Source of the DNA: Macrostomum lignano
Lineage: Eukaryota
Reading direction: 5' to 3'
DNA: 64,000 bases
Assembly: GCA_002269645.1 (NCBI GenBank)
Contig: NIVC01001809.1
Span: forward strand, 1-64,000
Shown: in pieces, positions 1 to 64,000 of the stretch
Numbering within the stretch: position 1 is the first letter of the stretch
How the letters are laid out: every line of letters starts with the position of its first letter
Made by a program: the position numbers and the translations under genes
Notes under the pieces: generated by a model
Seen by the model: the letters and a program-made list of their open reading frames with translations, nothing else
Databases searched by the model: none
What the model was told of the DNA's origin: nothing

Positions 1-740
1 AACAAGCATCAATTTGGCCCAACAAGCACCAATTTGGTCCAACAAGCACCAATTTGGTCCAACAAGCATCAATTTGGTCCAACAAGCACCAATTTGGTCC
101 AACAAGCATCAATTTGGTCCAACAAGCACCAATTTGGTCCAACAAGCATCAATTCGGTCCAACAAGCATCAATTCGGTCTAACAAGCACCAATTTGGTCC
201 AACAAGCACCAATTTGGTCCAACAAGCACCAATTTGGTCCAACAAGCATCAATTTGGTCCAACAAGCACAATTTGGTCCAACAAGATCACCAATTTGGTC
301 CACAAGCAATTTGGTCCAACAAGCACCAATTTGGTCCAACAAAGCCAATTTGTCGGTCCAACAAGCATCAATTTGGTCCAACAAGCACCAATTTGGTCCA
401 ACAAGCATCAATTCGGTCCAACAAGCATCAATTCGGTCTAACAAGCACCAATTTGGTCCAACAAGCACCAATTTGGTCCAACAAGCATCAATTTGGTCAA
501 CAAGCACCAATTTGGTCCAACAAGCACAATTTGGTCCAACAAGCATCAATTTGGTCCAAAAAGCACAATTTGGTCCAACAAGCATCAATTTGGTCCAACA
601 AGCACCAATTTGGTCCAACAAGCACCAATTTGGTCCAACAAGCACCAATTTGGTCCAAAAAGCACCAATTTGGTCCAACAAGCATCAATTTGGTCCAACA
701 AGCACCAATTTGGTCCAACAAGCATCAATTTGGTCCATAG
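1..740. repeat. 20-bp tandem repeat (AACAAGCAYCAATTTGGTCC)n, truncated by window start
   Basis: About 36 consecutive near-identical units with occasional indels; accounts for all ORFs in 14..793. Confidence 0.95.
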
Positions 741-3506
741 CTTTATTTTCAACTGTTGCGAATGAGCAAGATCAGCCCCAGAATTGTGTATGATATGCTA
801 GGCTGTTGAACCAATGTCATTGGCTTGCGATCGAAGCGCTCGACAGAGTGAACACCCAAAGGACATTGCAAGGCTGTTCAATGTAAAAGAAAGATGGTTT
901 ACAGCATCCAGCAGCGCTTTGAAACCACTGCCGGCAGAGGTCGCCTGCGAAAAGAAAGATAATTCTATGTTGACGTTGCAGAAAATGTAGCAGAATTTGA
1001 AGAAACAGTTCCAGTTGGTTATCAGATTTTTGACTATCGGTAGAGCTCTGGAAAAGCGTTTGGACCAAATTGATGCTTGTTGGACTAAATTAAATGCCGC
1101 TCTGACAGCCTCGCTACCATAGACAAACATTGGCAAATGTATCTTGGATTAACTTAAATGCGCGTAAATTTAAATAAGCCGCAAAAAGCTATATTTGATC
1201 GAACTATGAGCTAATTATACCTTTGCTGAAATTGAAATGGTTAGGTCCTACAATGAATGGCGAAATGATTAACACGTAATTAGAACTTTTACCACAATTT
1301 TAAAGGAAATATATACGGCTGTAATTTTATTTACAAAATTTACGAATATATGGTATTATGATAGATACTTCTAACCTGCAAGAGTATATGTAGGTTAAAA
1401 ATATTACAATGGGAAAATCAGTTAAGGTTAGTGTTTGTTTGCATAAATAGAGAGTACGAGCGTATTTCGACTATATATCGAAAGCTACACGTCATCTTCA
1501 CATATATAAAAAGTGCGTAAATTATCTGTACATCACAAATTGTGCCCCTAAAGAAGAAAAATAATGCAAACATTCGAATCAAAACAAAAAAACATTTCGC
1601 TTCAAAAGTAGCAGTAATTAGTGATATTGGAGACTGCTAAAAGTACGAATTTCTGGACCTTTACGGCGTGTAAATTTAGTACCAAGGACGACTTAGGAAT
1701 TGCAGGAAACTTCATTTCCTACAAACCATCTGAAAGGCTGGTCTTTAATACACTACTGAGTTAGGAACTGTTCGCTAAAAGGATAACAAGCTTCTTATAC
1801 GCCATAAAACTTGCTTAGTACAAACTGGATATCCATAAAGCGAGCACAGGTCGGTCAAACGTCTTCCATAGTTAATATGTGATAAAATTGAAACACAAAA
1901 ATTCGAAGAGTGCCTGGAAAGTTCTGACACTTTTGATTCTAGAGCAAAAACGTTAGCAGCTGCAAGCACAACTTTGGTATCATTTTTAATGAATTCAGTC
2001 GCGTGTTTTTTGGTCATTTCATTCAAAAGTTATGTGTGAAAAACCATCGCAGTGCCCCTAAAATACCCCCCCCCCACTTCATTCCTCAACTTAAGTCTAC
2101 CGCGGCGTAGCTAAGTTGCGTCACTCGCAAGATTGAGAGACTTTACCTGCACTCTCAAAAATGGCGACCACAAACGGAATCTTCTGTAATGGCGAATTTT
2201 CGATGTTATAAATTTTGTTATAAATTTTGAATGAAATGACCAAAATACAGGCGACTAAACTCTATAAGTGTCAGACTTTTCCATACACCCCTCGTACACG
2301 TAGGCTGAAATTTTAGCCACAACTCATTGCACAGCTGCTCTATTATTGACTGGTAAAACTGTAAAACTATTCAACATGCTGAGCACGGGTTATACAACGA
2401 CGTCTTAAGTAGAAGGATGGGAAAAATACACTACGGAGATAGGAAGTTTTCATTTTTTCAGCACGAAAATTGCTATTGCTTTTGATAGGAGGCCGATCCA
2501 GTGTTCATCTTTTGATATGTTGTGCCTTTCTTATTGCTCTATCGATATTATCGATATTCATATTGAATACTTTGAATATTGAATATTGAATACTTAATCT
2601 TAGGAGGCAGATCCAGTGTTCATCTTTTGATATGTTGTGCCTTTCTTATTGCTCTATCGATACATAGTAGGTTACGAATGGCTATGATTGGCTGAAAAAT
2701 ATGCACCATATTCGATAAAGCAATAAGAAAGGCACAACACATCAAAAGATGAACACTGGATCTGCCTGGCAGAAAAACCTGCCTTCTCTAAACATTGCAA
2801 AGAAACGAGGTTTCCCATCCTTCTACTTGAGTTGTCCTTGGGGTTATATATAACTATTTGAACGCATTTGTCGCATACAACTTGCTGATTGAATATCACA
2901 GGGAAAATTAACCGAAAAGTTGTGCAATTTGGTTTAGCAGTTTTACTATTCAATAGATCAACCTATGCAAGGGGTTGTGGATAAAAGTTGGGCTCGTTCA
3001 CAGCAACTTTTCGTAATTTATTAACGAAATATCAGCAAATGAACAGATAATACATTAAATAACTATTGCTACACAAATAATTATTCAATTTATTACAAAA
3101 TGAAAACAATTTAGAATAAAATTAGCACCTGATAATTTATAAGTAGCATAAAACTGATTAAATATGGCGCTTCATATTGTTAAAAAATTACCATAAGATA
3201 CACAATATCAACATATAAGCGGAATGTGTACATATGGATTGTTTTACTCGTAAATGGCGCTAAGAATAAATCAATTTGTCCAAAAATACGCACGTGTTTT
3301 TAGAAAAATTGCCAAGAACAGACACAACCATAACTTGTAGCCATAAAATCACGCGGTTACCTCGTGGATTTGTTTCTTTGCTTTGCGCTCTGGTCCGCCT
3401 TCATTGCACTAGGATAAAAAGTGAGTTTGACATATTAGCTTTGCCTCAGATCATAGAATAACAAAGGCTTCCATTCTTGAATAAGTGTTGAATAAATTTG
3501 GCATCC

Positions 3507-4379
3507 TCAAAAGCTACTAGTGGCATTGGCACTAGCAGATGCTGCCACTTTTTTGCGCGCATTGTCTTGATCGCGCCTGCTTCCAGGCGTAGCAGACTGT
3601 TGCTCGGTAGTGCCACTAGCTGGAATGCCTGGCGTACTGCCTGCCAGGACTGGATCCATCACGTCTAGTAGTTGCGCAGGCGGTGTCGTCTGAGTGACTC
3701 CGGCGCTTAGGCTGCGCGCTAGCAGCGGTCGGGACGACTGAGTCTGCTCTGGAGGCGATGACGGTACCGAAGCGGCCCGACCGAATATGCGCCATTGTTG
3801 CATAAACTTTGGCAATCTCTTTGAGTATGTACGGCCAAGAAGCAGTGCTGCTACTAGTGCTGCGAAAATTATAATTAATACCAAACCGATAGCAAGAAAG
3901 ACAACATAATTTGGCTGCTCATAGTTTGTAGTTGACTGATAATTGTAGGCAGCTGCAGCATTATTATTAGTGGACGCAAATCTACTAGCAACCGAAGCGA
4001 CACTGTTCAATGTGGAAAGATGGGTGATGGTGGAAGCTTCACGTGTTGTACTAGCGCTTGTAGAAGGCAAAGTAGTAGTTTTGGTACTGTTGTCGCAGTA
4101 ATACAATTCTTTTAATTTTGAACAAAACTCGTCACTAGGACGTGGCTGACTGCAATGCTGCCAAGTGGCCTCACAATGTACACAAGTGCAGTGGACATCG
4201 TAGTACTCATTTTCGGAGCAATTTAGCATGTTCTGAGTTTGCCGGACGCACTCGTACCGACTCATTGGGTAGCTCAGTGGATTTTTTACACTCATCGACA
4301 GAACCAAATTAGACATCAAGTTGATCTGAATCAGAGTTACAAAAGTCAGAAATTTCCAAATTTGGTTATTTGCTGCCAT
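3507..4379 (-). CDS. Type-I membrane protein with 8-Cys TNFR-like (BCMA/TACI/Grindelwald-like) ectodomain, paralog A, 290 aa
   Basis: First ATG at 4379 (the ORF track starts at a GTG). Hydrophobic signal peptide; C-x9-C-x9-C-x-C-x2-C-x6-C-x9-C-x8-C with CSENEYYD; S/T-rich stalk; TM segment VVFLAIGLVLIIIFAALVAALLL; P/S/T-rich tail. Membrane topology is well supported, the TNFR assignment less so. Confidence 0.75.
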   Translation of the reverse strand: MAANNQIWKFLTFVTLIQINLMSNLVLSMSVKNPLSYPMSRYECVRQTQNMLNCSENEYYDVHCTCVHCEATWQHCSQPRPSDEFCSKLKELYYCDNSTKTTTLPSTSASTTREASTITHLSTLNSVASVASRFASTNNNAAAAYNYQSTTNYEQPNYVVFLAIGLVLIIIFAALVAALLLGRTYSKRLPKFMQQWRIFGRAASVPSSPPEQTQSSRPLLARSLSAGVTQTTPPAQLLDVMDPVLAGSTPGIPASGTTEQQSATPGSRRDQDNARKKVAASASANATSSF

Positions 4380-6068
4380 CACCAGACTTCTCCAGGGAAG
4401 AGAGCGCTATCGCAGCCCGTTTTAGCTCACATGCATGAAATTTTAGCAAGGCATTTAAAGAGAGCATATAGACGACATTGATATACAAACAAGTAGGGGA
4501 CACATTTAAAAATCATTTCGTTAAGATGAACAGAAACTGTAACTGAAAAAGTACAAAAAATCAACTCTTTACCAGTACTATTTCTGCATTAAAATTAAAA
4601 AGTCTACCATTTGTCATCTTGCCTTATGAGACTATAAGGGCCTATAATATTTTGTAGCCATAAATACTTATTTAAAGCAGTGAATTAAATTTTAAAGACA
4701 TCAATATTAAATTTATGACGTTTATTTTTACAAGCAAAATTTACAATGTTTACAACAGATCAAGTGGCGCTTGGAAGTAATAATTTAAAATCAATAAAAT
4801 AACGTGCAAACAAAAAAGACAAAAAACAACTGCGGATATTAAATAAGCTTCTTTTGATTTTGATTAATTGCTTTCGTTATTTCAAACACAATAGTTTTTC
4901 GAAAACATATAAAAAGTAATTCTCCAGCTACACACTAGCATTGAATGCCAAGTATAATATAAGCAGATATGAGAGAGCATATGCAAATAGGACCGGAACG
5001 AAAACGCACAATTTAATATTTTGACATGGGCTCGCAATATGTTGTGCTTCGAATGTACAAAACGGAATAATATTTGCCGGTGAAAAAATGACGCATTATT
5101 AGATTAATATATGCCAATCCCACCGCCTAAAACATTGGGTTCATCGCTGCGAGTGGTCTGGTAGCGCATTAGGCGTTGTCTTTTAAATGCCATAGCGCGA
5201 ACGGGGTGACGCAACACCTAGCACCATTTTCCTGGCCACGCTGGAAACCTGACCATCGCTATTAACAACAACAGCAACATTGATAGTCAATTAGCAGGTT
5301 TTAAGTCACACTTGGTAATTTAGCTGTTTTAAAAACTAGAAAGAAAGACGCATAAAGACATTTAAATTTTTTAAGTACAGTGTACATTTTCTTTAGTGAT
5401 ATTTATCTGGTGCTGTTTAAAACAGAACAAGGCTTTTTAAAAATTCAAAAATTAAGAATTGGAATACTTCACACGATATTTTGTTGAGGCAGAGTGACGC
5501 AAAGGATGATCACAGATATATAAATAAAAATGTTGCAGAAATATTGACGATTACTACTTTAAGCATTGGGGACACAAGAAGCAGAATTTGGATTTTTGAA
5601 TGGATTTTACAGCTGCTAATCTGTGTTATTTCAAGTGATCTTAAATCTCTTTCTCTGCTTACTATAAAGTTTGTCAACTTAAGCTTATAAAGTGGAGCCC
5701 AATACACAAATGATACGTCATTATGCTCACAGTGACACCAGGAAGCTAGGTTGGGCGAAAAAGTGACAAAAAATTGGACCTAGGATAGGGGAGAACAAGC
5801 AAAGGGATAATTTGGGACACCACTTTATTAGCTTAAGTTTACATAATAGTTCCTAATTATACGTCGTCTTTTTGTGGTGTTTTTTATTATGATGCATACA
5901 GAAATTTTTTGTCTGCTAAAAACTTTCTTTAACAAATACGATTGTTTTGTTCAAAGATGGTTAATTTTACAGATTACAGACCTAGGTTGGAGCGGCTGTT
6001 GTATTATTCGTTATGACAAATTAACAATTCATACAAAAACGTTTTAAATTTTCGAATGACCCGACAGT

Positions 6069-6845
6069 TCAGGCATTGGCTTGCGGAGCAGGGTCAGGAG
6101 TGTCTGGTATGTCGACCACTACCGGCTCATAATCCGAGCCATTTTCCACATGCTGCTGCTGCTGCTGCTGCTCATCAAGCAGAGGAGATACCGATTCAAT
6201 TACAGTAGGCTCACTGAGCACGCTTACTCTGCCGTTAGTATTGTTCTGCTGGATCGCGCTGTTGTTTTCAAAAGCTGCTAATGGCGGCTGAGTATGTGCT
6301 TGCCGACTCCTAGGCAACAGGCGACAAAAGCTAGTAAACTTCACTCTTATCACGTCGGCGTACTTCAATCGAATGAACACCGCTATTCCGATTACAACAA
6401 CTATGATAATTAGAATAGGAATTGTTATCTTCACTGCAGTGGACAGACCGTCATAGACTTTGCCGTTGCTGTCGGTAGTTAACAACAGATTATCAGTACC
6501 TCTGCTAGTAGACTCTACGCCTCTCGCACTGGTGGTAGGAGTGAAACTACTAGCATTGCCACTGCTTGTAGTATTCAGTGCGCAATAGTTTAGCTCACGA
6601 TATTTCGGACAAATTAAGTCATTAGGATTTGAAAAGCATCTTTGTTTCACAATGGTGCAGCTCTGACACTCGCATTGCGAGTTAAAATAATTCTCGCTTT
6701 GATTCGAGCAAGCTTGAAGCAATCTTACATTAATTTTATCCTTGCAAATGTTGAAACTGAAAGGATATGACACTTCCTGTGCTACGGAATCAAGTAGCTG
6801 GCATACAAAGATTATTGTTGACAAAACGATAATCCGGCAATCCAT
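6069..6845 (-). CDS. Type-I membrane protein with 8-Cys TNFR-like ectodomain, paralog B, 258 aa
   Basis: First in-frame ATG at 6845 (the ORF track starts at a TTG). Signal peptide; C-x11-C-x11-C-x-C-x2-C-x6-C-x8-C-x8-C; shared EL-x-YC motif with paralog A; S/T stalk; TM segment ITIPILIIIVVVIGIAVFI; poly-Q tail. Confidence 0.75.
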   Translation of the reverse strand: MDCRIIVLSTIIFVCQLLDSVAQEVSYPFSFNICKDKINVRLLQACSNQSENYFNSQCECQSCTIVKQRCFSNPNDLICPKYRELNYCALNTTSSGNASSFTPTTSARGVESTSRGTDNLLLTTDSNGKVYDGLSTAVKITIPILIIIVVVIGIAVFIRLKYADVIRVKFTSFCRLLPRSRQAHTQPPLAAFENNSAIQQNNTNGRVSVLSEPTVIESVSPLLDEQQQQQQHVENGSDYEPVVVDIPDTPDPAPQANA

Positions 6846-7009
6846 AGGGCCATAAAAAAGCAATAAAGTAATTTTTGTATTACCAAATAATTGCTGCAGA
6901 ATAAATAAACAAATATTAATTAGAAAAATAAGTATAATTCTCCATCAGAAAATTTTTTATCCACTACAATAAAAAATACCATTTTTCACTCCTAAATAAT
7001 ACTATCTAA

Positions 7010-7770
7010 GACTCTAGATAACATCACCTGTGACTCTAGAAAATTACTACCTGTGACTAGACAATAGCACCTAAGACTCTAGATAACTACCACCTGTGAC
7101 TCTAGAAAATTACTACCTGTGACTAGACAATAGCACCTAAGACTCTAGATAACTACCACCTGTGACTTTAGATAATTACCACATGTGACTCTAGACAATA
7201 GCACTTAAGACTCTAGATAATTACCACCTGTGACTCTAGACAATAGCACTTAAGACTCTAGATAATTACCACCTGTGACTCTAGATAATTACCACATGTG
7301 ACTCTAGACAATAGCACCTAAGACTCTAGATAACTACCACCTGTGACTCTAGAAAATTACTACCTGTGACTAGACAATAGCACCTAAGACTCTAGATAAC
7401 TACCACCTGTGACTCTAGAAAATTACTACCTGTGACTAGACAATAGCACCTAAGACTCTAGATAACTACCACCTGTGACTTTAGATAATTACCACATGTG
7501 ACTCTAGACAATAGCACTTAAGACTCTAGATAATTACCACCTGTGACTCTAGACAATAGCACCTAAGACTCTAGATAACTACCACCTGTGACTTTAGATA
7601 ATTACCACATGTGACTCTAGACAATAGCACCTAAGACTCTAGATAACTACCACCTGTGACTCTAGATAATCACCACCTGTGACTCTAGATAATTACCACA
7701 CGTGACTCTAGACAATAGCACTTAAGACTCTAGATAATTACCACCTGTGACTGTTGATAATACCACCTGT
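7010..7770. repeat. Composite 22/23-bp minisatellite (GACTCTAGATAACTACCACCTGT / GACTCTAGACAATAGCACCTAA)
   Basis: Two alternating unit types share a GACTCTAGA core. Confidence 0.9.
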
Positions 7771-8078
7771 CAAACCAAATCAAAAGAAAAGAGACAGATA
7801 TACCCGTGAAAAAAAATTGCATAGACAGCTCCCAATCGGGCACATGTGCCAATATTATATTATATTTACTTAACATTAAGGGAGCCCACAATGGCGTTAG
7901 TAAGTTTAATAATATTTTATCTAAATTAAAGAACACTAGCTAGCTAGCTACCTACCCAAATAATAACTATTAAACAATGAATAAACTAGCGCATCTGAGG
8001 GTGTGTTCCAGTCTGTAACAGAAGCATCTATGATAGGTCAGTCAACAACAAAGCTGGGGACACAATCAAGTTCTGATT

Positions 8079-10755
8079 TTAATGAGCCAGAGGCGGCGGG
8101 TCGGGCTCGGGGAACTCGCCAATGCTGGCCCAGTAGTAGTTGTACAGCCGGTACGGCTTGATCTCCCAGTGAATCCGGTGCTCCAGCGGGGTGAGCTGCA
8201 CACCCAGATCGGCCAGTGTCGGATTGCCAGGCGTCAGGGTGTCAGTCACAAATTCTCGTTCGATCCGGTCTAGCGAGTAGGGCGGACTGACCGGCCGGAC
8301 GAAATTTATCAGGCGCATTTGCAGCTTGAATGGCAGTGTTCGATTGAATTCGGTTAAGCGAATGTTGCTGGGACTGTATCTAAGCACCTGGTAGATGTAG
8401 GTGATCAGGTGGTCCAGCCGGTACCTACGGACAGGGGGGGGGGGGTCATGACAAGATAACAGCTTTCTACTTTCAGATCTGTAGCAATGGATAATACATA
8501 AGCTTCTTTTATAAATAGAAGTCCAAGCTTGCAGGCGTTAAACAGCTTGCTAATTGGTTCACTGAAATGTACATGGCGGAATTAGGCTGGAACAATCGAG
8601 GAGGGGCAATAATAAAATTGGGCGGCTCGGCAGGGGTAGAGGTTCTGTGTGGAGTCTGAGGGTTTATTTAAATTGGGGGGGGATAAGGGGGCCGTAGCCC
8701 AGCGGTAGCGCAGCTGCTCTGGTGTGCCAGCGACCCAGGCTCGATTCCAAGTACAGTCACATTAATTCGGGGCTGAATTGGAATCTCGGCTTGGCTCTGC
8801 TCGTGCAATTAATGGCCTTGAGAGCCAACCCCCCAAGACACAGTGAAGTGTACATGCCTAACGATAATATAAAGCTAGGGCCGGTGTACACTCCTGTGTG
8901 AGTGTGTGCCTGCGTACGTATCCGCGCGCTTGTATGCCTGCTCAGGGGAGTCGGCGGAATGGGCAGTAATGCCTCTCGCCGGTTGTGTGTCTATGTCGCT
9001 TAAAGTGCGCCAGGGTGCACACAGCCCCCCTGCCTCTAATAAAAAAATAATAAATGGGGGGGGGTAAGAGCCAATAAATGAGCCTTGTGTCTTAAAAATA
9101 CATTAAAATGCTTCAGTTTCAGCTTCAGCTTCAGTTTAACTTACTACTGAATTGAAAGTAGCTTACACGCAATTGTGCTGAATGGCCCATCTAGTGATTC
9201 TAGTATCTGTCTGTAGTTTTGATTAAGATGGATAATAGCCTAGCATATTAACCCTTGGTGATGACCACCTAGTTCACTGAGCTTCTTGGTCATTTCTGAG
9301 CATCTTCCGGCTGACTTCTGAGCTGCCATTGACATTCTGATTGTCTCTGCACCAGGGTTGGGAAGGCAGACCTTCAGGGAGCCTACGGTACAGATGCACT
9401 ATAGCAACACGCAGTAAAACCAAAAATGCTACAGTATATACTTTAGATATACTTTATACTATACTATAGTGCATCTGTATATACTACAGTATATACTTTA
9501 GATATACTTTAGATCAGGAGGGGTTGTGGCTTAGTGCTTAACGAATGAAAGGTCAGGGGTTCGATTCTTGTCTTATTTGGAACAATTTGTGTCCTTGAGC
9601 AAGACACTCAACTCTGCATTGCTTCAGTTTTAAAATCACCAGCTGTATAATGGGTGCCAGCATTAGCTGGGGTAATTGAGGCAGTGTGGCGACGCCCCCC
9701 CCCAGTCCTTGGACTGAACAGCCGTACGCAGCCTTCAGATGCGCCGCGCAATAGCTGCGGCTGAGCTGTCGGTTGCACATCTGCCCAATAGGGCAGGTGT
9801 AATTATTTTTATTTTACTTGAAAACAACTAACTCTGATAGCGAAACGACTAACTAGATGACAAGACATTTTTCTATTGCAGTACAGTTATAGTTACTCCT
9901 GCCGTTTACCCAGTTTTTAATCAATTTTTAATCCCATCAGCACTCACCTGTGCGGTCCAACAATATCAAAGGTCTTGCCCATACAGCCGGGATCTAGCAG
10001 GGCTTTCACCACGCCGTCACCAACATCGCTAGCAAACACCGGCTGCTTGACAGTGGTCCGACCTTTCTTGTACAGTGGTATGTAGGTGACGCCGCCCAGT
10101 CCGGCTACCCGACGATAAGGCCTAGCGTACAGAGTCAGAAAGTGATCCAACTGGCCAAACATATCGGCGGGTCGGAACACGATAGCCTCGGGAAATTCTT
10201 CCCTAACAGCCATTTCGCCTTTGAATTTGGTGCGCAAGAACTCGGAGCCCTCCGGCAGCACGTGACCAGCTGGATTCGGACAGGCGTTCAACGAGCTGAA
10301 GTGCAGCAGCTTCTCAACGCCGCTCTCCTTAGCTAGGCGAGCAATACGCTGAGCACCCAAGTAGTTCACATCCTCAAATGAGAAATTTCTGGTCTCATTG
10401 TTTTTGCCAATTAGATTGACAACTACGTTGGAATATTGCATCGCCTTGCGCAGGCTGGCTTCGTCCTCCAGGTGGATGGGCAAGAACAGGATCTGACCCA
10501 GGTCGCCCATCAGTTTCGGCTCCTTTACATCGTAGGGATCGCCTCGGTACGGGCAGATCACCTGGCAGCCCATTTTGCCCAGCCTATTGACAACGTATTT
10601 GCCAAAGAAGCCGGAACAGCCAAACACTGTGGCAACCATGCCGCTAAATGAGCTGCGACCGCCTTTGCCACGCTTGTAGTCTGTTAGACGGCTTGCAGAG
10701 CTGTTGCACCGATGAGGCTGGTGAAGCTGGACAGCTTGGCATTGCTGCTGCTTAC
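8079..10755 (-). CDS. NDUFA9: NADH dehydrogenase (ubiquinone) 1 alpha subcomplex subunit 9 (39 kDa subunit); 5' exon not located
   Basis: Exon ~10755..9948 encodes KRGKGGRSSFSGMVATVFGCSGFFGKYVVNRLGKMG...MGDLGQILF...VVVNLIG. Donor GTGAGT at 9947 and acceptor TCCGTAG at 8425 join in phase 2 to give VGPHR/YRLDHLI. Exon 8424..8079 encodes DRIERE...PTLADLGVQLTPLE. The 5' boundary is uncertain. Confidence 0.93.
8687..9053 (+). mobile_element. tRNA-derived SINE, copy 1 (in NDUFA9 intron)
   Basis: A-box-like TAGCCCAGCGGTAGCGC, B-box-like GGCTCGATTCC and an A-rich tail. A homologous copy lies in reverse orientation at 15140..15517. Confidence 0.8.
9516..9810 (+). mobile_element. Second tRNA-derived SINE family with CORE-like central domain
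   Basis: GTGGCTTAGTG...GGGTTCGATTC head, then TGTGTCCTTGAGCAAGACACTCAACTCT...CAGCTGTATAATGGG, which resembles the CORE-SINE consensus as recalled. Confidence 0.6.
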
Positions 10756-11784
10756 CTGAGTGGATGAATGTGTACAAATTGGGATACAGGTAGAGGTAGG
10801 GGCCTAGGCCAAGTCGCATACATATAAAAAAATATAAAATTATAAAAAAACATATACTAACATATTACTGCTATACTAGTATACAATTAGTATTGGTAGC
10901 ATAAGCAACTACTAATACTAGTAGTACATACACACACACTGTCAGTCAACTCAAAAGATTCAGTCAATTCAGACAACCAAAGTGGCTTGGCCTTGCTTCA
11001 AACCTTTCATAACCAGCTCATGCATTTAATCTTGAACAAGCTCTTTGCTAATCCATGAATAAATAAAATGCTTCAAGGCTTCAATAAAATGATACAATAT
11101 ATATTCTGTATTCTATTAGCTAAAATTTAGCTAAGTATATTGCTTCAATTTTGGGCCTATACTATATGATTCAGAGTGTGAAATCATAATCTTAATATTG
11201 TCTTGTCAGAAGTTTTTGTCTAGCACTATATTGCACCAATGCGGCACATCTTTAACCCCCTTTAAAAGCCATTTCAAAATCGTTGCTATGTCACTCTATA
11301 GTCCAGATCAAGCTGAATACACACTCAAACAAAAAATAAATAATTACAAATGCACACCAAAAAAAGTTGAGTTATTCTCAAATCTAGGTTGGTGTTACAT
11401 CAATAAAACATATTTTTGCATGTGAAAAAATGACCTTTTTGTGTTGCATCAATGACCCCTTTTTAGCTGATATTTTTTTATTTTCTTTGTTTTTTATCTA
11501 TTACAAATACTATTTATAGCTGAAAATTGATATACAAACTTTTGTTTGACTGCTTCACTATAGACTATTGTATGCCAATTTTTTTGGTATATAATATACC
11601 TTCCACAATATGGCATACCGTACAAGCAAATTTTTTTGATAGGAATAGTTCTGGTACACGGCGCCATCAAACATTTTTGATAGGATTTGTTCTAGCGCAG
11701 GTGTGCCATGCGTTATACCTGATCAGCACACCCGCACTAGAACAAATCCTTCTGGTGGATTTACACTGCCATCATCCACCCCTC

Positions 11785-12580
11785 AATCAGTTATGCCAGC
11801 CTCATATGGGCCAGCAGCCTGAGCGTCAAGAGCAACCTTGAAACTCATTAAAAAATCCAGGGCAGAGCCTGCTGTATCACTATGGGCACTCCACCCTCTA
11901 CTCCTTTTGAAGGCATGAATGCCTTTTTCTATGCCCCTCCTCTGGATAATTATATCAAAGGAGAGGCGGCAAAGAGCACTTGGGCATCTTCTAGATGCTG
12001 GGGTGGCCTTCAAGAAAGTGCCAGCCTTTAAGAAGTGGTCGCTTATCCTGCACTCTGACCTTTGCCTTAAGGCTCTCGAGGAGTATGGCAGGCTCAACAT
12101 CCTCACAGACTCAATCCCAGCCACTCTTCTCCTGAACCAAAGGTATAAGGTCACTATTCAGCCTTGACACAAGGCGAGTGACAGCTGGAGCAACTCTGAA
12201 ATCCACTGTTACACTGACAGCTCTATGAGGCATGGTCTTTCAGGCTTTGGAGCTTGCATCTTCTTCAAGGGAAAAGTGGTGTGGAGCTACTTCCAGCACA
12301 CTAGGCTCAACTCCAGTGTTTTTCAAAGCAAGGTGCTTGCCATCAGCTCCTGTGCGGCAGAGCTGCGCTAAGGGCAGCTTAGCAGTCAGAAATTTATTTT
12401 TCACTTTGACAGCCAAGCAGCCCTTTGGGCCCTCTGCTGCAGCACCACTAGCTCCAGGTCCATCCTGGACTACAACACCCAGCTCAACGGACTTGCGCTA
12501 GGCAACCAGGTTGAGCTTAGATGGATCCCGGGCCATATGGTTTTCCTTGGCAATGAGTGTGCTGATATACTGGCTCATAC
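11785..12580 (+). mobile_element. Degenerate non-LTR retrotransposon fragment (RT C-terminus plus RNase H)
   Basis: Translates to SYASLIW...KIQGRAC..MGTPPSTP, then CYTDSS...SVFQSKVLAI...FDSQAALWAL...WIPGH..LGNECADILA, with in-frame stops. Confidence 0.85.
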
Positions 12581-13292
12581 ATGCCCAACCTCAAAATTTC
12601 ACCCGTACAATGCAACTCAGTTTTGTCTAGATTTGCGACTTACCTATCTGCCACCACACTGAAAGACTGGTAGCTTGTACCCTTTAGGCTACACTTTACA
12701 TATTGTACTGTATGTCTGGCAAACTAACTTGTATCTGCACACTTGTGCACTCATATATTTATATAGGCCTTGTGTGGGCTGGTTTTTTGGATAACAAACA
12801 GAAAGCTTTAGTTTAAGGCAACCAGATAAGGCTGAAGGCAAACTGCAGCAAAACTACCTTCAGTAAAAAAAGTACAGGCACTGGTAACTTTGACTTGTGG
12901 AAATGGTAAGTGTTGCTTTTGCTAAGCTGCTTGCAAATTATAACCTTATCCATTTCATTGGATAAAACATTTCAAAAATCAAGTTGGTAAACCTTTGTAG
13001 CTAAAGAAAGACTTGTCACTTGCATTTCAGGTCTAGCTAAGTAAGAATGAGGTATAAGCTACAGCTTTTCTTGCAAAATTGCACTACTTGCCCTATGTTT
13101 CTACTGTGCTTCAATAAACTGTTGGACTGATCTAGACAGATTGTGTACTTTTGTTATAAATGAGCTGAATACTGATAGACCCCATCTTGGCTCTCAAGAG
13201 TTTTTGGAATTTGTTGAATTAAAGCTTGTATGTTCGATAAAGCCTACATTGACAGTTCAAAAAACCAGTCATTACTTTTTCTATAGACTTTT

Positions 13293-16200
13293 TTGCATTG
13301 CAATGAAGGAAAAACCAAATTTTTTGTTATTGCATCAAAGGATAGAATAAATACAGCAGACATGTACTTCACAGACTTTGCAATTGGGTATACAGGTAAA
13401 ACAGGACTACTGTCTAAGGAAGCACCAGCTGGGGCATTGCAATTTTCAATTTTCAAATTTTTCAAATTGGCAAGTAAACAACTTCCAAATGACCTAAATA
13501 TATTGAGGAATGATAATGGCAAAAGTCCTATGGCCCTCATGCTTCTATATCAGAAAGACTATTCAAGAAATGAAGATGCGGCAAACTACCTAAATAGCAT
13601 TGCAAAGTTACCTCTAACAAAGATGCACCCATCTAATAGGTGACCTACATTTGTTGATAGAATTCCAATCAATGAGGATATTTCAACATAGAACTCACGA
13701 CATGATCATTTATGCAAGAGGTATATAGAACAACCAGTGTACATTCTTTGAGTCATATACTTCACTTAAAGATAGACTTATACCTGACTATATACTGAGT
13801 CCTGCACGTGAATGGGATGAAAAAGGCCATGAAGACTATTCTATCAACTGGTGCCCCCTTTCTGCAGCTAAAGAGCAAAAGCCATTGCTCTTTACATGAT
13901 GGAAACTTGGTTGTATAACTCCTGGAGAAGTGAATGATTGTTCTGGTGTGCATTGGATTTTAGAAAATTGACTAGCAATTTTAAGTGCAGCCCAGGGATC
14001 AGGTGATGGTGCAGCTGCAGCACATTCAAGGGAACTAGAAGCACGACCATCCCAATGTTCAGCAAGCTCACACAGAGAGAGACTGTTAATGGCAGTGCAA
14101 AATCCAGAGGTTGTTGCTTCTAATAGAGATCTAGCTGTACAGAATGCAGAAATTAAGATTCATGGTGCAGATGCAACAACCCACGCATATTGATCTTCTC
14201 AAATAAGCATGCCAGCATGTCAGGATGCTTGAGAAGAGCAAACCAATAATGTACTTCTATAGATTTAAGCAACTGTCTGTCACAGAAACAGGACAAAGCA
14301 TATTTGATATGCTAAAAGATTTATTTACTCAAGATAATATTGCAACAATTGTTTCACAAAGACTATGGGGCATTACAACAAATAGAGCATCTGTGATAAC
14401 AGGAAATCGAGTTGGACTTACAAGTTTGCTAAAACTATGGGCAAGAAACAATTACTTCCAACACCATTGTGCTGCACACAAATTGGAACTTTCTATGTAT
14501 CATACCTTCGAAAATTTGCCATAAGTCATGACTATAAAGTGTAATGCTTCTCTTGCTGAAACATCAGTGGCTTTAAATGCTGTGTTTTATAACCTTAAAA
14601 AGATATACCCGATTAGATGGGTAGCATCATAAGTCTCAGCTTTAGAAGTTGTTAGAAAGTCCTACTATACTTTGGTAACTAATTTAGAAAGTATAAAGTC
14701 ACCTTCCACTGGATTTATTTATGAAAGCAAAGCTATAGCAACTGGCTTTCTAAATACTCTTCAGAATATTCGGTACTATGCTCTGCATATATTTATTTTG
14801 GATGTGCTAAATTCTTTTTAACTTCAATCTATGCAGTTTTAGAAGATACAAGCAACTTTTATTGGCCTACAAAAATGTCACAATGACTTAATAAACTCAT
14901 TGGAAATACTAAAATACTAAAAACTGAAAATGGGCCAAGCACAACAGCATTCCTAAACTCTTGCAAGTGCCAAGTAGTGACAAGGCATACCGAGGAGACA
15001 GAGTACTGATCCCACTGCCAGACATATGACCTCTCACACTCTAACTTTCAATGCTTTATAGGACAAGACAACTCAAAATTTTGAACTAAGGCAACCTTGC
15101 TCAGTTTGTGCTACAGGTACTAGGGGTTGCCCATATGTAGAGAGAGAGAGAGAGAGAGAGAGGCAGCAGGGCGGTTTTGTGTGCACACTAGCGCACTTTA
15201 AGCAACATAGGCACACAACCAACGAGAGGCATTACTGCCCATTCTGCCAACTCCCTTGAGCAGGCACACAAGCGCACGGATACGTACGCAGGCACACACT
15301 CACACAGGAGTGTACAGTGGCCCTAACTTTATTTTATTGTTAGGCATGTACACTTCACTGCGCCTTGGGGGGTTGGCTCTCAAGGCCATTAATTACACAA
15401 GCAAAGCCAAGCCGAGATTCCAATTTAGCCCCAAATTAATGTGACTGCACTTGGAATCGAGCCTGGGTCGCTAGCACACCAGAGCAGCTGCGCTACCACT
15501 GGGCTATGCCCCCCCCCGCCCATATGTAAGTTCTGCTTCATCTTCTTCTACAAGTGCTGCCAAAATATCCGAAAATAAATTTCCACCACTGAAAGATATT
15601 CAAGCTAATATCATTGACAATATTATTACTCAACTACAGAGATACTTTCCTGAGGAGACATACTCAATATTTGATGTTCTTGATCCCAAAGCTTTACCTA
15701 CTGAAGACACTCTTGAAAGGGTTTTTGTATACAGTGCAAAGATTATTCTTCTAGCTAGATGCCTTGGAATTCATTTAATTGTCTGCTAAAGATTAAATGG
15801 AAATAGTATCGTCTGATTCTGATTCTCATTCAAGCCAAGCACATGGGCATTAGAAGTGGTTGCCAAGGACAATATCTAGCCAGTTTCAAATACTCATTCA
15901 TAGCTTAATAGCTTACAAGAATGAATTCTGCACCTATAAGATTAAAAGTCCTGTTTCATTCTGGGCTTTTTTCTTGAAGTACAGACAGTTGAATAGATGC
16001 TTAGAATTAAAAAACTAATTCAGGTAGTGCTAACTTTGCCTATTTCTTCAGCTGATGCAGAATGAGGATTTTCTATCTATAAACATATAGCATATGATAG
16101 AACATAGTTAACATCTGCCAACATTGAGCATCTATTATAAATTAAATTCACATTTATGGTCCTCCATTGAGCAATTTTATATAGGAAATTTATATAAATA
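13293..16200 (+). mobile_element. Fossil hAT transposase (ZNF862/C17orf113-like); left boundary approximate
   Basis: TNRASVITG..VGL..LLK...HCAAHKLEL at 14225..14524, and the hAT dimerisation motif VLTLPISSADAE*GFS...IEHLL..I...GP near 16020..16170. Many stops and frameshifts; interrupted by a SINE. Confidence 0.8.
15140..15517 (-). mobile_element. tRNA-derived SINE, copy 2, inserted in the hAT fossil
   Basis: Reverse complement of 8687..9053 with a (CT)n tail. Perfect 11-bp TSD GCCCATATGTA at 15129..15139 and 15518..15528. Confidence 0.9.
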
Positions 16201-16253
16201 ACTAGTTAAATAGTCACTGGGCATCAGATGCTCCTAGTAGAAGAGAAAATTGC

Positions 16254-16494
16254 AACTTAGTTCCTCCTGTCTACAACTTAGTTCCTGTTGATTGTGACTT
16301 AGTTCCTCCCAATTGCAACTTAGTTCCTCCCAATTGCGACTTAGTTCTTCCTGTCTGCGAATTAGTTCCTCCCAATTGCAACTTAGTTTTTCTTGATTGC
16401 GACTTAGTTCCTCTTGACTATAACTTAGTTCCTTCTGATTGTGACTTAGTTCTTCCCAATTGCAACTTAGTTCCTCTTAATTGTGACTTTGTTC
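16254..16494. repeat. ~21-bp minisatellite (ACTTAGTTCCTCCCAATTGCA)n
   Basis: About 11 diverged units. Confidence 0.85.
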
Positions 16495-16765
16495 CAGGGT
16501 TTTTTTGTGCGCAGAGTGTGCGTATGCACCCTAAATTTTAAAATCGCACCCTGAAATTAAAAAAGTAGGTGCGGTTTAGGTGCGGTCTTATAACCATTTT
16601 TCTTTAAAGGCTTAACCATGCTTAAGCTATTTTTTATGCACTGCCTTAAAATATGAAACAAAATAACTCTTTAAATCCTATTAAGTCATATAGGCAATAT
16701 AGCCTATAGCTATAGCCTTATGTAAGATATTAAAATATACATTCCCAGTTGTCTGAAATGTGAGC

Positions 16766-19245
16766 AATGTGAGGGTTTCACGAGAGATATTCAGACAGGG
16801 GCTCCCTAAAACACGCCCCGCACCGGGCCCCGAACCGCTACACATTATAACATTTTTTGTCAATGCAGTATTTGATTGCAAGGAAAAGTTAAAATAGTAA
16901 TGGAATAAATATCTTTATTTATTTTCTTAAATATTATTATTTTTTTATATTCTCGTTTTCATTATTAAATTATAATATTATTATTTTATTAATATTATTA
17001 TTAATATCACTTATTGTTCACCGAATTTTATATTTCAAAGTAAAAAAACTAAATTTAATAAAAACTTGAAGCTTAACAGAAAACGCATTCTGAAGTGTCT
17101 TTAGTTATAGTCCAATTTGTTTTAATGTGTAGGGCTACAGGGCGGTGCGGGCGTGTTTTAGGGAGACCCATTCAGACAGACATTCAAAATGATTGTCTGT
17201 AACTTCAAACAAAATTGACCTGCTTCAACCATCTTTTTGGCAAATACTTACGCAAGTGTTGGGCGTCAAATAAGCTTTAATTTATTAACTGAAGTAAAAA
17301 TCCTTCTGACATACATTGATTTAAAAATTGCTTAGCAACACTAGCTCTGATTAGAAATCGCTTTACTGTTGACTAAAATTGTTTTGATCGTAGCAGCCTA
17401 AAAGTAGATACTGGATTTAAAAATGCTTCGATTTACTCTATACGCATGTCTCAGCTTTAAAATGACACCTCAGGTACACCTCAAGACAGCTTTGATGCTG
17501 AGATATTCGACACTAAACAATTGCTTTGCACAAACTCACATTCAGAAATTTCAGTGATTTTTTGTCGATATTTGTGCAGTTGCCGTGTCCTTGTTTTTCA
17601 TCAGAATCTCGTCAAATTCTAGTCATGTCTATATGCATGTCTCAGCTTTAAAATGACACCTCAGGCGTTGCAAAAGACAGCTTTGATGCTGAGATATTTG
17701 ACACTAAACATTGCTTTGCTCAAACTCACATTCGGAAACTTCACTGATTTTTATTCAATATTTGTTCAGATGCTTGTCTACTTCTCCATTTATTAACCAT
17801 CGCATGGAGCCTTGCTAATGTACAAGTGTATATAGTTACTGTAAATGGGGTTTTTGTGACTCACTTAAACTTGTTTACGCATTCTGCAGCTATTCGCCAC
17901 CTTTCATTGGAGTGATTCATAGAGTCCAGTTGATAAATTTCTGCAAATTGGACTGCTTCTACATCAGATCTCAACATTTGGAACCGTCCTTGAACTATTT
18001 CAGAGTTAAGTGAGCTAATGGCATCAAATGGAAGGCTAGTGCTCGTACTCGTATGCGAAGTAGGTTCACAATTGAAATGGTTGTATTCATGGCCATGGGA
18101 TCTAAACTGATCTGTTTTACTTTCACGATCGCTTCGGTCTTAGAAGGAGCAGCAGTTGATGGACTGAGGTGAGAAGAAGATATGTCACGACTTTAGCTGT
18201 TTTTAGAAAATATCTTTATCCAATTAAATATTTTCATGCGGCTCCTTGGGTTGTTCCGAATTCCAAGTCTAGAAGTCAAGACAGAAAAAAAGTTGAGAAC
18301 TGCTACAGTAGTCCGTAGGGATTGGAAAGCTTAGCAGTACATTAGAAATCGCCTGTTCAATCTAAAAAGTTTGAAGTACATATAGCTATTGGGTTGCAAC
18401 AACAGTAGAAAAAATTCTTCCTTTTTATTTTATTCCCACCGCTTACCTCATTCCGATTTGGATAGCAGAATTGCCACGCAAAAAAAGTAAAAACATAACA
18501 ATAAACTATTTGCTTCATACTAATTGCCACTAACTGTTAATAAACGCAATTTCTCTCAATAACAGTTGGAACATGTTTCTCGTACACTCGTATATTGATT
18601 TGAACCACAAAGTGGTGAAAAAGTCATGATTGGTTGCCATATGTACAAATGTACACTCACAGACTCACTGACTCAGGTACAATCTATGCAATATAAAGGA
18701 TGGAATCATTAAAAATCAAATACTTAAGACAGTTTAAGAGAAGTCCAGGTTTAAACTGGACATGACTAGAATTTGACAAGTTTCTGATGAAAAACAAGGA
18801 CACCGCGGCAGCTGCACAAATATTGATAAAAATCACTGAAATTTCTGAATGTGAGTTTGCGCAAAGCAATTGTTTAGTGTCGAATATCTCAGCATCAAAG
18901 CTGTCTTTTGCAACGCCTGAGGTGTCATTTTAAAGCTGAGACATGCGTATAGAGTAAATCGAAGCATTTTTAAATCCAGTATCTGCTTTTAGGCTGCTAC
19001 GATCAAAACAATTTTAGTCAACAGTAAAGCGATTTCTAATCAGAGCTAACTGTGTTGCTAAGCAATTTTTAAATCAATGTATGTCAGAAGGATTTTTACT
19101 TCAGTTAATAAATTAAAGCTTATTCGACGCCCAACACTTGCGTAAGTATTTGCCAAAAAGATGGTTGAAGTGGGTCAATTTTGTTTAAAGTTACAGACGA
19201 TCGTTTCGAATGTCTGTCTGAATATCTCTCGTGAAACCCTTACAT
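16766..19245. mobile_element. Foldback-type element with ~0.5-kb terminal inverted repeats
   Basis: 16766..16798 plus 17180..~17628 are the reverse complement of ~18758..19245 (e.g. GCAAATACTTACGCAAGTGTTGGGCGTC). Part of the left arm is duplicated at ~17635..17770. No TSD or transposase recognised. Confidence 0.8.
16799..17169. mobile_element. MULE-like MITE (371 bp) inserted in the left arm of the foldback element
   Basis: ~28-bp TIR GGGCTCCCTAAAACACGCCCCGCACC and 10-bp TSD ATTCAGACAG (16789..16798, 17170..17179). The right foldback arm shows the empty site. Confidence 0.85.
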
Positions 19246-22200
19246 TCTAAACAAGACTCAAGAGAAATTGCACTCTGAGCCTTAAAATCGCACCTTGAAA
19301 TTTGGCACAAGATGCGATTTCGCACCTTATCTCTGGCAAAAAAAACCCAGCTTTGTTCTTCTGTTCTCTTTTCTTTTCTTTCTTTATTTTCTCCTCTTTC
19401 CCCTCTTTTTTTATTTTCTTTTTCTTTCCTCTCTTTTATTTATTCTTCTAATTTTTTTTTGTTTTTCCCATTTTTGATTTTGCAACTTACCTTGGCTCGT
19501 GGCCATTTCACCTGTCTGGTTCAGATAGATGTTGGGCATATATAGGCTGGCTAAGGCTGGTTCCACTAGCGAACTGCTGGGGCTGGGCCCAGCAGCCCCT
19601 ATCTTTGCTTTCGTGATCAACTCCCATGTTAAGCGCTAGACTGACTCCGAGCATCTCTGCAAATGGCACGACAACCAGAATTATAGGCAATCCTATGCTG
19701 CCATCCCTTGCCTTTCTCCTCTCTTGCATAGAGCCCTCCTTAGGCTCAACCCCAAAGACTTCAAAAAAGTCAATATGGACTTCTCTGGGCATGGCTACTT
19801 CTCTAGCCACCGTTTCCTTTAGGGCCAAGTTCTTAAGGAACAGTGCCCTTTCTGCTGCTTAGGCAATAAAAATGCCAAGCATTTTATCTGCTACTGCCCA
19901 GTCTTCACTAGGGCTAGGCTCACTCACCTTGGGCCAAACCTGGTTTTCTCTGACGTTTGCAGCCCTGAGAACATCCCACTGCTTGCATGGTACCTTAGGG
20001 ACACGGGACAAGCTAAGTTATTCCTACCACTGGTGAGGACTGCGCTATAGGTGAGACCAATAGGTCCCCTTGAGTGACATCGCTTTGATGGAAGTCATTG
20101 GTCGCCAGGGGCTAGTGGAATGGGTAGTCTCCTCTGCCTCCTCACTGCATCCACCAGATGCCCCCCTGCAGCTAAGTCAAGTAAGTCAAGGGCATGCACT
20201 AATTTTTTTCAACATGCATTTATTATTATTCTATTTTTGTTTGGGTGTGCACCCAGCATAATCTGGACTATGGTTCCTATTAAATTTTTTATTCCCAAAA
20301 AATTAGGCCTAGAAACTTTTAAAAGTAATTTGAAAAAAAAATTGTCTGGATGGCGGCAGATGGTTCTCAAAAACTCAACAACAAATAGACAGACAAATAG
20401 ACAACACAAAATTCAGTGAATAGATGTGTAGGTCTAATTAAAAGCATTTATATAGTAGACTAGAAAAAAATCAAAGCTTCTGATAATAAATAATGTAGAA
20501 AAAGAACAATATTAAAACAATATATAATTTTTTTATACATACCAGTGACATAACTATTGTCAATTACTGCAACTCTTGCATGACCAACACCAATGGCATT
20601 TCTGGTAAGCACAAACGTTTTTAAGCCGAAATTGCAACCAGACTGTACTTTCCACATTTTATTTAGGTGTTATACAGAAAATTTGCATAAGACTCGTTGG
20701 GACTTAAGTGAATTAAACAACCTGCCTAAGAAAGATTTGAAGAAATTCAAGCAACTCTGGGACTGGAAAAAAAATATCCTTTAAAAAAGTAAAAAATACA
20801 GAGCATATTTTTCAAAAGCTTATTAAAGTGTATTCTATAAGGATTAAAATACTAGTGCTAAAAAAAGTTATCGGTATTTCTATGCTGAAACTGTTGTTAT
20901 AAATAATAACTATTTTTTCTTTTAAATTCGTCATTTGGGGTAAATAATAATTTACGACATTCCTTCGCATCAATTAGCATAAAAAATAATTCTATTTAAT
21001 TTGTTCCAAAAGTAATTAGCCCTTTTAAGGAAATATCCTTTAGAAGCAGTTAGGAAAGTCAAATTTATTCACAAAGTAACGAAACAACAACGACACACAG
21101 TCGAATTTTCAGCAATAAATCATTTACCAACGGTTATTTAGGAACAAAAACGAGAAACTGTCCTTAATGAAACACAAAACTTAGCGCACGGTGAATTTCA
21201 GTAGCGTTCTTCTGGGCCTTTTTCTTAGGCCTATCGTAACTCATTTCAGTATTTCACTAATGTCATCTACTATAGAAACGTATGATATGGCAGGCAACTC
21301 AGAAACAGAAAGACAACTAGGCCTAGGCCCTAGCCTACCCTAGGGGGGCCTACTAACTTTATGCACTAGTAAAAATTCTTTTGAACCATGGCTCTGGTTA
21401 GAGTTTGTGACCATAGATAATTTAGGTTCAAGTAATGCATTGCACTCTAGAAGCTAGGCTTCATGTTCTGTCTGAGTTTATTTTATTTTAAGATTTTACC
21501 ATGCAACAATGAGTATTCTGACTAGCTAACTACAGCTACAATTGAGAATATTAATGGCAATAATAAAAATCAATTGAATTGGCAATCAATAATTATTGCT
21601 TTTATAAGTATTATAAGTTTTATAAGTATAAGTATAAAAAGTTAATTGCATGTTTCCTTTTGTTTGTATGTGGAAGAAATTTAAAAATTAAAATTTATAT
21701 GCCTTTTCTTAGAAACAATTTACTTTAAACAAGCAGTATACTTCTTTTTTGATGCTGACGTATTTAAGCATACATGCAACTAATCTAGAGTATTTATTTC
21801 AATTTATATTTGAAATTATGCATACACTTTTTTACAAACTGACACAATGACTATTTGACAAAAAGGTTTTCAACAAAATGTCCAATCACCATTTAAACAA
21901 GGTATCAAATTATAAAAGACTAAATCTAGAGTATTTTTTAGCTTAAATTTGAAATTATATACTTTATTTGGCACTAAAGTAACCTGTCACTAGAATGGAT
22001 GTTACCAAAGGGATTCACCAAAGTAATTATAATTCTTCATTATATAGATAAAGTGTAAGTCTATAGGGTATCATATCATTAATTTACTAATAGTGCTAAA
22101 TTTGATTATTCCATAATTGTTTTTTTGATTTAATTTTTAACTTAAGGCCTATATACTAGGCTTATATTTCTAATTCTGACTCTAAAAACAATTTTTATAG

Positions 22201-22773
22201 AACTTTATAATATGAAGGTTTTTTTTACATTTTTTGACTATGAATTTTATTTGCCTTAGTTTTTACAAAAAAAATTTCAGTAACCTTAATTAGGCTTAGC
22301 TTAGTCTAAGGTCTTAGTCTTTTCAAAAATAGTATCTAGGCCTTATGAATAAAATTGGCCATTGTCACAAAAACAAAGCAGTAAGTTCTCAAAAATAGAA
22401 AATTCAAGTTTTGTTAATATCTACAATTTTGTAGGCATGTTTAAATACATTTCTCAAGCATATAAACACTTAAGCACTTCTCTAAGAATATGCTTGCACA
22501 TTTTCTTTTCTTAAAGCCAGAATTCCATCCTAGTTCTGAGTGCTATTATTCACATTTTATTATTTCATTTCAGTTATATTGATATTATATTGACATTTTT
22601 GCCTTGTAGGAAAAAGTTGCAAAACTGTGGTGACAGCATCCAGAGCACTTGAAATTTTTCACACGCGCGGTGTGTGCTTTCCTTTCCTGCTGGCTGCTGT
22701 TCTATCAAATAAATATGGAAAGGGGCCTAATACCTCTGTGGAAGGGACCTATACACTCATCATTTATAATGCA

Positions 22774-23059
22774 TGGAGATGTTCTAAATTTTCAATTTCA
22801 GTTTTCCCAGATTTGGAATTTTGAAGAAAATTTCAATTTCAAAAAAAATTGTAAGTGTCTTAAAAAGTGGCTAAAAAACTAATTCCTGCTACATATACAT
22901 ATTTTTTGTTTTGCATAAAAAGTAAATTAAAAGTAAAAAAGTGAGTGTTGGTCATAGGGAACTTTGTTTTTCTGAATTTTAATATTGGAAATTTTCAATT
23001 TTGATTTTGAAAGTTAGAAAAATTTCAATTTTGATAGAAAATCTTTTGGAACATCTCTA
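22774..23059. mobile_element. hAT-type MITE (286 bp)
   Basis: TIR TGGAGATGTTCTAAA vs TAGAGATGTTCCAAA; 8-bp TSD ATAATGCA/ATAATGCT; internal TTTCAATTT repeats. Confidence 0.6.
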
Positions 23060-26000
23060 ATAATGCTAAAATGCAGTAAAATAATTTGACTTGCATTCTA
23101 AAGCACATGTCTATGGGTTTTTAACATTTATTCCAATAGGGCATTTTGTATAATATATTTTTAGCATTTTTGTAATATAATATATATTTGTCTATTTTTA
23201 ATTGTGATGCACTATGTATGATGATCATTCTTGTCCTAAATCAGTTTTTAATAATAATATTTCTAATATAAATTTTTTATTGACTTCTATGCTTAAGCTG
23301 AATATCTTCATTCTCTATCTATTGATAATAGTATATCCCATAGTCATAAAGATGGCATATGCAAATATTAGAGTTTGTGATCTAGGCCTTTGGGCTTTGT
23401 CTATTAACTATCATATCAGCTACCACCAAAGTTGTTGTATGGCTTATTTCTGCCCTCTGCTAAGTTACCAAAGTTGTAACAAGGGTTTTACTTCTCTCTA
23501 TTAAATTTCTATTGCTGACACCAAAGTTGTGCCTAGTTGAACTTCTGTCTTAATATTTCTAATTGTTTCTTGGGTAATTCCATAAGATGACGGTCGTTGG
23601 GTTGGACCAAATAATAATCAGTAATCATACAAAAGACAAACTAAATTGAGACTTTGTGAGTTCTATATTTATGGGCGTGACCTCTAGATTGAGATGAGAT
23701 ACATTTTAAAGTCATTTGTCTTACTGTGTTGATTTAGCAGAAAGAAACTTTTGATGACGGTCGTTTTTGGTGAAAGTTTATATATCCAACTTTATAACTC
23801 AAGTTTAAGATTCCTGCGAATCAGGCAAGTTTTTGTCTCAATTGATCATTAATTGTAGTAAACAATAGCTAGATGAATGGTTACAAACAATTATTACATT
23901 TTAGTAGATAACTTTAACTGTGTTGCACATTTTTTCTTAAATGACGGTTGTTGACTGACGGTCATTTGTTTCAAAAAAACGACCTTCAGTTTTAAAAAGT
24001 GTATTAGGATTCTCTATTTTTAGATACAATCTTGGTTAAAAGATTGTTTATAATCCATAGTTCATATAAAAACTATAACTTGCTTGTCTAACCATAAAAT
24101 TTATTATACCTGTTTCATATTTCAGATCAAACATACTTATGCACCTTCAACAAAAACATCACTTCATGATTGCACAACTCAACATATGATCATAAAGATG
24201 GACAGTCCTAATCTATTCAAGAATTCAAAGAATAGAATATAAAATTAACAAAACCAAAGGCAAATACAGATTATTTGTTAGGCAATAAGCAGTAGCACCA
24301 ATGGATAGTAAAAACTTGAGTCTAGTTAGACTACTTATGCTGAAGATTGGGGCATGTGTTAAGGTGCATTGCAAACTAAAGTGGAGAGTTCTAGGTGCAT
24401 GGTTAGTAATTGGAACAACATTTTTAATAGTGCAGGTTGAAAATGATTTTAAGGTATCAAACAAGTAATTGACAGTATACATTTTTAATAAAAGACTTGA
24501 ATTCCACTATATTTTCTTTACAATCAAAACTGTAAAAACTTTGAAAGAGAAATTGAATAAGTAATTCACATTTAAAAAAAGACATGATTTTAGAATATCA
24601 GTAAATTCAGTTTTTTGTATAAAATTTAGGAATAAATGATAGTAATTCAGGTTTTATGAAGATCAACAGATTTCAGAATACCAGAAAATGATGGTCGTTA
24701 GGTAACTTTGCAGGGTTTTTTTAGCATGTTACACTTATCATAAACTAACAAAAATGACTATAAACTTAAATATAGGCTCAGAAAATATTTTAGCAAAAAA
24801 ATATCAACTTATAAACCTTTTGAAAATTAGTACAACAACTTTTTGTAAAAAAAATGATGGTCGTTTTTAACACTTAAAAAAGGGAAATCAAACTTTTTAA
24901 AATAAAAAATTATGATAGATAGAACTATATCAAATCATAAAACTTTATAATTTCAGTCTTTAGATATAAGAAAGAAAGATTTTTATTATTTATGCACTTG
25001 ATGCATTATGTTTATTCACTTTTTTTCTTATTGAAAACTAGATTAAACTTTTTATAATGTCCCGCAGGACATTTAAAATCTTGCAAGGGTACCATGATCA
25101 AAACAAAATATATATACCTAGAGGTAGATAAATGTGTATGAAACTATATAAAAATGAAACTATACATAATTATATGCAAAATGAAATATTCACATTTGCA
25201 AATAATTTTTAAAAATATTTCTATACCTTTGATGACCCTATCATGGAATAACCCTCTTAGAATCTCATCTATAATATATTTCTGGTAGCATCTAATGTAT
25301 GGCCTGGGTGGTCTAGTACTATTAGATAAGTTAGTCTAATTGGGTGTTCACCAAGATTAGAGGGTCACAGCACAACTCTTAGTATACCCTTTGAATAATA
25401 TCCTTCTTCTTACTCTTAGTAGAACCTTTTCTCAAAATCCCTTTTCCTAAATGAATATGTTCTTCTCAGCCCTCTTCTAAATTTCTAAGTAATAATATTG
25501 AACTGAGTGCTCATAATCAGTCAAACTGTGCAAGAGTATGAATGGTTATTTATTTTGTGGCAAAATTTGCTCTTTATATAGGCAGATTTCTATATACACT
25601 TATAACAAAAAATTAATTTGTGCATTTATTTGAGCTTTAAAACAAACTTAGTTTTTCTCTAGCATTTTTGCAGAAATTCAACTTACAACTTATGAGTGAA
25701 ATATTTACCCATCTCAAATTAAACTCAAAAAAGGGTCCCTATGTATGCTAGGTATAAAAAATTGGACTGTTATATATACCAAAATTAAAAAATTGTGCAA
25801 CTTTACTTTTATGCTATGACAACAAAGGACCTTTTTTGTTGTTAAATTTAATGTACATTAAACAAAATAACAAAATAAGTGTTGTTTATTCTCCTTTATA
25901 ATAATAACTTGCAATTATGTGAAGTTGTAGTACCTAAATTCTTTAAAATAAGTATAATCATATTTAATCAATATTTTTATTTGTACTGTTGTCATTTCTT

Positions 26001-26806
26001 AACCATAGCCATTTTGTTATAAAAACTGGAACTAGAAGATACTAGCCTTTATTTTCAAACAGCATTGTAGACCACATTTGTGCATCAAATATATTGCAGA
26101 GTTTATTCTTCTGTCTTTAAAAATAATCCAACTAGTAATCTAACAAGGCTAATATTCTCTTGCTACACATGTAAGCCTTAGTACATTTGCATGTCAAACA
26201 TTTTTTTAATTATGCTTAATTACTATATGCATGTGCACCCTTCCTGATTTACATTAGCCATGCAACTTACCTTTTGACTAAAACCACCATTTACCTGTAA
26301 AATAAACCTAATCAATATAATTAAAATATTTTTAGGTATGTAATACATAGGTATGTAGGTATGTATAAAAATATATAATCTATATTTTGGTGAGAATTTT
26401 TGCAACTTACCTGTGCTGGGCCCCTCCTATTGGTTATAATGGGTTTCAATTTGCAATATTTAATTTTGACTTAGGATACCAACAATTGCATTATAATTTT
26501 TACCCTATTATAAAATATGACTTGAATGCACTAAAATCTTAGCCTATCAGTATTAAATGGTAATCTTTAAGTTAATGTATTATTTTTAGCCTTTTCTTAT
26601 GTTACTAAGGCTAGATGCTATTTGCTACAATGCCTATGGCCTGCAGTTGCAATTAGAGCACACTGATATATATCAGATTAATTTAGTTTCTTTTTGTATA
26701 TATTAAAAATTAATGATGTAGCATTTTCATAATTCTTCAGCAAAAGGCAAAAACTGTGCAATCAATTGTGAAGTGAAACACCTGCAAGTTACTCCAACTT
26801 GGAACA

Positions 26807-29800
26807 ATGGATTCAAGAGCAAAATCTGCAGACAGTAGGACTGCACAGCAAGACACTGCCTTGCAAAGTGAGTACAATTTAAAGAGAATATTTTCGAATA
26901 TTGCAATTTTTTCTTTATTACTTGCTTGTTCCAGGATCTAACTATAGCCCTTTTTTATTTCGTTGTCTTTTTTTAAGAGAAACAACACTTCCAAAGCTAA
27001 AACATAATTAGGTGACACGGCAGTAATCCACTATTATGCATTTTCATTTATTCCATTGAACTTTTTTAATCGTTTTTTGACGGCGGTTTGTCAAAGTTGA
27101 GTTTACAAAGCAAAATTTCCATGCAGAATAGCTGTTTAGCACAACTGTGTGTGTCTAAAACAAATGTGCTTTTTTACTGTCTGCCACTCGCTTAATTGCG
27201 GCTCCTTGAATACTTAGTTGCTAGTGCTCAGCTGCCACCTGATTGATTAATAACAGCTGTTCGTCTGTTTTGTGTGCGTGTGTTTTTCCCTAATCGTTTA
27301 ATGCACCTTTCTACTAGATGTTGGTGAGAAGTGCGCTATCGTCGTCATATCACTAAATTTCAATATTCAATATTGAATCAGTTATGTTCGACCACTTCTC
27401 ATCAACTCTGAATCTGATCTAACCAATCCTGTGTGTGCTTTTGGAACTGCTGTTTATTTTATTTTAATTTTCCTCGCTAACACCTCCCTGCCACCTATAT
27501 TTATTGATGTAGTGTCTGGCACCTACCTGACTTATATAAACTTGCTTATTTTGAGTCATATATTTATTAAGACGCTGATATCTTCAATATATCCCAATGG
27601 GGAAATTCCTGTAGTCTTGAATGTCACTTACTTCAACAATTATTAATTAGCATATTTAATTTATGGTCACGGTTTCCTTAAATTACTTTCTCGTATAAAA
27701 TTGATTCAAAAATGTTTGTTAGGGAGGTAACATTTATGATGATAAATGATAAATTTAGGATTCAAGTAGGTTATATTGGATATACCTATCATATTCTTAA
27801 GCTCTTCATCTTTATCTAATCTTATTATTATTATATTATTATTAATATATAAATTCTATTCTGCTATGCATGCTGCATGCAACTTGATTTATGTTCATTA
27901 TTTTCCCGATTCGAGAACTTATGCGGAGCTATATATTTGAGTTAATAATCAATTAATAATCTGATATTTAAAATTTGAGCTTTATCTGCTACTTATTCAA
28001 CTAAAATTTATTCAACTTTGCTACAAAACTATTTAGAGAGAATACATGTATATCTGTATTTATAGTATGTTATAATTATAATAGGTTCAGTACTAGAAGT
28101 AGTGCTACATACATGTAGCTATTAGCTAAAACAGTTCACATATTATAATATAAACTACTCAAAGTAGTTCGTCATCTACGATTTAAAAGGTATTATATAA
28201 AAACTAAGCAATAATTTCTCAGAGCAGTGATCGAAATTAACCTGCCTTGCCCCCTGGCTACTCCCCTCTCCTCTCGCTCTTCAGATTTTATAAAACTTTT
28301 GTTTTCAGACACTGCAACTCAGTAATGTTTGAATTTCTAATTTAAAAATTGTTAAATGTTTTGTTATTAACTAAATTTTAACATTGTGAAAAACACTACA
28401 GCACTGCTGTATACCAGCATGACCTTTGTATACCAATGAGCCTTTCTATGATCAGCTAGTTCAAGACTCAATGACTCAGCTAGGAATTAGTTAGCTTTAT
28501 AATAATATCAATTTGCGGGTTCCTATCCAATAGCACCTTTGTTAATTGAATGGATGTTAGATTAACCTTCATATTTCGGTTGTTTGTGGCCTTTGCACAC
28601 CTCTAATTATTAGTGTTATTAAATTCTTAGCTTCATTAATGATGAGAATGGAGCCGCTTAGTGCTTTGCGTGCGCACCTGCTACGTTAACTGTTAGTTAA
28701 ATCGCATGCATTTAAACTTGGTTGCCCATGCAAACAGGTAGCTGCTAAACTGTGTTATGTTGTGCTTATCTCATGAGTTTAAATCTGGCTAATTTCGACT
28801 AAACTAAACTTGAAAAGAAAACAGATCATAATAATTATCTCAATTAGCTGTTGTGGCCCCACCCTGCTCAGGTGATTTCTAATTGAATAAATAATCAACA
28901 GAATTACATAATTTAATCTATCGATTAGTTATAAAAGATATTTGTTATCTACTAATAATACTTTCTATTCAGTTTGCATGGTCGGAGTTGATGTTCCTCT
29001 CTCTTTACTGATAGTAGTCTTTAATAAATGGAAGCGGTTCTCTTTAAATTTACACGGATAATCAAATTTCATATCATTCAACGACATTAAAACTTATTTA
29101 TTTAGTTAACTAATTAATCTTTCGCTTCTAATGTTGTGTGCGCACCTGTGGCTTGCTTTATCTGTTAACTTATAACGCGGCACGAAAGCATTGACAACAA
29201 TTTACCAAAATAAAGGAAAATAAAATTGGAACTTTATGAGAAAAACTACTGCCTCTATATTGCATTGCCACACACACACAATTGCAGCAGAGAAAGTGTG
29301 TTTACCAACATTGGTATGACAATTTTATAAATTTCAATTATATTTAGAACCAATTCATAACTCAACCAGACGGATTTTGCTTGCGATCTTGCACTGGCGG
29401 CGGCCGCTTACTTCTTAATAATTAATTAATAACAATAATTTGCTAACCAGTTTGCGTGTGTTCAATATTGTCAATAATTTTATCCTATTATTTCACGCAG
29501 AGGGGTTGGCACCATCTCCTCTCCTCTCTCCTCTCTAGCTCCCCTCTCTCCTCTTCTTTCCCCTCTTCTATTCTTTCTCCTTTCCACTCTCATCTGACCT
29601 GCAGCCAAGAGCTACATTCTTTATCTAGCCCATTAATTGAAAAGTTTGCCAATCCCCGATTTAGCTAGTTGATTCCGAAATTTCTGAGCGAATCTATCAC
29701 ACCATCAAGTATCAGTGACTAATTATTACCGCTTGAGCATGCTTTTAAATTAGACGAATCTGCACTCTGTGTTTTGGTTTTTGCTTCTTGCTACTCAGCT

Positions 29801-32800
29801 TAGCAAATCTGTCCGGCCTTCGAACTTCTCCTTCGGTCACACTGCGTCTTTTGCAGTTTTATAGCGCTTTGACACTTTCACAAATCAGAAATTAACGATC
29901 GAAAAAGTCAAGGCTAAGATGTTATAAGTGGATTCTGGTCGATATTCTTGCTAATAACAGTCCTTGCCAACTCAACCAAATCGATTGTAGATTTGATTTA
30001 AAATTCATTTACACAAACAGAGCAGAACGTAAGTAATTGCACTACTGACTTTGTTGAATGCAACCGGCACCTTTGTTTTATCGAAGGAGAGTCGCATTGA
30101 TTTATTGATTGATTGATAAAGTCAGGGCCGCATTAGCCTTTATTCGTTGCGTTCCTTTTCTCTAACTGCTGGCAAACTAATAATAATTATGCCAAAATCA
30201 TCTCGGTGGCAATGTGTTATTAATCCTTAGCCTAATGTTGTGATTCATCAGAATGAGCTTGTTTTAATAGGCAGTCGGCCTTTCTTGCCTTACTATCCAA
30301 TATTTGTCTTCTGCTACTCTATAACTGTGTTTTTTATATATTTCTTCAACTTTTTTCTTCTGTCTGATTCGCTTCAGTTGCTACTTGCTAGCGAGTAGCA
30401 TTAGTAGTATAGTGCAAATCCTAATTAACAATACCAACTAATAAATAATTAAACTGCTATGGGCCCCGCGTCTTTTGGCAAGGCTGTTTTTTTCAATTCA
30501 AACAGACAGACAGTTGAATGCATTTTGTTTAAAGGAAAGCATAATAAAATTGAATGTTTTACTACAGCACAATCAACCCTCCCGCAATTTCTATTTCTGT
30601 AGATTTGGATCACAGCGCTACATCATAATTTTTATACCCCCCCCATTGATATGTGCCGGTGTTTATAGCCTGTGTTCTTTTAAACAAGCGCTTGTTTTCT
30701 ATTTTAAACTATAATAATAATAATTAATTACATTAGTGATGACACCACCTGTCCATCGTTGGAGTCACCCAGTAAAAGGTGTCAAATTGTTCCCTAATCA
30801 GTCTCTCTTCCACACCTTTGTCTATCTATAACTCTGTCAGTGTCACTCACGCCCACCTAACACGGGCCTCAGAACTTTGTCTGCAAGCACTCGCTAAACT
30901 TAATTTAATTAGCATTAGCATTAATTAGCTAACTTAATAATTCATTATTTGTGTTTCTGTTGCCAAACTGCGAGGCAAGGTTTGTTATACGCTTTTTTGT
31001 TGTGGTTGGCGGTAATTCAAAGCTTACTATTTATCATTTTCAATGCTTCTTTTCTTCTGTTCTCTAAAAGGACCCGTCATCTACAACAGGTATGAAATGC
31101 AAGGAGTGTCTGAATGCTAATTTATGCACCTACCCGTGCCTAGCGCTAATTCCTTTGTGTTTAATTCAGTTTTTAATATCTCTGCAACCTCCTCCCCCTT
31201 ACTGGCAGTCGATAACCAATGTGATAGGGCTGTGCAATACTCAGTGCATGCTTGATAAAACTGTTGCAATGGTTTGTTATTTACTATCATAATTAAATCA
31301 ACTGATTTCTATTTGTTTTCAGTCAATTCAAAATTGCCGAGGTAACTTCAACTGTTCACAACCACCCTCAGCTAATCGTTGACTCTTGCTATTATTGATT
31401 GGGAGTTTATTTTCCAGTTTATTTTTTCAGAGATTTTTTTATCCAAATGACGCACTAATTAATTGAGCTAGCGGAGAAACTGGGCTTTGGCAGTATTTAG
31501 ACTTAATTACCATTAGGTATTAGGTAGGCTGTGTCGGTTATTTTATTAAACACTTCATTCTTTGTCTGCTCGCCTTACACCCTGCGCCTCCCGCCCTCCC
31601 CCTCTTCTCCCTTCTCTCCTGCGCAATGTCAATCACAGGTCGGCCGGCATCAAATGCTTTGTCCAGCTCGTCACCTCGGGACAGCCCGGCCTATGACAGC
31701 GTGGAGCTGCCGCCTGAGTGAGTGGCTTGCGGTTCTTGTGCTGACTGGCTTGTTGTTTGCCCCCTGCCTCCGCCGCTCTCTCCCTGCCTCAGCTGCTCTC
31801 TTCCTGCCCCCGCTGCTCTCTCCCTGCCTCAGCTGCCCTCTCCCCCCCCGCTGCTCTCTCCCTGCCCCCGCTGCTCTCTCCCTGCCCCAGCTGCTCTCTC
31901 CCTGCCCCCGCTGCTCTCTCCCTGCCCCCGCTGCTCCCTGCCCCAGCTGCTCTCTCCCTGCCCCGCTGCTCTCTCCCTGCCCCCGCTGCTCTCTCCCTGC
32001 CCCGCTGCTCTCCCTGCCCCGCTGCTCTCTCCCTGCCCCCGCTGCTCCCTGCCCCAGCTGCTCTCTCCCTGCCCCCGCTGCTCTCTCCCTGCCCCCGCTG
32101 CTCTCCCTGCCCCCGCTGCTCTCCCTGCCCCGCTGCTCTCTCCCTGCCCCCACTGCTCTCTCCCTGCCCCCGCTGCTCTCTCCCTGCCTCAGCTGCTCTC
32201 TCCCTGCCCCAGCTGCTCTCTCCCTGCCTCAGCTGCTCTCTCCCTGCCCCAGCTGCTCTCTCCCTGCCCCAGCTGCTCTCTCCCTGCCCCCGCTGCTCTC
32301 TCCCTGCCCTCTCCCTGTTTTAGCTGCTCTCCCTGTCAAATATCACCCTCTCCTCGCGGCAATCCCTCAGCTTCGAGCAGCAGGCCAAGAAGCAGTCGGA
32401 CAGCGGCGGTCAGTCGGCAGCAGCCCAGGACAGCAGCGGCATCGGCAGCCGTCGCCAGCAGCTGCAGCAGCGCATTGAAGATCGCCAGAAGCCATACCCG
32501 GTTCTGGCCAGCGATGGCAACAGCGAAATCGAATGGCCTCACGATCTACTCAAACTGACTCGGGCTTCGCCGCCTCTCATATTCAGCTCGGCCAGAGCCC
32601 CGGCGGATAAATCGGTCAATTCTACCACCGCACCTACTACTAGCACGAGTAGTAAGAAAAAGAAAAAGAAAACTCCGTCCACCACTGCTTCTGCGCAGAA
32701 GAACAGCGGCTCGAAATCTTCGTCTACTGTCATGACAACTAGGAGTAGAAGCAGGCAGCAGCAAGATGAAGAACAGGTTAGCTGAGTATTTGTTTGCTTT

Positions 32801-34982
32801 TTATACTAACTTTTAATGAGTAGTTTCTTTATTTCTATGAGGGCACAATTTACAAACTGGAATCTGCCCAGTGTCTTTTAAGGAATTTCAATGATGTCTT
32901 TTAAAGAATCTCCCCAATAAACATTTAGAATCTTCCCCAATGTCCTTTAAAGAATATTCCCCAATGTCCTTTAAAGAATCTTCCCCAATGTCCTTTTAAG
33001 AACTTTCCTCAATGTCCATTACAGAATTTCCCCCAATGCCCTATGAGAATCCCTCCACCAATGTCCTATGAGAATCTCCCCCAATGCCCTTTGAGAATCT
33101 CCCCCAATGCCCTAGGAGAATCTTCCCAATGCCCTATGAGAATCTTCCCAATGCCCTATGAGAATCTTCCCAATGCCCTTTGAGAATCTCCCCAATGCCC
33201 TATGAGAATCTCCCCAATGCCCTATGAGAATCTTCCCAGTGCCCTATGAGAATCTTCCCAATGCCCTATGAGAATCTTCCCAATGCCCTATGAGAATCTT
33301 CCCAATGCCCTATGAGAATCTCCACCCACCAACCAATTGCCAGGACCAGCTGGAGCAGCAGCAGCTCAAACGCAAGCGCAGCAAAAGCAGCAAAAGCGAC
33401 TCAAGCAAGAAGCGCCGCCGACGCGACTCCTCGGCCGCCTCGAAGAAGGCTCTGTCAGTCTCTAGCGAAAGCAAAAGCAAAAGCAAAGCCAAGAAAAAGA
33501 AGAAAAAGAAGACGGCTGAAAGCAATAAAAAGAAGCAAAAGCAGCAGGTGGGAGCGGCTGGCAAGACTGCCGCCGTTCGAGTCAACCCGGGCGAATGGGA
33601 GCAGGACGATGACAACAATGATGATGGAGATGACGATGCAGATGAGGAGGCTGAGGTGCTGAGAGCCGGTCTGGACCTGGCCAGCATCCCCCGGCCCGCG
33701 GACAGCCCCACCCCCCTGTCCCAGGTACCAATGCCACCTGGGGATGGACCGGGACCGGTTAGCCTGACCGAGATCCCCATGCCAGCTAGCGAGCCGCAGG
33801 CCGTCAGCGATATCCCTGTGCCGCAGGCGCCTCCGCCGGATATTCCTTTGCCAAGCGATAAGCCGGCTGTATCGGCTGTGCCGCCGCCGCCGCTGCCGCC
33901 TTCGCCGAAGCCTTCGCCAGCTGTGCAGCAGCCACCGCAGCAGCAGCAGCCGCAACAGCCAATGACAATGGTGGTAGTTGCTGGTAAAGCTACCCAGGCC
34001 AAGATCTTGCCAATGAATGTATCTTCTGTATCTGCATCGGCTAATCCATCGGCTAATCCTTCGGCTAGCGTCGCTAATCCAACCGCTGGTAGCGGCAGCA
34101 GCGGCTTTGAAGTTGTCACCAACTCGTTCGGGAAATTCGGTCCAAAGAAGCAGCCGACAGCGGCCCAGCAGCAGCAGCAGCAGCAACAGACAAACGAACC
34201 AGTCGCCGCTGTGAAGCCGGAAGCCGGCGGCATTTCCGGTGGCCTCGGCCTAGTCGACTACAAAGACTCGGATCACGAGGATAAAGACGACGACAGTTCG
34301 AACCGTTCGCCAAAGCCGAAACGAGTGAAAGGTACGGAGAAGAGCACCTGGGAGACTTCAGACGAGGATGAGGATGAAGCTGAGGCACCATCGGGAAAGC
34401 CGGCTGGCGACCAGCAGCAGCAGCAGCAGCAACAACAGCCAGAGCCCTCTGTGAAAGCCGCTGTTCCAACTACTGCTGCTGCTGCTGCTCCTGGAAGCGG
34501 AAACGGCAATAATAGCAGCAATAACAACAACAATAACGGGGCTCATGCATCGTCTCAACAGCAGCAGCAGCAGCAGTCAGGACGCCAATCCTCCCAGCAG
34601 CGTCGGTCGAGATCCCGCGGCGGTGGCGGTGGCGGCAGCGGACGCCGCGGCGGTTCCCGTCGACGCTCGTCTCGTTCGCCACGCGGCGGTGGCGGCGGCG
34701 GTCGCAGCGGCAGGCGAGGCGGCCGATACTCAACGTCGCGATCCCGATCGAGGTCCCGCTCTAGCAGGTCCCGATCTAGCAGGTCCCGATCCAGCCGCAG
34801 CCGAAGCCGGTCGTACACCTCGCGATCGTACAGCACGTCCACCTACTCCAGATCCTACTCATCCGGCTCGTCTTACACCTCTTATAGCGACGACAGTCGC
34901 GGCCGGTCCTACAGCCGGTCGAGGTCCCGGACTCGATCCCGGTCGAGATCGCGCGGTCGCGGCAGGCATCGGAGACCGTCGG

Positions 34983-35013
<31 letters not shown>

Positions 35014-36849
35014 GCAGTATCGCAGCTCCAGGCGGAGGCGGACGCCCCGAAACGGAGGCGGCCGCGGCGGAGGCGGCGCCAGCGCCAGCCGGTCAGGGGG
35101 CGGCGGCGGTGGTAAATCTGCAGCCGCGGTGTACAAGTCGCGTCTGCCGCCAGTGGCTAAGCCGAGGCCGCAGCAGCAGCAGCAGCAGCAAAAGAAAAAA
35201 GGCCAGCAGCAGCAAGGCGGCAGAGGCGGAGACAAGGGCCGGGACCAGCCGGTGTTCGGGCCGCACCTTCCCGGTGGCAACGGCCGCGGCAGCCGGTCTG
35301 GCGGCGGCGACTCGTGGCGCTCGGCCGCTGGCCAGCAGGACTTCCACGGCGGCAGGGCTGGCGGCGGCAAAGGCGGAGGCGGCGGCAGGTCGAAGAGCGG
35401 CGGAGGCCACCGCGGCGCTGGAGGCGGCGGCAGCGGCAGCTCGGACGCGGCGTACATCGGGCCGCAGGTGCCGGAGGAGATGGCGGAGCGCCTGGGCCTT
35501 GGCGGCGCTGCCAAGTCGCCAAACTCGACGGAATCGGCGACCGCTCAGCAGCGAGCGATGCAGCCGCCCTATTCGACAAAGGAGCAGCAGCAGTATCAGG
35601 AGCTGATGAAGCGGGCTCAGGAGCACGCCAGGCTGCAGGCGGCTGCTGCGGCGGGTGGCAATTCGTCAGCCTCGCCGGCTGCTGATGCCGCCCCCGCCGC
35701 CGCTGCCGCCGGCGCTGATCAGCTTCCGCGAGCGACTTCCGCCGCGATGTCGCCCGCGATGATGCTAGGCCAGCTGCAGCATCCGCAGCATCATCTGCAG
35801 CATCCGCAGCAGCATCAGCCAGCTGCAGCTGTTGTTCAGCAGGCGGCAGCCGGCGCCGTTGACCCGGCCGTGGCCTACTCAATGGCCGCCGCTGCTGCCG
35901 CGGCTGCTGCCGCAGGCGCCGGGATGCCGTCTCTGGCCAACATCGGCGGTGTCGGCGTCAGCGGCTCCGGTGGCGTCGTTGGCGCCGCGCTGCCGCACCA
36001 TCTGGGCCTGCCGTCATCTGCTGCAGGCGCCGCCGCTGCGCCGTTCCTGCACGCCGCCCAGCTTGCCCAGCACCATCATCACCTGCAGCAGCAGCAGCAA
36101 CAGCAGCACCTTCAGCACCAGCAGCACCTTCAGCACCAGCAGCACCTTCAGCACCAGCAAGCTCTTCACGGGCACCATCTGGCTCAGCAGCATCAGCAGC
36201 ATCATCAGCCTGGCTTGCATCATCACCTACCTATGGGTGGTGGCCAACAGCACCTGCAGCATCTCATTATGCAACATCAGGTTCGTATCTCAAACTCACA
36301 CTTATAGTGTTATTGTAGAATTGTAGATTTAATTTCCCTGTGAAACCTGTCTACTCAATTTTCCTTCCTTCACTGATAATTTCAGGCTGCCATGGCCGCT
36401 GCTGCTGCAGCGGCAGCTTCAAGCGCGAGCAGCGTCACAGCGCCGCCGCAGCCTTCAACAACACCGGTAAGTGCAGCTCCGGCTGCCGCTGCAACACCCG
36501 GCAGCATCGCGTCGGCGCCAACTGGCGCAGCGACTCCGGCGCCGGCAGCTGGCGATGCGGCGGCGGCGGCTGGCGGCGCTCCAGGCGCGACCAGTTCTGC
36601 AGCAGCGGCATCGGCGCCGCCACCAGCTTCTGCTACGCCGGCGACAACACCGGGCCCCGAGGCGGCCGCTGGTCAGCCGACACCCGCGGCAGCTCCTGGG
36701 CCTCAACAGCCTCAGCAGCCGCAGCAACCGCCGCAAGCCGCCGCACTGGCAGCCGCCGCAGCTGCCGCGGCAGCCTCCGGCAGCGCCCCGACAACTTCAG
36801 CAGCGCACGCATTGCAGTCGCTGCATTTCCTGCAGCTCCAGGCCGCCTT

Positions 36850-36880
<31 letters not shown>

Positions 36881-37327
36881 CAGACGGTGGCTGCCACCAC
36901 CCAGGCGCTGCACCTGGCTGCAGCTGGCGGTCTGCAGCATCAAGCGCAGTTCCTCCAGCACGGCCAGCTGCTTCGCTTCCTGCCGCCCGGCCTCGCCACC
37001 TCCGCCGCCGGCTCCGCAGGCGCTCCCAACCCCTTCTTGGCCATGCAGCAGAACCTGCTGCTTCAACAGCAGGCCGCTGCTGCTGCTGGGCCCAGCGGCT
37101 TCCTTCAGCAGCACCTGCTGGCTGCCCAATCAGCCTCCGGTTTTCAACGCTTTTTGACGCCGGCAGCGCTGAACCCGCTGGCCGCTGCGCAGCACCTGGC
37201 GGCTGCCACCAGCCAGGCCGCGGCCGCCGCCACAGGGCCGGTGATCATCAACGGCCAGCTGTTCATGCGGGCTCCAGCCGGTGCCGCTTCGGCTGCTAAT
37301 CCCCTGTTTCTGCAGCGGAATGGCTGA
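26807..37327 (+). CDS. RS-, Gln- and His/Ala-rich nuclear protein, GPATCH8/ZNF804-family-like (~1474 aa in this model)
   Basis: Exons 26807..26867 (tentative), 31639..31717, 32371..32776, 33344..36280 and 36386..37327 join in frame through GT-AG sites (phases 1, 2, 0, 0). Motif PYPVLASDGNSEIEWPHDLLKLTRASPPLIFS resembles the conserved GPATCH8/ZNF804 block as recalled. Also poly-K, an RS domain, FGPHLP/IGPQVP motifs and a His/Ala/Gln-rich C-terminus. The gene is well supported from 31639 onward; family call is moderate. Confidence 0.75.
31750..32330. repeat. Intronic C-rich ~20-bp minisatellite (CTGCTCTCTCCCTGCCCCCG)n
   Basis: Fills the intron between exons 31639..31717 and 32371..32776. Confidence 0.9.
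32900..33322. repeat. Intronic 22-bp minisatellite (CCCAATGCCCTATGAGAATCTT)n
   Basis: Degenerate at the 5' end and homogeneous toward the acceptor at 33343. Confidence 0.9.
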
Positions 37328-37827
37328 GACAGTCTCTGGCAATATAGCTGACTCGCTTACTGAAGCTGGGGGGGAGGGGGGTTAAAGAGGAGCCAACTTG
37401 CTGTTTTATAGACAGATAAATAGCTAAGACCGAAAAATGGAATTTCGAAATGTTGTAATTGTGAATAAAAAATCAATTTCAGTGAAAAACCGATACGATT
37501 GAGAGACAGTGCTTGGGTAAGTTATTATATTAATAAGTATTTTTTAGACCAATCTCTCAATCGTTTTGTGTTCACTAATTGATTTTTTAAATATTTTTGC
37601 GGGAAATTCTGCATTAAAATACGAAGGGTATACTACAAATACTAAAATGAACTCAATTGACAAGTCACTTGCAATTAAAGTTTTAAAACAGTTGAGCGTT
37701 TGCTCTGTTTTCAGTAGTTTATCTGCGCAGTGTCACTTGAATTTAATGTGCCAGCTAAAACTTCCTCTCCTTCTCGCGGGGTTTGTGATTAATTACCAGC
37801 AAGCATTTATCTCGGTGTGCACAAGTG

Positions 37828-38062
37828 CTCAATCCGGCTAAGTCGGATGAGAGATGAGAGAGCGGTAAGGAGAAAAGTCAAGGTCAGACAGGCCCAATCC
37901 GGCTCAGCCAATGAGAGAGCGGTAAGGAGAAAAGTCAAGGTCAGACAGGCCCAATCCGGCTCAGCCAATGAGAGAGCGGTAAGGAGAAAAGTCAAGGTCA
38001 GACAGGCCCAATCCGGCTCAGCCAATGAGAGAGCGGTAAGGAGAGAAGTCAAAGTCAGACAC
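37828..38062. repeat. 57-bp tandem repeat, ~4 copies
   Basis: AGCGGTAAGG recurs at 37861, 37918, 37975 and 38032. Confidence 0.9.
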
Positions 38063-39688
38063 AAGCTCCAAACTGTTTAGGGGCTGGGGCGCCACCCTTT
38101 TATCTTTTGCTCGCTATGCAAACGCTATTTTGCTACTGAAAAGTAGAGTAGATAATGCATTATTTGGGAGTGGCATCAAAGTTATTCTAGTATATGTGCT
38201 TTAGTATAAGAACAGCATGTTGATGTCATATCGTTAATAATAAAGCATATTTATGCTTGCAATCACAGATTTGTTCAAGTCAACTTTTGGCCCCGATGAG
38301 ATGCCAAAAGTTCAATTGATGCCTCCGCTTTTTTGAGTAGTATGTTGTGCTCCGTTTACAAAATGTAGCGCTGCTTGTTGATTACTTGACAGTTGCTGTT
38401 AACTTTGAAGGCATAGTTTCAATTTAATGTGTGCTGGTTTTTTATTTCACCTAACTTGTGGTTTTACTTATTGATAATTTAAACTGTCCTGCCGAACAAA
38501 CATTATGTAGGCAACTAGCAGACTAAAATTTAGAGAAAGAGTAGAAAAGATTCACATCCTGTTGTGCTTGCTCTGTTACTTTCACTTCACCATCACCTAA
38601 TTATCCTCTTTACTCTTCTGTGTTCCGTTTAATAAATATGCTAATTCCTCTCGTTTATTATTTAATAATTTGTGCTTGGTTTGTGTGAACTCTTCCTGAA
38701 ATTTGCAATAATAAATCTAAACTAAATTAATTTATTTGCACCCATACATACCGCTTGTGAGTAGTAAGCTCAGCGCAGGGAGGCTTTTTTCAGGCGCCAT
38801 CATATATAATAGGGTGCCATTGTCTGTTTACTACAGTGTACAGATGTGATTTGATTGGCTGTCTGTTTTGCTTGTCAGTAAGTGCATAGTGTGACCCCAA
38901 GTACGGCTTTGCGCTCTCGCTACGAGCCTATAAATACAAATTATTAATAAATTTGTCGCTTATACAATATGAATACCTTAGTAGTTGTTCTAAAATTACA
39001 GTCACACTCATAAAAAATTGAAATTTATTTCAGACTGTCTATTTATTGTCTTCTGTTTATTTCTTATTTATTATTCAGCCCCATGTATCCTGAGCACAGA
39101 CAAGCGCGCCAATACTGTACGCTAGGTGGCTACTAGATTATGGTCCTCCTGGGTGTGGATTATCGATAAATACGGAATCGAACCTCGGACTTGTTGGGCT
39201 CGAGAGTCGGGTGCATTTACCGCTCAGCTGCTCTGCCTCGTGCTTAGGCGGGGGAATGGCTTCCGTAATAAAGAACTTGATGATTGCCTGTACCTGTGCT
39301 CTGCTGTCCAGCTTCTCCATGACTGCTCAAAAGTGCTGTCGATCGTTGCATACATTTATCACCTGCAATGAAGAGCAGCGATTGAGCTCCTCCTCAAATG
39401 GATCCTCAAAACTAGAGAAAAAAGAGTTATTTCATTGCTCCGGTAGTCTTTCCTTAATAATTAGTAATAATTTAGTAGCTTATCTTAATACTCGTATAAA
39501 ATCGGCATTATTTTCCTGCTTTGTTTACTTGGTTCGGCACTTTGTTGAGCAGATAGAGACTCCAGCTACATGGCTACGGGCCAGGCTGGAGTGAAAAGGA
39601 GAGGGTGAGATGACGGATAAGAAGGAGAGGCAAAGAGATGGGATGTTGAAAAATATAGAAGAGGAGAGAGAGTAATGAAGATGCTAAG

Positions 39689-40742
39689 ATTCCAGTGACA
39701 CTAGTGCTCAGATTCCAGTGAAACTAGTTCTCAGATTCAATTGACACTAGTGCTCAGCTTCCAGTGAAACTCGTGCTCAGATTCCAGTGAACTAGTGCTC
39801 AGATTCAATTGACACTAGTGCTCAGATTCCAGTGAACTAGTGCTCAGATTCCAGTGAACTAGTGCTCAGATTCCAGTGAAACTAGTGCTCAGATTCCAGT
39901 GAAACTAGTTCTCAGATTCCAGTGAAACTAGTGCTCAGATTCCAGTGAAACTAGTTCTCAGATTCAATTGACACTAGTGCTCAGCTTCCAGTGACACTAG
40001 TGCTCAGATTCAATTGACACTAGTGCTCAGCTTCCAGTGAAACTCGTGCTCAGATTCAATTGACACTAGTGCTCAGATTCCAGTGAAACTCGTGCTCAGA
40101 TTCCAGTGAACTAGTGCTCAGATTCCAGTGAACTAGTGCTCAGATTCCAGTGAACTAGTGCTCAGATTCCAGTGAACTAGTGCTCAGATTCCAGTGACAC
40201 TAGTGCTCAGCTTCCAGTGAAACTAGTTCTCAGATTCAATTGACACTAGTGCTCAGCTTCCAGTGACACTAGTGCTCAGATTCAATTGACACTAGTGCTC
40301 AGCTTCCAGTGAAACTCGTGCTCAGATTCAATTGACACTAGTGCTCAGATTCCAGTGAACTAGTGCTCAGATTCCAGTGAAACTAGTGCTCAGATTCCAG
40401 TGAAACTAGTTCTCAGATTCCAGTGAAACTAGTGCTCAGATTCCAGTGAAACTAGTGCTCAGATTCCAGTGAAACTAGTTCTCAGATTCAATTGACACTA
40501 GTGCTCAGCTTCCAGTGACACTAGTGCTCAGATTCAATTGACACTAGTGCTCAGCTTCCAGTGAAACTCGTGCTCAGATTCAATTGACACTAGTGCTCAG
40601 ATTCCAGTGAAACTCGTGCTCAGATTCCAGTGAACTAGTGCTCAGATTCCAGTGAACTAGTGCTCAGATTCCAGTGAAACTAGTGCTCAGATTCCAGTGA
40701 AACTCGTGCTCAGTTTTCAGTGACACTAGTGCTCAGCTTCCA
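39689..40742. repeat. 22/23-bp minisatellite (ATTCCAGTGAAACTAGTGCTCAG)n
   Basis: About 46 units, with variants ATTCAATTGACACTAGTG and CTTCCAGTGAAACTCGTG. Confidence 0.95.
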
Positions 40743-41135
40743 ATAAAATTCGTGTCAGTTGTGAAGAATTTGGTCAACTTTAAAACGAGAACGAGATAGC
40801 CAAATTTGGGTTTGCTATTCCGAAATTATGGAGAATTTTGAGCAGACAGTCAGCTCATTGAATCCTAAAGACCTGGAAGTGACACTGTCCAATGGGGGTG
40901 ATCCACCTCAGGCCGATCCTAACTCACCAAACAAGGCAGCCCATAAGGCAGCCCATTCCATTTTCCATACGCTTCTCAGTACCAACTCGTTAATACAGCG
41001 CTGAAAAAGCCATTTCCCTGTTTTTTTTAATTATTGTAACAAAATACGACTACTTTCATCGCAAGTTTGCATGAGGCTTTTTATAAGTAAGACTAATAAG
41101 TGAACATAAAGTGTTTTTAACCAAAATTACCACAG

Positions 41136-41917
41136 TTAAAGGATCATCGGACATCTCAGTTCACAGTCATCACTCAAAGATTTAAGGTAGACTTTTAAAA
41201 CGCCTTCAACAAACGCAGACGACACATTTGAATTACGAGAGTCAACAGCAACAGTAGCCGAAGACTTAATCAAGGCTAAAATGTTTTCTAGAGTCGAAAG
41301 CTGACGCACATGTAGCGAGTCATCTTTGAGCAGGTGTTTAAACATGCTATCAGAGCAAGAAAGGCTAGAGATGAAGACTTGGAAGGTAAGGTCCTGCAGT
41401 ACTGTCATTGAGGAAAGCAGACAAGGAGCTGAAATTGAGTGAGATCTTTTTATTAAGTAAAAAGAGACTGAATCAGCTTCTGTACGTCTGACGAATCCAG
41501 AGGGAATCGTAGCTTGCGCCAGCTTTTGAATCAAATCGCTGAAATCGAAAATCGTCGAATCGTCGGAGCCAAGACAGTCGCTGATTTCCTCATCTAAGCG
41601 GACTTTGTTTCCCATGAAGCTCTTTTTGATTTTTTACCTGCTTACCTGCTTACCTGCTTTTTTACCTTCAAATTGTGATGGAACTGCATCGTCTTTCAGT
41701 CGAATGAGATGCAGCTTCGAATCAGAAAATCAGAAAATCAGAAATGCTTCGAGCAGACGCGTTAAAATTCGGAAGCATTCAAATCAGCATTTGGAATGGC
41801 GCGAAGCCAGCGCTGTCGCAAGTTGGTGTCTTTAGGGAAAGCATAATGGCTCACATTTTCTGTCTTCTGCGACGCGTAGCCAGATTTTCAGCTAAATACA
41901 CAGCACTTGTAACCCAT
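41136..41917 (-). mobile_element. Degenerate THAP-domain transposon 5' fragment (P/THAP9-like)
   Basis: From ATG at 41917: MGYKCCVFS*KSGY...HYAFPKDTNLRQRWLRAIP...RVCSKHF...LKDDAVPSQF, a THAP C2CH plus AVP motif with stops, followed by ORF 41615..41136. Confidence 0.8.
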
Positions 41918-42229
41918 TATGATGCTTGCAAATTAGAGGATTTTCAGTTTGATTCTGAACACACGAAATCTTCTTAAATGCAGCTCGATAGGGGTATAAG
42001 AGTTATGTGTGCATTCAACAGTGCGTCATCATGTGTTTAGAATCATGTACAGTCATGTACGGTGCGCCCCTTTCATATTAAAACAGTCTTTATTTGGACA
42101 CTGATTTTCTCTGCACTCTATTCTGTCAGGCCACTCAACCCCTTCTCTATTAATCCTTCCGCTTCCTTCCTCCTTTTTCGAGTCGCTTTGCTAGTCGCTT
42201 TGCTTAGATATCTTCTAGAATCTAGATAG

Positions 42230-42381
<152 letters not shown>

Positions 42382-42949
42382 ATAGCCTGGGTTGGACCGG
42401 CCTCGATGGCATGAATATCGTAGTATCACTTCCAGGTCTTTAGGATTCCCTGGTCAGCTGCCTCCCCTTATCATCATATTTGGAGGTTCCTCTTTCGTGT
42501 GTGAGTTTTGGACACGCTTTTCCTACCAATACGCTGCATGCAGCTACATGCACTCATTGGTTCGTGTGAGGGTTAGAAGATTTCTTCCCTGGCCCTGTCA
42601 GCCCTCCATATGTGCAGGGCTGCGTACACTCTCTTCGACAAGCCTCCACTCTGCTGTGCAGTTTTGTGCTGTGCCTTGACGTCTGGCTTTTTTCTCCCAG
42701 CCTTACATCCAAGCCAGCGTTTGGTACTTCTGTAGCAGCCCGCCGCTGCTCTTGGCTAGCTTGAACTGCTGCCCCTCTGCGGTCTGCTGTCTCTCCTGTC
42801 TGCTTTTGCAAGTTCCACCTTCTCCGCGCCCTGCGAGTCTCTGCCTGCCGAATTCATAATTGGTGAGTGCTGCTCTGCGTTCCTTCCAGTCTGCTGGGCT
42901 GGCATTGGAGTGAGTTGTCAATTAGGCTTGCAATTGGGGACGCTTTCAT

Positions 42950-43135
42950 AAGACCTAAATTTCACAACGCCTAAAACCACTACACTTCACATCGCCTAAA
43001 TTTCATATCGTCTAAATTTCACAACGCCTAAAATATTTGCACGCTCCTTCACATTCAGTTTTAGGCGTTATGAAATTTAGGCGTTGTGAAGGAGGCTGCA
43101 TTTTCGATTTTAGGCGTTGTGAAACTTACGCGTTG
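42950..43135. mobile_element. Small palindromic MITE-like element
   Basis: AATTTCACAACGCCTAAAA occurs twice on the left and its reverse complement TTTTAGGCGTTGTGAAA two to three times on the right. Confidence 0.5.
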
Positions 43136-44058
43136 TTAGCTCGTAAATTAAAGCATTGTGTTCAGAATTTTCTGTGAATTTTTTCGAAAGTAGCCAGAAC
43201 GACAGTTAATTGCAGCACATTTTTGCATATGTTTACAACTCGTCAATCACATCCTTGAACAAGCGTTCCTTTAGACTTTCAGGCAAATGAGGGCTAACTG
43301 TACACTTGAGCTGTGTCTAAACATAGGTCTTTGTACACTTAACAAGCACTTCTTATTACAGATTATTATAGATATGGGCTGCGCCCACTGTGGGTAAACT
43401 CTTTCATACGAGCGTAATCCCACAGTCCCAGTCTCTATTAAAGTTGGGAGAATATGAAAAAACGCCTTCATACACCGGAACCCGAAAAATTCGCGCTTAG
43501 AAAAGCCTTCCCTTCCAGGTTAATACGCAGTCAAGATTACTTATTGGTGCTTATTTGTGCAGGGAACTTCTCTCCTGTTTTTGTTTTGCTTTGACCAGCA
43601 AGAGCACTCTGCTATGCATTTCTGTGCTGCGCTTTGACGGACCTGGCCTTTTTCTCCCAGCCTTCCCTCCAACCAGCGTTTAATACTTCTGTAGCAGCCC
43701 CCTGCTCTGCCTGGAATTTCTGTCCGTCTGCTTTTGAGTGTTCCGCCTTCTCTGCGGCCTGCGAGTCTCTGTCACTATGGTCTGTCATTCATAGGTGTAT
43801 TGGGGTAGGCAGAAGGAGGGGAGACAGAAGGAGTGTCACAGCACTGATCACAGTGCTCAGGTCCCAGCAAAGTGACAGCTCATAGGGCTCTCTTCCTCCC
43901 CTCCTTCTCCCTCCCTCTCATCCTCCTCCCTCCGTCCCCTACTTCTTCTTTCTTTATCTCCCTCCCCTCCTTCTCCCTCCCTGCCCTCCTTTCTCCCTCT
44001 CAGTTCCCTTCCTCCTTCTAAACACCGCTTTTTAACCTCAACACCCCTCACCAGAACT

Positions 44059-47000
44059 ATGGGCCAAAATCAAAGCCGCCATCAGGCCTTCAGCACCGAC
44101 AACATCACGCCGACTGCTGCAACCCATGCAAACTTCTGCGACATCGTCCGAGCTACTCTACGTGCCGCATCTCAAAATCGCTTTGATGACGTCCAGTTTT
44201 TCGTATCACAAATCAATGACCAATCAAATAAAGAAGCCTGCTGCATCAAGGCTGCCGAAAAAGCTGCAATGAATGATCATTTTCAAATCGTCCAGTTTCT
44301 CGTACCGCTAATCAATGACCAATCAAATAAAGACGCCTGCTGCATCAGGGCTGCCGAAGAGGCTGCAATCCGTGGTTACTTTCAAATCGTCCAGTTCCTC
44401 GTACAACTAATTAATGACCAATCCAATAAAGACGCCTGCTGCATCAAGGCTGCAGAAAATGCTGCATTCATGGGTCACTTTCAAGCCGTCGAGTTCCTCG
44501 TACCACTAATCAATGACCAATCAAATAAAGAAGCCTGCTGCATCAAGGCTGCCGAAAAAGCTGCAATGAATGATCATTTTCAAATCGTCCAGTTTCTCGT
44601 ACCGCTAATCAATGACCAATCAAATAAAGACGCCTGCTGCATCAGGGCTGCCGAAGAGGCTGCAATCCGTGGTTACTTTCAAATCGTCCAGTTCCTCGTA
44701 CAACTAATTAATGACCAATCCAATAAAGACGCCTGCTGCATCAAGGCTGCAGAAAATGCTGCATTCATGGGTCACTTTCAAGCCGTCGAGTTCCTCGTAC
44801 CACTAATCAATGACCAATCAAATAAAGAAGCCTGCTGCATCAAGGCTGCCGAAAAAGCTGCAATGAATGATCATTTTCAAATCGTCCAGTTTCTCGTACC
44901 GCTAATCAATGACCAATCAAATAAAGACGCCTGCTGCATCAGGGCTGCCGAAGAGGCTGCAATCCGTGGTTACTTTCAAATCGTCCAGTTCCTCGTACAA
45001 CTAATTAATGACCAATCCAATAAAGACGCCTGCTGCATCAAGGCTGCAGAAAATGCTGCATTCATGGGTCACTTTCAAGCCGTCGAGTTCCTCGTACCAC
45101 TAATCAATGACCAATCAAATAAAGAAGCCTGCTGCATCAAGGCTGCCGAAAAAGCTGCAATGAATGATCATTTTCAAATCGTCCAGTTTCTCGTACCGCT
45201 AATCAATGACCAATCAAATAAAGACGCCTGCTGCATCAGGGCTGCCGAAGAGGCTGCAATCCGTGGTTACTTTCAAATCGTCCAGTTCCTCGTACAACTA
45301 ATTAATGACCAATCCAATAAAGACGCCTGCTGCATCAAGGCTGCAGAAAATGCTGCATTCATGGGTCACTTTCAAGCCGTCGAGTTCCTCGTACCACTAA
45401 TCAATGACCAATCAAACAGAGACGCCTTCTGCATCGAGGCTGCAGAAAAAGCTGCAGACAATGGTCACTTTCAAATCGTCCAGTTCCTTATCTCGTGTCT
45501 CTCTAGTTCCCATCAGAGAGAAAATCTCCGCTTCCAATGCGTACTCAAAGCTTGCTCTCGTCTGCGCGAAGATGCAGTTGCCTCCCTCGGCCTCGAGCCC
45601 AAATGGCTCTTCCAATCCACCACCATCCTCAGGTTCACTGCAGCAATGGCCATCGAAGGCAGGAACTCTGTTCTCACCGACACCCTCTCTCGAATGCAGC
45701 CAGCTCGCATCACACAGCTGCTCCGTCTCTCTATCACTCAAAGACACGTCGCTCTTGCTGTCACGCTGATCAATCATGAGCGAGTCAGCACACAGCTTGT
45801 CGATCTGCCAGACAGCACTGGAGCCACTGCTCTCATGCTGGCAGCTGATGCAGGTCATCACGAGCTCATTGAGAAACTCATCGATCTCGGTGCGTCAGTG
45901 CGTGCTGAAGACAGTCAGGGTCGGACTGCTCTGTCACGAGCGTGCGAAGCCGGTCACGTGCGAGCAGCCAAGGCTCTGATGGATGCAGGAGCGGATGCCA
46001 ACCATCGAGACAATCACGGCCTCACCTGTGCGCAACTCGCACAAAGATTCGACCAGCGGCAGGTGCTCCGCCTGCTGAATCCCACCGAGTCAGTTCCCAT
46101 TAATTGCCATTCCACTTCCTATCACTTCAATTCCTCACCTCGCTTTCATTCACACATTCCAGAAAACAACAGCACACCCACACAACCGCTCAAAGCCGCT
46201 CAATGTGAGTCTCATTCTCCTTGGCCCACTCTGCAAATATGCACTCTCACCTCTCCCACCCACCACGCTATCCTTCCAGACTCTCTGACAAAGAGCTGCA
46301 TCAACTGCTCAGCGATGCAGGATTCACCCAGCAGAGAGCAAAGTGTCAGCAAAACCTGGCTGACTGGCTACAAGAAGTCGCTCGAGTCCTCACACAGGAT
46401 CACAGGCGAATGACCGGCAGCTACGCAGAGGGCTGGGCAAACAGTCTGGTGCAAGTCAACGGCAGGACAGCTGCAGACTCCGACATTGACTGGACTGTGC
46501 TGGTTGCTGGGCAAATGTTCCATCTGGAAGGTGGCTGCGACAGAAAAGGTTCCTGCGGCTACGACACTCCGCTCAAGGTCAAGGAGGGCCACGCACAAGT
46601 GGCAGTCGGAGCAGGTCAGTGACGCTGCGCTCATCATCACAATGCCGCAATCCCCAATCCAAGCCCCCGTCAACTTTGCTCAATTTTTTATTCGATACCT
46701 GAACTTCAGAGCTCACAAGTTCAACCTGAGTTTGAGACCTGGCTGACATTCCTTTCAGGACTCATTTCGCTTTGAATAAAATTTCTGGCAAGCAATCACT
46801 CAACTAAAGTCCCAGCAATTGCACTGCCTCACCACCTCAGAGGTTATTAAACAATTATGAAGCAATGCCTTGCTTTCTCTTTGCCCTAAAATAATTTTTC
46901 TCTTTCTCCGCCCATCATCAACTCCATAGCGGTGCGCCTGCATGCATTTCAACGAATACTTTGCTTCATTCACTGATTGCAGTAGTAGCACTGACACACG

Positions 47001-48688
47001 AACTCAACCAACACATTCAAGCAGTTGCAAACCAATCCATCTTGTTCACTCGCCACACTGCCACTCTCCGCTCACTGCGCTCTACAGGCAGCCAACCTGC
47101 TGTGACAGCCACGGCGTGCGGTGTGCGGCCTGCACAGGACACGTGCCATGCGATCCACTGCTGCAGCAGCTTCTGTGTAGGCAGAGTTAGAAAACTAATT
47201 AAAAACGATAATTGTGTTCACCTCGTTCGCGCGACCAGACCGAGCTCGACCAACGAGCTCAGAGTGAGCTTCAGCTTCCAAGAGAAAGACATCATGAGAC
47301 GGCTGAGCACAGTCCAGGGCCAGCTGTTCACACTCATCAAGTTCATCTTCAAGAGACACTTGCCGCTCACTCTGGACACACCTGGACTCAAGACCTACCA
47401 TGCAAAGACTCTGCTCTTCGCAATGCTGGAGAGGTATGGCAAAAGTCCTGAAACTGAGGCTTGGCAGCCCCACAATCTGATCGCTCTGCTCAAGGAGTCG
47501 CTCGACATGATGCTTAAATTTATGAGGTCAAGGAGGTCGCCCAATGAGTGCATGCCGCACTTCTTCATGCCCGACGCTCCGCTCTACTTCAAGAACGCTG
47601 GAATCGGCGACGACTTCGACAACACGAAAGCGAGGGTTCGAGACCGACTTTGTGAGCTGAGAAGCGACATCGGCGGAGTGGTCGACCAGCTGAGAAAACA
47701 CGTGAGACCTCTGCAGTCAGAGAAGTTCTACTTTCACCCGTTCACTCTGCTTCCTCTAACAGCGCCGCCTGCTGTCACGAAGATCCGGGAAAGAAGTGAA
47801 TGTCCCAAAAAGTACTACAAGTTCGCAGATGTGTACAGTGTGGTGCACGAGTGTGTGAGCGAGCTGCAGTCGGAATCGAGCGACAGAAACACCCGGATGA
47901 GGCAGCTCAGTCTCCTGCATGAGCAGCAGTGGTGCAAGTGCGCCGCCCTGTGCATGACCGCCATGACGCATTTGAAGTTCGGAGAATCTGAGGAGGCTGA
48001 GAGACTCGCGATGGAGCTGCAGAGACATCAGCTTGAGTCAGGGTTGAAGCCGCAGAATATTCGAGATGAGAGTCGCAAATGGAGTTTGAGTGATATAAAA
48101 CTGCCAGAATACTCAGACTGGGCGTGGAGGTTCTGCCTCCCCTGCGACTCTCCGCCTCGCTTCCCATTCCTTCCCGAGTTCACGCAGACTCTGTTCACAG
48201 CCAGACTGTCGCAGCCTCTCTCCTCCCACCTGTACGTGAACTTCCGCTGCCTGAGCTGGAGTCTCCAAGCTGAGCTGCTTCGCAATCGCGCACCTGCAAT
48301 CGCATTCGATCATTGGATTGAACAGCTGCTTGGAGACCCGGACTTGGAGGAGCTGCTCACTCTGGCTCACTACAGCGACTGCCGCGAGCACGTGGAGCTC
48401 AGCCTGCAGCAGATGGAGATGATCGAGAAAGAGAGACGCGTCGCCATGGAGACGCAGGACGAGGAGAAGATCGTCTGGGTCAGGCAGAAGCGGTGGCGAG
48501 TTTCGAACCGCAGTGGCAGCGACAGCGGCGCTCACCGCAGCAGGGAAGATGAGGAGCGGAGGCTGTGGGCGAGGGCGAGGCTGCGGCGAGACGGGGCCGA
48601 TTTGGGTCGCCTGGTTGCCATGGAAACTGCAGCGGAGCAGAGAGACAGCTGGACTCACGCCAAGCTCAGTCGGATGAGACTGCAGTAA
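44059..48688 (+). CDS. Ankyrin-repeat / Mab-21 (cGAS-like receptor, cGLR) fusion protein, copy 1, 1321 aa
   Basis: join(44059..46088,46280..46614,47088..48688) = 3966 nt with canonical GT-AG introns and a continuous frame. Contains 13 x 33-aa AAxxGHxxIVxFL repeats and about 3 canonical ANK repeats (TALMLAADAGH, GRTALSRACEAGH). NTase motifs TGSYAEG...SDIDWTVLV and QDTCHAI; Mab-21 motifs HLV...LRVSFSFQEK, LKTYHAKTLLF, W...NL and PHFFMP. Confidence 0.88.
44215..45501 (+). repeat. Coding 99-bp ankyrin-like array, 13 units, organised as (ABC)x4 + D
   Basis: AAGAAGCC recurs at 44231, 44528, 44825 and 45122 (297-bp period). Confidence 0.95.
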
Positions 48689-49304
48689 CCTGAGGACTTC
48701 GTTGCTCAGATTTTCAAGTTTTGCTGGACTGGAATTTGAGACGATAACTGTGTACTTTTACTGCTTTGCTGTAAACTGTCTGTAGATTTCCCTTCCCTTC
48801 CAGCCATCGAGTGCGAGCAGCCCTCCTGCTGTGAACTGCAGTTTTGTACTTTTGTGCTGCAATTCAATTCGCACTGCATGCTGAATTACCTTTTCTGTTC
48901 AAACTGCGTGTCTGCTTTGATGCGGGCTTTTCTCTGCGATTTTGTTTTGCGGACTTCAATACCCAATTTCCAATGCTTTTTAATGAAATATTTGAGCAAA
49001 AGGTACAGGCAGCAGTTGTCTGCATGAAGCCAGAAATTTCAAAGGTCGGCTGGGTCCGGGAGAAACTGGAGAGACTTGATGCAGCAGCTTGAGCTGAACT
49101 CCTAATTTTGTAAGCTTCTCTGGTTTCCGCACGAGCCGTTTGAGAAATTTTACTGCATATGTTTGAGATAGATATTTAATATGTACTTTTACGGCTTAAT
49201 AATACAGTGCGTACTTTCTCCTGGATTATTTAATCACCTGATCTGGAAATCAGCTCAATCAGTCTGCAAATTGATTTCATCATGTGCTCATGTACCCTGC
49301 ATTG

Positions 49305-49540
49305 ATTGACAGCCTGACAGCTCCCTCATGAGCATTCAGTGACTGACAGCCTGACAGCTCCCTCATGAACATTCAGTGACTGACAGCCTGACAGCTCCCT
49401 CATGAACATTCAGTGACTGACAGCCTGACAGCTCCCTCATGAGCATTCAGTGACTGACAGCCTGACAGCTCCCTCATGAACATTCAGTGACTGACAGCCT
49501 GACAGCTCCCTCATGAACATTTAGTGACTGACAGCCTGAT
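49305..49540. repeat. 37-bp tandem repeat, ~6 copies
   Basis: GACTGACAGCCTGACAGCTCCCTCATGARCATTCAGT. Confidence 0.9.
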
Positions 49541-49949
49541 AGCTCGTAAGCATCAGCTACAATTCCGTTACTTTATCTAGTGCCATCATCTATTTATCTA
49601 TCTAAATAAATCTATTTTATCATAATGGTAAAAATTAAATAGAAAATTATAAAATGCTTCGATTTGTACAAGTCAATCGGTAAACTTGCTTTGGTAAAAA
49701 TTTCAGCATCTTTGTTCAGCTTAAGTTAAAAAAATTGGAAAAATTCGTGTATGAATATTTTGAATATTTTGAATACATTACGAGCGTATGTTGCTCTTAG
49801 TACCACAAGTCTAAACACAATTTTTGATGTTTTGGACCTACAAAACAAATTTTATTAATTTCATTCTTGGCTTCGTACCTGCAAAATCCGTAATGTAAAT
49901 CAACCTGCCCACCATCTGACGGTTGGCAGAGGATCTCGGACTGCAGGAC

Positions 49950-50330
49950 CGCCACTGACTCACCTGTATTGGCGCCACTGACTCATCTGTATTGGTGCCA
50001 TGACTCATCTGTATTGGCGCCACTGACTCATCTGTATTGGCGCCACTGACTCATCTGTATTGGCGCCACTGACTCATCTGTATTGGCGCCACTGACTCAT
50101 CTGTATTGGCGCCACTGACTCATCTGTATTGGCGCCACTGACTCATCTGTATTGGCGCCACTGACTCATCTGTATTGGCGCCACTGACTCATCTGTATTG
50201 GCGCCACTGACTCATCTGTATTGGCGCCACTGACTCATCTGTATTGGCGCCACTGACTCATCTGTATTGGCGCCACTGACTCATCTGTATTGGCGCCACT
50301 GACTCATCTGTATTGGCGCCACTGACTCAT
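49950..50330. repeat. 23-bp tandem repeat (CGCCACTGACTCATCTGTATTGG)n, ~16 copies
   Basis: Nearly perfect units. Confidence 0.95.
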
Positions 50331-50409
50331 GTTTGGAAAATACGTGCATTCTGTCAGCTGCCTGCATCTGCTCAGACATAAACCAACCGAAATCCTTTGA
50401 GTGCTCGAC

Positions 50410-51072
50410 TCATTCAGAATTCTGAGCTCTCTTCACTTTGACGGATTCGAAACTCCGCCTGAACTCGTGTGGAAAAGTGCAGTCCCTGAAAACCATGGAT
50501 CCCATTTTGTTTGGAGCCTCAGCAACTCCAGCTTCATTTGAAAACCCACAGATTCGGCCAATTGAACAAATGCGAACCTTGAACAGAAAGGAGCAGTGCA
50601 CAGAAGTGAAAAAATATTCAACATATTTGTAAGCACTGAATAGTCGGAGATACTCATTAGATGCGAACTTATCTGGTCCATCTGATCTGTCAATCACGCA
50701 TTTATTGTAGTTAAATGTTAGTGGCCACCTTTGACGATTTCCGGACAAGTGCCTTAAAGAATGGTCCATGGTTGCAAATAGCGTTCGCACTCTCGTTGCA
50801 CAAACAGGTGAGTTGGCAGTTTGAAATGAAAACAGCCCCAGTCTGGGGTGCCGCAGCTTTCCTCGCGATAGCAACTGGTAAATTCACCGGCTGTCGGTGC
50901 CTTTAATTTCTAGATCTCCTTGATACAGATTGAGCCTGAGAAAGTTCCATTTAGTGACACCGCTACCTGGTACTTTAGTACAGCAATCAGTACAGTTATT
51001 CGGGGACTGTGCTAATGCCATCAGCATTTGATGCGCAGTATTATGGTGACAGTAATCTTCACAAAGTTCCAC
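50410..51072 (-). mobile_element. Probable P/THAP9-like transposase C-terminal fragment
   Basis: Contains NCTDCC (CxxC) followed by LSRGKLRHP, resembling the RGxLxxPS motif of P-like transposase C-termini; in-frame stop present. Confidence 0.45.
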
Positions 51073-51304
51073 CTTTGGTGCCAGAACAAAAATCGGTCTG
51101 TCAGAAACTGCAGTCGAAATTTCTCCGGTCCGGTTTCACAGCTTTGCCAAAGTAACTTCCCAACCCTGTTAATTTCAACTAAACCAGATACCAAGTTTTA
51201 CTTTTAGCTTTTCTGAAAGTCATGCAAACAGACTGCTGGGCATGGGGGGCGCGGCTGACAGATTTGAATTCTGGCTGGCTGCTTGCGTTTTTATCGATGA
51301 GTGA

Positions 51305-51620
51305 TCTAGGGGTATCTATGGGTAATCTAGGGGATCTCTATGGGTAATCTAGGGGTATCTATGGGTAATCTAGGGGTATCTATGGGTAATCTAGGGGTAT
51401 CTATGGGTAATCTAGGGGTATCTATGGCTAATCTAGGGTATCTATGGGTAATCTAGGGGTATCTATGGGTAATCTAGGGGTATCTATGGCTAATCTAGGG
51501 GTATCTATGGGTAATCTAGGGGTATCTATGGCTAATCTAGGGTATCTATGGGTAATCTAGGGGTATCTATGGGTAATCTAGGGGTATCTATGGCTAATCT
51601 AGGGGTATCTATGGAATCTA
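51305..51620. repeat. 21-bp minisatellite (GGGGTATCTATGGGTAATCTA)n
   Basis: About 15 units. Confidence 0.95.
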
Positions 51621-51629
51621 AGTGAGGCC

Positions 51630-51997
51630 CGGCAGCAGCCCAGGACAGCAGCGCCATCAGCAGCAGCCGCCTCCTGCAGCTGCAGTAGCGCATTGAGGAT
51701 CGCCAGAAGCCCTACCCGGTTCTGGCCAGTGATGGCAACAGGGAAATCGAATGGCCTCACGATCTGCTCAAGCTGACCAGGGCCTCCCCGCCTCTCATAT
51801 TCAGCTCGGCCAGGGCCCCAGCCGATAAGTCGTTCAATTCTACCACCGCATCTACTACTAGCGTCAGTAGTAAGAAAAAGAAAAATAAAACTCCGTCCAC
51901 CGCTGCTTCTGCGCAAAAGAACAGCGGTGGAAAATCTGCGTCAACTGTTATGACGACTAGGAGCAGAAGCAAGCAGCTGCAGCAAGGGGGAGAAAAG
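51630..51997 (+). pseudogene. Duplicated, 5'-truncated pseudo-exon of the GPATCH8-like gene
   Basis: Homologous to ~32415..32776 (RIEDRQKPYPVLASDGNREIEWPHDLLKLTRASPPLIFS). CAG>TAG stop at 51686..51688; donor and downstream intron sequence are retained. Confidence 0.85.
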
Positions 51998-52089
51998 GTC
52001 AGCTGAGTATTTGTTGCTGCTTTATACTACTTATAATAAGTAGTTTCTTTTTTGTTTTCATGAGATTTAGTGTCAAAACTGGAGTTCTC

Positions 52090-52370
52090 CCCAATTCCAC
52101 TTTAAAATCTCCCCTCCCCCCAGTGCCCCATCAGAATCTCCTACCAATGCCACATCAGAATCTCCCACCAATGCCCCATCAGAATCTCCCCCAGTGCCCC
52201 ATCAGAATCTCCCCCAATGCCTCATCAGAATCTCCCCCAATGCCTCATCAGAATCTCCCCCAATGCCCCATCAGAATCTCCCCCAATGCCTCATCAGAAT
52301 CTCCCCCCTCCGAATGCCCCATCAGAATCTCCCCTCTCCCAATGCCCCATCAGAATCTCCCCCAATTTCG
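52090..52370. repeat. ~23-bp minisatellite (CCCCAATGCCCCATCAGAATCT)n, homologous to 32900..33322
   Basis: Same position relative to the duplicated exon, with a related but distinct unit. Confidence 0.85.
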
Positions 52371-53056
52371 AACCACAGTGCATGCAAATTTTCGCGTGAG
52401 GCAGACACGTTTCGGCTGAGCTGCCCAGCCTCTCAATTGCAGTCTCGGGCTTCATCAGTTGTTTATCATTAAAGTACAGCCGAGCTCTGGCAGCCCATCT
52501 CTGTTCTATCCAGCTCTCGGCCACAGCAATGCACTGCATTTTGCATTCCTGCTAACAATGGTTGATAGCAATGGCTTATTTATGATAGAATAAGGCAGTC
52601 TTGAGCCGTAGGGAGCGGGTGGGTAGAGAGGCCAGCTCAAACTCAAGCAGCAATTATCTCTGCTCGCTCGCTATTCTCAGGCCAGCGCACCGCTCTGCCA
52701 GCCTCCCTGCGGTTTAGAGGCGAGCTCTGTCCAGGCTTTGCGGTTGCCAGGGGCAACCTACTCTGTTTTGAGTAGTGAGCTGGATGGAGCTTCATACTAG
52801 TTGGACTTGTTAATTGTCTGAGACAGGGGTTACGGGGGGTTTGGGTGGTTGGAGAGGCCAGTATGGGGCGATTACGAACTCAAGCACTTTTCTTTTTGCA
52901 GCTGCGCGTACTGAGCTGGGTGGGGCCATTCCAGATGAAGGTCAGAGACTGCGAAAACATTTTCGGTGCTTTTCTTTTGCAACTTTGCCCCAGGAGCAGC
53001 TCTTCTTCGGGTGCAGTGGCTGCAGCGGAGGGTCAGGACAAGATTTTGGAGCTGCA

Positions 53057-54367
53057 GGGATGGTGACTGTAGGGATGGTGACTGTAGAGATGGTGACTGT
53101 AGGGAGGGTGACTGTAGGGATGGTGATTGTAGGGATGGTGACTGTAGGGATGGTGACTGTAGGGATGGTGACTGTAGGGATAGTGACTGTAGGGATGGTG
53201 ACTGTAGGGATGGTGACTGTAGGGATGGTGACTGTAGGGATGGTGACTGTAGGGATGGTGACTGTAGGGATGGTGACTGTAGGGATGGTGACTGTAGAGA
53301 TGGGACTGTAGGGATGGTGACTGTAGGGATGGTGACTGTAGGGATGGTGACTGTAGGGAGGGTGACTGTAGGGATTGTGATTGTAGGGATGGTGACTGTA
53401 GGGAGGGTGACTGTAGGGATTGTGATTGTAGGGATGGTGACTGTAGGGAGGGTGACTGTAGGGATTGTGATTGTAGGGATGGTGACTGTAGGGATGGTGA
53501 CTGTAGGGAGGGTGACTGTAGGGATTATGATTGTAGGGATGGTGACTGTAGGGAGGGTGACTGTAGGGATTGTGATTGTAGGGATGGTGACTGTAGGGAT
53601 GGTGACTGTAGGGAGGGTGACTGTAGGGATTGTGATTGTAGGGATGGTGACTGTAGGGATGGTGACTGTAGGGAGGGTGACTGTAGGGATTGTGACTGTA
53701 GGGATGGTGACTGTAGGGAGGGTGACTGTAGGGATTGTGATTGTAGGGATGGTGACTGTAGGGAGGGTGACTGTAGGGATTGTGATTGTAGGGATTGTGA
53801 CTGTAGGGATGGTGACTGTAGGGAGGGTGACTGTAGGGATTGTGACTGTAGGGATGGTGACTGTAGGGATGGTGACTGTAGGGATAGTGACTGTAGGGAG
53901 GGTGACTGTAGGGATTGTGATTGTAGGGATGGTGACTGTAGGGAGGGTGACTGTAGGGATTGTGATTGTAGGGATGGTGACTGTAGGGATGGTGACTGTA
54001 GGGAGGGTGACTGTAGGGATTGTGACTGTAGGGATGGTGACTGTAGGGAGGGTGACTGTAGGGATTGTGATTGTAGGGATGGTGACTGTAGGGAGGGTGA
54101 CTGTAGGGATTGTGATTGTAGGGATTGTGACTGTAGGGATGGTGACTGTAGGGAGGGTGACTGTAGGGATTGTGACTGTAGGGATGGTGACTGTAGGGAG
54201 GGTGACTGTAGGGATTGTGATTGTAGGGATGGTGACTGTAGGGATGGTGATTGTAGGGATGGTGACTGTAGGGATGGTGACTGTAGGGAGGGTGACTGTA
54301 GGGATGGTGACTGTAGGGATGGTGACTGTAGGGATGGTGACTGTAGGGATGGTGACTGTAGGGATGG
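53057..54367. repeat. 15-bp G-rich minisatellite (GGGATGGTGACTGTA)n, ~87 units
   Basis: Variants GGGAGGG/GGGATTG and GACT/GATT, plus one 14-bp unit near 53300; source of the long TIPTV/QSPSL ORFs. Confidence 0.97.
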
Positions 54368-55339
54368 TTTCATTAATCCAATCGTCACTGCAAGTTTCCG
54401 CCTGCGCTTGCAAGCCAAATCTCGCCACAGGGGCCGGTTGCCACCTGCTAAAAAATAAAACAGAAGGAGCGGCAGTGATGAGAGGCTTCTGCAGAAAAGC
54501 AAAAGAATGTCAATTACTGCTGCTAAATGCACTCGCCTAATTCAACCCAGCAGATTCTCAACTGCCTGAGCTGCGCACGAGAGGAAAAAGGCGAAAGCAT
54601 AGGAGAGTCGGGAGAGAACCAGAGCACTGTTGCCAGCCAATGCTCTGCAGCTGCGGCAGTGGGCAGAGTGAGAGAGAAAGCAGGGCAAATTTAACAATGC
54701 ATCTTCTTGCACATTAGAGAGCCTCCTCAAACCGATGCACTGCGGGACTGAGCAGCATTTTACACCGCTCAGTGGGCCGTTAAATGCATTTAAAGATCTC
54801 ACACTGCACTGAGGCACAATGGGTCTTTCTGGCAACCGGCTGCGCAAACCTTTGACTGACATCTGCCACACTGACAGCAGCCACGGATCATAGGTAGGAC
54901 TCATGAAGATTTTTAAAATTCCTTATAAAAATTTTTACAGCCACAAAGCAGCCCCCTTGCTCTCTCATTCGCTCTCCTTTTCTTCCTCTCTTTAAAAAAC
55001 ACTCCCTCCTCTCTCCCTCCCTCCCCTCCTTCTCATCTCCCTCCCTCCTCTCTCCCTCCCTCCCCTCCGTCTCCTCCTTCCTCCCTCCCCTCCTTCTCAC
55101 TCCCTCCCCTCCTTCTCCCTCCCTCCCCTTCTACTCCCTCTCTCCCTCCTTCTTCCCTCTTTCCTTTTCCTCTCTCCTTCCCCCTTCCTTTCTCCTTCCC
55201 CTCCTTTTCCCTTTCTCCTTTTCCCTCCCTCCTTCTCCCTCCCTCCTCCTCCCTCCCTCCCTCCTTTTCCCTCTTTCCTTCCCTCCTTGTTAACCTTGTT
55301 AACCTTGTTAACCTCTTCCTTGCTTCCCTTAACAGAACT

Positions 55340-58300
55340 ATGGCCCAGAATCCAAGCCGCCATCAGCCCCTCACCACCGACAACATCACGCCAACTGCTC
55401 GACGTGCTGCAACCAATGGCACCTTGCGCGAGATCGTCCAAGCTACTCTAACTGCTGCATCAAATGATCGCCTTCAAGATGTCCAGTTCCTCGTACCAGT
55501 AATCAATGGCCAATCAAATAAAGACGCCTGCTGCATCAAAGCTGCCGAAAAGGCTGCATTACGAGGTCACTTTCAAATCGTCGAGTTCCTCGTACCACTA
55601 ATCAATGACCAATCAAAAAAAGACGCCTGCTACATCAAGGCGGCCGAAATTGCTGCAATCCGTGGTCACTTTCTAATCGTCGAGTTCCTCGTACCGCTAA
55701 TCAATGACCAATCAAAAAAAGACGCCTGCTGCATCAAAGCGGCCGAAAATGCTGCAATGAATGGTCACTTTCAAATCGTCGAGTTCCTCGTACCACTAAT
55801 CAATGACCAATCAAAAAAAGACGCCTGCTACATCAAGGCGGCCGAAATTGCTGCAATAAATGGTCACTTTCTAATCGTCGAGTTCCTCGTACCACTAATC
55901 AATGACCAATCAAATAAAGACGCCTGCTGCATCAAGGCTGCCGAAAAGGCTGCAATGAATGGTCACTTTCAAATCGTCGAGTTCCTCGTACCACTAATCA
56001 ATGACCAATCAAAAAAGAAGCCTGCTGCATCTACGCTGCCGAAAAGGCTGCTTACGATGGTCACTTTAAAGCCGTCGAGTTCCTCGTACCACTAATCAAT
56101 GACCAATCAAATAAAGACGCCTGCTGCATCAAGGCTGCCGAAAATGCTGCGATGAATGGTCACTTTCAAATCGTCGAGTTCTTCGTACCACTAATCAATG
56201 ACCAATCAAAAAAAGAAGCCTGCTGCATCTACGCTGCCGAAATGGCTGCTTACGATGGTCACTTTAAAGCCGTCGAGTTCCTCGTACCACTAATCAATGA
56301 CCAATCAAATAAAGACGCCTGCTGCATCAAGGCTGCCCAAAAAGCTGCAATCAGTGGTCACTTTCAAATCGTCGAGTTCCTCGTACCACTAATCAATGAC
56401 CAATCAAATAAAGACGCCTGCTGCATCAAGGCTGCCCAAAAAGCTGCAATCAGTGGTCACTTTCAAATCGTCGAGTTCCTCGTACCACTAATCAATGACC
56501 AATCAAATAAAGACGCCTGCTGCATCTACGCTGCCGAAATTGCTGCAATGAATGGTCACTTTCAAATCGTCGAGTTCCTCGTACCACTAATCAATGACCA
56601 ATCAAAAAAAGAAGCCTGCTGCATCTACGCTGCCGAAAAGGCTGCTTACGATGGTCACTTTAAAGCCGTCGAGTTCCTCGTACCACTAATCAATGACCAA
56701 TCAAAAAAAGACGCCTTCTGCATCAAGGCTACCGAAGAGGCTGCAGAATATGGTCACTTTCACATCGTCAAGTTCCTCGTACCACTAATCAATGACCAAT
56801 CAAAAAAAGACGGCTGCTGCATCAAAGCTGCCGAAAAGGCTGCATTCCGAGGTCACTTTCAAATCGTCGAGTTCCTCGTACCACTAATCAATGACCAATC
56901 AAAAAAAGACGCCTTCTGCATCAAAGCTGCCGAAAAGGCTGCATTCCGAGGTCACTTTCAAATCGTCGAGTTCCTCGTACCACTAATCAATGACCAATCA
57001 AAAAAAGACGCCTGCTGCATCTACGCTGCCGAAAAGGCTGCAAAATATGGTCACTTAAAAGCCGTCGAGTTCCTCGTACCACTAATCAATGACCAATCAA
57101 AAAAAGACGCCTTCTGCATCAAGGCTACCGAAGAGGCTGCAGAATATGGTCACTTTCAAATCGTCGAGTTCCTCATACCACTAATCAATGAACAATCAAA
57201 TAAAGACGCCTGCTGCATCAAAGCTGCCGAAAAGGCTGCAATGAATGGTCACTTTAAAGCCGTCGAGTTCCTCGTACCACTAATCAATGACCAATCAAAA
57301 AAAGACGCCTTCTGCATCAAGGCTACCGAAGAGGCTGCAAAATATGGTCACTTTAAAATCGTCGAGTTCCTCGTACCACTAATCAATGACCAATCAAATA
57401 AAGACGCCTGCTGCATCAAAGCTGCCGAAGAGGCTGCATTCCGATGTCACTTTCAAATCGTCGAGTTCCTCGTACCACTAATCAATGACCAATCAAAAAA
57501 AGACGCCTGCTGCATCTACGCTGCCGAAAAGGCTGCATTCCGAGGTCACTTTAAAGCCGTCGAGTTCCTCGTACCACTAATCAATGACCAATCAAATAAA
57601 GACGCCTGCTGCATCAAAGCGGCCGAAATTGCTGCAAGAAATCGTCACTTTCAAATCGTCGAGTTCCTCGTACCACTGATCAATGACCAATCAAAAAAAG
57701 ACGACTGCTTCATCTGGCCTGCCGAAACGGCTGCTTACGATGGTCACTTTAAAGCCGTCGAGTTCCTCGTACCACTAATCAATGACCAATCAAAAAAAGA
57801 CGCCTGCTGCATCAAGGCTACCGAAGAGGCTGCAGAGTATGGTCACTTTCACATCGTCAAGTTCCTCGTACCACTAATCAATGACCAATCAAAAAAATAC
57901 AACTGCTGCATCAAAGTTGCCGAAAAAGCTGCAGACGATGGTCATATTCACATTGTTCAGTTCCTTATCTCGTGTCTCTCTACTCCCCATCAGAGAGCAA
58001 ATCTCCGCTTCCAATGCGTACTCAATGCCTGCTCTCGTCTTGATGAATCTGTCGTTGCCTACTTCGGCCTAAAGCCTCAATGGCTCTTCCAATACAACAC
58101 CATCCTCAACTTCACTGCTAGCATGGCTATCCAAAACCGGAACTCTCTTCTCAACACCGCCCTCTCTCAAATGACACCACCTCAAATCACACACCTCCTC
58201 CGTCTCTCCATCTCTCAATCACACGTCGCTCTTGCCGCCACACTCCTCAATCATCACCTATTCAGCACACCACGTCGATCTACCGTCCATATCGATCTAA

Positions 58301-61300
58301 CAGAGGAAAACACCCGAGCCACCGCTCTCATCCTCGCTGCTCATGCTGGTCATCACGAAATCATTCACAAACTCATACTACTCGGCGCCTCCATCCACGC
58401 TCAAGACAACCACGGTCGCACTGCTCTCTCACGAGCCTGCCAAGCCGGTCACGTGCGAGCAGCCAAGACTCTGATGGATGCAGGAGCCGATGCCAATCAT
58501 CGAGACAATCACGGCCTCACCTGTGCGCAACTCGCACAGAGATTCGACCAGCGGCAGGTGCTCCGCCTGCTAAATCCCACCGAGTCAGTTCCCATTAATT
58601 GCCATTCCACTTCCTATCACTTCAATTCCTCACCTCGCTTCCATTCACACATTCCAGAAAACAACAGCACACCCACACAACCGCTCAAAGCCGCTCAATG
58701 TGAGTCTCACTCTCCTTGGTCCACTCTGCAAATATGCACTCTCACCTCTCCCACCCACCACGCTATCCTTCCAGACTCTCTGACAAAGAGCTGCATCAAC
58801 TGCTCAGCGATGCGGGATTCACCCAGCAGAGAGCAGAGTGTCAGCAAAACCTGGCTGACTGGCTACAAGAAGTCGCTCGAGTCCTCACACAGGATCACAG
58901 GCGAATGACCGGCAGCTACGCAGAGGGCTGGGCCAACAGTCTGGTGCAAGTCAACGGCAGGACAGCTGCAGACTCCGACATTAACTGGACTGTGCTGGTT
59001 GCTATGCGAGAGTTCCATCTGGAAAGTGCCTGTGATCGAACAGATTCCTGCAGCAACGACACTGTCAACGACAATGATTCCTGCAGCAACGACACTGTCA
59101 ACGACAATGATTCCTGCAAAGACGCCCCTCGGCTGCAGGTTACGGAGGGGCACGCACAGGTGGCAGTCGGAGCAGGTCAGTGACGCTCCGCTCATCATCA
59201 CAATGCCGACATCCCCAGTCTAAGCCTGCGTCAACTTTTAAAGTCTCAAATTCAAATTTTCAAATTTTTATTCAATACCTGAACTTCAGAGCTCACAAGT
59301 TTAACCAGAGTTTTAGACCTGACTCAAATACCTTTCGGCACTCAGTCTGCTCTGAATAAAAACTCCTGAAACCAATCAGACAACTCAAGCCCCAGCAATT
59401 GCACTGTGTGATAAATAGGCAATTAGATAATAGCATGCACGGTGAGCAATTATTTAGGCCCTAGACAAACCTACTTGGAGCGTTCGGAGATTTTAAAGCT
59501 ATTAATCCTAATCGCCTATCGCCGGTCGGCGAGTTCTACCAGTCTTCTCCAATAGCCGCAGATACAGTACAAGAAAATAAAGAACACGAGGGAACACAAA
59601 CCGAAAGATTTAGAGAGTGATAATCCTATTTCAAGAATAACTAACTTGATTGACGGTTTAATTTGATTAGCTGAGTTACAAGATTTAGACAAACGACGCA
59701 GATAACTAGAGTTGACAAAACGACAATAACGGTTAATAAATAATGATTATATACGCACTGACAAGCGGATCTCAGCTGAAGAAGAAAGAGGCACCGAACA
59801 CAGGACCACGGAGAAGACTCCTAACCCCTGGCCTAAGCCAGAACCTACTCTCAAACGAGAGCCCTGCCGAACCGACCGTTCAACGGAGTACCGACTAAGT
59901 TCTATCGGCACTGCCCTTCAGTGTAACACTGGGGCCCTCGGGGTCGAGGCCGCGTACTTGATCAGATCCGACAGTCTCTATCTAACCGCGCTTGATAGCG
60001 ACGACTTCAGACAGGAATTTGCCGTAGACGTTACGCCACAAGACTACTGCGGTTGGGCGGGAACAAAGATATGGACCGGGGGTGATGAAATCAAAACGCC
60101 TCAAAGCGCGAACCAACAAGGGGAGGAAAATCGGGCCACCGGCCGGGAACTGGACAAGACAAAACCGGGGAAAGGAGAGAAGCGAGATCCGATTGCCAAA
60201 ACACACTTTCATATATAGTCAGAGTCAAACCCTCACAAAACCCCCCTCAAGCCGGGTGGTGGTCGTCTGGCCGGCCGCTTGCTTAAGCCGAATTGAACTG
60301 TGCCCGCGGCGCCGGGTAGAACTGAAACTTGCCGCGTGCCAGGGTCCAGGCCGGTTCTGATTGGCTGACCGCGCAAAGCTGGGGTTCGCAGACACTCTCA
60401 ACCCTCCGCTGAGTCACAGATGGCGTCTGATTTCTAGCCTGTTTACAAATTTAGATTCTAACTAACAAGGAAAAAAAAGTACACCAAAAACGTATGACTA
60501 ACTAAAGCAAAATAACAATTCAATAACAATATAGAAACTAATGCAGTCAATTTACAACAAAATAAACGCAAGAGGTTATGAAACAATCACCGCCTCAGAG
60601 GTTATGAAACAATTATTAGGCAATGCCTTGCTTTCTCTTTCCCCTTAAAATAATTTTTCTCTGTCTCCGCCCATCATCAACTTCATAACGGTGCGCCTGC
60701 ATGCATTTCAACGAATACTTTGCTTCATTCACTGATTGCAGTAGTAGCACTGACACACGAACTCAACCAACTCATTCAAGCAGTTGAAAACCAACCCATC
60801 TTGTTCATTCCCCACAATGCCACTCTCCGCTCACTTCGCTCTACAGGCAGCCAACCTGCAGTGACAGCCACGCCGTGCGGTGTGCGGCCTGCACAGGACA
60901 CATGCCATGCGATCGAGTGGGGCAGTTTCGGCGAGGACAGAATTGAAAAACTGCTTCCTGGTGCTCGTAATTATTACTGGAATTCTGTTGACCTCGTTCG
61001 GGCGACCAGACCGAGCTCGACCAACGAGCTCAGAGTGAGCTTTAGCATCCAAGAGAAAGAGATCATGAGACGGCTGAGCACAGTCCAGGGCCAGCTGTTC
61101 ACACTCATCAAGTTCATCTTCAAGAGACACTTGCCGCTCACTCTGGACACACCTGGACTCAAGACCTACCATGCAAAGACTCTGCTATTCTTCCTGCTGG
61201 AGAAGCATGGCACAGATCCTGAAACTGAGGCTTGGCAGCCCCACAATCTGATCGCTCTGCTCAAGGAGTCTCTTGACATGATGCTGAGCTTCATCGACTC

Positions 61301-62387
61301 GAGCAGCTCGCCGGATGAGTGCATGCCGCACTTCTTCATGCCCGACGCTCAGCTCTACTTCAAGAACGCTGGAATCGGCGGCGACTTCGACAACACGAAA
61401 GCGAGGGTTCGAGACCGACTTTGTGAGCTGAGAAGCGACATCGGCGGAGTGGTCGACCAGCTGAGAAAACACGTGAGACCTCTGCAGTCAGAGAAGTTCT
61501 ACTTTCACCCGTTCACTCTGCTTCCTCTAACAGCGCCGCCTGCTGTCACGAAGATCAGGGAAGGAACTGATAGCAAATACCTTATTAGAGATCGGGCGAT
61601 CAGGGAAGTAATGGGGTGCTTTGATTTCTACGAGTACTACAAGTTCGCGGACGTGTACTGTGTGGTGCACCAGTGTGTGAGCGAGCTGCAGTCGGAATCG
61701 AGCGACAGAGACACCCTGATGAGGCAGCTCAGTCTCCTGAATCATCATCGGCTGCAGTGGTGCAAGTGCGCCGCCCTGTGCATGACCGCCATGGCGCATT
61801 TGAAGTTCGGAGAATCTAAGAAGGCTGAGAGACTCGCGATTGAGCTGCAGACACATCAGGTCGAGTCAGGGTTAATGCTAAGGGAAATTCAAGTGGGATA
61901 TTGCCAAACTAAATTGCCGGAAAACTCAGACTGGGCGTGGAGGTTCTGCCTCCCCTGCGACTCTCCGCCTCGCTTCCCATTCCTTCCCGAGTTCACGCAG
62001 ACTCTGTTCACAGCCAGACTGTCGCAGCCTCTCTCCTCCCACCTGTACGTGAACTTCCGCTGCCTGAGCTGGAGTCTCCAAGCTGAGCTGCTCCGCAATC
62101 GCGCACCTGCAATTAAACTGGAGGATTGGAAGCGGGAGCTGGAAGAAGACCCGGACTTGGAGGAGCTGCTCACTCTGGCTCACTACAGCGACTGCCGCGA
62201 GCACGTGGAGCTCAGCCTGCAGCAGATGGAGATGATCGAGAAAGAGAGACGCGTCGCCATGGAGACGCAGGACGAGGAGAAGATCGGCTGGGTCAGGCAG
62301 AAGCTGGAGAGACTTGATTCAGCAGCCGGAGTCCTCAAAGCCTCGTCGCAAAGTCGAGGTCGGAAAAGGAAGGCCGAGTCAGACTGA
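55340..62387 (+). CDS. Ankyrin-repeat / Mab-21 (cGLR) fusion protein, copy 2, ~1728 aa if the frameshift is corrected (possible pseudogene or assembly error)
   Basis: join(55340..58583,58775..59175,60847..62387) with the same splice sites and phases as copy 1. 25 x 33-aa repeats; a -1 frameshift in the A-run at 56011..56016; SDIN instead of SDID. Confidence 0.8.
55505..57978 (+). repeat. Coding 99-bp ankyrin-like array, 25 mosaic units
   Basis: Scaffold NDQSxKxAxxIxAxExAAxxGHFxxVxFLVPLI. Confidence 0.95.
59407..60586. mobile_element. ~1.2-kb insertion in intron 2 of cGLR copy 2, possibly an LTR-retroelement fragment
   Basis: Absent from the 473-bp intron of copy 1. Homology breaks after GCACTG (59406) and resumes at TCACCGCCTCAGAGG (~60587). 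Starts with TG; TGTAACA followed by CTGGGGCC near 59923..59937 could be an LTR end plus PBS. The insertion is certain, its identity is not. Confidence 0.5.
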
Positions 62388-64000
62388 CTGCCAGGAGCGG
62401 TGTTCGATGCTGACAAAATTTTCATGTACTTCGTTTTTTCTAATAAAACTGTTTGTTCTTCTGCTTGCCGACTTGATGGGGCTCTGCCGGTTCTGCATGA
62501 AAACACCTCTACATGCTGTTGGATTGTTTGTACATGCTTGGAATGTACTACGAATGAGACTGCAGTGACCTGAGGACTTCGTTGCTCAGGTTTTAAAGTT
62601 TTCTGGGCTGAAATTTGAGACGCAAAAACTGTGTACCGCTGGTTCCCCTTATTTTTTCAGTTTAATTCAGTTAATTCCACAGGTGTTTTGCTGTTGGAAT
62701 GTCTGTACATTTGCCCTTGTTTAGCTGCCTTTCTAGGAAATGAGCACATCGAGAGCCATCGAGTGCGAGCAGCCCTCCTGCTATTAACTGCAGTTTTGTA
62801 CATTTTTGCTGATTGAATTGCATGCTGAATTGCCTTTTCCGTTCAAACTGCGTTTCTGCTTTGATGCGGGCTTTTCTCTGCGATTTTGTTCTGCGGACTT
62901 TAATGCCCAATTGCCAATGCTTTTTAATGACATATTCATGCCAAATGTGCAGGTAGCAACTATCTGGATGAAGCTGGCAAACTCAAAGGTCGGCTTGGTC
63001 AGGGAATAAGAAGTAGGAATATATGATTTCGGTAGCTGGACAAAATGACAAAAGTTTCTGGGGTAAGGCTTACAGTGTTAAATCATAGACTCCTAAAAAT
63101 AGCATCATATGCTATATCTAGAAGTCCTTGGTTAAATACATAAGAAGGCTTCTGTCCAGCCTTGCGCGTCTCTATAGTGGGGAGAGAGACAACGATAAGT
63201 GTTGATTGAACTGAAGGAAATTTGCGATTTGAAAGTTGAAAAACTTTTTCTGTTTCGAAACTTTGTCAGTTGAATCTAAAAGGGGTATAAAATTTTAGGA
63301 CTGGAATTATTTCGTTGACATGCCTAGTATGACATATTTGCAACAGAATTTTGGTTAGCCTCCCGCAGAGCTAAATTCATTCATTCATAACAACTTGCTA
63401 TGCTCATTTCCCGAAACTTATCCAGTGAGCAAAAGAAGAAAAGGCTTCCCCACAGTGCGACTTTTTAACACATTCTCCAAACTTTTTCAAATGTGCGAAA
63501 TGTTTTGAAGCGGCAAGCAAGTAACGAGCTATTGTAATGGAGTCCTGAAATAAATACATATTTTGGTTCGATTTTTGTCATGTTGAGTAATCTATAGATA
63601 CATCTCACCAAAATTTGTCGGAATTTAAACTTAACCCCTATTTCTATAAAATGTGATTCCATAAAAGTCTTATTCTGTGCGGCCTTTGAAATTCTAAATG
63701 TGCGAATGGAGGAAAATTTTTTGCTTGGCTCGCTGGCAGGGAACAGAAGGAAAATCGTGTGGGTTAAAATCTTTGGTTCAATTTGACTCAGATGAAATTT
63801 GGCGCACCCAATCACAAATGGTGCCTCAAAGTTCAAATAATTTATTTGCATTGCATTCATCCATTGGCTATCTATATATTGAGTCCACCTTCTGATACAA
63901 TTTGAAAACAAAAGACTTATTTCTGAAGCACAATTGTGGAAGTGTAGCTCGTCTAACAAATAGTAGGAAAACAAACGGCATATGCTGTGACAGTGAACCG

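Follow-up and report, generated by a model that had tools for sequence, protein, structure and literature searches.

For most cGLRs no activating ligand is known, extra domains occur in only a minority of them, and the majority of flatworms have reportedly lost cGLRs. Two neighboring genes of Macrostomum lignano, each encoding an ankyrin (ANK) array fused to a cGAS/Mab21-type nucleotidyltransferase (NTase), offer a concrete case for asking if repeat domains fused to cGLRs give them ligand specificity, and bear on why Macrostomum retained and expanded cGLRs. We analyzed these genes in a window consisting of the first 64,000 nucleotides of contig NIVC01001809.1. On balance, we lean towards the reading that they are members, duplicated in tandem, of a large family of ankyrin-fused cGLRs specific to Macrostomum, in which the NTase would be a synthase and the ankyrin part its input, the second gene being a decaying or non-catalytic copy.

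Two paralogs in tandem

The two paralogs are located on the forward strand at positions 44059-62387, where the preliminary description had placed them (Table 1). They result from a tandem duplication (43957-49061 versus 55234-63005, DNA identity 85-91%) and share one layout, in which a 33-residue ankyrin-like array is followed by three canonical ANK repeats, the cGAS/Mab21-type NTase and a family-specific tail. The dN/dS ratio of gene 1 versus gene 2 is 0.61 (range 0.5-0.75). No immune context was found within the window, and the exact sequences of both window genes have no entry in the protein database.

Table 1 Coordinates of the features of gene 1 and gene 2 in the window
Feature	Positions	Strand	Content and evidence
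Gene 1 exon 1	44059..46088	+	N-terminal leader (MGQNQS...), 33-aa array, degenerate ANK linker, 3 canonical ANK repeats; ORF and Pfam Ank_2 (E 9.8e-52)
Gene 1 ankyrin-like array	44209..45495	+	13 units of 99 nt, (A-B-C)x4 and cap unit D; TRF
Gene 1 canonical ANK repeats	45820..46088	+	GATALMLAADAGHHELIEKL... to ...RLLNPTE; best Pfam Ank/Ank_2 stretches are residues 581-661
Gene 1 intron 1	46089..46279	+	191 nt, GT...AG; phase checked; both splice sites conserved in gene 2
Gene 1 exon 2	46280..46614	+	N-terminal half of NTase core; GS (TGSYAEG, 46413-46433), DxD (SDIDW, 46479-46493)
Gene 1 intron 2	46615..47087	+	473 nt, GTCAGT...ACAG; acceptor 47087/47088 gives ...VAVGAG|SQPAVTATACGVRPAQD, as in annotated paralogs P0001, P0002, P0007 and P0016
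Gene 1 exon 3	47088..48688	+	Third catalytic Asp (QDTCHAI, 47135-47155), RVSFSFQEK (47261-47287), Mab-21_C (~47372-47584), tail from ~47726, stop codon
Gene 2 exon 1	55340..58583	+	Leader (MAQNPS...), 25-unit array, linker, canonical ANK, frameshift inside; Pfam Ank_2 (E 1.1e-75)
Gene 2 ankyrin-like array	55454..57965	+	25.4 x 99 nt, 87% matches (TRF)
Gene 2 frameshift	56011..56016	+	A6 run versus A7 in other units; 1-nt deletion relative to unit consensus; three-frame translation
Gene 2 exon 2	58775..59175	+	GS motif (58908-58928); SDINW (58974-58988), with Asn in place of the second catalytic Asp; in-frame insertion of 2.3 copies of a 33-nt repeat (59043-59118)
Gene 2 intron 2	59176..60846	+	Enlarged by ~1.18-kb insertion (~59407-60586) absent from gene 1
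Gene 2 exon 3	60847..62387	+	QDTCHAI (60894-60914), Mab-21_C domain (31.1 bits), tail, stop codon

Both genes had been described as continuous after splicing, which holds for gene 1 but not for gene 2, where a 1-nt frameshift cannot be removed by any intron. Gene 1 is intact, comprises three exons joined across GT-AG introns, and encodes a protein of 1321 amino acids. Its first donor (GA|GTCAGT, 46088/46089) produces the junction ...LLNPTE|LSDKELH, which in M. lignano protein P0002 reads ...LLNPTE|ISDKELH, and the acceptor of its second intron is backed by the junction ...VGTG|SQPAV... in annotated paralogs of M. lignano. Other splice sites were tried and rejected. The donor at 46204 is in the wrong phase with the acceptor at 46280, and the only in-phase acceptor tried with it, at 46294, creates a stop codon at the junction. 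The acceptor at 46983, where the third ORF piece starts, is in frame, but it adds 35 residues that are missing from every annotated paralog, and the acceptor at 47088 was therefore preferred.

Gene 1 encodes a cGAS/Mab21-family enzyme

The preliminary description had assigned the proteins to the cGAS/Mab-21 family, and this assignment is borne out. Mab-21_C (PF20266) matches above its gathering cut-off of 24.1 bits in both gene 1 (27.9 bits) and gene 2 (31.1 bits), in agreement with the Mab-21 helical domain noted earlier. Of the profiles expected, the Ank models match as well, but PF03281, which describes the N-terminal, NTase half of Mab-21 proteins, has no match in either gene, and a search with the spliced enzyme part returned Mab-21_C only. 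Distant relatives carry both PF03281 and PF20266, which links the window genes to these profiles by transitive homology.

The AlphaFold (AF2) model of the gene 1 enzyme has a pLDDT of 88.4 and a pTM of 0.90. All of its top 50 Foldseek matches in the PDB are cGAS structures (E 7e-8 to 2e-5, probability 1.0), with about 360 aligned columns and a TM score of 0.5-0.56 on the target. Profile alignment to mouse cGAS with hhalign (probability 94.5%, E 7.9e-8) covers the C-terminal half only. A single-sequence PDB search with gene 1 returned weak cGAS matches (E 0.12), and a profile PDB search on the untrimmed alignment was flooded by ANK proteins and carries no information on the enzyme. Considering (i) the fold, (ii) the comparison with the mouse cGAS profile, (iii) the Pfam Mab-21_C match and (iv) the transitive homology, the enzyme part of gene 1 is a cGAS/Mab21-family nucleotidyltransferase.

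The active site of gene 1 is complete: G46-S47, D68-I-D70 and D129 (AF2 model numbering) are each located on the expected strands, with G46 and S47 following strand 41-45, and D68 and D70 at the opening of strand 68-80. Of the core motifs reported previously, TGSYAEG and QDTCHAI are present in both copies, but SDIDW is found in gene 1 and reads SDINW in gene 2. In paralogs as distant as about 25% identity, GS is conserved in 35 of 35 proteins, D68 and D70 in 33 of 35 each, and D129 in 31 of 36 (with Glu in a further three), and about 90% of paralogs retain the complete GS/DxD/D set.

The C-terminal tail, described earlier as helical, is a conserved mixed alpha/beta region of about 250 residues that is modeled as a single rigid body with the enzyme. 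A Foldseek search with a tail-only model gave no significant match, the best being the TPR-like IFIT1 (E 0.41).

Two arrays that differ in internal variation

The N-terminal tandem ankyrin-like arrays and the canonical ANK repeats that had been described in both genes are confirmed by matches to Pfam Ank_2, Ank_4 and Ank (gene 1, E ~1e-52, with Ank_2 at 9.8e-52 over 13 stretches; gene 2, E ~1e-76, with Ank_2 at 1.1e-75 over 16 stretches) and by the 13.1 and 25.4 copies, respectively, of a 99-nt (33-aa) unit that is spaced by exactly 33 residues throughout. In gene 1, about 20 ANK-type repeats stand in a row, namely 13 near-identical 33-residue units, three degenerate repeats and three canonical ones.

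The earlier characterization of the solenoid as variable does not apply to gene 1. Its array, which has a period of both 99 nt (13.1 copies) and 297 nt (4.4 copies, 98%) in TRF, consists of a 297-nt unit of three repeats, present in four copies, and one cap unit, and the four copies differ by a single base, located in the first of them. They look like the product of a very recent amplification, or like an assembly artefact, and not like a diversified surface. In gene 2, 23 of the 24 complete units are distinct at the DNA level. Codons 18, 21, 22 and 26 of the unit are hypervariable (entropy 1.7-2.95 bits), and 13 of its 33 codons are invariant. We take codons 21 and 22 to be ANK consensus positions 13 and 14 (AAxxGH), which are binding-surface positions in designed ANK proteins. 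The pN/pS ratio is 1.34 at the four hypervariable codons versus 0.87 elsewhere, values that come from few sites in one sequence, and a ratio near 1 is equally expected from neutral drift.

Units of the two window arrays are 85-100% identical to each other. Among paralogs, units number 3-25 per array, with annotated paralog arrays having 3-8 units versus the 13 and 25 of the window genes. These array lengths, together with the array structure, are new here. When the array and linker were used as a query against proteins, eight matches came back, three of them short ANK fragments from M. lignano and the other five unnamed ENA sequences; as this search missed known family members, it is uninformative on other fusion partners.

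A nucleic acid-sensing core as an alternative

The pI of the gene 1 NTase core is 9.03, similar to that of the mouse cGAS catalytic domain (8.95), and the core itself could therefore bind nucleic acid. It is conceivable, if unlikely in our judgment, that the enzyme core senses nucleic acid as cGAS does. The ANK solenoid would then not recognize a ligand but localize, scaffold or autoinhibit the protein; its acidic array (pI 4.9), for instance, could mask the basic core, or the protein could be anchored to a membrane via its N-terminal Met-Gly. The internal uniformity of the gene 1 array is as expected for a spacer or scaffold, and MGQNQS, an N-myristoylation-type motif, opens both gene 1 and paralog P0007. 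However, of 120 family proteins that start with Met, only 7 have an MG start, so that N-myristoylation was dropped as a family trait, and neither is a basic surface such a trait because the pI of paralog cores spans 5.4-9.5 (median 7.6). Furthermore, where close homologues were screened as NTase-only constructs with dsDNA and poly I:C, Table S3 of that screen (Li et al. 2023, PMC9980059) flags none of them as active.

Gene 2 carries several defects

The ORFs of gene 2 at 55340-56095 and 56152-58908 are in different frames, and splicing cannot restore the frame of the array because the stretch that is open in both frames, about 12 nt, is too short for an intron. The catalytic set is incomplete, with D-I-N where gene 1 has D-I-D, and the insertion in the NTase amounts to 22 Asp/Asn-rich amino acids. 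The start has changed from MG to MA with loss of the N-terminal Met-Gly. In intron 2, the alignment of the two genes breaks at 46826|46829 versus 59406|60587, and the inserted segment is single-copy within the window.

Judging from these sequence features, we consider gene 2 a probable pseudogene or non-catalytic copy. The frameshift falls within an A-run, a classic site of long-read errors, both frames flanking it are open over hundreds of codons, and the dN/dS ratio is below 1. Gene 2 might thus be intact and functional; the frameshift would then stem from a sequencing or assembly error in the homopolymer, and DIN would mark a regulatory non-catalytic paralog. We consider this somewhat unlikely, since it has to accommodate several independent defects together: the change of DID to DIN, the insertion in the NTase, the altered start and the 1.18-kb intron insertion.

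A large Macrostomum family in the published record

A count of paralogs, which the preliminary description had proposed, returned 53 matching protein clusters, with at least 50 paralog clusters in Macrostomum, and, in a representative search, 168 proteins at E <= 1e-3. Every named cluster is from M. lignano, and most contain ANK and Mab-21_C. The family is already known, and its novelty had been overstated: ANK-cGLR fusions, M. lignano proteins included, were catalogued by Li et al. 2023 (PMC9980059), whose Table S2 lists PAA accessions with Ank_2. According to Table S3 of the same work, five M. lignano NTase domains (samples 89-93) were cloned with the ANK part omitted and screened with dsDNA and poly I:C. 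None of them is noted as active in that table, and none is flagged among the 15 selected active enzymes. Sample 93 in the table (BOX15_Mlig016402g1; PAA68676.1) is P0007, whose enzyme and tail share 78-83% identity with those of gene 1. Literature searches for Mab-21, STING or innate immunity in Macrostomum found nothing specific beyond Li et al. 2023, and Macrostomum has no entry in the per-species cGLR/STING table.

Mab21L1-type proteins are presented by Li et al. (PMC9980059) as non-immune and devoid of a functional active site. This precedent, the lack of activity reported for M. lignano members in the tables of that survey and the absence of immune context within the window would all fit a family that is non-immune or non-enzymatic like MAB21L1/2, i.e. 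one of lineage-specific, fast-evolving structural or regulatory proteins, linked for instance to reproduction. We regard this as quite improbable, as the retention of the GS/DxD/D set by most paralogs across deep divergence is hard to explain without catalysis.

A model for ankyrin-fused cGLRs

Returning to the reading that we favor, we infer for the family an enzymatic activity, a role of the array and, possibly, an immune function as follows. The NTase would be a ligand-gated synthase of a nucleotide second messenger, as are other cGLRs, and the ANK solenoid would act as its protein- or ligand-binding input or as a regulatory module. Unequal crossing-over between its closely similar repeats may diversify the ANK module, with the changes centered on positions of the binding surface. 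Putative ligand sensing through the ankyrin array is plausible, and the earlier idea that specificity could be reprogrammed by editing the array is speculation.

At this locus, an intact member with a very long and apparently recently amplified ANK array lies next to a probably decaying copy with a more diversified array. The corrected gene models mark gene 1 as the copy worth expressing, together with the ANK part that the published screen had left out.

Comparison with known systems

The window genes resemble the ANK-fused and M. lignano cGLRs tabulated in PMC9980059 in their cGAS/Mab21 fold, GS/DxD/D site, placement of ANK N-terminal to the NTase, and genus, but their arrays are much longer, with 13 and 25 near-identical units versus 3-8. 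Human and mouse cGAS (PDB 4k9b, 8sj2 and others) have the catalytic-domain fold of gene 1 (Foldseek E 7e-8), share with it the motifs RxSFS..E, YH.KT and HFF.P (hhalign), and likewise have a basic catalytic core. The sequence identity is, however, 11-16%, the segment between the DxD motif and the third Asp is about 60 residues long in gene 1 versus about 90 in cGAS, and gene 1 displays no evidence of the cGAS zinc thumb and additionally comprises the ~250-residue C-terminal domain and a ~680-residue ANK solenoid. The Mab-21_C helical domain is common to the window proteins, MAB21L1/2 and other non-catalytic Mab21 proteins, which the damaged active site of gene 2 recalls; unlike MAB21L1/2, gene 1 and about 90% of the paralogs retain every catalytic residue.

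The arrays also invite comparison with fungal NLRs, whose ANK, TPR and WD domains combine high internal repeat conservation with changes in repeat number and hypervariable binding-face positions (Dyrka et al. 2014, PMC4986451). The window arrays are similar in their near-identical units, changing repeat number and variation at few positions. With highly internally conserved repeats defined by a unit identity of at least 85%, their units lie at 85-100%. Positive selection on the binding face is a further mark of the fungal domains, whereas the pN/pS of 1.34 at the four hypervariable codons of the gene 2 array, obtained from few sites, would also fit drift. The two systems differ in their signaling domain (NACHT/NB-ARC versus a cGAS-like NTase), in kingdom and in the placement of the repeats, which are C-terminal in fungal NLRs and N-terminal here. 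By analogy, the arrays could be an animal counterpart of the concerted-evolution sensor repeats of fungal NLRs, in which unequal crossing-over between near-identical ANK units would quickly create new protein-recognition surfaces that gate a cGAS-like enzyme. We hold this to be doubtful on present evidence, but if it is true, these cGLRs would be receptors that recognize proteins of pathogens or other ligands outside the nucleic acids, within a phylum otherwise regarded as having largely given up cGLR signaling.

A tandem pair of ankyrin-fused nucleotidyltransferase genes

The gene pair singled out in the preliminary description is real and was correctly recognised; its structure needed correcting, and one copy is damaged. 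Both plus-strand genes lie within window positions 44059-62387 as a tandem duplication (see table), and the rest of the 64,000-nt window holds neither another copy nor a fragment of the coding sequence. Pfam profiles match ORF pieces of both genes for the ankyrin (ANK) and Mab-21 parts originally proposed: Ank_2 with E values of 9.8e-52 (gene 1) and 1.1e-75 (gene 2), and Mab-21_C, in the last ORF piece, with 27.9 and 31.1 bits, respectively, above the gathering cut-off of 24.1 bits. The claim that both genes are continuous holds for gene 1, whose three exons are open, but not for gene 2, which is frameshifted in its array.

Both gene 1 introns open with GTCAGT and close with AG, gene 2 has the same sites, and annotated M. 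lignano paralogs read ...LLNPTE/ISDKELH... and ...VGTG/SQPAVAATACGVRPAQD... (the slash marking the junction), in agreement with the gene 1 model. Other candidate sites were rejected: acceptor 46983 is in frame but adds 35 residues absent from every paralog, and donor 46204 is out of phase with acceptor 46280 and creates a stop codon at the junction with the in-phase acceptor 46294. The N-terminus of gene 1, an N-myristoylation-type motif, is shared with the annotated paralog P0007; an MG start occurs in only 7 of 120 Met-starting family proteins.

The frameshift of gene 2 falls in a homopolymer run, and since the two frames share only about 12 nt of open sequence, no intron is able to bridge it. 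The catalytic motif and the N-terminus are altered, the nucleotidyltransferase (NTase) carries an insertion, and intron 2, in this gene only, contains a further insertion that is single-copy in the window, absent from the M. lignano paralog locus L001 and possibly a mobile element, as suggested by a short direct duplication (AGAGGTTATGAAACAAT) at its 3′ edge. Judged from its sequence, gene 2 reads most simply as a copy in decay, provided that the frameshift is not a homopolymer error. The dN/dS ratio between the two genes is 0.61 overall (ANK linker, 0.50; enzyme, 0.62; C-terminal tail, 0.75).

CT-rich microsatellites lie directly 5′ of both start codons, within the duplicated unit. A conserved block follows about 100-400 nt 3′ of either stop codon; after gene 1 it terminates in an ORF (...KVGWVREKLERLDAAA) similar to the C-terminal end of gene 2 (...IGWVRQKLERLDSAA). 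The block could represent a relic or else an alternative 3′ exon, and the actual 3′ ends of the genes are non-homologous. The spacer between them holds five minisatellites.

Features of the window
Feature	Position	Strand	Remarks
Gene 1 exons	44059-46088, 46280-46614, 47088-48688	+	open read-through, 1321 aa
Gene 1 N-terminus	44059-44076	+	MGQNQS
Gene 2 exons	55340-58583, 58775-59175, 60847-62387	+	same plan as gene 1; not continuous
Gene 2 N-terminus	55340-55357	+	MAQNPS
Gene 2 array frameshift	56011-56016	+	A6 run; unit consensus A7
Gene 2 catalytic motif	58974-58988	+	DIN vs DID in gene 1
Gene 2 NTase insertion	59043-59118	+	33-nt x 2.3 repeat; 22 residues, Asp/Asn-rich
Gene 2 intron-2 insertion	59407-60586		~1.18 kb
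Tandem duplication	55234-63005 aligned to 43957-49061		DNA identity 85-91%
CT-rich microsatellites	43895-43999, 55002-55280		CCTCC-type
Downstream block	48802-49061 vs 62754-63005		85% identity
Non-homologous 3′ ends	48491-48802 vs 62304-62754		
15-nt minisatellite	53052-54368		~88 copies, 91% matches
Other spacer minisatellites	49303-49545, 49950-50330, 51292-51614, 52117-52366		periods 37, 23, 21, 23 nt; 6-17 copies apiece
GC-rich island	32000-38000		GC 0.56-0.67 vs ~0.4 elsewhere
ORF in GC-rich island	33290-36307	+	1005 aa, low-complexity; Arg/Ser-, Gly-, poly-Gln-rich
Epimerase/dehydratase ORF	9944-10819	-	NAD-dependent; PF01370, E 1.4e-11
Neighbouring ORFs	3507-4382, 6069-6863	-	
Tandem repeat	14-793		open in several frames, e.g. 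QQAPIWSNKHQFGPTS units

The ankyrin array

Tandem Repeats Finder detects a 99-nt period in both arrays, with 13.1 copies in gene 1 and 25.4 in gene 2, and a 297-nt higher-order period in gene 1; all units are spaced by exactly 33 residues. The gene 1 array consists of three unit types arranged as (A-B-C) x 4 plus one cap unit, and its four 297-nt copies differ by 0-1 nucleotides, which points to an assembly effect or else to amplification in the very recent past. The array had been described as variable, but that of gene 1 is long and not variable. In gene 2, 23 of the 24 complete units (25 in all) are distinct at the DNA level; 13 of the 33 unit codons are invariant and variation is focused on codons 18, 21, 22 and 26, with an entropy of 1.7-2.95 bits vs at most 1 elsewhere. 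At these codons pN/pS is 1.34 vs 0.87 at the others, a difference too thin for a claim of positive selection. The GH of the repeat occupies unit positions 23-24, which aligns positions 21 and 22 with positions 13 and 14 of the ANK consensus (AAxxGH), target-contact positions that are randomised in designed ankyrin proteins.

The array is followed by roughly three degenerate repeats and then three canonical ANK repeats (GATALMLAADAGHHELIEKL...), for a whole solenoid of about 20 (gene 1) or about 32 (gene 2) repeats. In annotated paralogs the characteristic units number only 3-8, but arrays of this kind may have been collapsed in older assemblies.

The enzyme domain resembles cGAS

The 579 residues C-terminal to the ANK region of gene 1 were modelled with AlphaFold2 using 37 family sequences (mean pLDDT 88.4, pTM 0.90). 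The predicted fold matches cGAS, as had been proposed: the best 50 Foldseek matches in the PDB are all mouse or human cGAS (E from 7e-8, probability 1.0, about 360 columns, TM-score 0.5-0.56 on the target). A family profile aligned to the sequence of the mouse cGAS catalytic domain gives a probability of 94.5% and an E value of 7.9e-8, spanning HLVRA...RVSFSFQEK to HFFMPDAPLY in the family vs FYLVPK...WRLSFSHTEK...HYFIPKFNLF in cGAS. Searched as a single sequence against PDB sequences, the enzyme part gives a weak signal (E 0.12), with cGAS the sole family matched repeatedly, and neither gene matches PF03281, the Pfam profile of the NTase half, which is thus divergent in sequence.

In the model, G46-S47 follows the first strand, D68-I-D70 opens the next and D129 lies within strand 127-136, a predicted arrangement that is the active-site layout of polymerase-beta-type NTases. 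In the 35-36 paralogs that can be aligned, with identities as low as about 25%, GS is conserved in 35/35, D68 and D70 each in 33/35 and D129 in 31/36 (Glu in three more), with gene 2 among the rare exceptions. Such conservation favours a catalytic role for the family, gene 1 included, and makes a non-enzymatic one less likely.

The best-supported reading is that the gene 1 product would act as a ligand-gated cGAS-like NTase, with the ANK solenoid as its input or regulatory module. A serious rival is that the core itself senses nucleic acid while the array is autoinhibitory or anchoring, because the gene 1 core matches the mouse cGAS catalytic domain in basicity (pI 9.03 vs 8.95) and the array is acidic (4.9); paralog cores, however, spread from pI 5.4 to 9.5.

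The tail, comprising the last ~250 residues, is well conserved (e.g. ...DWAWRFC...FLPEF...YVNFRCL...) and is predicted confidently both with the enzyme (pTM 0.90) and alone (pLDDT 85.9) as four TPR-like helices, a small sheet and further helices. Its model has no significant match among PDB structures (best, IFIT1, E 0.41), so the tail stays a family-specific domain.

The Macrostomum family

Searched as a protein, the spliced enzyme plus tail retrieves 53 clusters, of which all named ones are from the free-living flatworm Macrostomum lignano and the majority carry ANK and Mab-21_C domains (best match, 81% identical). An exhaustive search of representatives finds 168 proteins at E <= 1e-3, of which 99 reach E <= 1e-10, its weak end consisting of ordinary Mab-21 (PF03281) and Mab-21_C proteins, some with TPR tails. 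Locus L001 (GCA_002269645.1) is 91% identical across exon 3, and the 15-nt minisatellite of the window recurs there upstream of P0007 (7422-8965, 89-90% identity); the repeat thus travels with the loci of this gene family. These matches place the window in Macrostomum, as a locus of M. lignano for which the databases have no identical protein, or as DNA of a close relative. An LTR-retrotransposon pol gene (RVT_1, RNase H, integrase; L001 1-2773, minus strand) adjoins the paralog. The 1036-aa M. lignano protein P0008 has two consecutive NTase domains and is either a genuine tandem fusion of cGAS-like receptors (cGLRs) or the product of a gene prediction that joined two adjacent genes.

Elsewhere in the window

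The ORF in the GC-rich island has no Pfam match, and no protein identical to its product is on record. The epimerase/dehydratase ORF is probably an exon of an NDUFA9-like gene. The neighbouring minus-strand ORFs, also with no Pfam match, have a common layout in which a Cys-rich N-terminal part is followed by a Ser/Thr-rich stretch, a single hydrophobic segment and a tail; the two resemble a second local duplication.

Relation to known systems

By the tables of Li et al. 2023 (PMC9980059), the pair falls into an established class, ANK-fused cGLRs; the fusion and its representatives in Macrostomum are already catalogued. Of the ~3000 cGLRs in that survey, 87% are stand-alone enzymes and some others are fused to TPR or ankyrin repeats; its domain table includes M. 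lignano accessions (PAA...) with Ank_2 domains. Five M. lignano proteins (samples 89-93) appear in its screen table, as clones lacking the ANK part. Sample 93 (BOX15_Mlig016402g1) is P0007, whose identity to gene 1 is 78% over the query and 83% in the trimmed alignment; sample 92 is of the same subfamily. In that table all five have a blank Note column, the place where the 15 selected active enzymes are marked; as far as the table goes, weak activity of these constructs is possible. According to the authors, many cGLRs are inactive in vitro, probably for want of the right ligand (PMC9980059).

What is unusual here is the array length, the perfect higher-order repeat of gene 1 and the focused variability of gene 2. 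The ANK, TPR and WD domains of fungal NLRs show the same pattern, interpreted as a means of rapid receptor diversification (PMC4986451); those repeats and the present arrays have in common near-identical units, unit numbers that change and hypervariability at a few binding-face positions.

What the first reader, a model, noticed from the sequence alone, without database searches (positions are those of the whole stretch)
55505..57978. DARPin-like hypervariable code in a 25-unit ankyrin array
Seen: units are nearly identical in DNA, including synonymous sites (CTC GTA CCA CTA ATC AAT GAC CAA TCA in almost every unit). Variation is concentrated at unit positions 12 (K/Y/W), 16 (K/I/N/M/E/T) and the 19-20 dipeptide, which takes 11 forms: LR, IR, MN, IN, YD, IS, EY, FR, KY, RN, DD. 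5' half-types (NKDACCIK, KKEACCIY, KKDAFCIKATEE) combine with 3' half-types (GHFQIV, GHFKAV, GHFHIV) in mosaic fashion. Established: the AA-x-x-GH dipeptide corresponds to ankyrin positions 13-14, ligand-facing residues randomised in DARPins. Inference: concerted homogenisation of the scaffold plus diversifying selection and unit shuffling yields a natural binder repertoire, analogous to TALE RVDs or VLR cassettes.
Basis: partly seen in the sequence, partly recalled or inferred. Interest (0 to 1): 0.82.

Follow-up and report, generated by a model that had tools for sequence, protein, structure and literature searches.

The report
Hypervariable ankyrin array, flatworm cGAS-like gene
A flatworm (Macrostomum lignano) gene for a cGAS-like immune-type enzyme starts with 25 almost identical 33-residue ankyrin-type modules that differ mainly on one helix face, the same design seen in fungal immune receptors, although this particular copy looks enzymatically dead and perhaps broken.

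Summary
At 55511-57984 (+) lie 25 tandem 99-bp coding units, 89% identical in DNA, with a roughly 45-bp scaffold block that is nearly invariant even at silent sites. There are 11 dipeptide forms at the AA-xx-GH position.

Unit 6 has a 1-bp deletion that breaks the frame. The array is exon 1 of a Macrostomum lignano ankyrin-cGLR (cGAS/Mab21-like) gene. A paralog with a 13-unit array lies upstream in the same window.

Five other homogenised arrays of this large, apparently M. lignano-specific family vary at the same ankyrin positions (13, 14, 10, 6). These lie on one face of helix 1.

Amino-acid divergence at those codons is 9-12 times the silent divergence of the other codons. Conventional dN/dS is only about 1-1.7, and silent changes also cluster there. 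Gene conversion between the two paralogs is evident.

Best reading: a concertedly evolving, diversity-retaining sensor solenoid like the ANK/TPR/WD repeats of fungal NLRs, here fused to a cGLR. Binding and selection are inferred. VLR-like assembly is not supported.

This copy has DSDID changed to DSDIN and has lost a conserved Cys cluster. It is a new variant of a known kind.

The parts
55340..58583 (+). Exon 1 of the target gene: ATG, leader, cap unit, 25-unit array, helical linker and canonical ANK repeats. Donor GT at 58584.
   Evidence: ORFs. Gene model built by comparison with P0030 and splice-site reading. With one A restored, the spliced CDS is 5229 nt and encodes 1742 aa with no internal stop.
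55424..55522 (+). Degenerate N-terminal cap unit (LREIVQATLTAASNDRLQDVQFLVPVINGQSNK).
   Evidence: Weak match (23.6 bits) to the unit HMM, in register with the array.
55511..57984 (+). Array of 25 tandem 33-codon ankyrin-type units (24 of 99 bp, one of 98 bp). Unit 25 is a diverged C-terminal cap.
   Evidence: Pfam Ank_2 E 1e-75. Gap-free alignment to DARPins. AF2 pLDDT 91.9 and Foldseek matches to ANK solenoids.
56011..56016 (+). A6 homopolymer in unit 6, where the 15 other Lys-Lys units have A7. The 1-bp deletion shifts the frame.
   Evidence: Unit spacing of 98 bp; sequence. Whether it is real or an assembly error cannot be told.
57985..58317 (+). All-helical linker between the array and the canonical ankyrin repeats; conserved in the family.
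   Evidence: AF2 secondary structure; family alignment.
58318..58581 (+). Canonical ankyrin repeats (8-residue helix, 9-residue helix, 14-residue loop), not homogenised.
   Evidence: Pfam Ank/Ank_2 best stretches at residues 726-807 of the ORF; model.
58658..58699 (+). Exon 2. Introns at 58584-57657 is wrong; correct introns are 58584-58657 and 58700-58774.
   Evidence: GT/AG sites and agreement with the P0030 peptide KQQHTHTTAQSRSI.
58775..59175 (+). Exon 3: N-terminal part of the cGAS/Mab21-like nucleotidyltransferase core.
   Evidence: Family model matches cGAS, MAB21L1 and Sp-cGLR1.
58905..58988 (+). Active-site stretch MTGSYAEGW...DSDINW. The second catalytic acid is Asn (AAC, 58983-58985), where most scanned relatives, including paralog 1, have DSDIDW.
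   Evidence: Motif definition from Li et al. 2023 (PMC9980059).
59043..59118 (+). 33-bp x 2.3 perfect tandem duplication inside exon 3, adding DSCSNDTVNDN repeats. Absent from the relatives examined.
   Evidence: 100% matches; translation; family sequences.
60847..62387 (+). Exon 4: rest of the cGLR-like domain (Pfam Mab-21_C) and C-terminal helical region; stop codon at 62385-62387. Intron 3 is 59176-60846.
60903..60932 (+). CHAIEWGSFG, where the family has CHAIxCCSSFC. Three conserved cysteines of a Cys/His cluster are lost.
44059..46088 (+). Paralog 1, exon 1 (intact ORF). It matches P0030 (UniProt A0A1I8GUK9 of M. lignano) apart from the array length. End coordinate approximate.
44221..45507 (+). 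Paralog 1 array: 13 units, made of four identical copies of a 297-bp three-unit block plus a cap unit.
   Evidence: P0030 has only two copies of the block.
47088..48688 (+). Paralog 1, last exon (cGLR-like domain). Its active-site stretch MTGS...DSDIDW lies at 46410-46493. Start coordinate approximate.

Best explanation
The array is the N-terminal, sensor-type domain of a Macrostomum lignano ankyrin-cGLR gene. It belongs to a very large family that, as far as sampled, is confined to this species. The family architecture is a 33-residue repeat array, a helical linker, canonical ANK repeats, and a cGAS/Mab21-like nucleotidyltransferase.

Shown:
- The units are ankyrin-derived helix-turn-helix modules, predicted to stack into a solenoid.
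- The arrays change by duplication of units and multi-unit blocks.
- Reticulate exchange occurs within arrays and between paralogs. It keeps a roughly 45-bp scaffold block identical even at silent sites.
- Amino-acid diversity sits at the same positions in six arrays: ANK positions 13, 14, 10 and 6, with 18/19 as well in this array. On a helical wheel these cluster on one side of helix 1.

Inferred:
- That face is the ligand-facing groove.
- Diversity there is kept or generated by selection while the rest of the unit is homogenised, so each gene offers a different long binding surface.
- Ligand binding controls the cGLR-like domain.

This particular copy has probably lost enzymatic signalling: Asp to Asn in the catalytic dyad, and a lost Cys cluster. 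If the 1-bp deletion in unit 6 is real, it is a young pseudogene; otherwise it may be a non-catalytic variant.
For: Organism and family:
- All close hits are M. lignano proteins with ANK plus Mab-21_C.
- An ANK-free profile finds 66 cluster representatives at E<=1e-30. The seven of these looked up by name were all M. lignano.
- Distant hits carry Pfam Mab-21 and Mab-21_C.
- The model of the enzyme part matches cGAS (E 6.8e-7, TM 0.52), MAB21L1 and Sp-cGLR1.
- Relatives are listed as ANK-bearing cGLRs by Li et al. 2023.

Solenoid:
- Pfam ANK.
- Gap-free alignment to DARPins, E 3.6e-39.
- AF2 pLDDT 91.9, with matches to DARPins and ankyrin-R.

Homogenisation and exchange:
- Array-specific scaffolds.
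- Consensus units of the two arrays differ at 3 of 99 nt, against 71-88% identity in the flanks.
- 98-100% identical blocks spanning introns.
- Four perfect copies of a 297-bp block in paralog 1.
- 103 of 300 site pairs incompatible.

Hypervariable face:
- Extra residue states summed over six arrays: 20, 19, 13 and 8 at positions 13, 14, 10 and 6; zero at positions 5, 20 and 22.
- Helical-wheel variability moment 0.44-0.49, p about 0.04.
- dN at the hypervariable codons is 0.66 against dS 0.073 at linked codons, a ratio of 9.0 with bootstrap range 6.4-14.4.
- With the codon set chosen from the other five arrays the ratio is 12.5, and only 5 of 20000 random sets reach the observed pN.

Lesions of this copy.

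Precedent for the mechanism in fungal NLRs: PMC4986451.
Against: - Conventional dN/dS is not clearly above 1. It is 1.52 for all codons and 1.74 for the hypervariable codons. A count of minimal events gives 1.11.
- Five of ten minimal silent events fall in the six hypervariable codons.
- Near-identical unit pairs differ by 23 non-synonymous to 7 synonymous changes, close to neutral.
- The whole family evolves fast: omega is 0.42-0.79 in the unique regions.
- No model coordinates were available, so exposure of the variable residues rests on alignment and a helical wheel.
- DARPin-randomised positions 5 and 33 are invariant here.
- There are no expression, population or binding data.
- The copy-number difference against P0030 may be an assembly collapse.
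- The frameshift and the active-site loss allow this copy to be non-functional.
Confidence: 0.55

Rival explanations
1. Neutral by-product. The array is a coding minisatellite in a genome that is prone to tandem repeats. Structural positions are held by purifying selection and, being similar, are further homogenised by identity-dependent conversion and unequal exchange. Unconstrained surface positions simply drift and locally block conversion. No selection for diversity acts, and there is no receptor repertoire.
For: - dN/dS is about 1 within the hypervariable codons, silent changes are also enriched there, and recent differences are 23 non-synonymous to 7 synonymous.
- The window is full of minisatellites.
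- Paralog 1 expanded by pure block duplication with no diversification.
- The xx positions before GH are the ones left free in consensus ANK design.
Against: - Positions that vary freely between arrays (25, 26, 28, 32, 33) are invariant within this array, while 13, 14, 10 and 6 vary in all six arrays.
- Codons directly next to the dipeptide (GCT GCA and GGT CAC) are nearly invariant at silent sites. Conversion tracts would therefore have to stop within a few bases of it.
- dN at the hypervariable codons is 9-12 times the silent divergence of the other codons.
Confidence: 0.25
2. This copy is a recently dead pseudogene. Its large, diverse array reflects relaxed constraint and unchecked expansion, not function.
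For: - 1-bp deletion in unit 6.
- DSDID changed to DSDIN.
- CCSSFC changed to EWGSFG.
- A 33-bp duplication inside the enzyme domain.
- 19 private changes at 422 columns that are otherwise invariant, or 4.5%, against 1-2.9% in nine relatives.
Against: - Only one frame-breaking lesion in 5.2 kb, located in a homopolymer where assembly errors are common.
- Arrays in the older public assembly carry many such errors.
- The target branch shows no excess of non-synonymous change in exon 4: 30 N to 15 S, against 61.5 to 20.5 in the intact paralog.
- Variation in the array is not uniform, as decay would predict.
- The same pattern occurs in other arrays.
Confidence: 0.35
3. A TALE-like one-unit-one-monomer code, or VLR-like somatic cassette assembly.
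For: Near-identical units with a hypervariable dipeptide. A long regular solenoid is predicted.
Against: - Variation is not confined to the dipeptide; positions 6, 10, 18, 19 and others also vary.
- No orphan unit cassettes lie outside the two arrays in the window, and both arrays sit in otherwise complete gene models.
- Nothing in the data speaks to somatic change or a polymer ligand.
Confidence: 0.05
4. Assembly artefact: the array is mis-assembled or artificially expanded.
For: The public Mlig_3_7 contigs show 28-29-unit arrays in which more than half the units are off length. P0030 has 7 units where the window has 13.
Against: Here 24 of 25 and 13 of 13 units are exactly 99 bp. In the target array 22 of 24 unit sequences are distinct, which anchors their order. 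The array is only 2.5 kb long, within single long reads.
Confidence: 0.05

Closest known systems
ANK, TPR and WD repeat domains with high internal conservation in fungal NOD-like receptors (Paoletti et al. 2007; Dyrka et al. 2014, PMC4986451)
   Same: - Near-identical tandem repeats.
- Exchange within and between paralogs.
- A few hypervariable positions per repeat on the inner helices.
- Attachment to an innate-immune-type signalling domain.
- A large lineage-specific family.
   Different: - Animal host. Dyrka et al. found such repeats in only 0.8% of metazoan ANK/TPR/WD proteins.
- The repeats are N-terminal and fused to a cGAS-like nucleotidyltransferase, not to a NACHT or NB-ARC domain.
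- Positive selection and repeat-number polymorphism are not demonstrated here.
- The unit lacks the beta-hairpin.
ANK-fused cGAS-like receptors catalogued by Li et al. 2023 (PMC9980059)
   Same: Same architecture class. M. lignano PAA accessions of this kind appear in their domain table with Ank_2, and five M. lignano proteins were cloned for their screen.
   Different: That paper does not describe homogenised arrays or hypervariable positions. The target gene fails their active-site motif. No activity is reported for the flatworm proteins in the text I could read.
DARPins (designed ankyrin repeat proteins)
   Same: 33-residue consensus-like units that align without gaps. The hypervariable dipeptide equals randomised positions 13-14.
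   Different: Randomised positions 5 and 33 are invariant here, and positions 2 and 3 vary only slightly. Positions 6 and 10 vary instead. The predicted unit has a 17-18-residue first helix and no beta-turn, and carries a conserved Cys-Cys at positions 3-4.
TALE repeats with repeat-variable diresidues
   Same: Tandem near-identical units, a hypervariable dipeptide, and evolution by unit recombination.
   Different: Different fold. Variation is not restricted to the dipeptide. There is no evidence for a per-unit code or for nucleic-acid binding.
Lamprey variable lymphocyte receptors
   Same: Repeat-based diversity in a receptor-like protein.
   Different: No incomplete germline gene and no donor cassettes. 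The diversity seen here is germline diversity between units and paralogs.

Membership tests
Ankyrin repeat superfamily | 33-residue period with the AA-xx-GH...V..LL helix-turn-helix signature | tested here: met
   99-bp period. Pfam Ank_2 E 1.1e-75 and Ank_4 E 1.4e-56. Gap-free alignment to DARPins, E 3.6e-39.
Ankyrin repeat superfamily | Stacked solenoid of antiparallel helix pairs | tested here: met
   Prediction only. AF2 pLDDT 91.9. Foldseek hits to DARPins, and to ankyrin-R D34 with TM 0.56.
Ankyrin repeat superfamily | TPLH motif and a beta-hairpin or loop 'finger' between repeats | tested here: not met
   The sequence has D-A-C-C-I-K in place of G-x-T-P-L-H. In the model, helix 1 runs for 17-18 residues with only a 3-residue inter-unit loop, whereas the canonical repeats downstream have a 14-residue loop.
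cGAS-like receptor / Mab21 nucleotidyltransferase | cGAS/Mab21 fold (NTase core plus helical lobe) | tested here: met
   Tested on relative P0004 with the family alignment. Foldseek gives cGAS 4k9b E 6.8e-7, MAB21L1 5eom and Sp-cGLR1 8gjy. Pfam Mab-21_C on the window ORF. Profile hits carry Mab-21 and Mab-21_C.
cGAS-like receptor / Mab21 nucleotidyltransferase | Active-site motif h[QT]GS-X8-20-[DE]h[DE]h (criterion of Li et al. 2023) | tested here: not met
   The target reads MTGS...DSDINW. Paralog 1 and six of the seven other family proteins scanned read ...DSDIDW and meet the motif.
cGAS-like receptor / Mab21 nucleotidyltransferase | Third catalytic acid, h[DE]h, 50-90 residues downstream | tested here: inconclusive
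   The regular expression gives no match at a conserved place in the family. A Cys-rich insertion alters the spacing. Structural superposition was not possible without coordinates.
cGAS-like receptor / Mab21 nucleotidyltransferase | Ligand-activated synthesis of a nucleotide second messenger | not testable with these tools
   Needs biochemistry.
Highly internally conserved hypervariable repeat domains (fungal NLR type) | Repeats at least about 85% identical over at least 100 residues | tested here: inconclusive
   Mean pairwise identity is 80% (amino acid) and 89% (nucleotide), and 86% to the consensus, over 792 residues. This is close to the threshold, and the measure differs from theirs.
Highly internally conserved hypervariable repeat domains (fungal NLR type) | Concerted evolution: exchange within and between paralogous arrays | tested here: met
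Highly internally conserved hypervariable repeat domains (fungal NLR type) | Positive selection at a few positions on the binding surface | tested here: inconclusive
   The positions recur in six arrays and lie on one helix face. dN at the hypervariable codons is 9-12 times dS elsewhere. Within-codon omega is 1-1.7 and the ratio for recent changes is near neutral. No HyPhy or PARRIS was available.
Highly internally conserved hypervariable repeat domains (fungal NLR type) | Repeat-number polymorphism between individuals | tested here: inconclusive
   Paralog 1 has 13 units in the window and 7 in P0030. Assembly collapse cannot be excluded.
Highly internally conserved hypervariable repeat domains (fungal NLR type) | Association with a NOD (NACHT or NB-ARC) domain | tested here: not met
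   No NOD domain is found. The partner is a cGLR-like domain.
DARPin-like variable surface | Variation at positions 13 and 14 | tested here: met
   8 and 5 residue types in this array (units 1-24). These are the top two positions across the six arrays.
DARPin-like variable surface | Variation at positions 2, 3, 5 and 33 | tested here: not met
   Positions 5 (Ile) and 33 (Lys) are invariant. Positions 2 and 3 have only rare variants.
TALE-type repeat code | Variation essentially confined to one dipeptide per repeat | tested here: not met
   Positions 6, 10, 18, 19, 32 and others also vary.
VLR-type somatic assembly | Incomplete germline gene flanked by donor cassettes | tested here: not met
   tblastn with the unit finds nothing outside the two arrays, and both arrays sit in otherwise complete gene models.

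The most novel reading that the evidence does not exclude
M. lignano has built a germline-diversified receptor family in which a recombining, hypervariable ankyrin solenoid recognises pathogen-derived or other non-self proteins and gates a cGAS-like signalling enzyme. This would be the animal counterpart of fungal NLR repeat diversification, using a cGLR instead of a NOD module, in a phylum reported to have lost Toll-like receptors (TLRs) and most cGLRs. Catalytically dead copies such as this one would act as decoys or regulators.
Probability: 0.2. Interest if true: 0.85.

Novelty: new variant of a known kind. Interest (0 to 1): 0.6.

Why it matters
All cGAS-like receptors characterised so far sense nucleic acids through the enzyme core itself. 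What the appended ANK or TPR domains of a minority of cGLRs do is unknown.

A family of dozens of cGLR-like genes whose ankyrin arrays evolve like fungal NLR sensor repeats points to protein-type or other non-nucleic-acid ligands. It would be an independent invention of repeat-shuffling receptor diversification in an animal.

M. lignano is transgenic and RNAi-tractable, so the idea can be tested.

The arrays are also a practical warning. The older public assembly garbles them, so the family is under-annotated.

Tried and rejected
- Exact look-ups of the two exon-1 ORFs of the window in public contigs found nothing. So there is no independent check of the frameshift or of expression.
- The public Mlig_3_7 loci of a relative (L001, L002) carry 28-29-unit arrays, but 16 of 27 and 17 of 29 units are off length, at different places in the two loci. 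I judged these to be assembly errors and used only the in-frame units.
- A PHI-like test for distance-dependent incompatibility inside the unit was not significant (p 0.26). Recombination and recurrent mutation therefore cannot be separated from the unit alone.
- Model coordinates are not exposed, so no solvent-accessibility map could be made. A helical-wheel test was used instead.
- Pfam does not detect the N-terminal NTase lobe. Fold search and profile search were needed.
- Literature searches for this flatworm family found only the listing by Li et al..
- I considered a zinc-thumb analogy for the Cys/His cluster and an N-myristoylation signal (MGQNQS in paralog 1, MAQNPS here). Both come from memory and were not tested.
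Full report
**What is there**

Tandem Repeats Finder reports a 99-bp period, 25.4 copies, 87% matches, at 55454-57965. Anchoring on CAATCAAA gives 25 units at 55511-57984. All are spaced by 99 bp except unit 6, which is 98 bp. Translation gives 33-residue units of consensus QSKKDACCIKAAEKAAMNGHFQIVEFLVPLIND.

Among units 1-24, mean identity is 89% in DNA and 80% in protein, and 22 sequences are distinct.
- The block VEFLVPLINDQS is nearly invariant, including at silent sites.
- The variable positions are K/Y/W, K/I/N/M/E/T, and the dipeptide before GH, which has exactly the 11 listed forms.
- Q/K/L/H and I/A at the start of the second helix also vary.

All 25 parsimony-informative nucleotide sites lie in codons 3-25.

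The ORF from 55340 therefore stops at 56095, and another ORF opens at 56152.

**Gene and organism**

Downstream ORFs carry canonical ankyrin repeats and Pfam Mab-21_C. All close database relatives are Macrostomum lignano proteins with ANK plus Mab-21_C.

A second gene of the same kind lies at 44059-48688 in the window. It matches M. lignano protein P0030 (UniProt A0A1I8GUK9) at 99.6% in its last exon. The window is therefore from this free-living flatworm.

Using P0030 as a guide, I read exons at 55340-58583, 58658-58699, 58775-59175 and 60847-62387. With one A restored, they encode 1742 residues without a stop.

The enzyme part of relative P0004 was modelled with the family alignment (pLDDT 78). 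It matches cGAS, MAB21L1 and the coral Sp-cGLR1.

An ANK-free profile finds 258 cluster representatives, 66 of them at E<=1e-30. The seven of these I looked up by name are all M. lignano. Distant hits are ordinary Mab-21 family proteins.

Li et al. 2023 list M. lignano accessions among ANK-bearing cGLRs and cloned five for their screen. They also note that most flatworms lack cGLRs.

**Structure of the unit**

The array aligns without gaps to DARPins. This puts the hypervariable dipeptide at ANK positions 13-14, two of the six positions randomised in DARPins.

The other variable sites are positions 6, 10, 18, 19 and 32, with 1-4 varying weakly. DARPin positions 5 and 33 are invariant.

The AF2 model of units 19-25 plus the tail has pLDDT 91.9 and matches ankyrin solenoids. 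Each array unit is predicted as a 17-18-residue helix, a 2-3-residue turn, a 10-residue helix and a 3-residue loop. It has no beta-hairpin. The canonical repeats downstream keep a 14-residue loop.

On a helical wheel, variability clusters on one side of helix 1 (moment 0.44-0.49, p about 0.04). The conserved Cys, Ala and Gly residues lie on the other side. I could not obtain coordinates, so exposure is inferred.

**Evolutionary mode**

- Paralog 1's array is four identical copies of a 297-bp three-unit block plus a cap. P0030 has two copies.
- Each homogenised array in the family has its own scaffold.
- The consensus units of the two arrays in the window differ at 3 of 99 nt, while the leader and tail are 71-88% identical.
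- The two genes share 98-100% identical stretches that run through introns, alternating with 60-75% blocks in the last exon.
- Within the target array, 103 of 300 informative site pairs fail the four-gamete test, and Rm is 3.

Concerted evolution with reticulate exchange is well supported.

**Selection**

Nei-Gojobori dN/dS among units:

| Codon set | dN/dS |
|---|---|
| All codons | 1.52 |
| Six most variable codons | 1.74 |
| Remaining codons | 0.90 |

Counting minimal events gives 42 non-synonymous and 10 synonymous changes, a ratio of 1.11. Five of the ten silent events fall in the six variable codons. Near-identical units differ by 23 non-synonymous and 7 synonymous codon changes.

For comparison, omega between paralogs in unique regions is 0.42-0.79.

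Two results argue against simple neutrality:
- dN at the variable codons (0.66) is 9 times the dS at linked codons (0.073; bootstrap range 6.4-14.4). It is 12.5 times the dS of all other codons when the codon set is defined from the other five arrays only.
- The same positions (13, 14, 10, 6) top the variability ranking across six arrays. Positions that differ freely between arrays (25, 26, 28, 33) are fixed within this array.

Codons immediately flanking the dipeptide are almost invariant at silent sites. That is hard to obtain from conversion tracts without selection against homogenising the dipeptide.

**State of this copy**

Besides the 1-bp deletion, the target shows these changes:
- It reads DSDINW, where most relatives scanned, including paralog 1, read DSDIDW. 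This is the position of the second catalytic acid in the motif of Li et al..
- It has lost three conserved cysteines (CCSSFC changed to EWGSFG).
- It carries a 33-bp tandem duplication in exon 3.
- It has 4.5% private changes at otherwise invariant columns, against 1-2.9% in relatives.

Its branch does not show an excess of non-synonymous change in exon 4. Homopolymer errors are frequent in arrays of the older assembly. I cannot decide between a young pseudogene and a non-catalytic variant with an assembly error.

**Comparison and verdict**

The closest described phenomenon is the ANK, TPR and WD repeats of fungal NLRs. These show high internal conservation, repeat-number polymorphism, exchange between paralogs, and positive selection on the concave face. 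The same paper finds such repeats in only 0.8% of metazoan repeat proteins.

Here the partner domain is a cGLR rather than a NOD module, the host is an animal, and the unit is a fingerless ANK variant. TALE and DARPin comparisons hold only for the dipeptide. VLR-like assembly is not supported.

I rate this a new variant of a known kind. The family-level pattern is solid. Binding function and diversifying selection are plausible but unproven. This particular gene is possibly defunct.

Noticed in passing
window 44221-45507: The array of paralog 1 is four identical copies of a 297-bp three-unit block plus a cap. The matching database protein P0030 has only two copies. This is either copy-number variation or collapse in the older assembly.
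   Followed up: partly
window 58450-59000 vs 45960-46500; 60847-62387 vs 47088-48688: The two paralogs are 93-100% identical from the end of exon 1 through introns 1-2 and exons 2-3. Exon 4 alternates 100% identical blocks with 60-75% blocks. This looks like mosaic gene conversion with hypervariable patches inside the cGLR-like domain.
   Followed up: partly
window 59043-59118: A perfect 33-bp x 2.3 tandem duplication inside the enzyme-coding exon 3 of the target adds DSCSNDTVNDN repeats. These are absent from the relatives examined.
   Followed up: partly
every unit of both arrays (ANK positions 3-4), e.g. window 55529-55534: A Cys-Cys pair replaces the G-x-T-P region of canonical ankyrin repeats. 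It is conserved across the whole family and gives a predicted ladder of paired cysteines along the solenoid. Its role is unknown.
   Followed up: no
window 47144-47176 (paralog 1) and 60903-60932 (target): The family has a conserved Cys/His cluster (C-H-x3-C-C-x3-C, with further cysteines upstream) inserted in the NTase core. From memory it is reminiscent of the cGAS zinc thumb. It is destroyed in the target.
   Followed up: no
window 44059-44079 vs 55340-55360: Paralog 1 (and P0036) start with MGQNQS, which from memory fits the N-myristoylation pattern. The target starts with MAQNPS and lacks the glycine.
   Followed up: no
L001 6070-8820 and L002 6679-9545 (GCA_002269645.1 contigs NIVC01001464.1, NIVC01002738.1): A relative (P0007/P0002) has 28-29-unit arrays in the public assembly. 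More than half the units are 92-100 bp instead of 99, at different places in the two loci. These are probably consensus errors that fragment the annotation.
   Followed up: partly
window 1-737, 7010-7770, 31762-32309, 39682-40742, 50001-50330, 51292-51614, 53052-54368: The window is dense with non-coding minisatellites of 15-37-bp period. Some are 100% identical (23 bp x 14.3 at 50001-50330; 15 bp x 88 at 53052-54368). This shows a genome prone to tandem-repeat expansion.
   Followed up: no
window 9944-10819 (-): An ORF with an NAD-dependent epimerase/dehydratase fold (Pfam E 1.4e-11). From memory it resembles the NDUFA9 subunit of complex I. It is unrelated to the finding.
   Followed up: partly
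window 33290-36307 (+): A 1005-residue ORF in a region of 57-67% G+C, rich in Gln, Ala, Gly and Arg/Ser runs, with no Pfam match. Two small Cys-rich single-pass membrane-type ORFs at 3507-4382 (-) and 6069-6863 (-) look like paralogs of each other.
   Followed up: no
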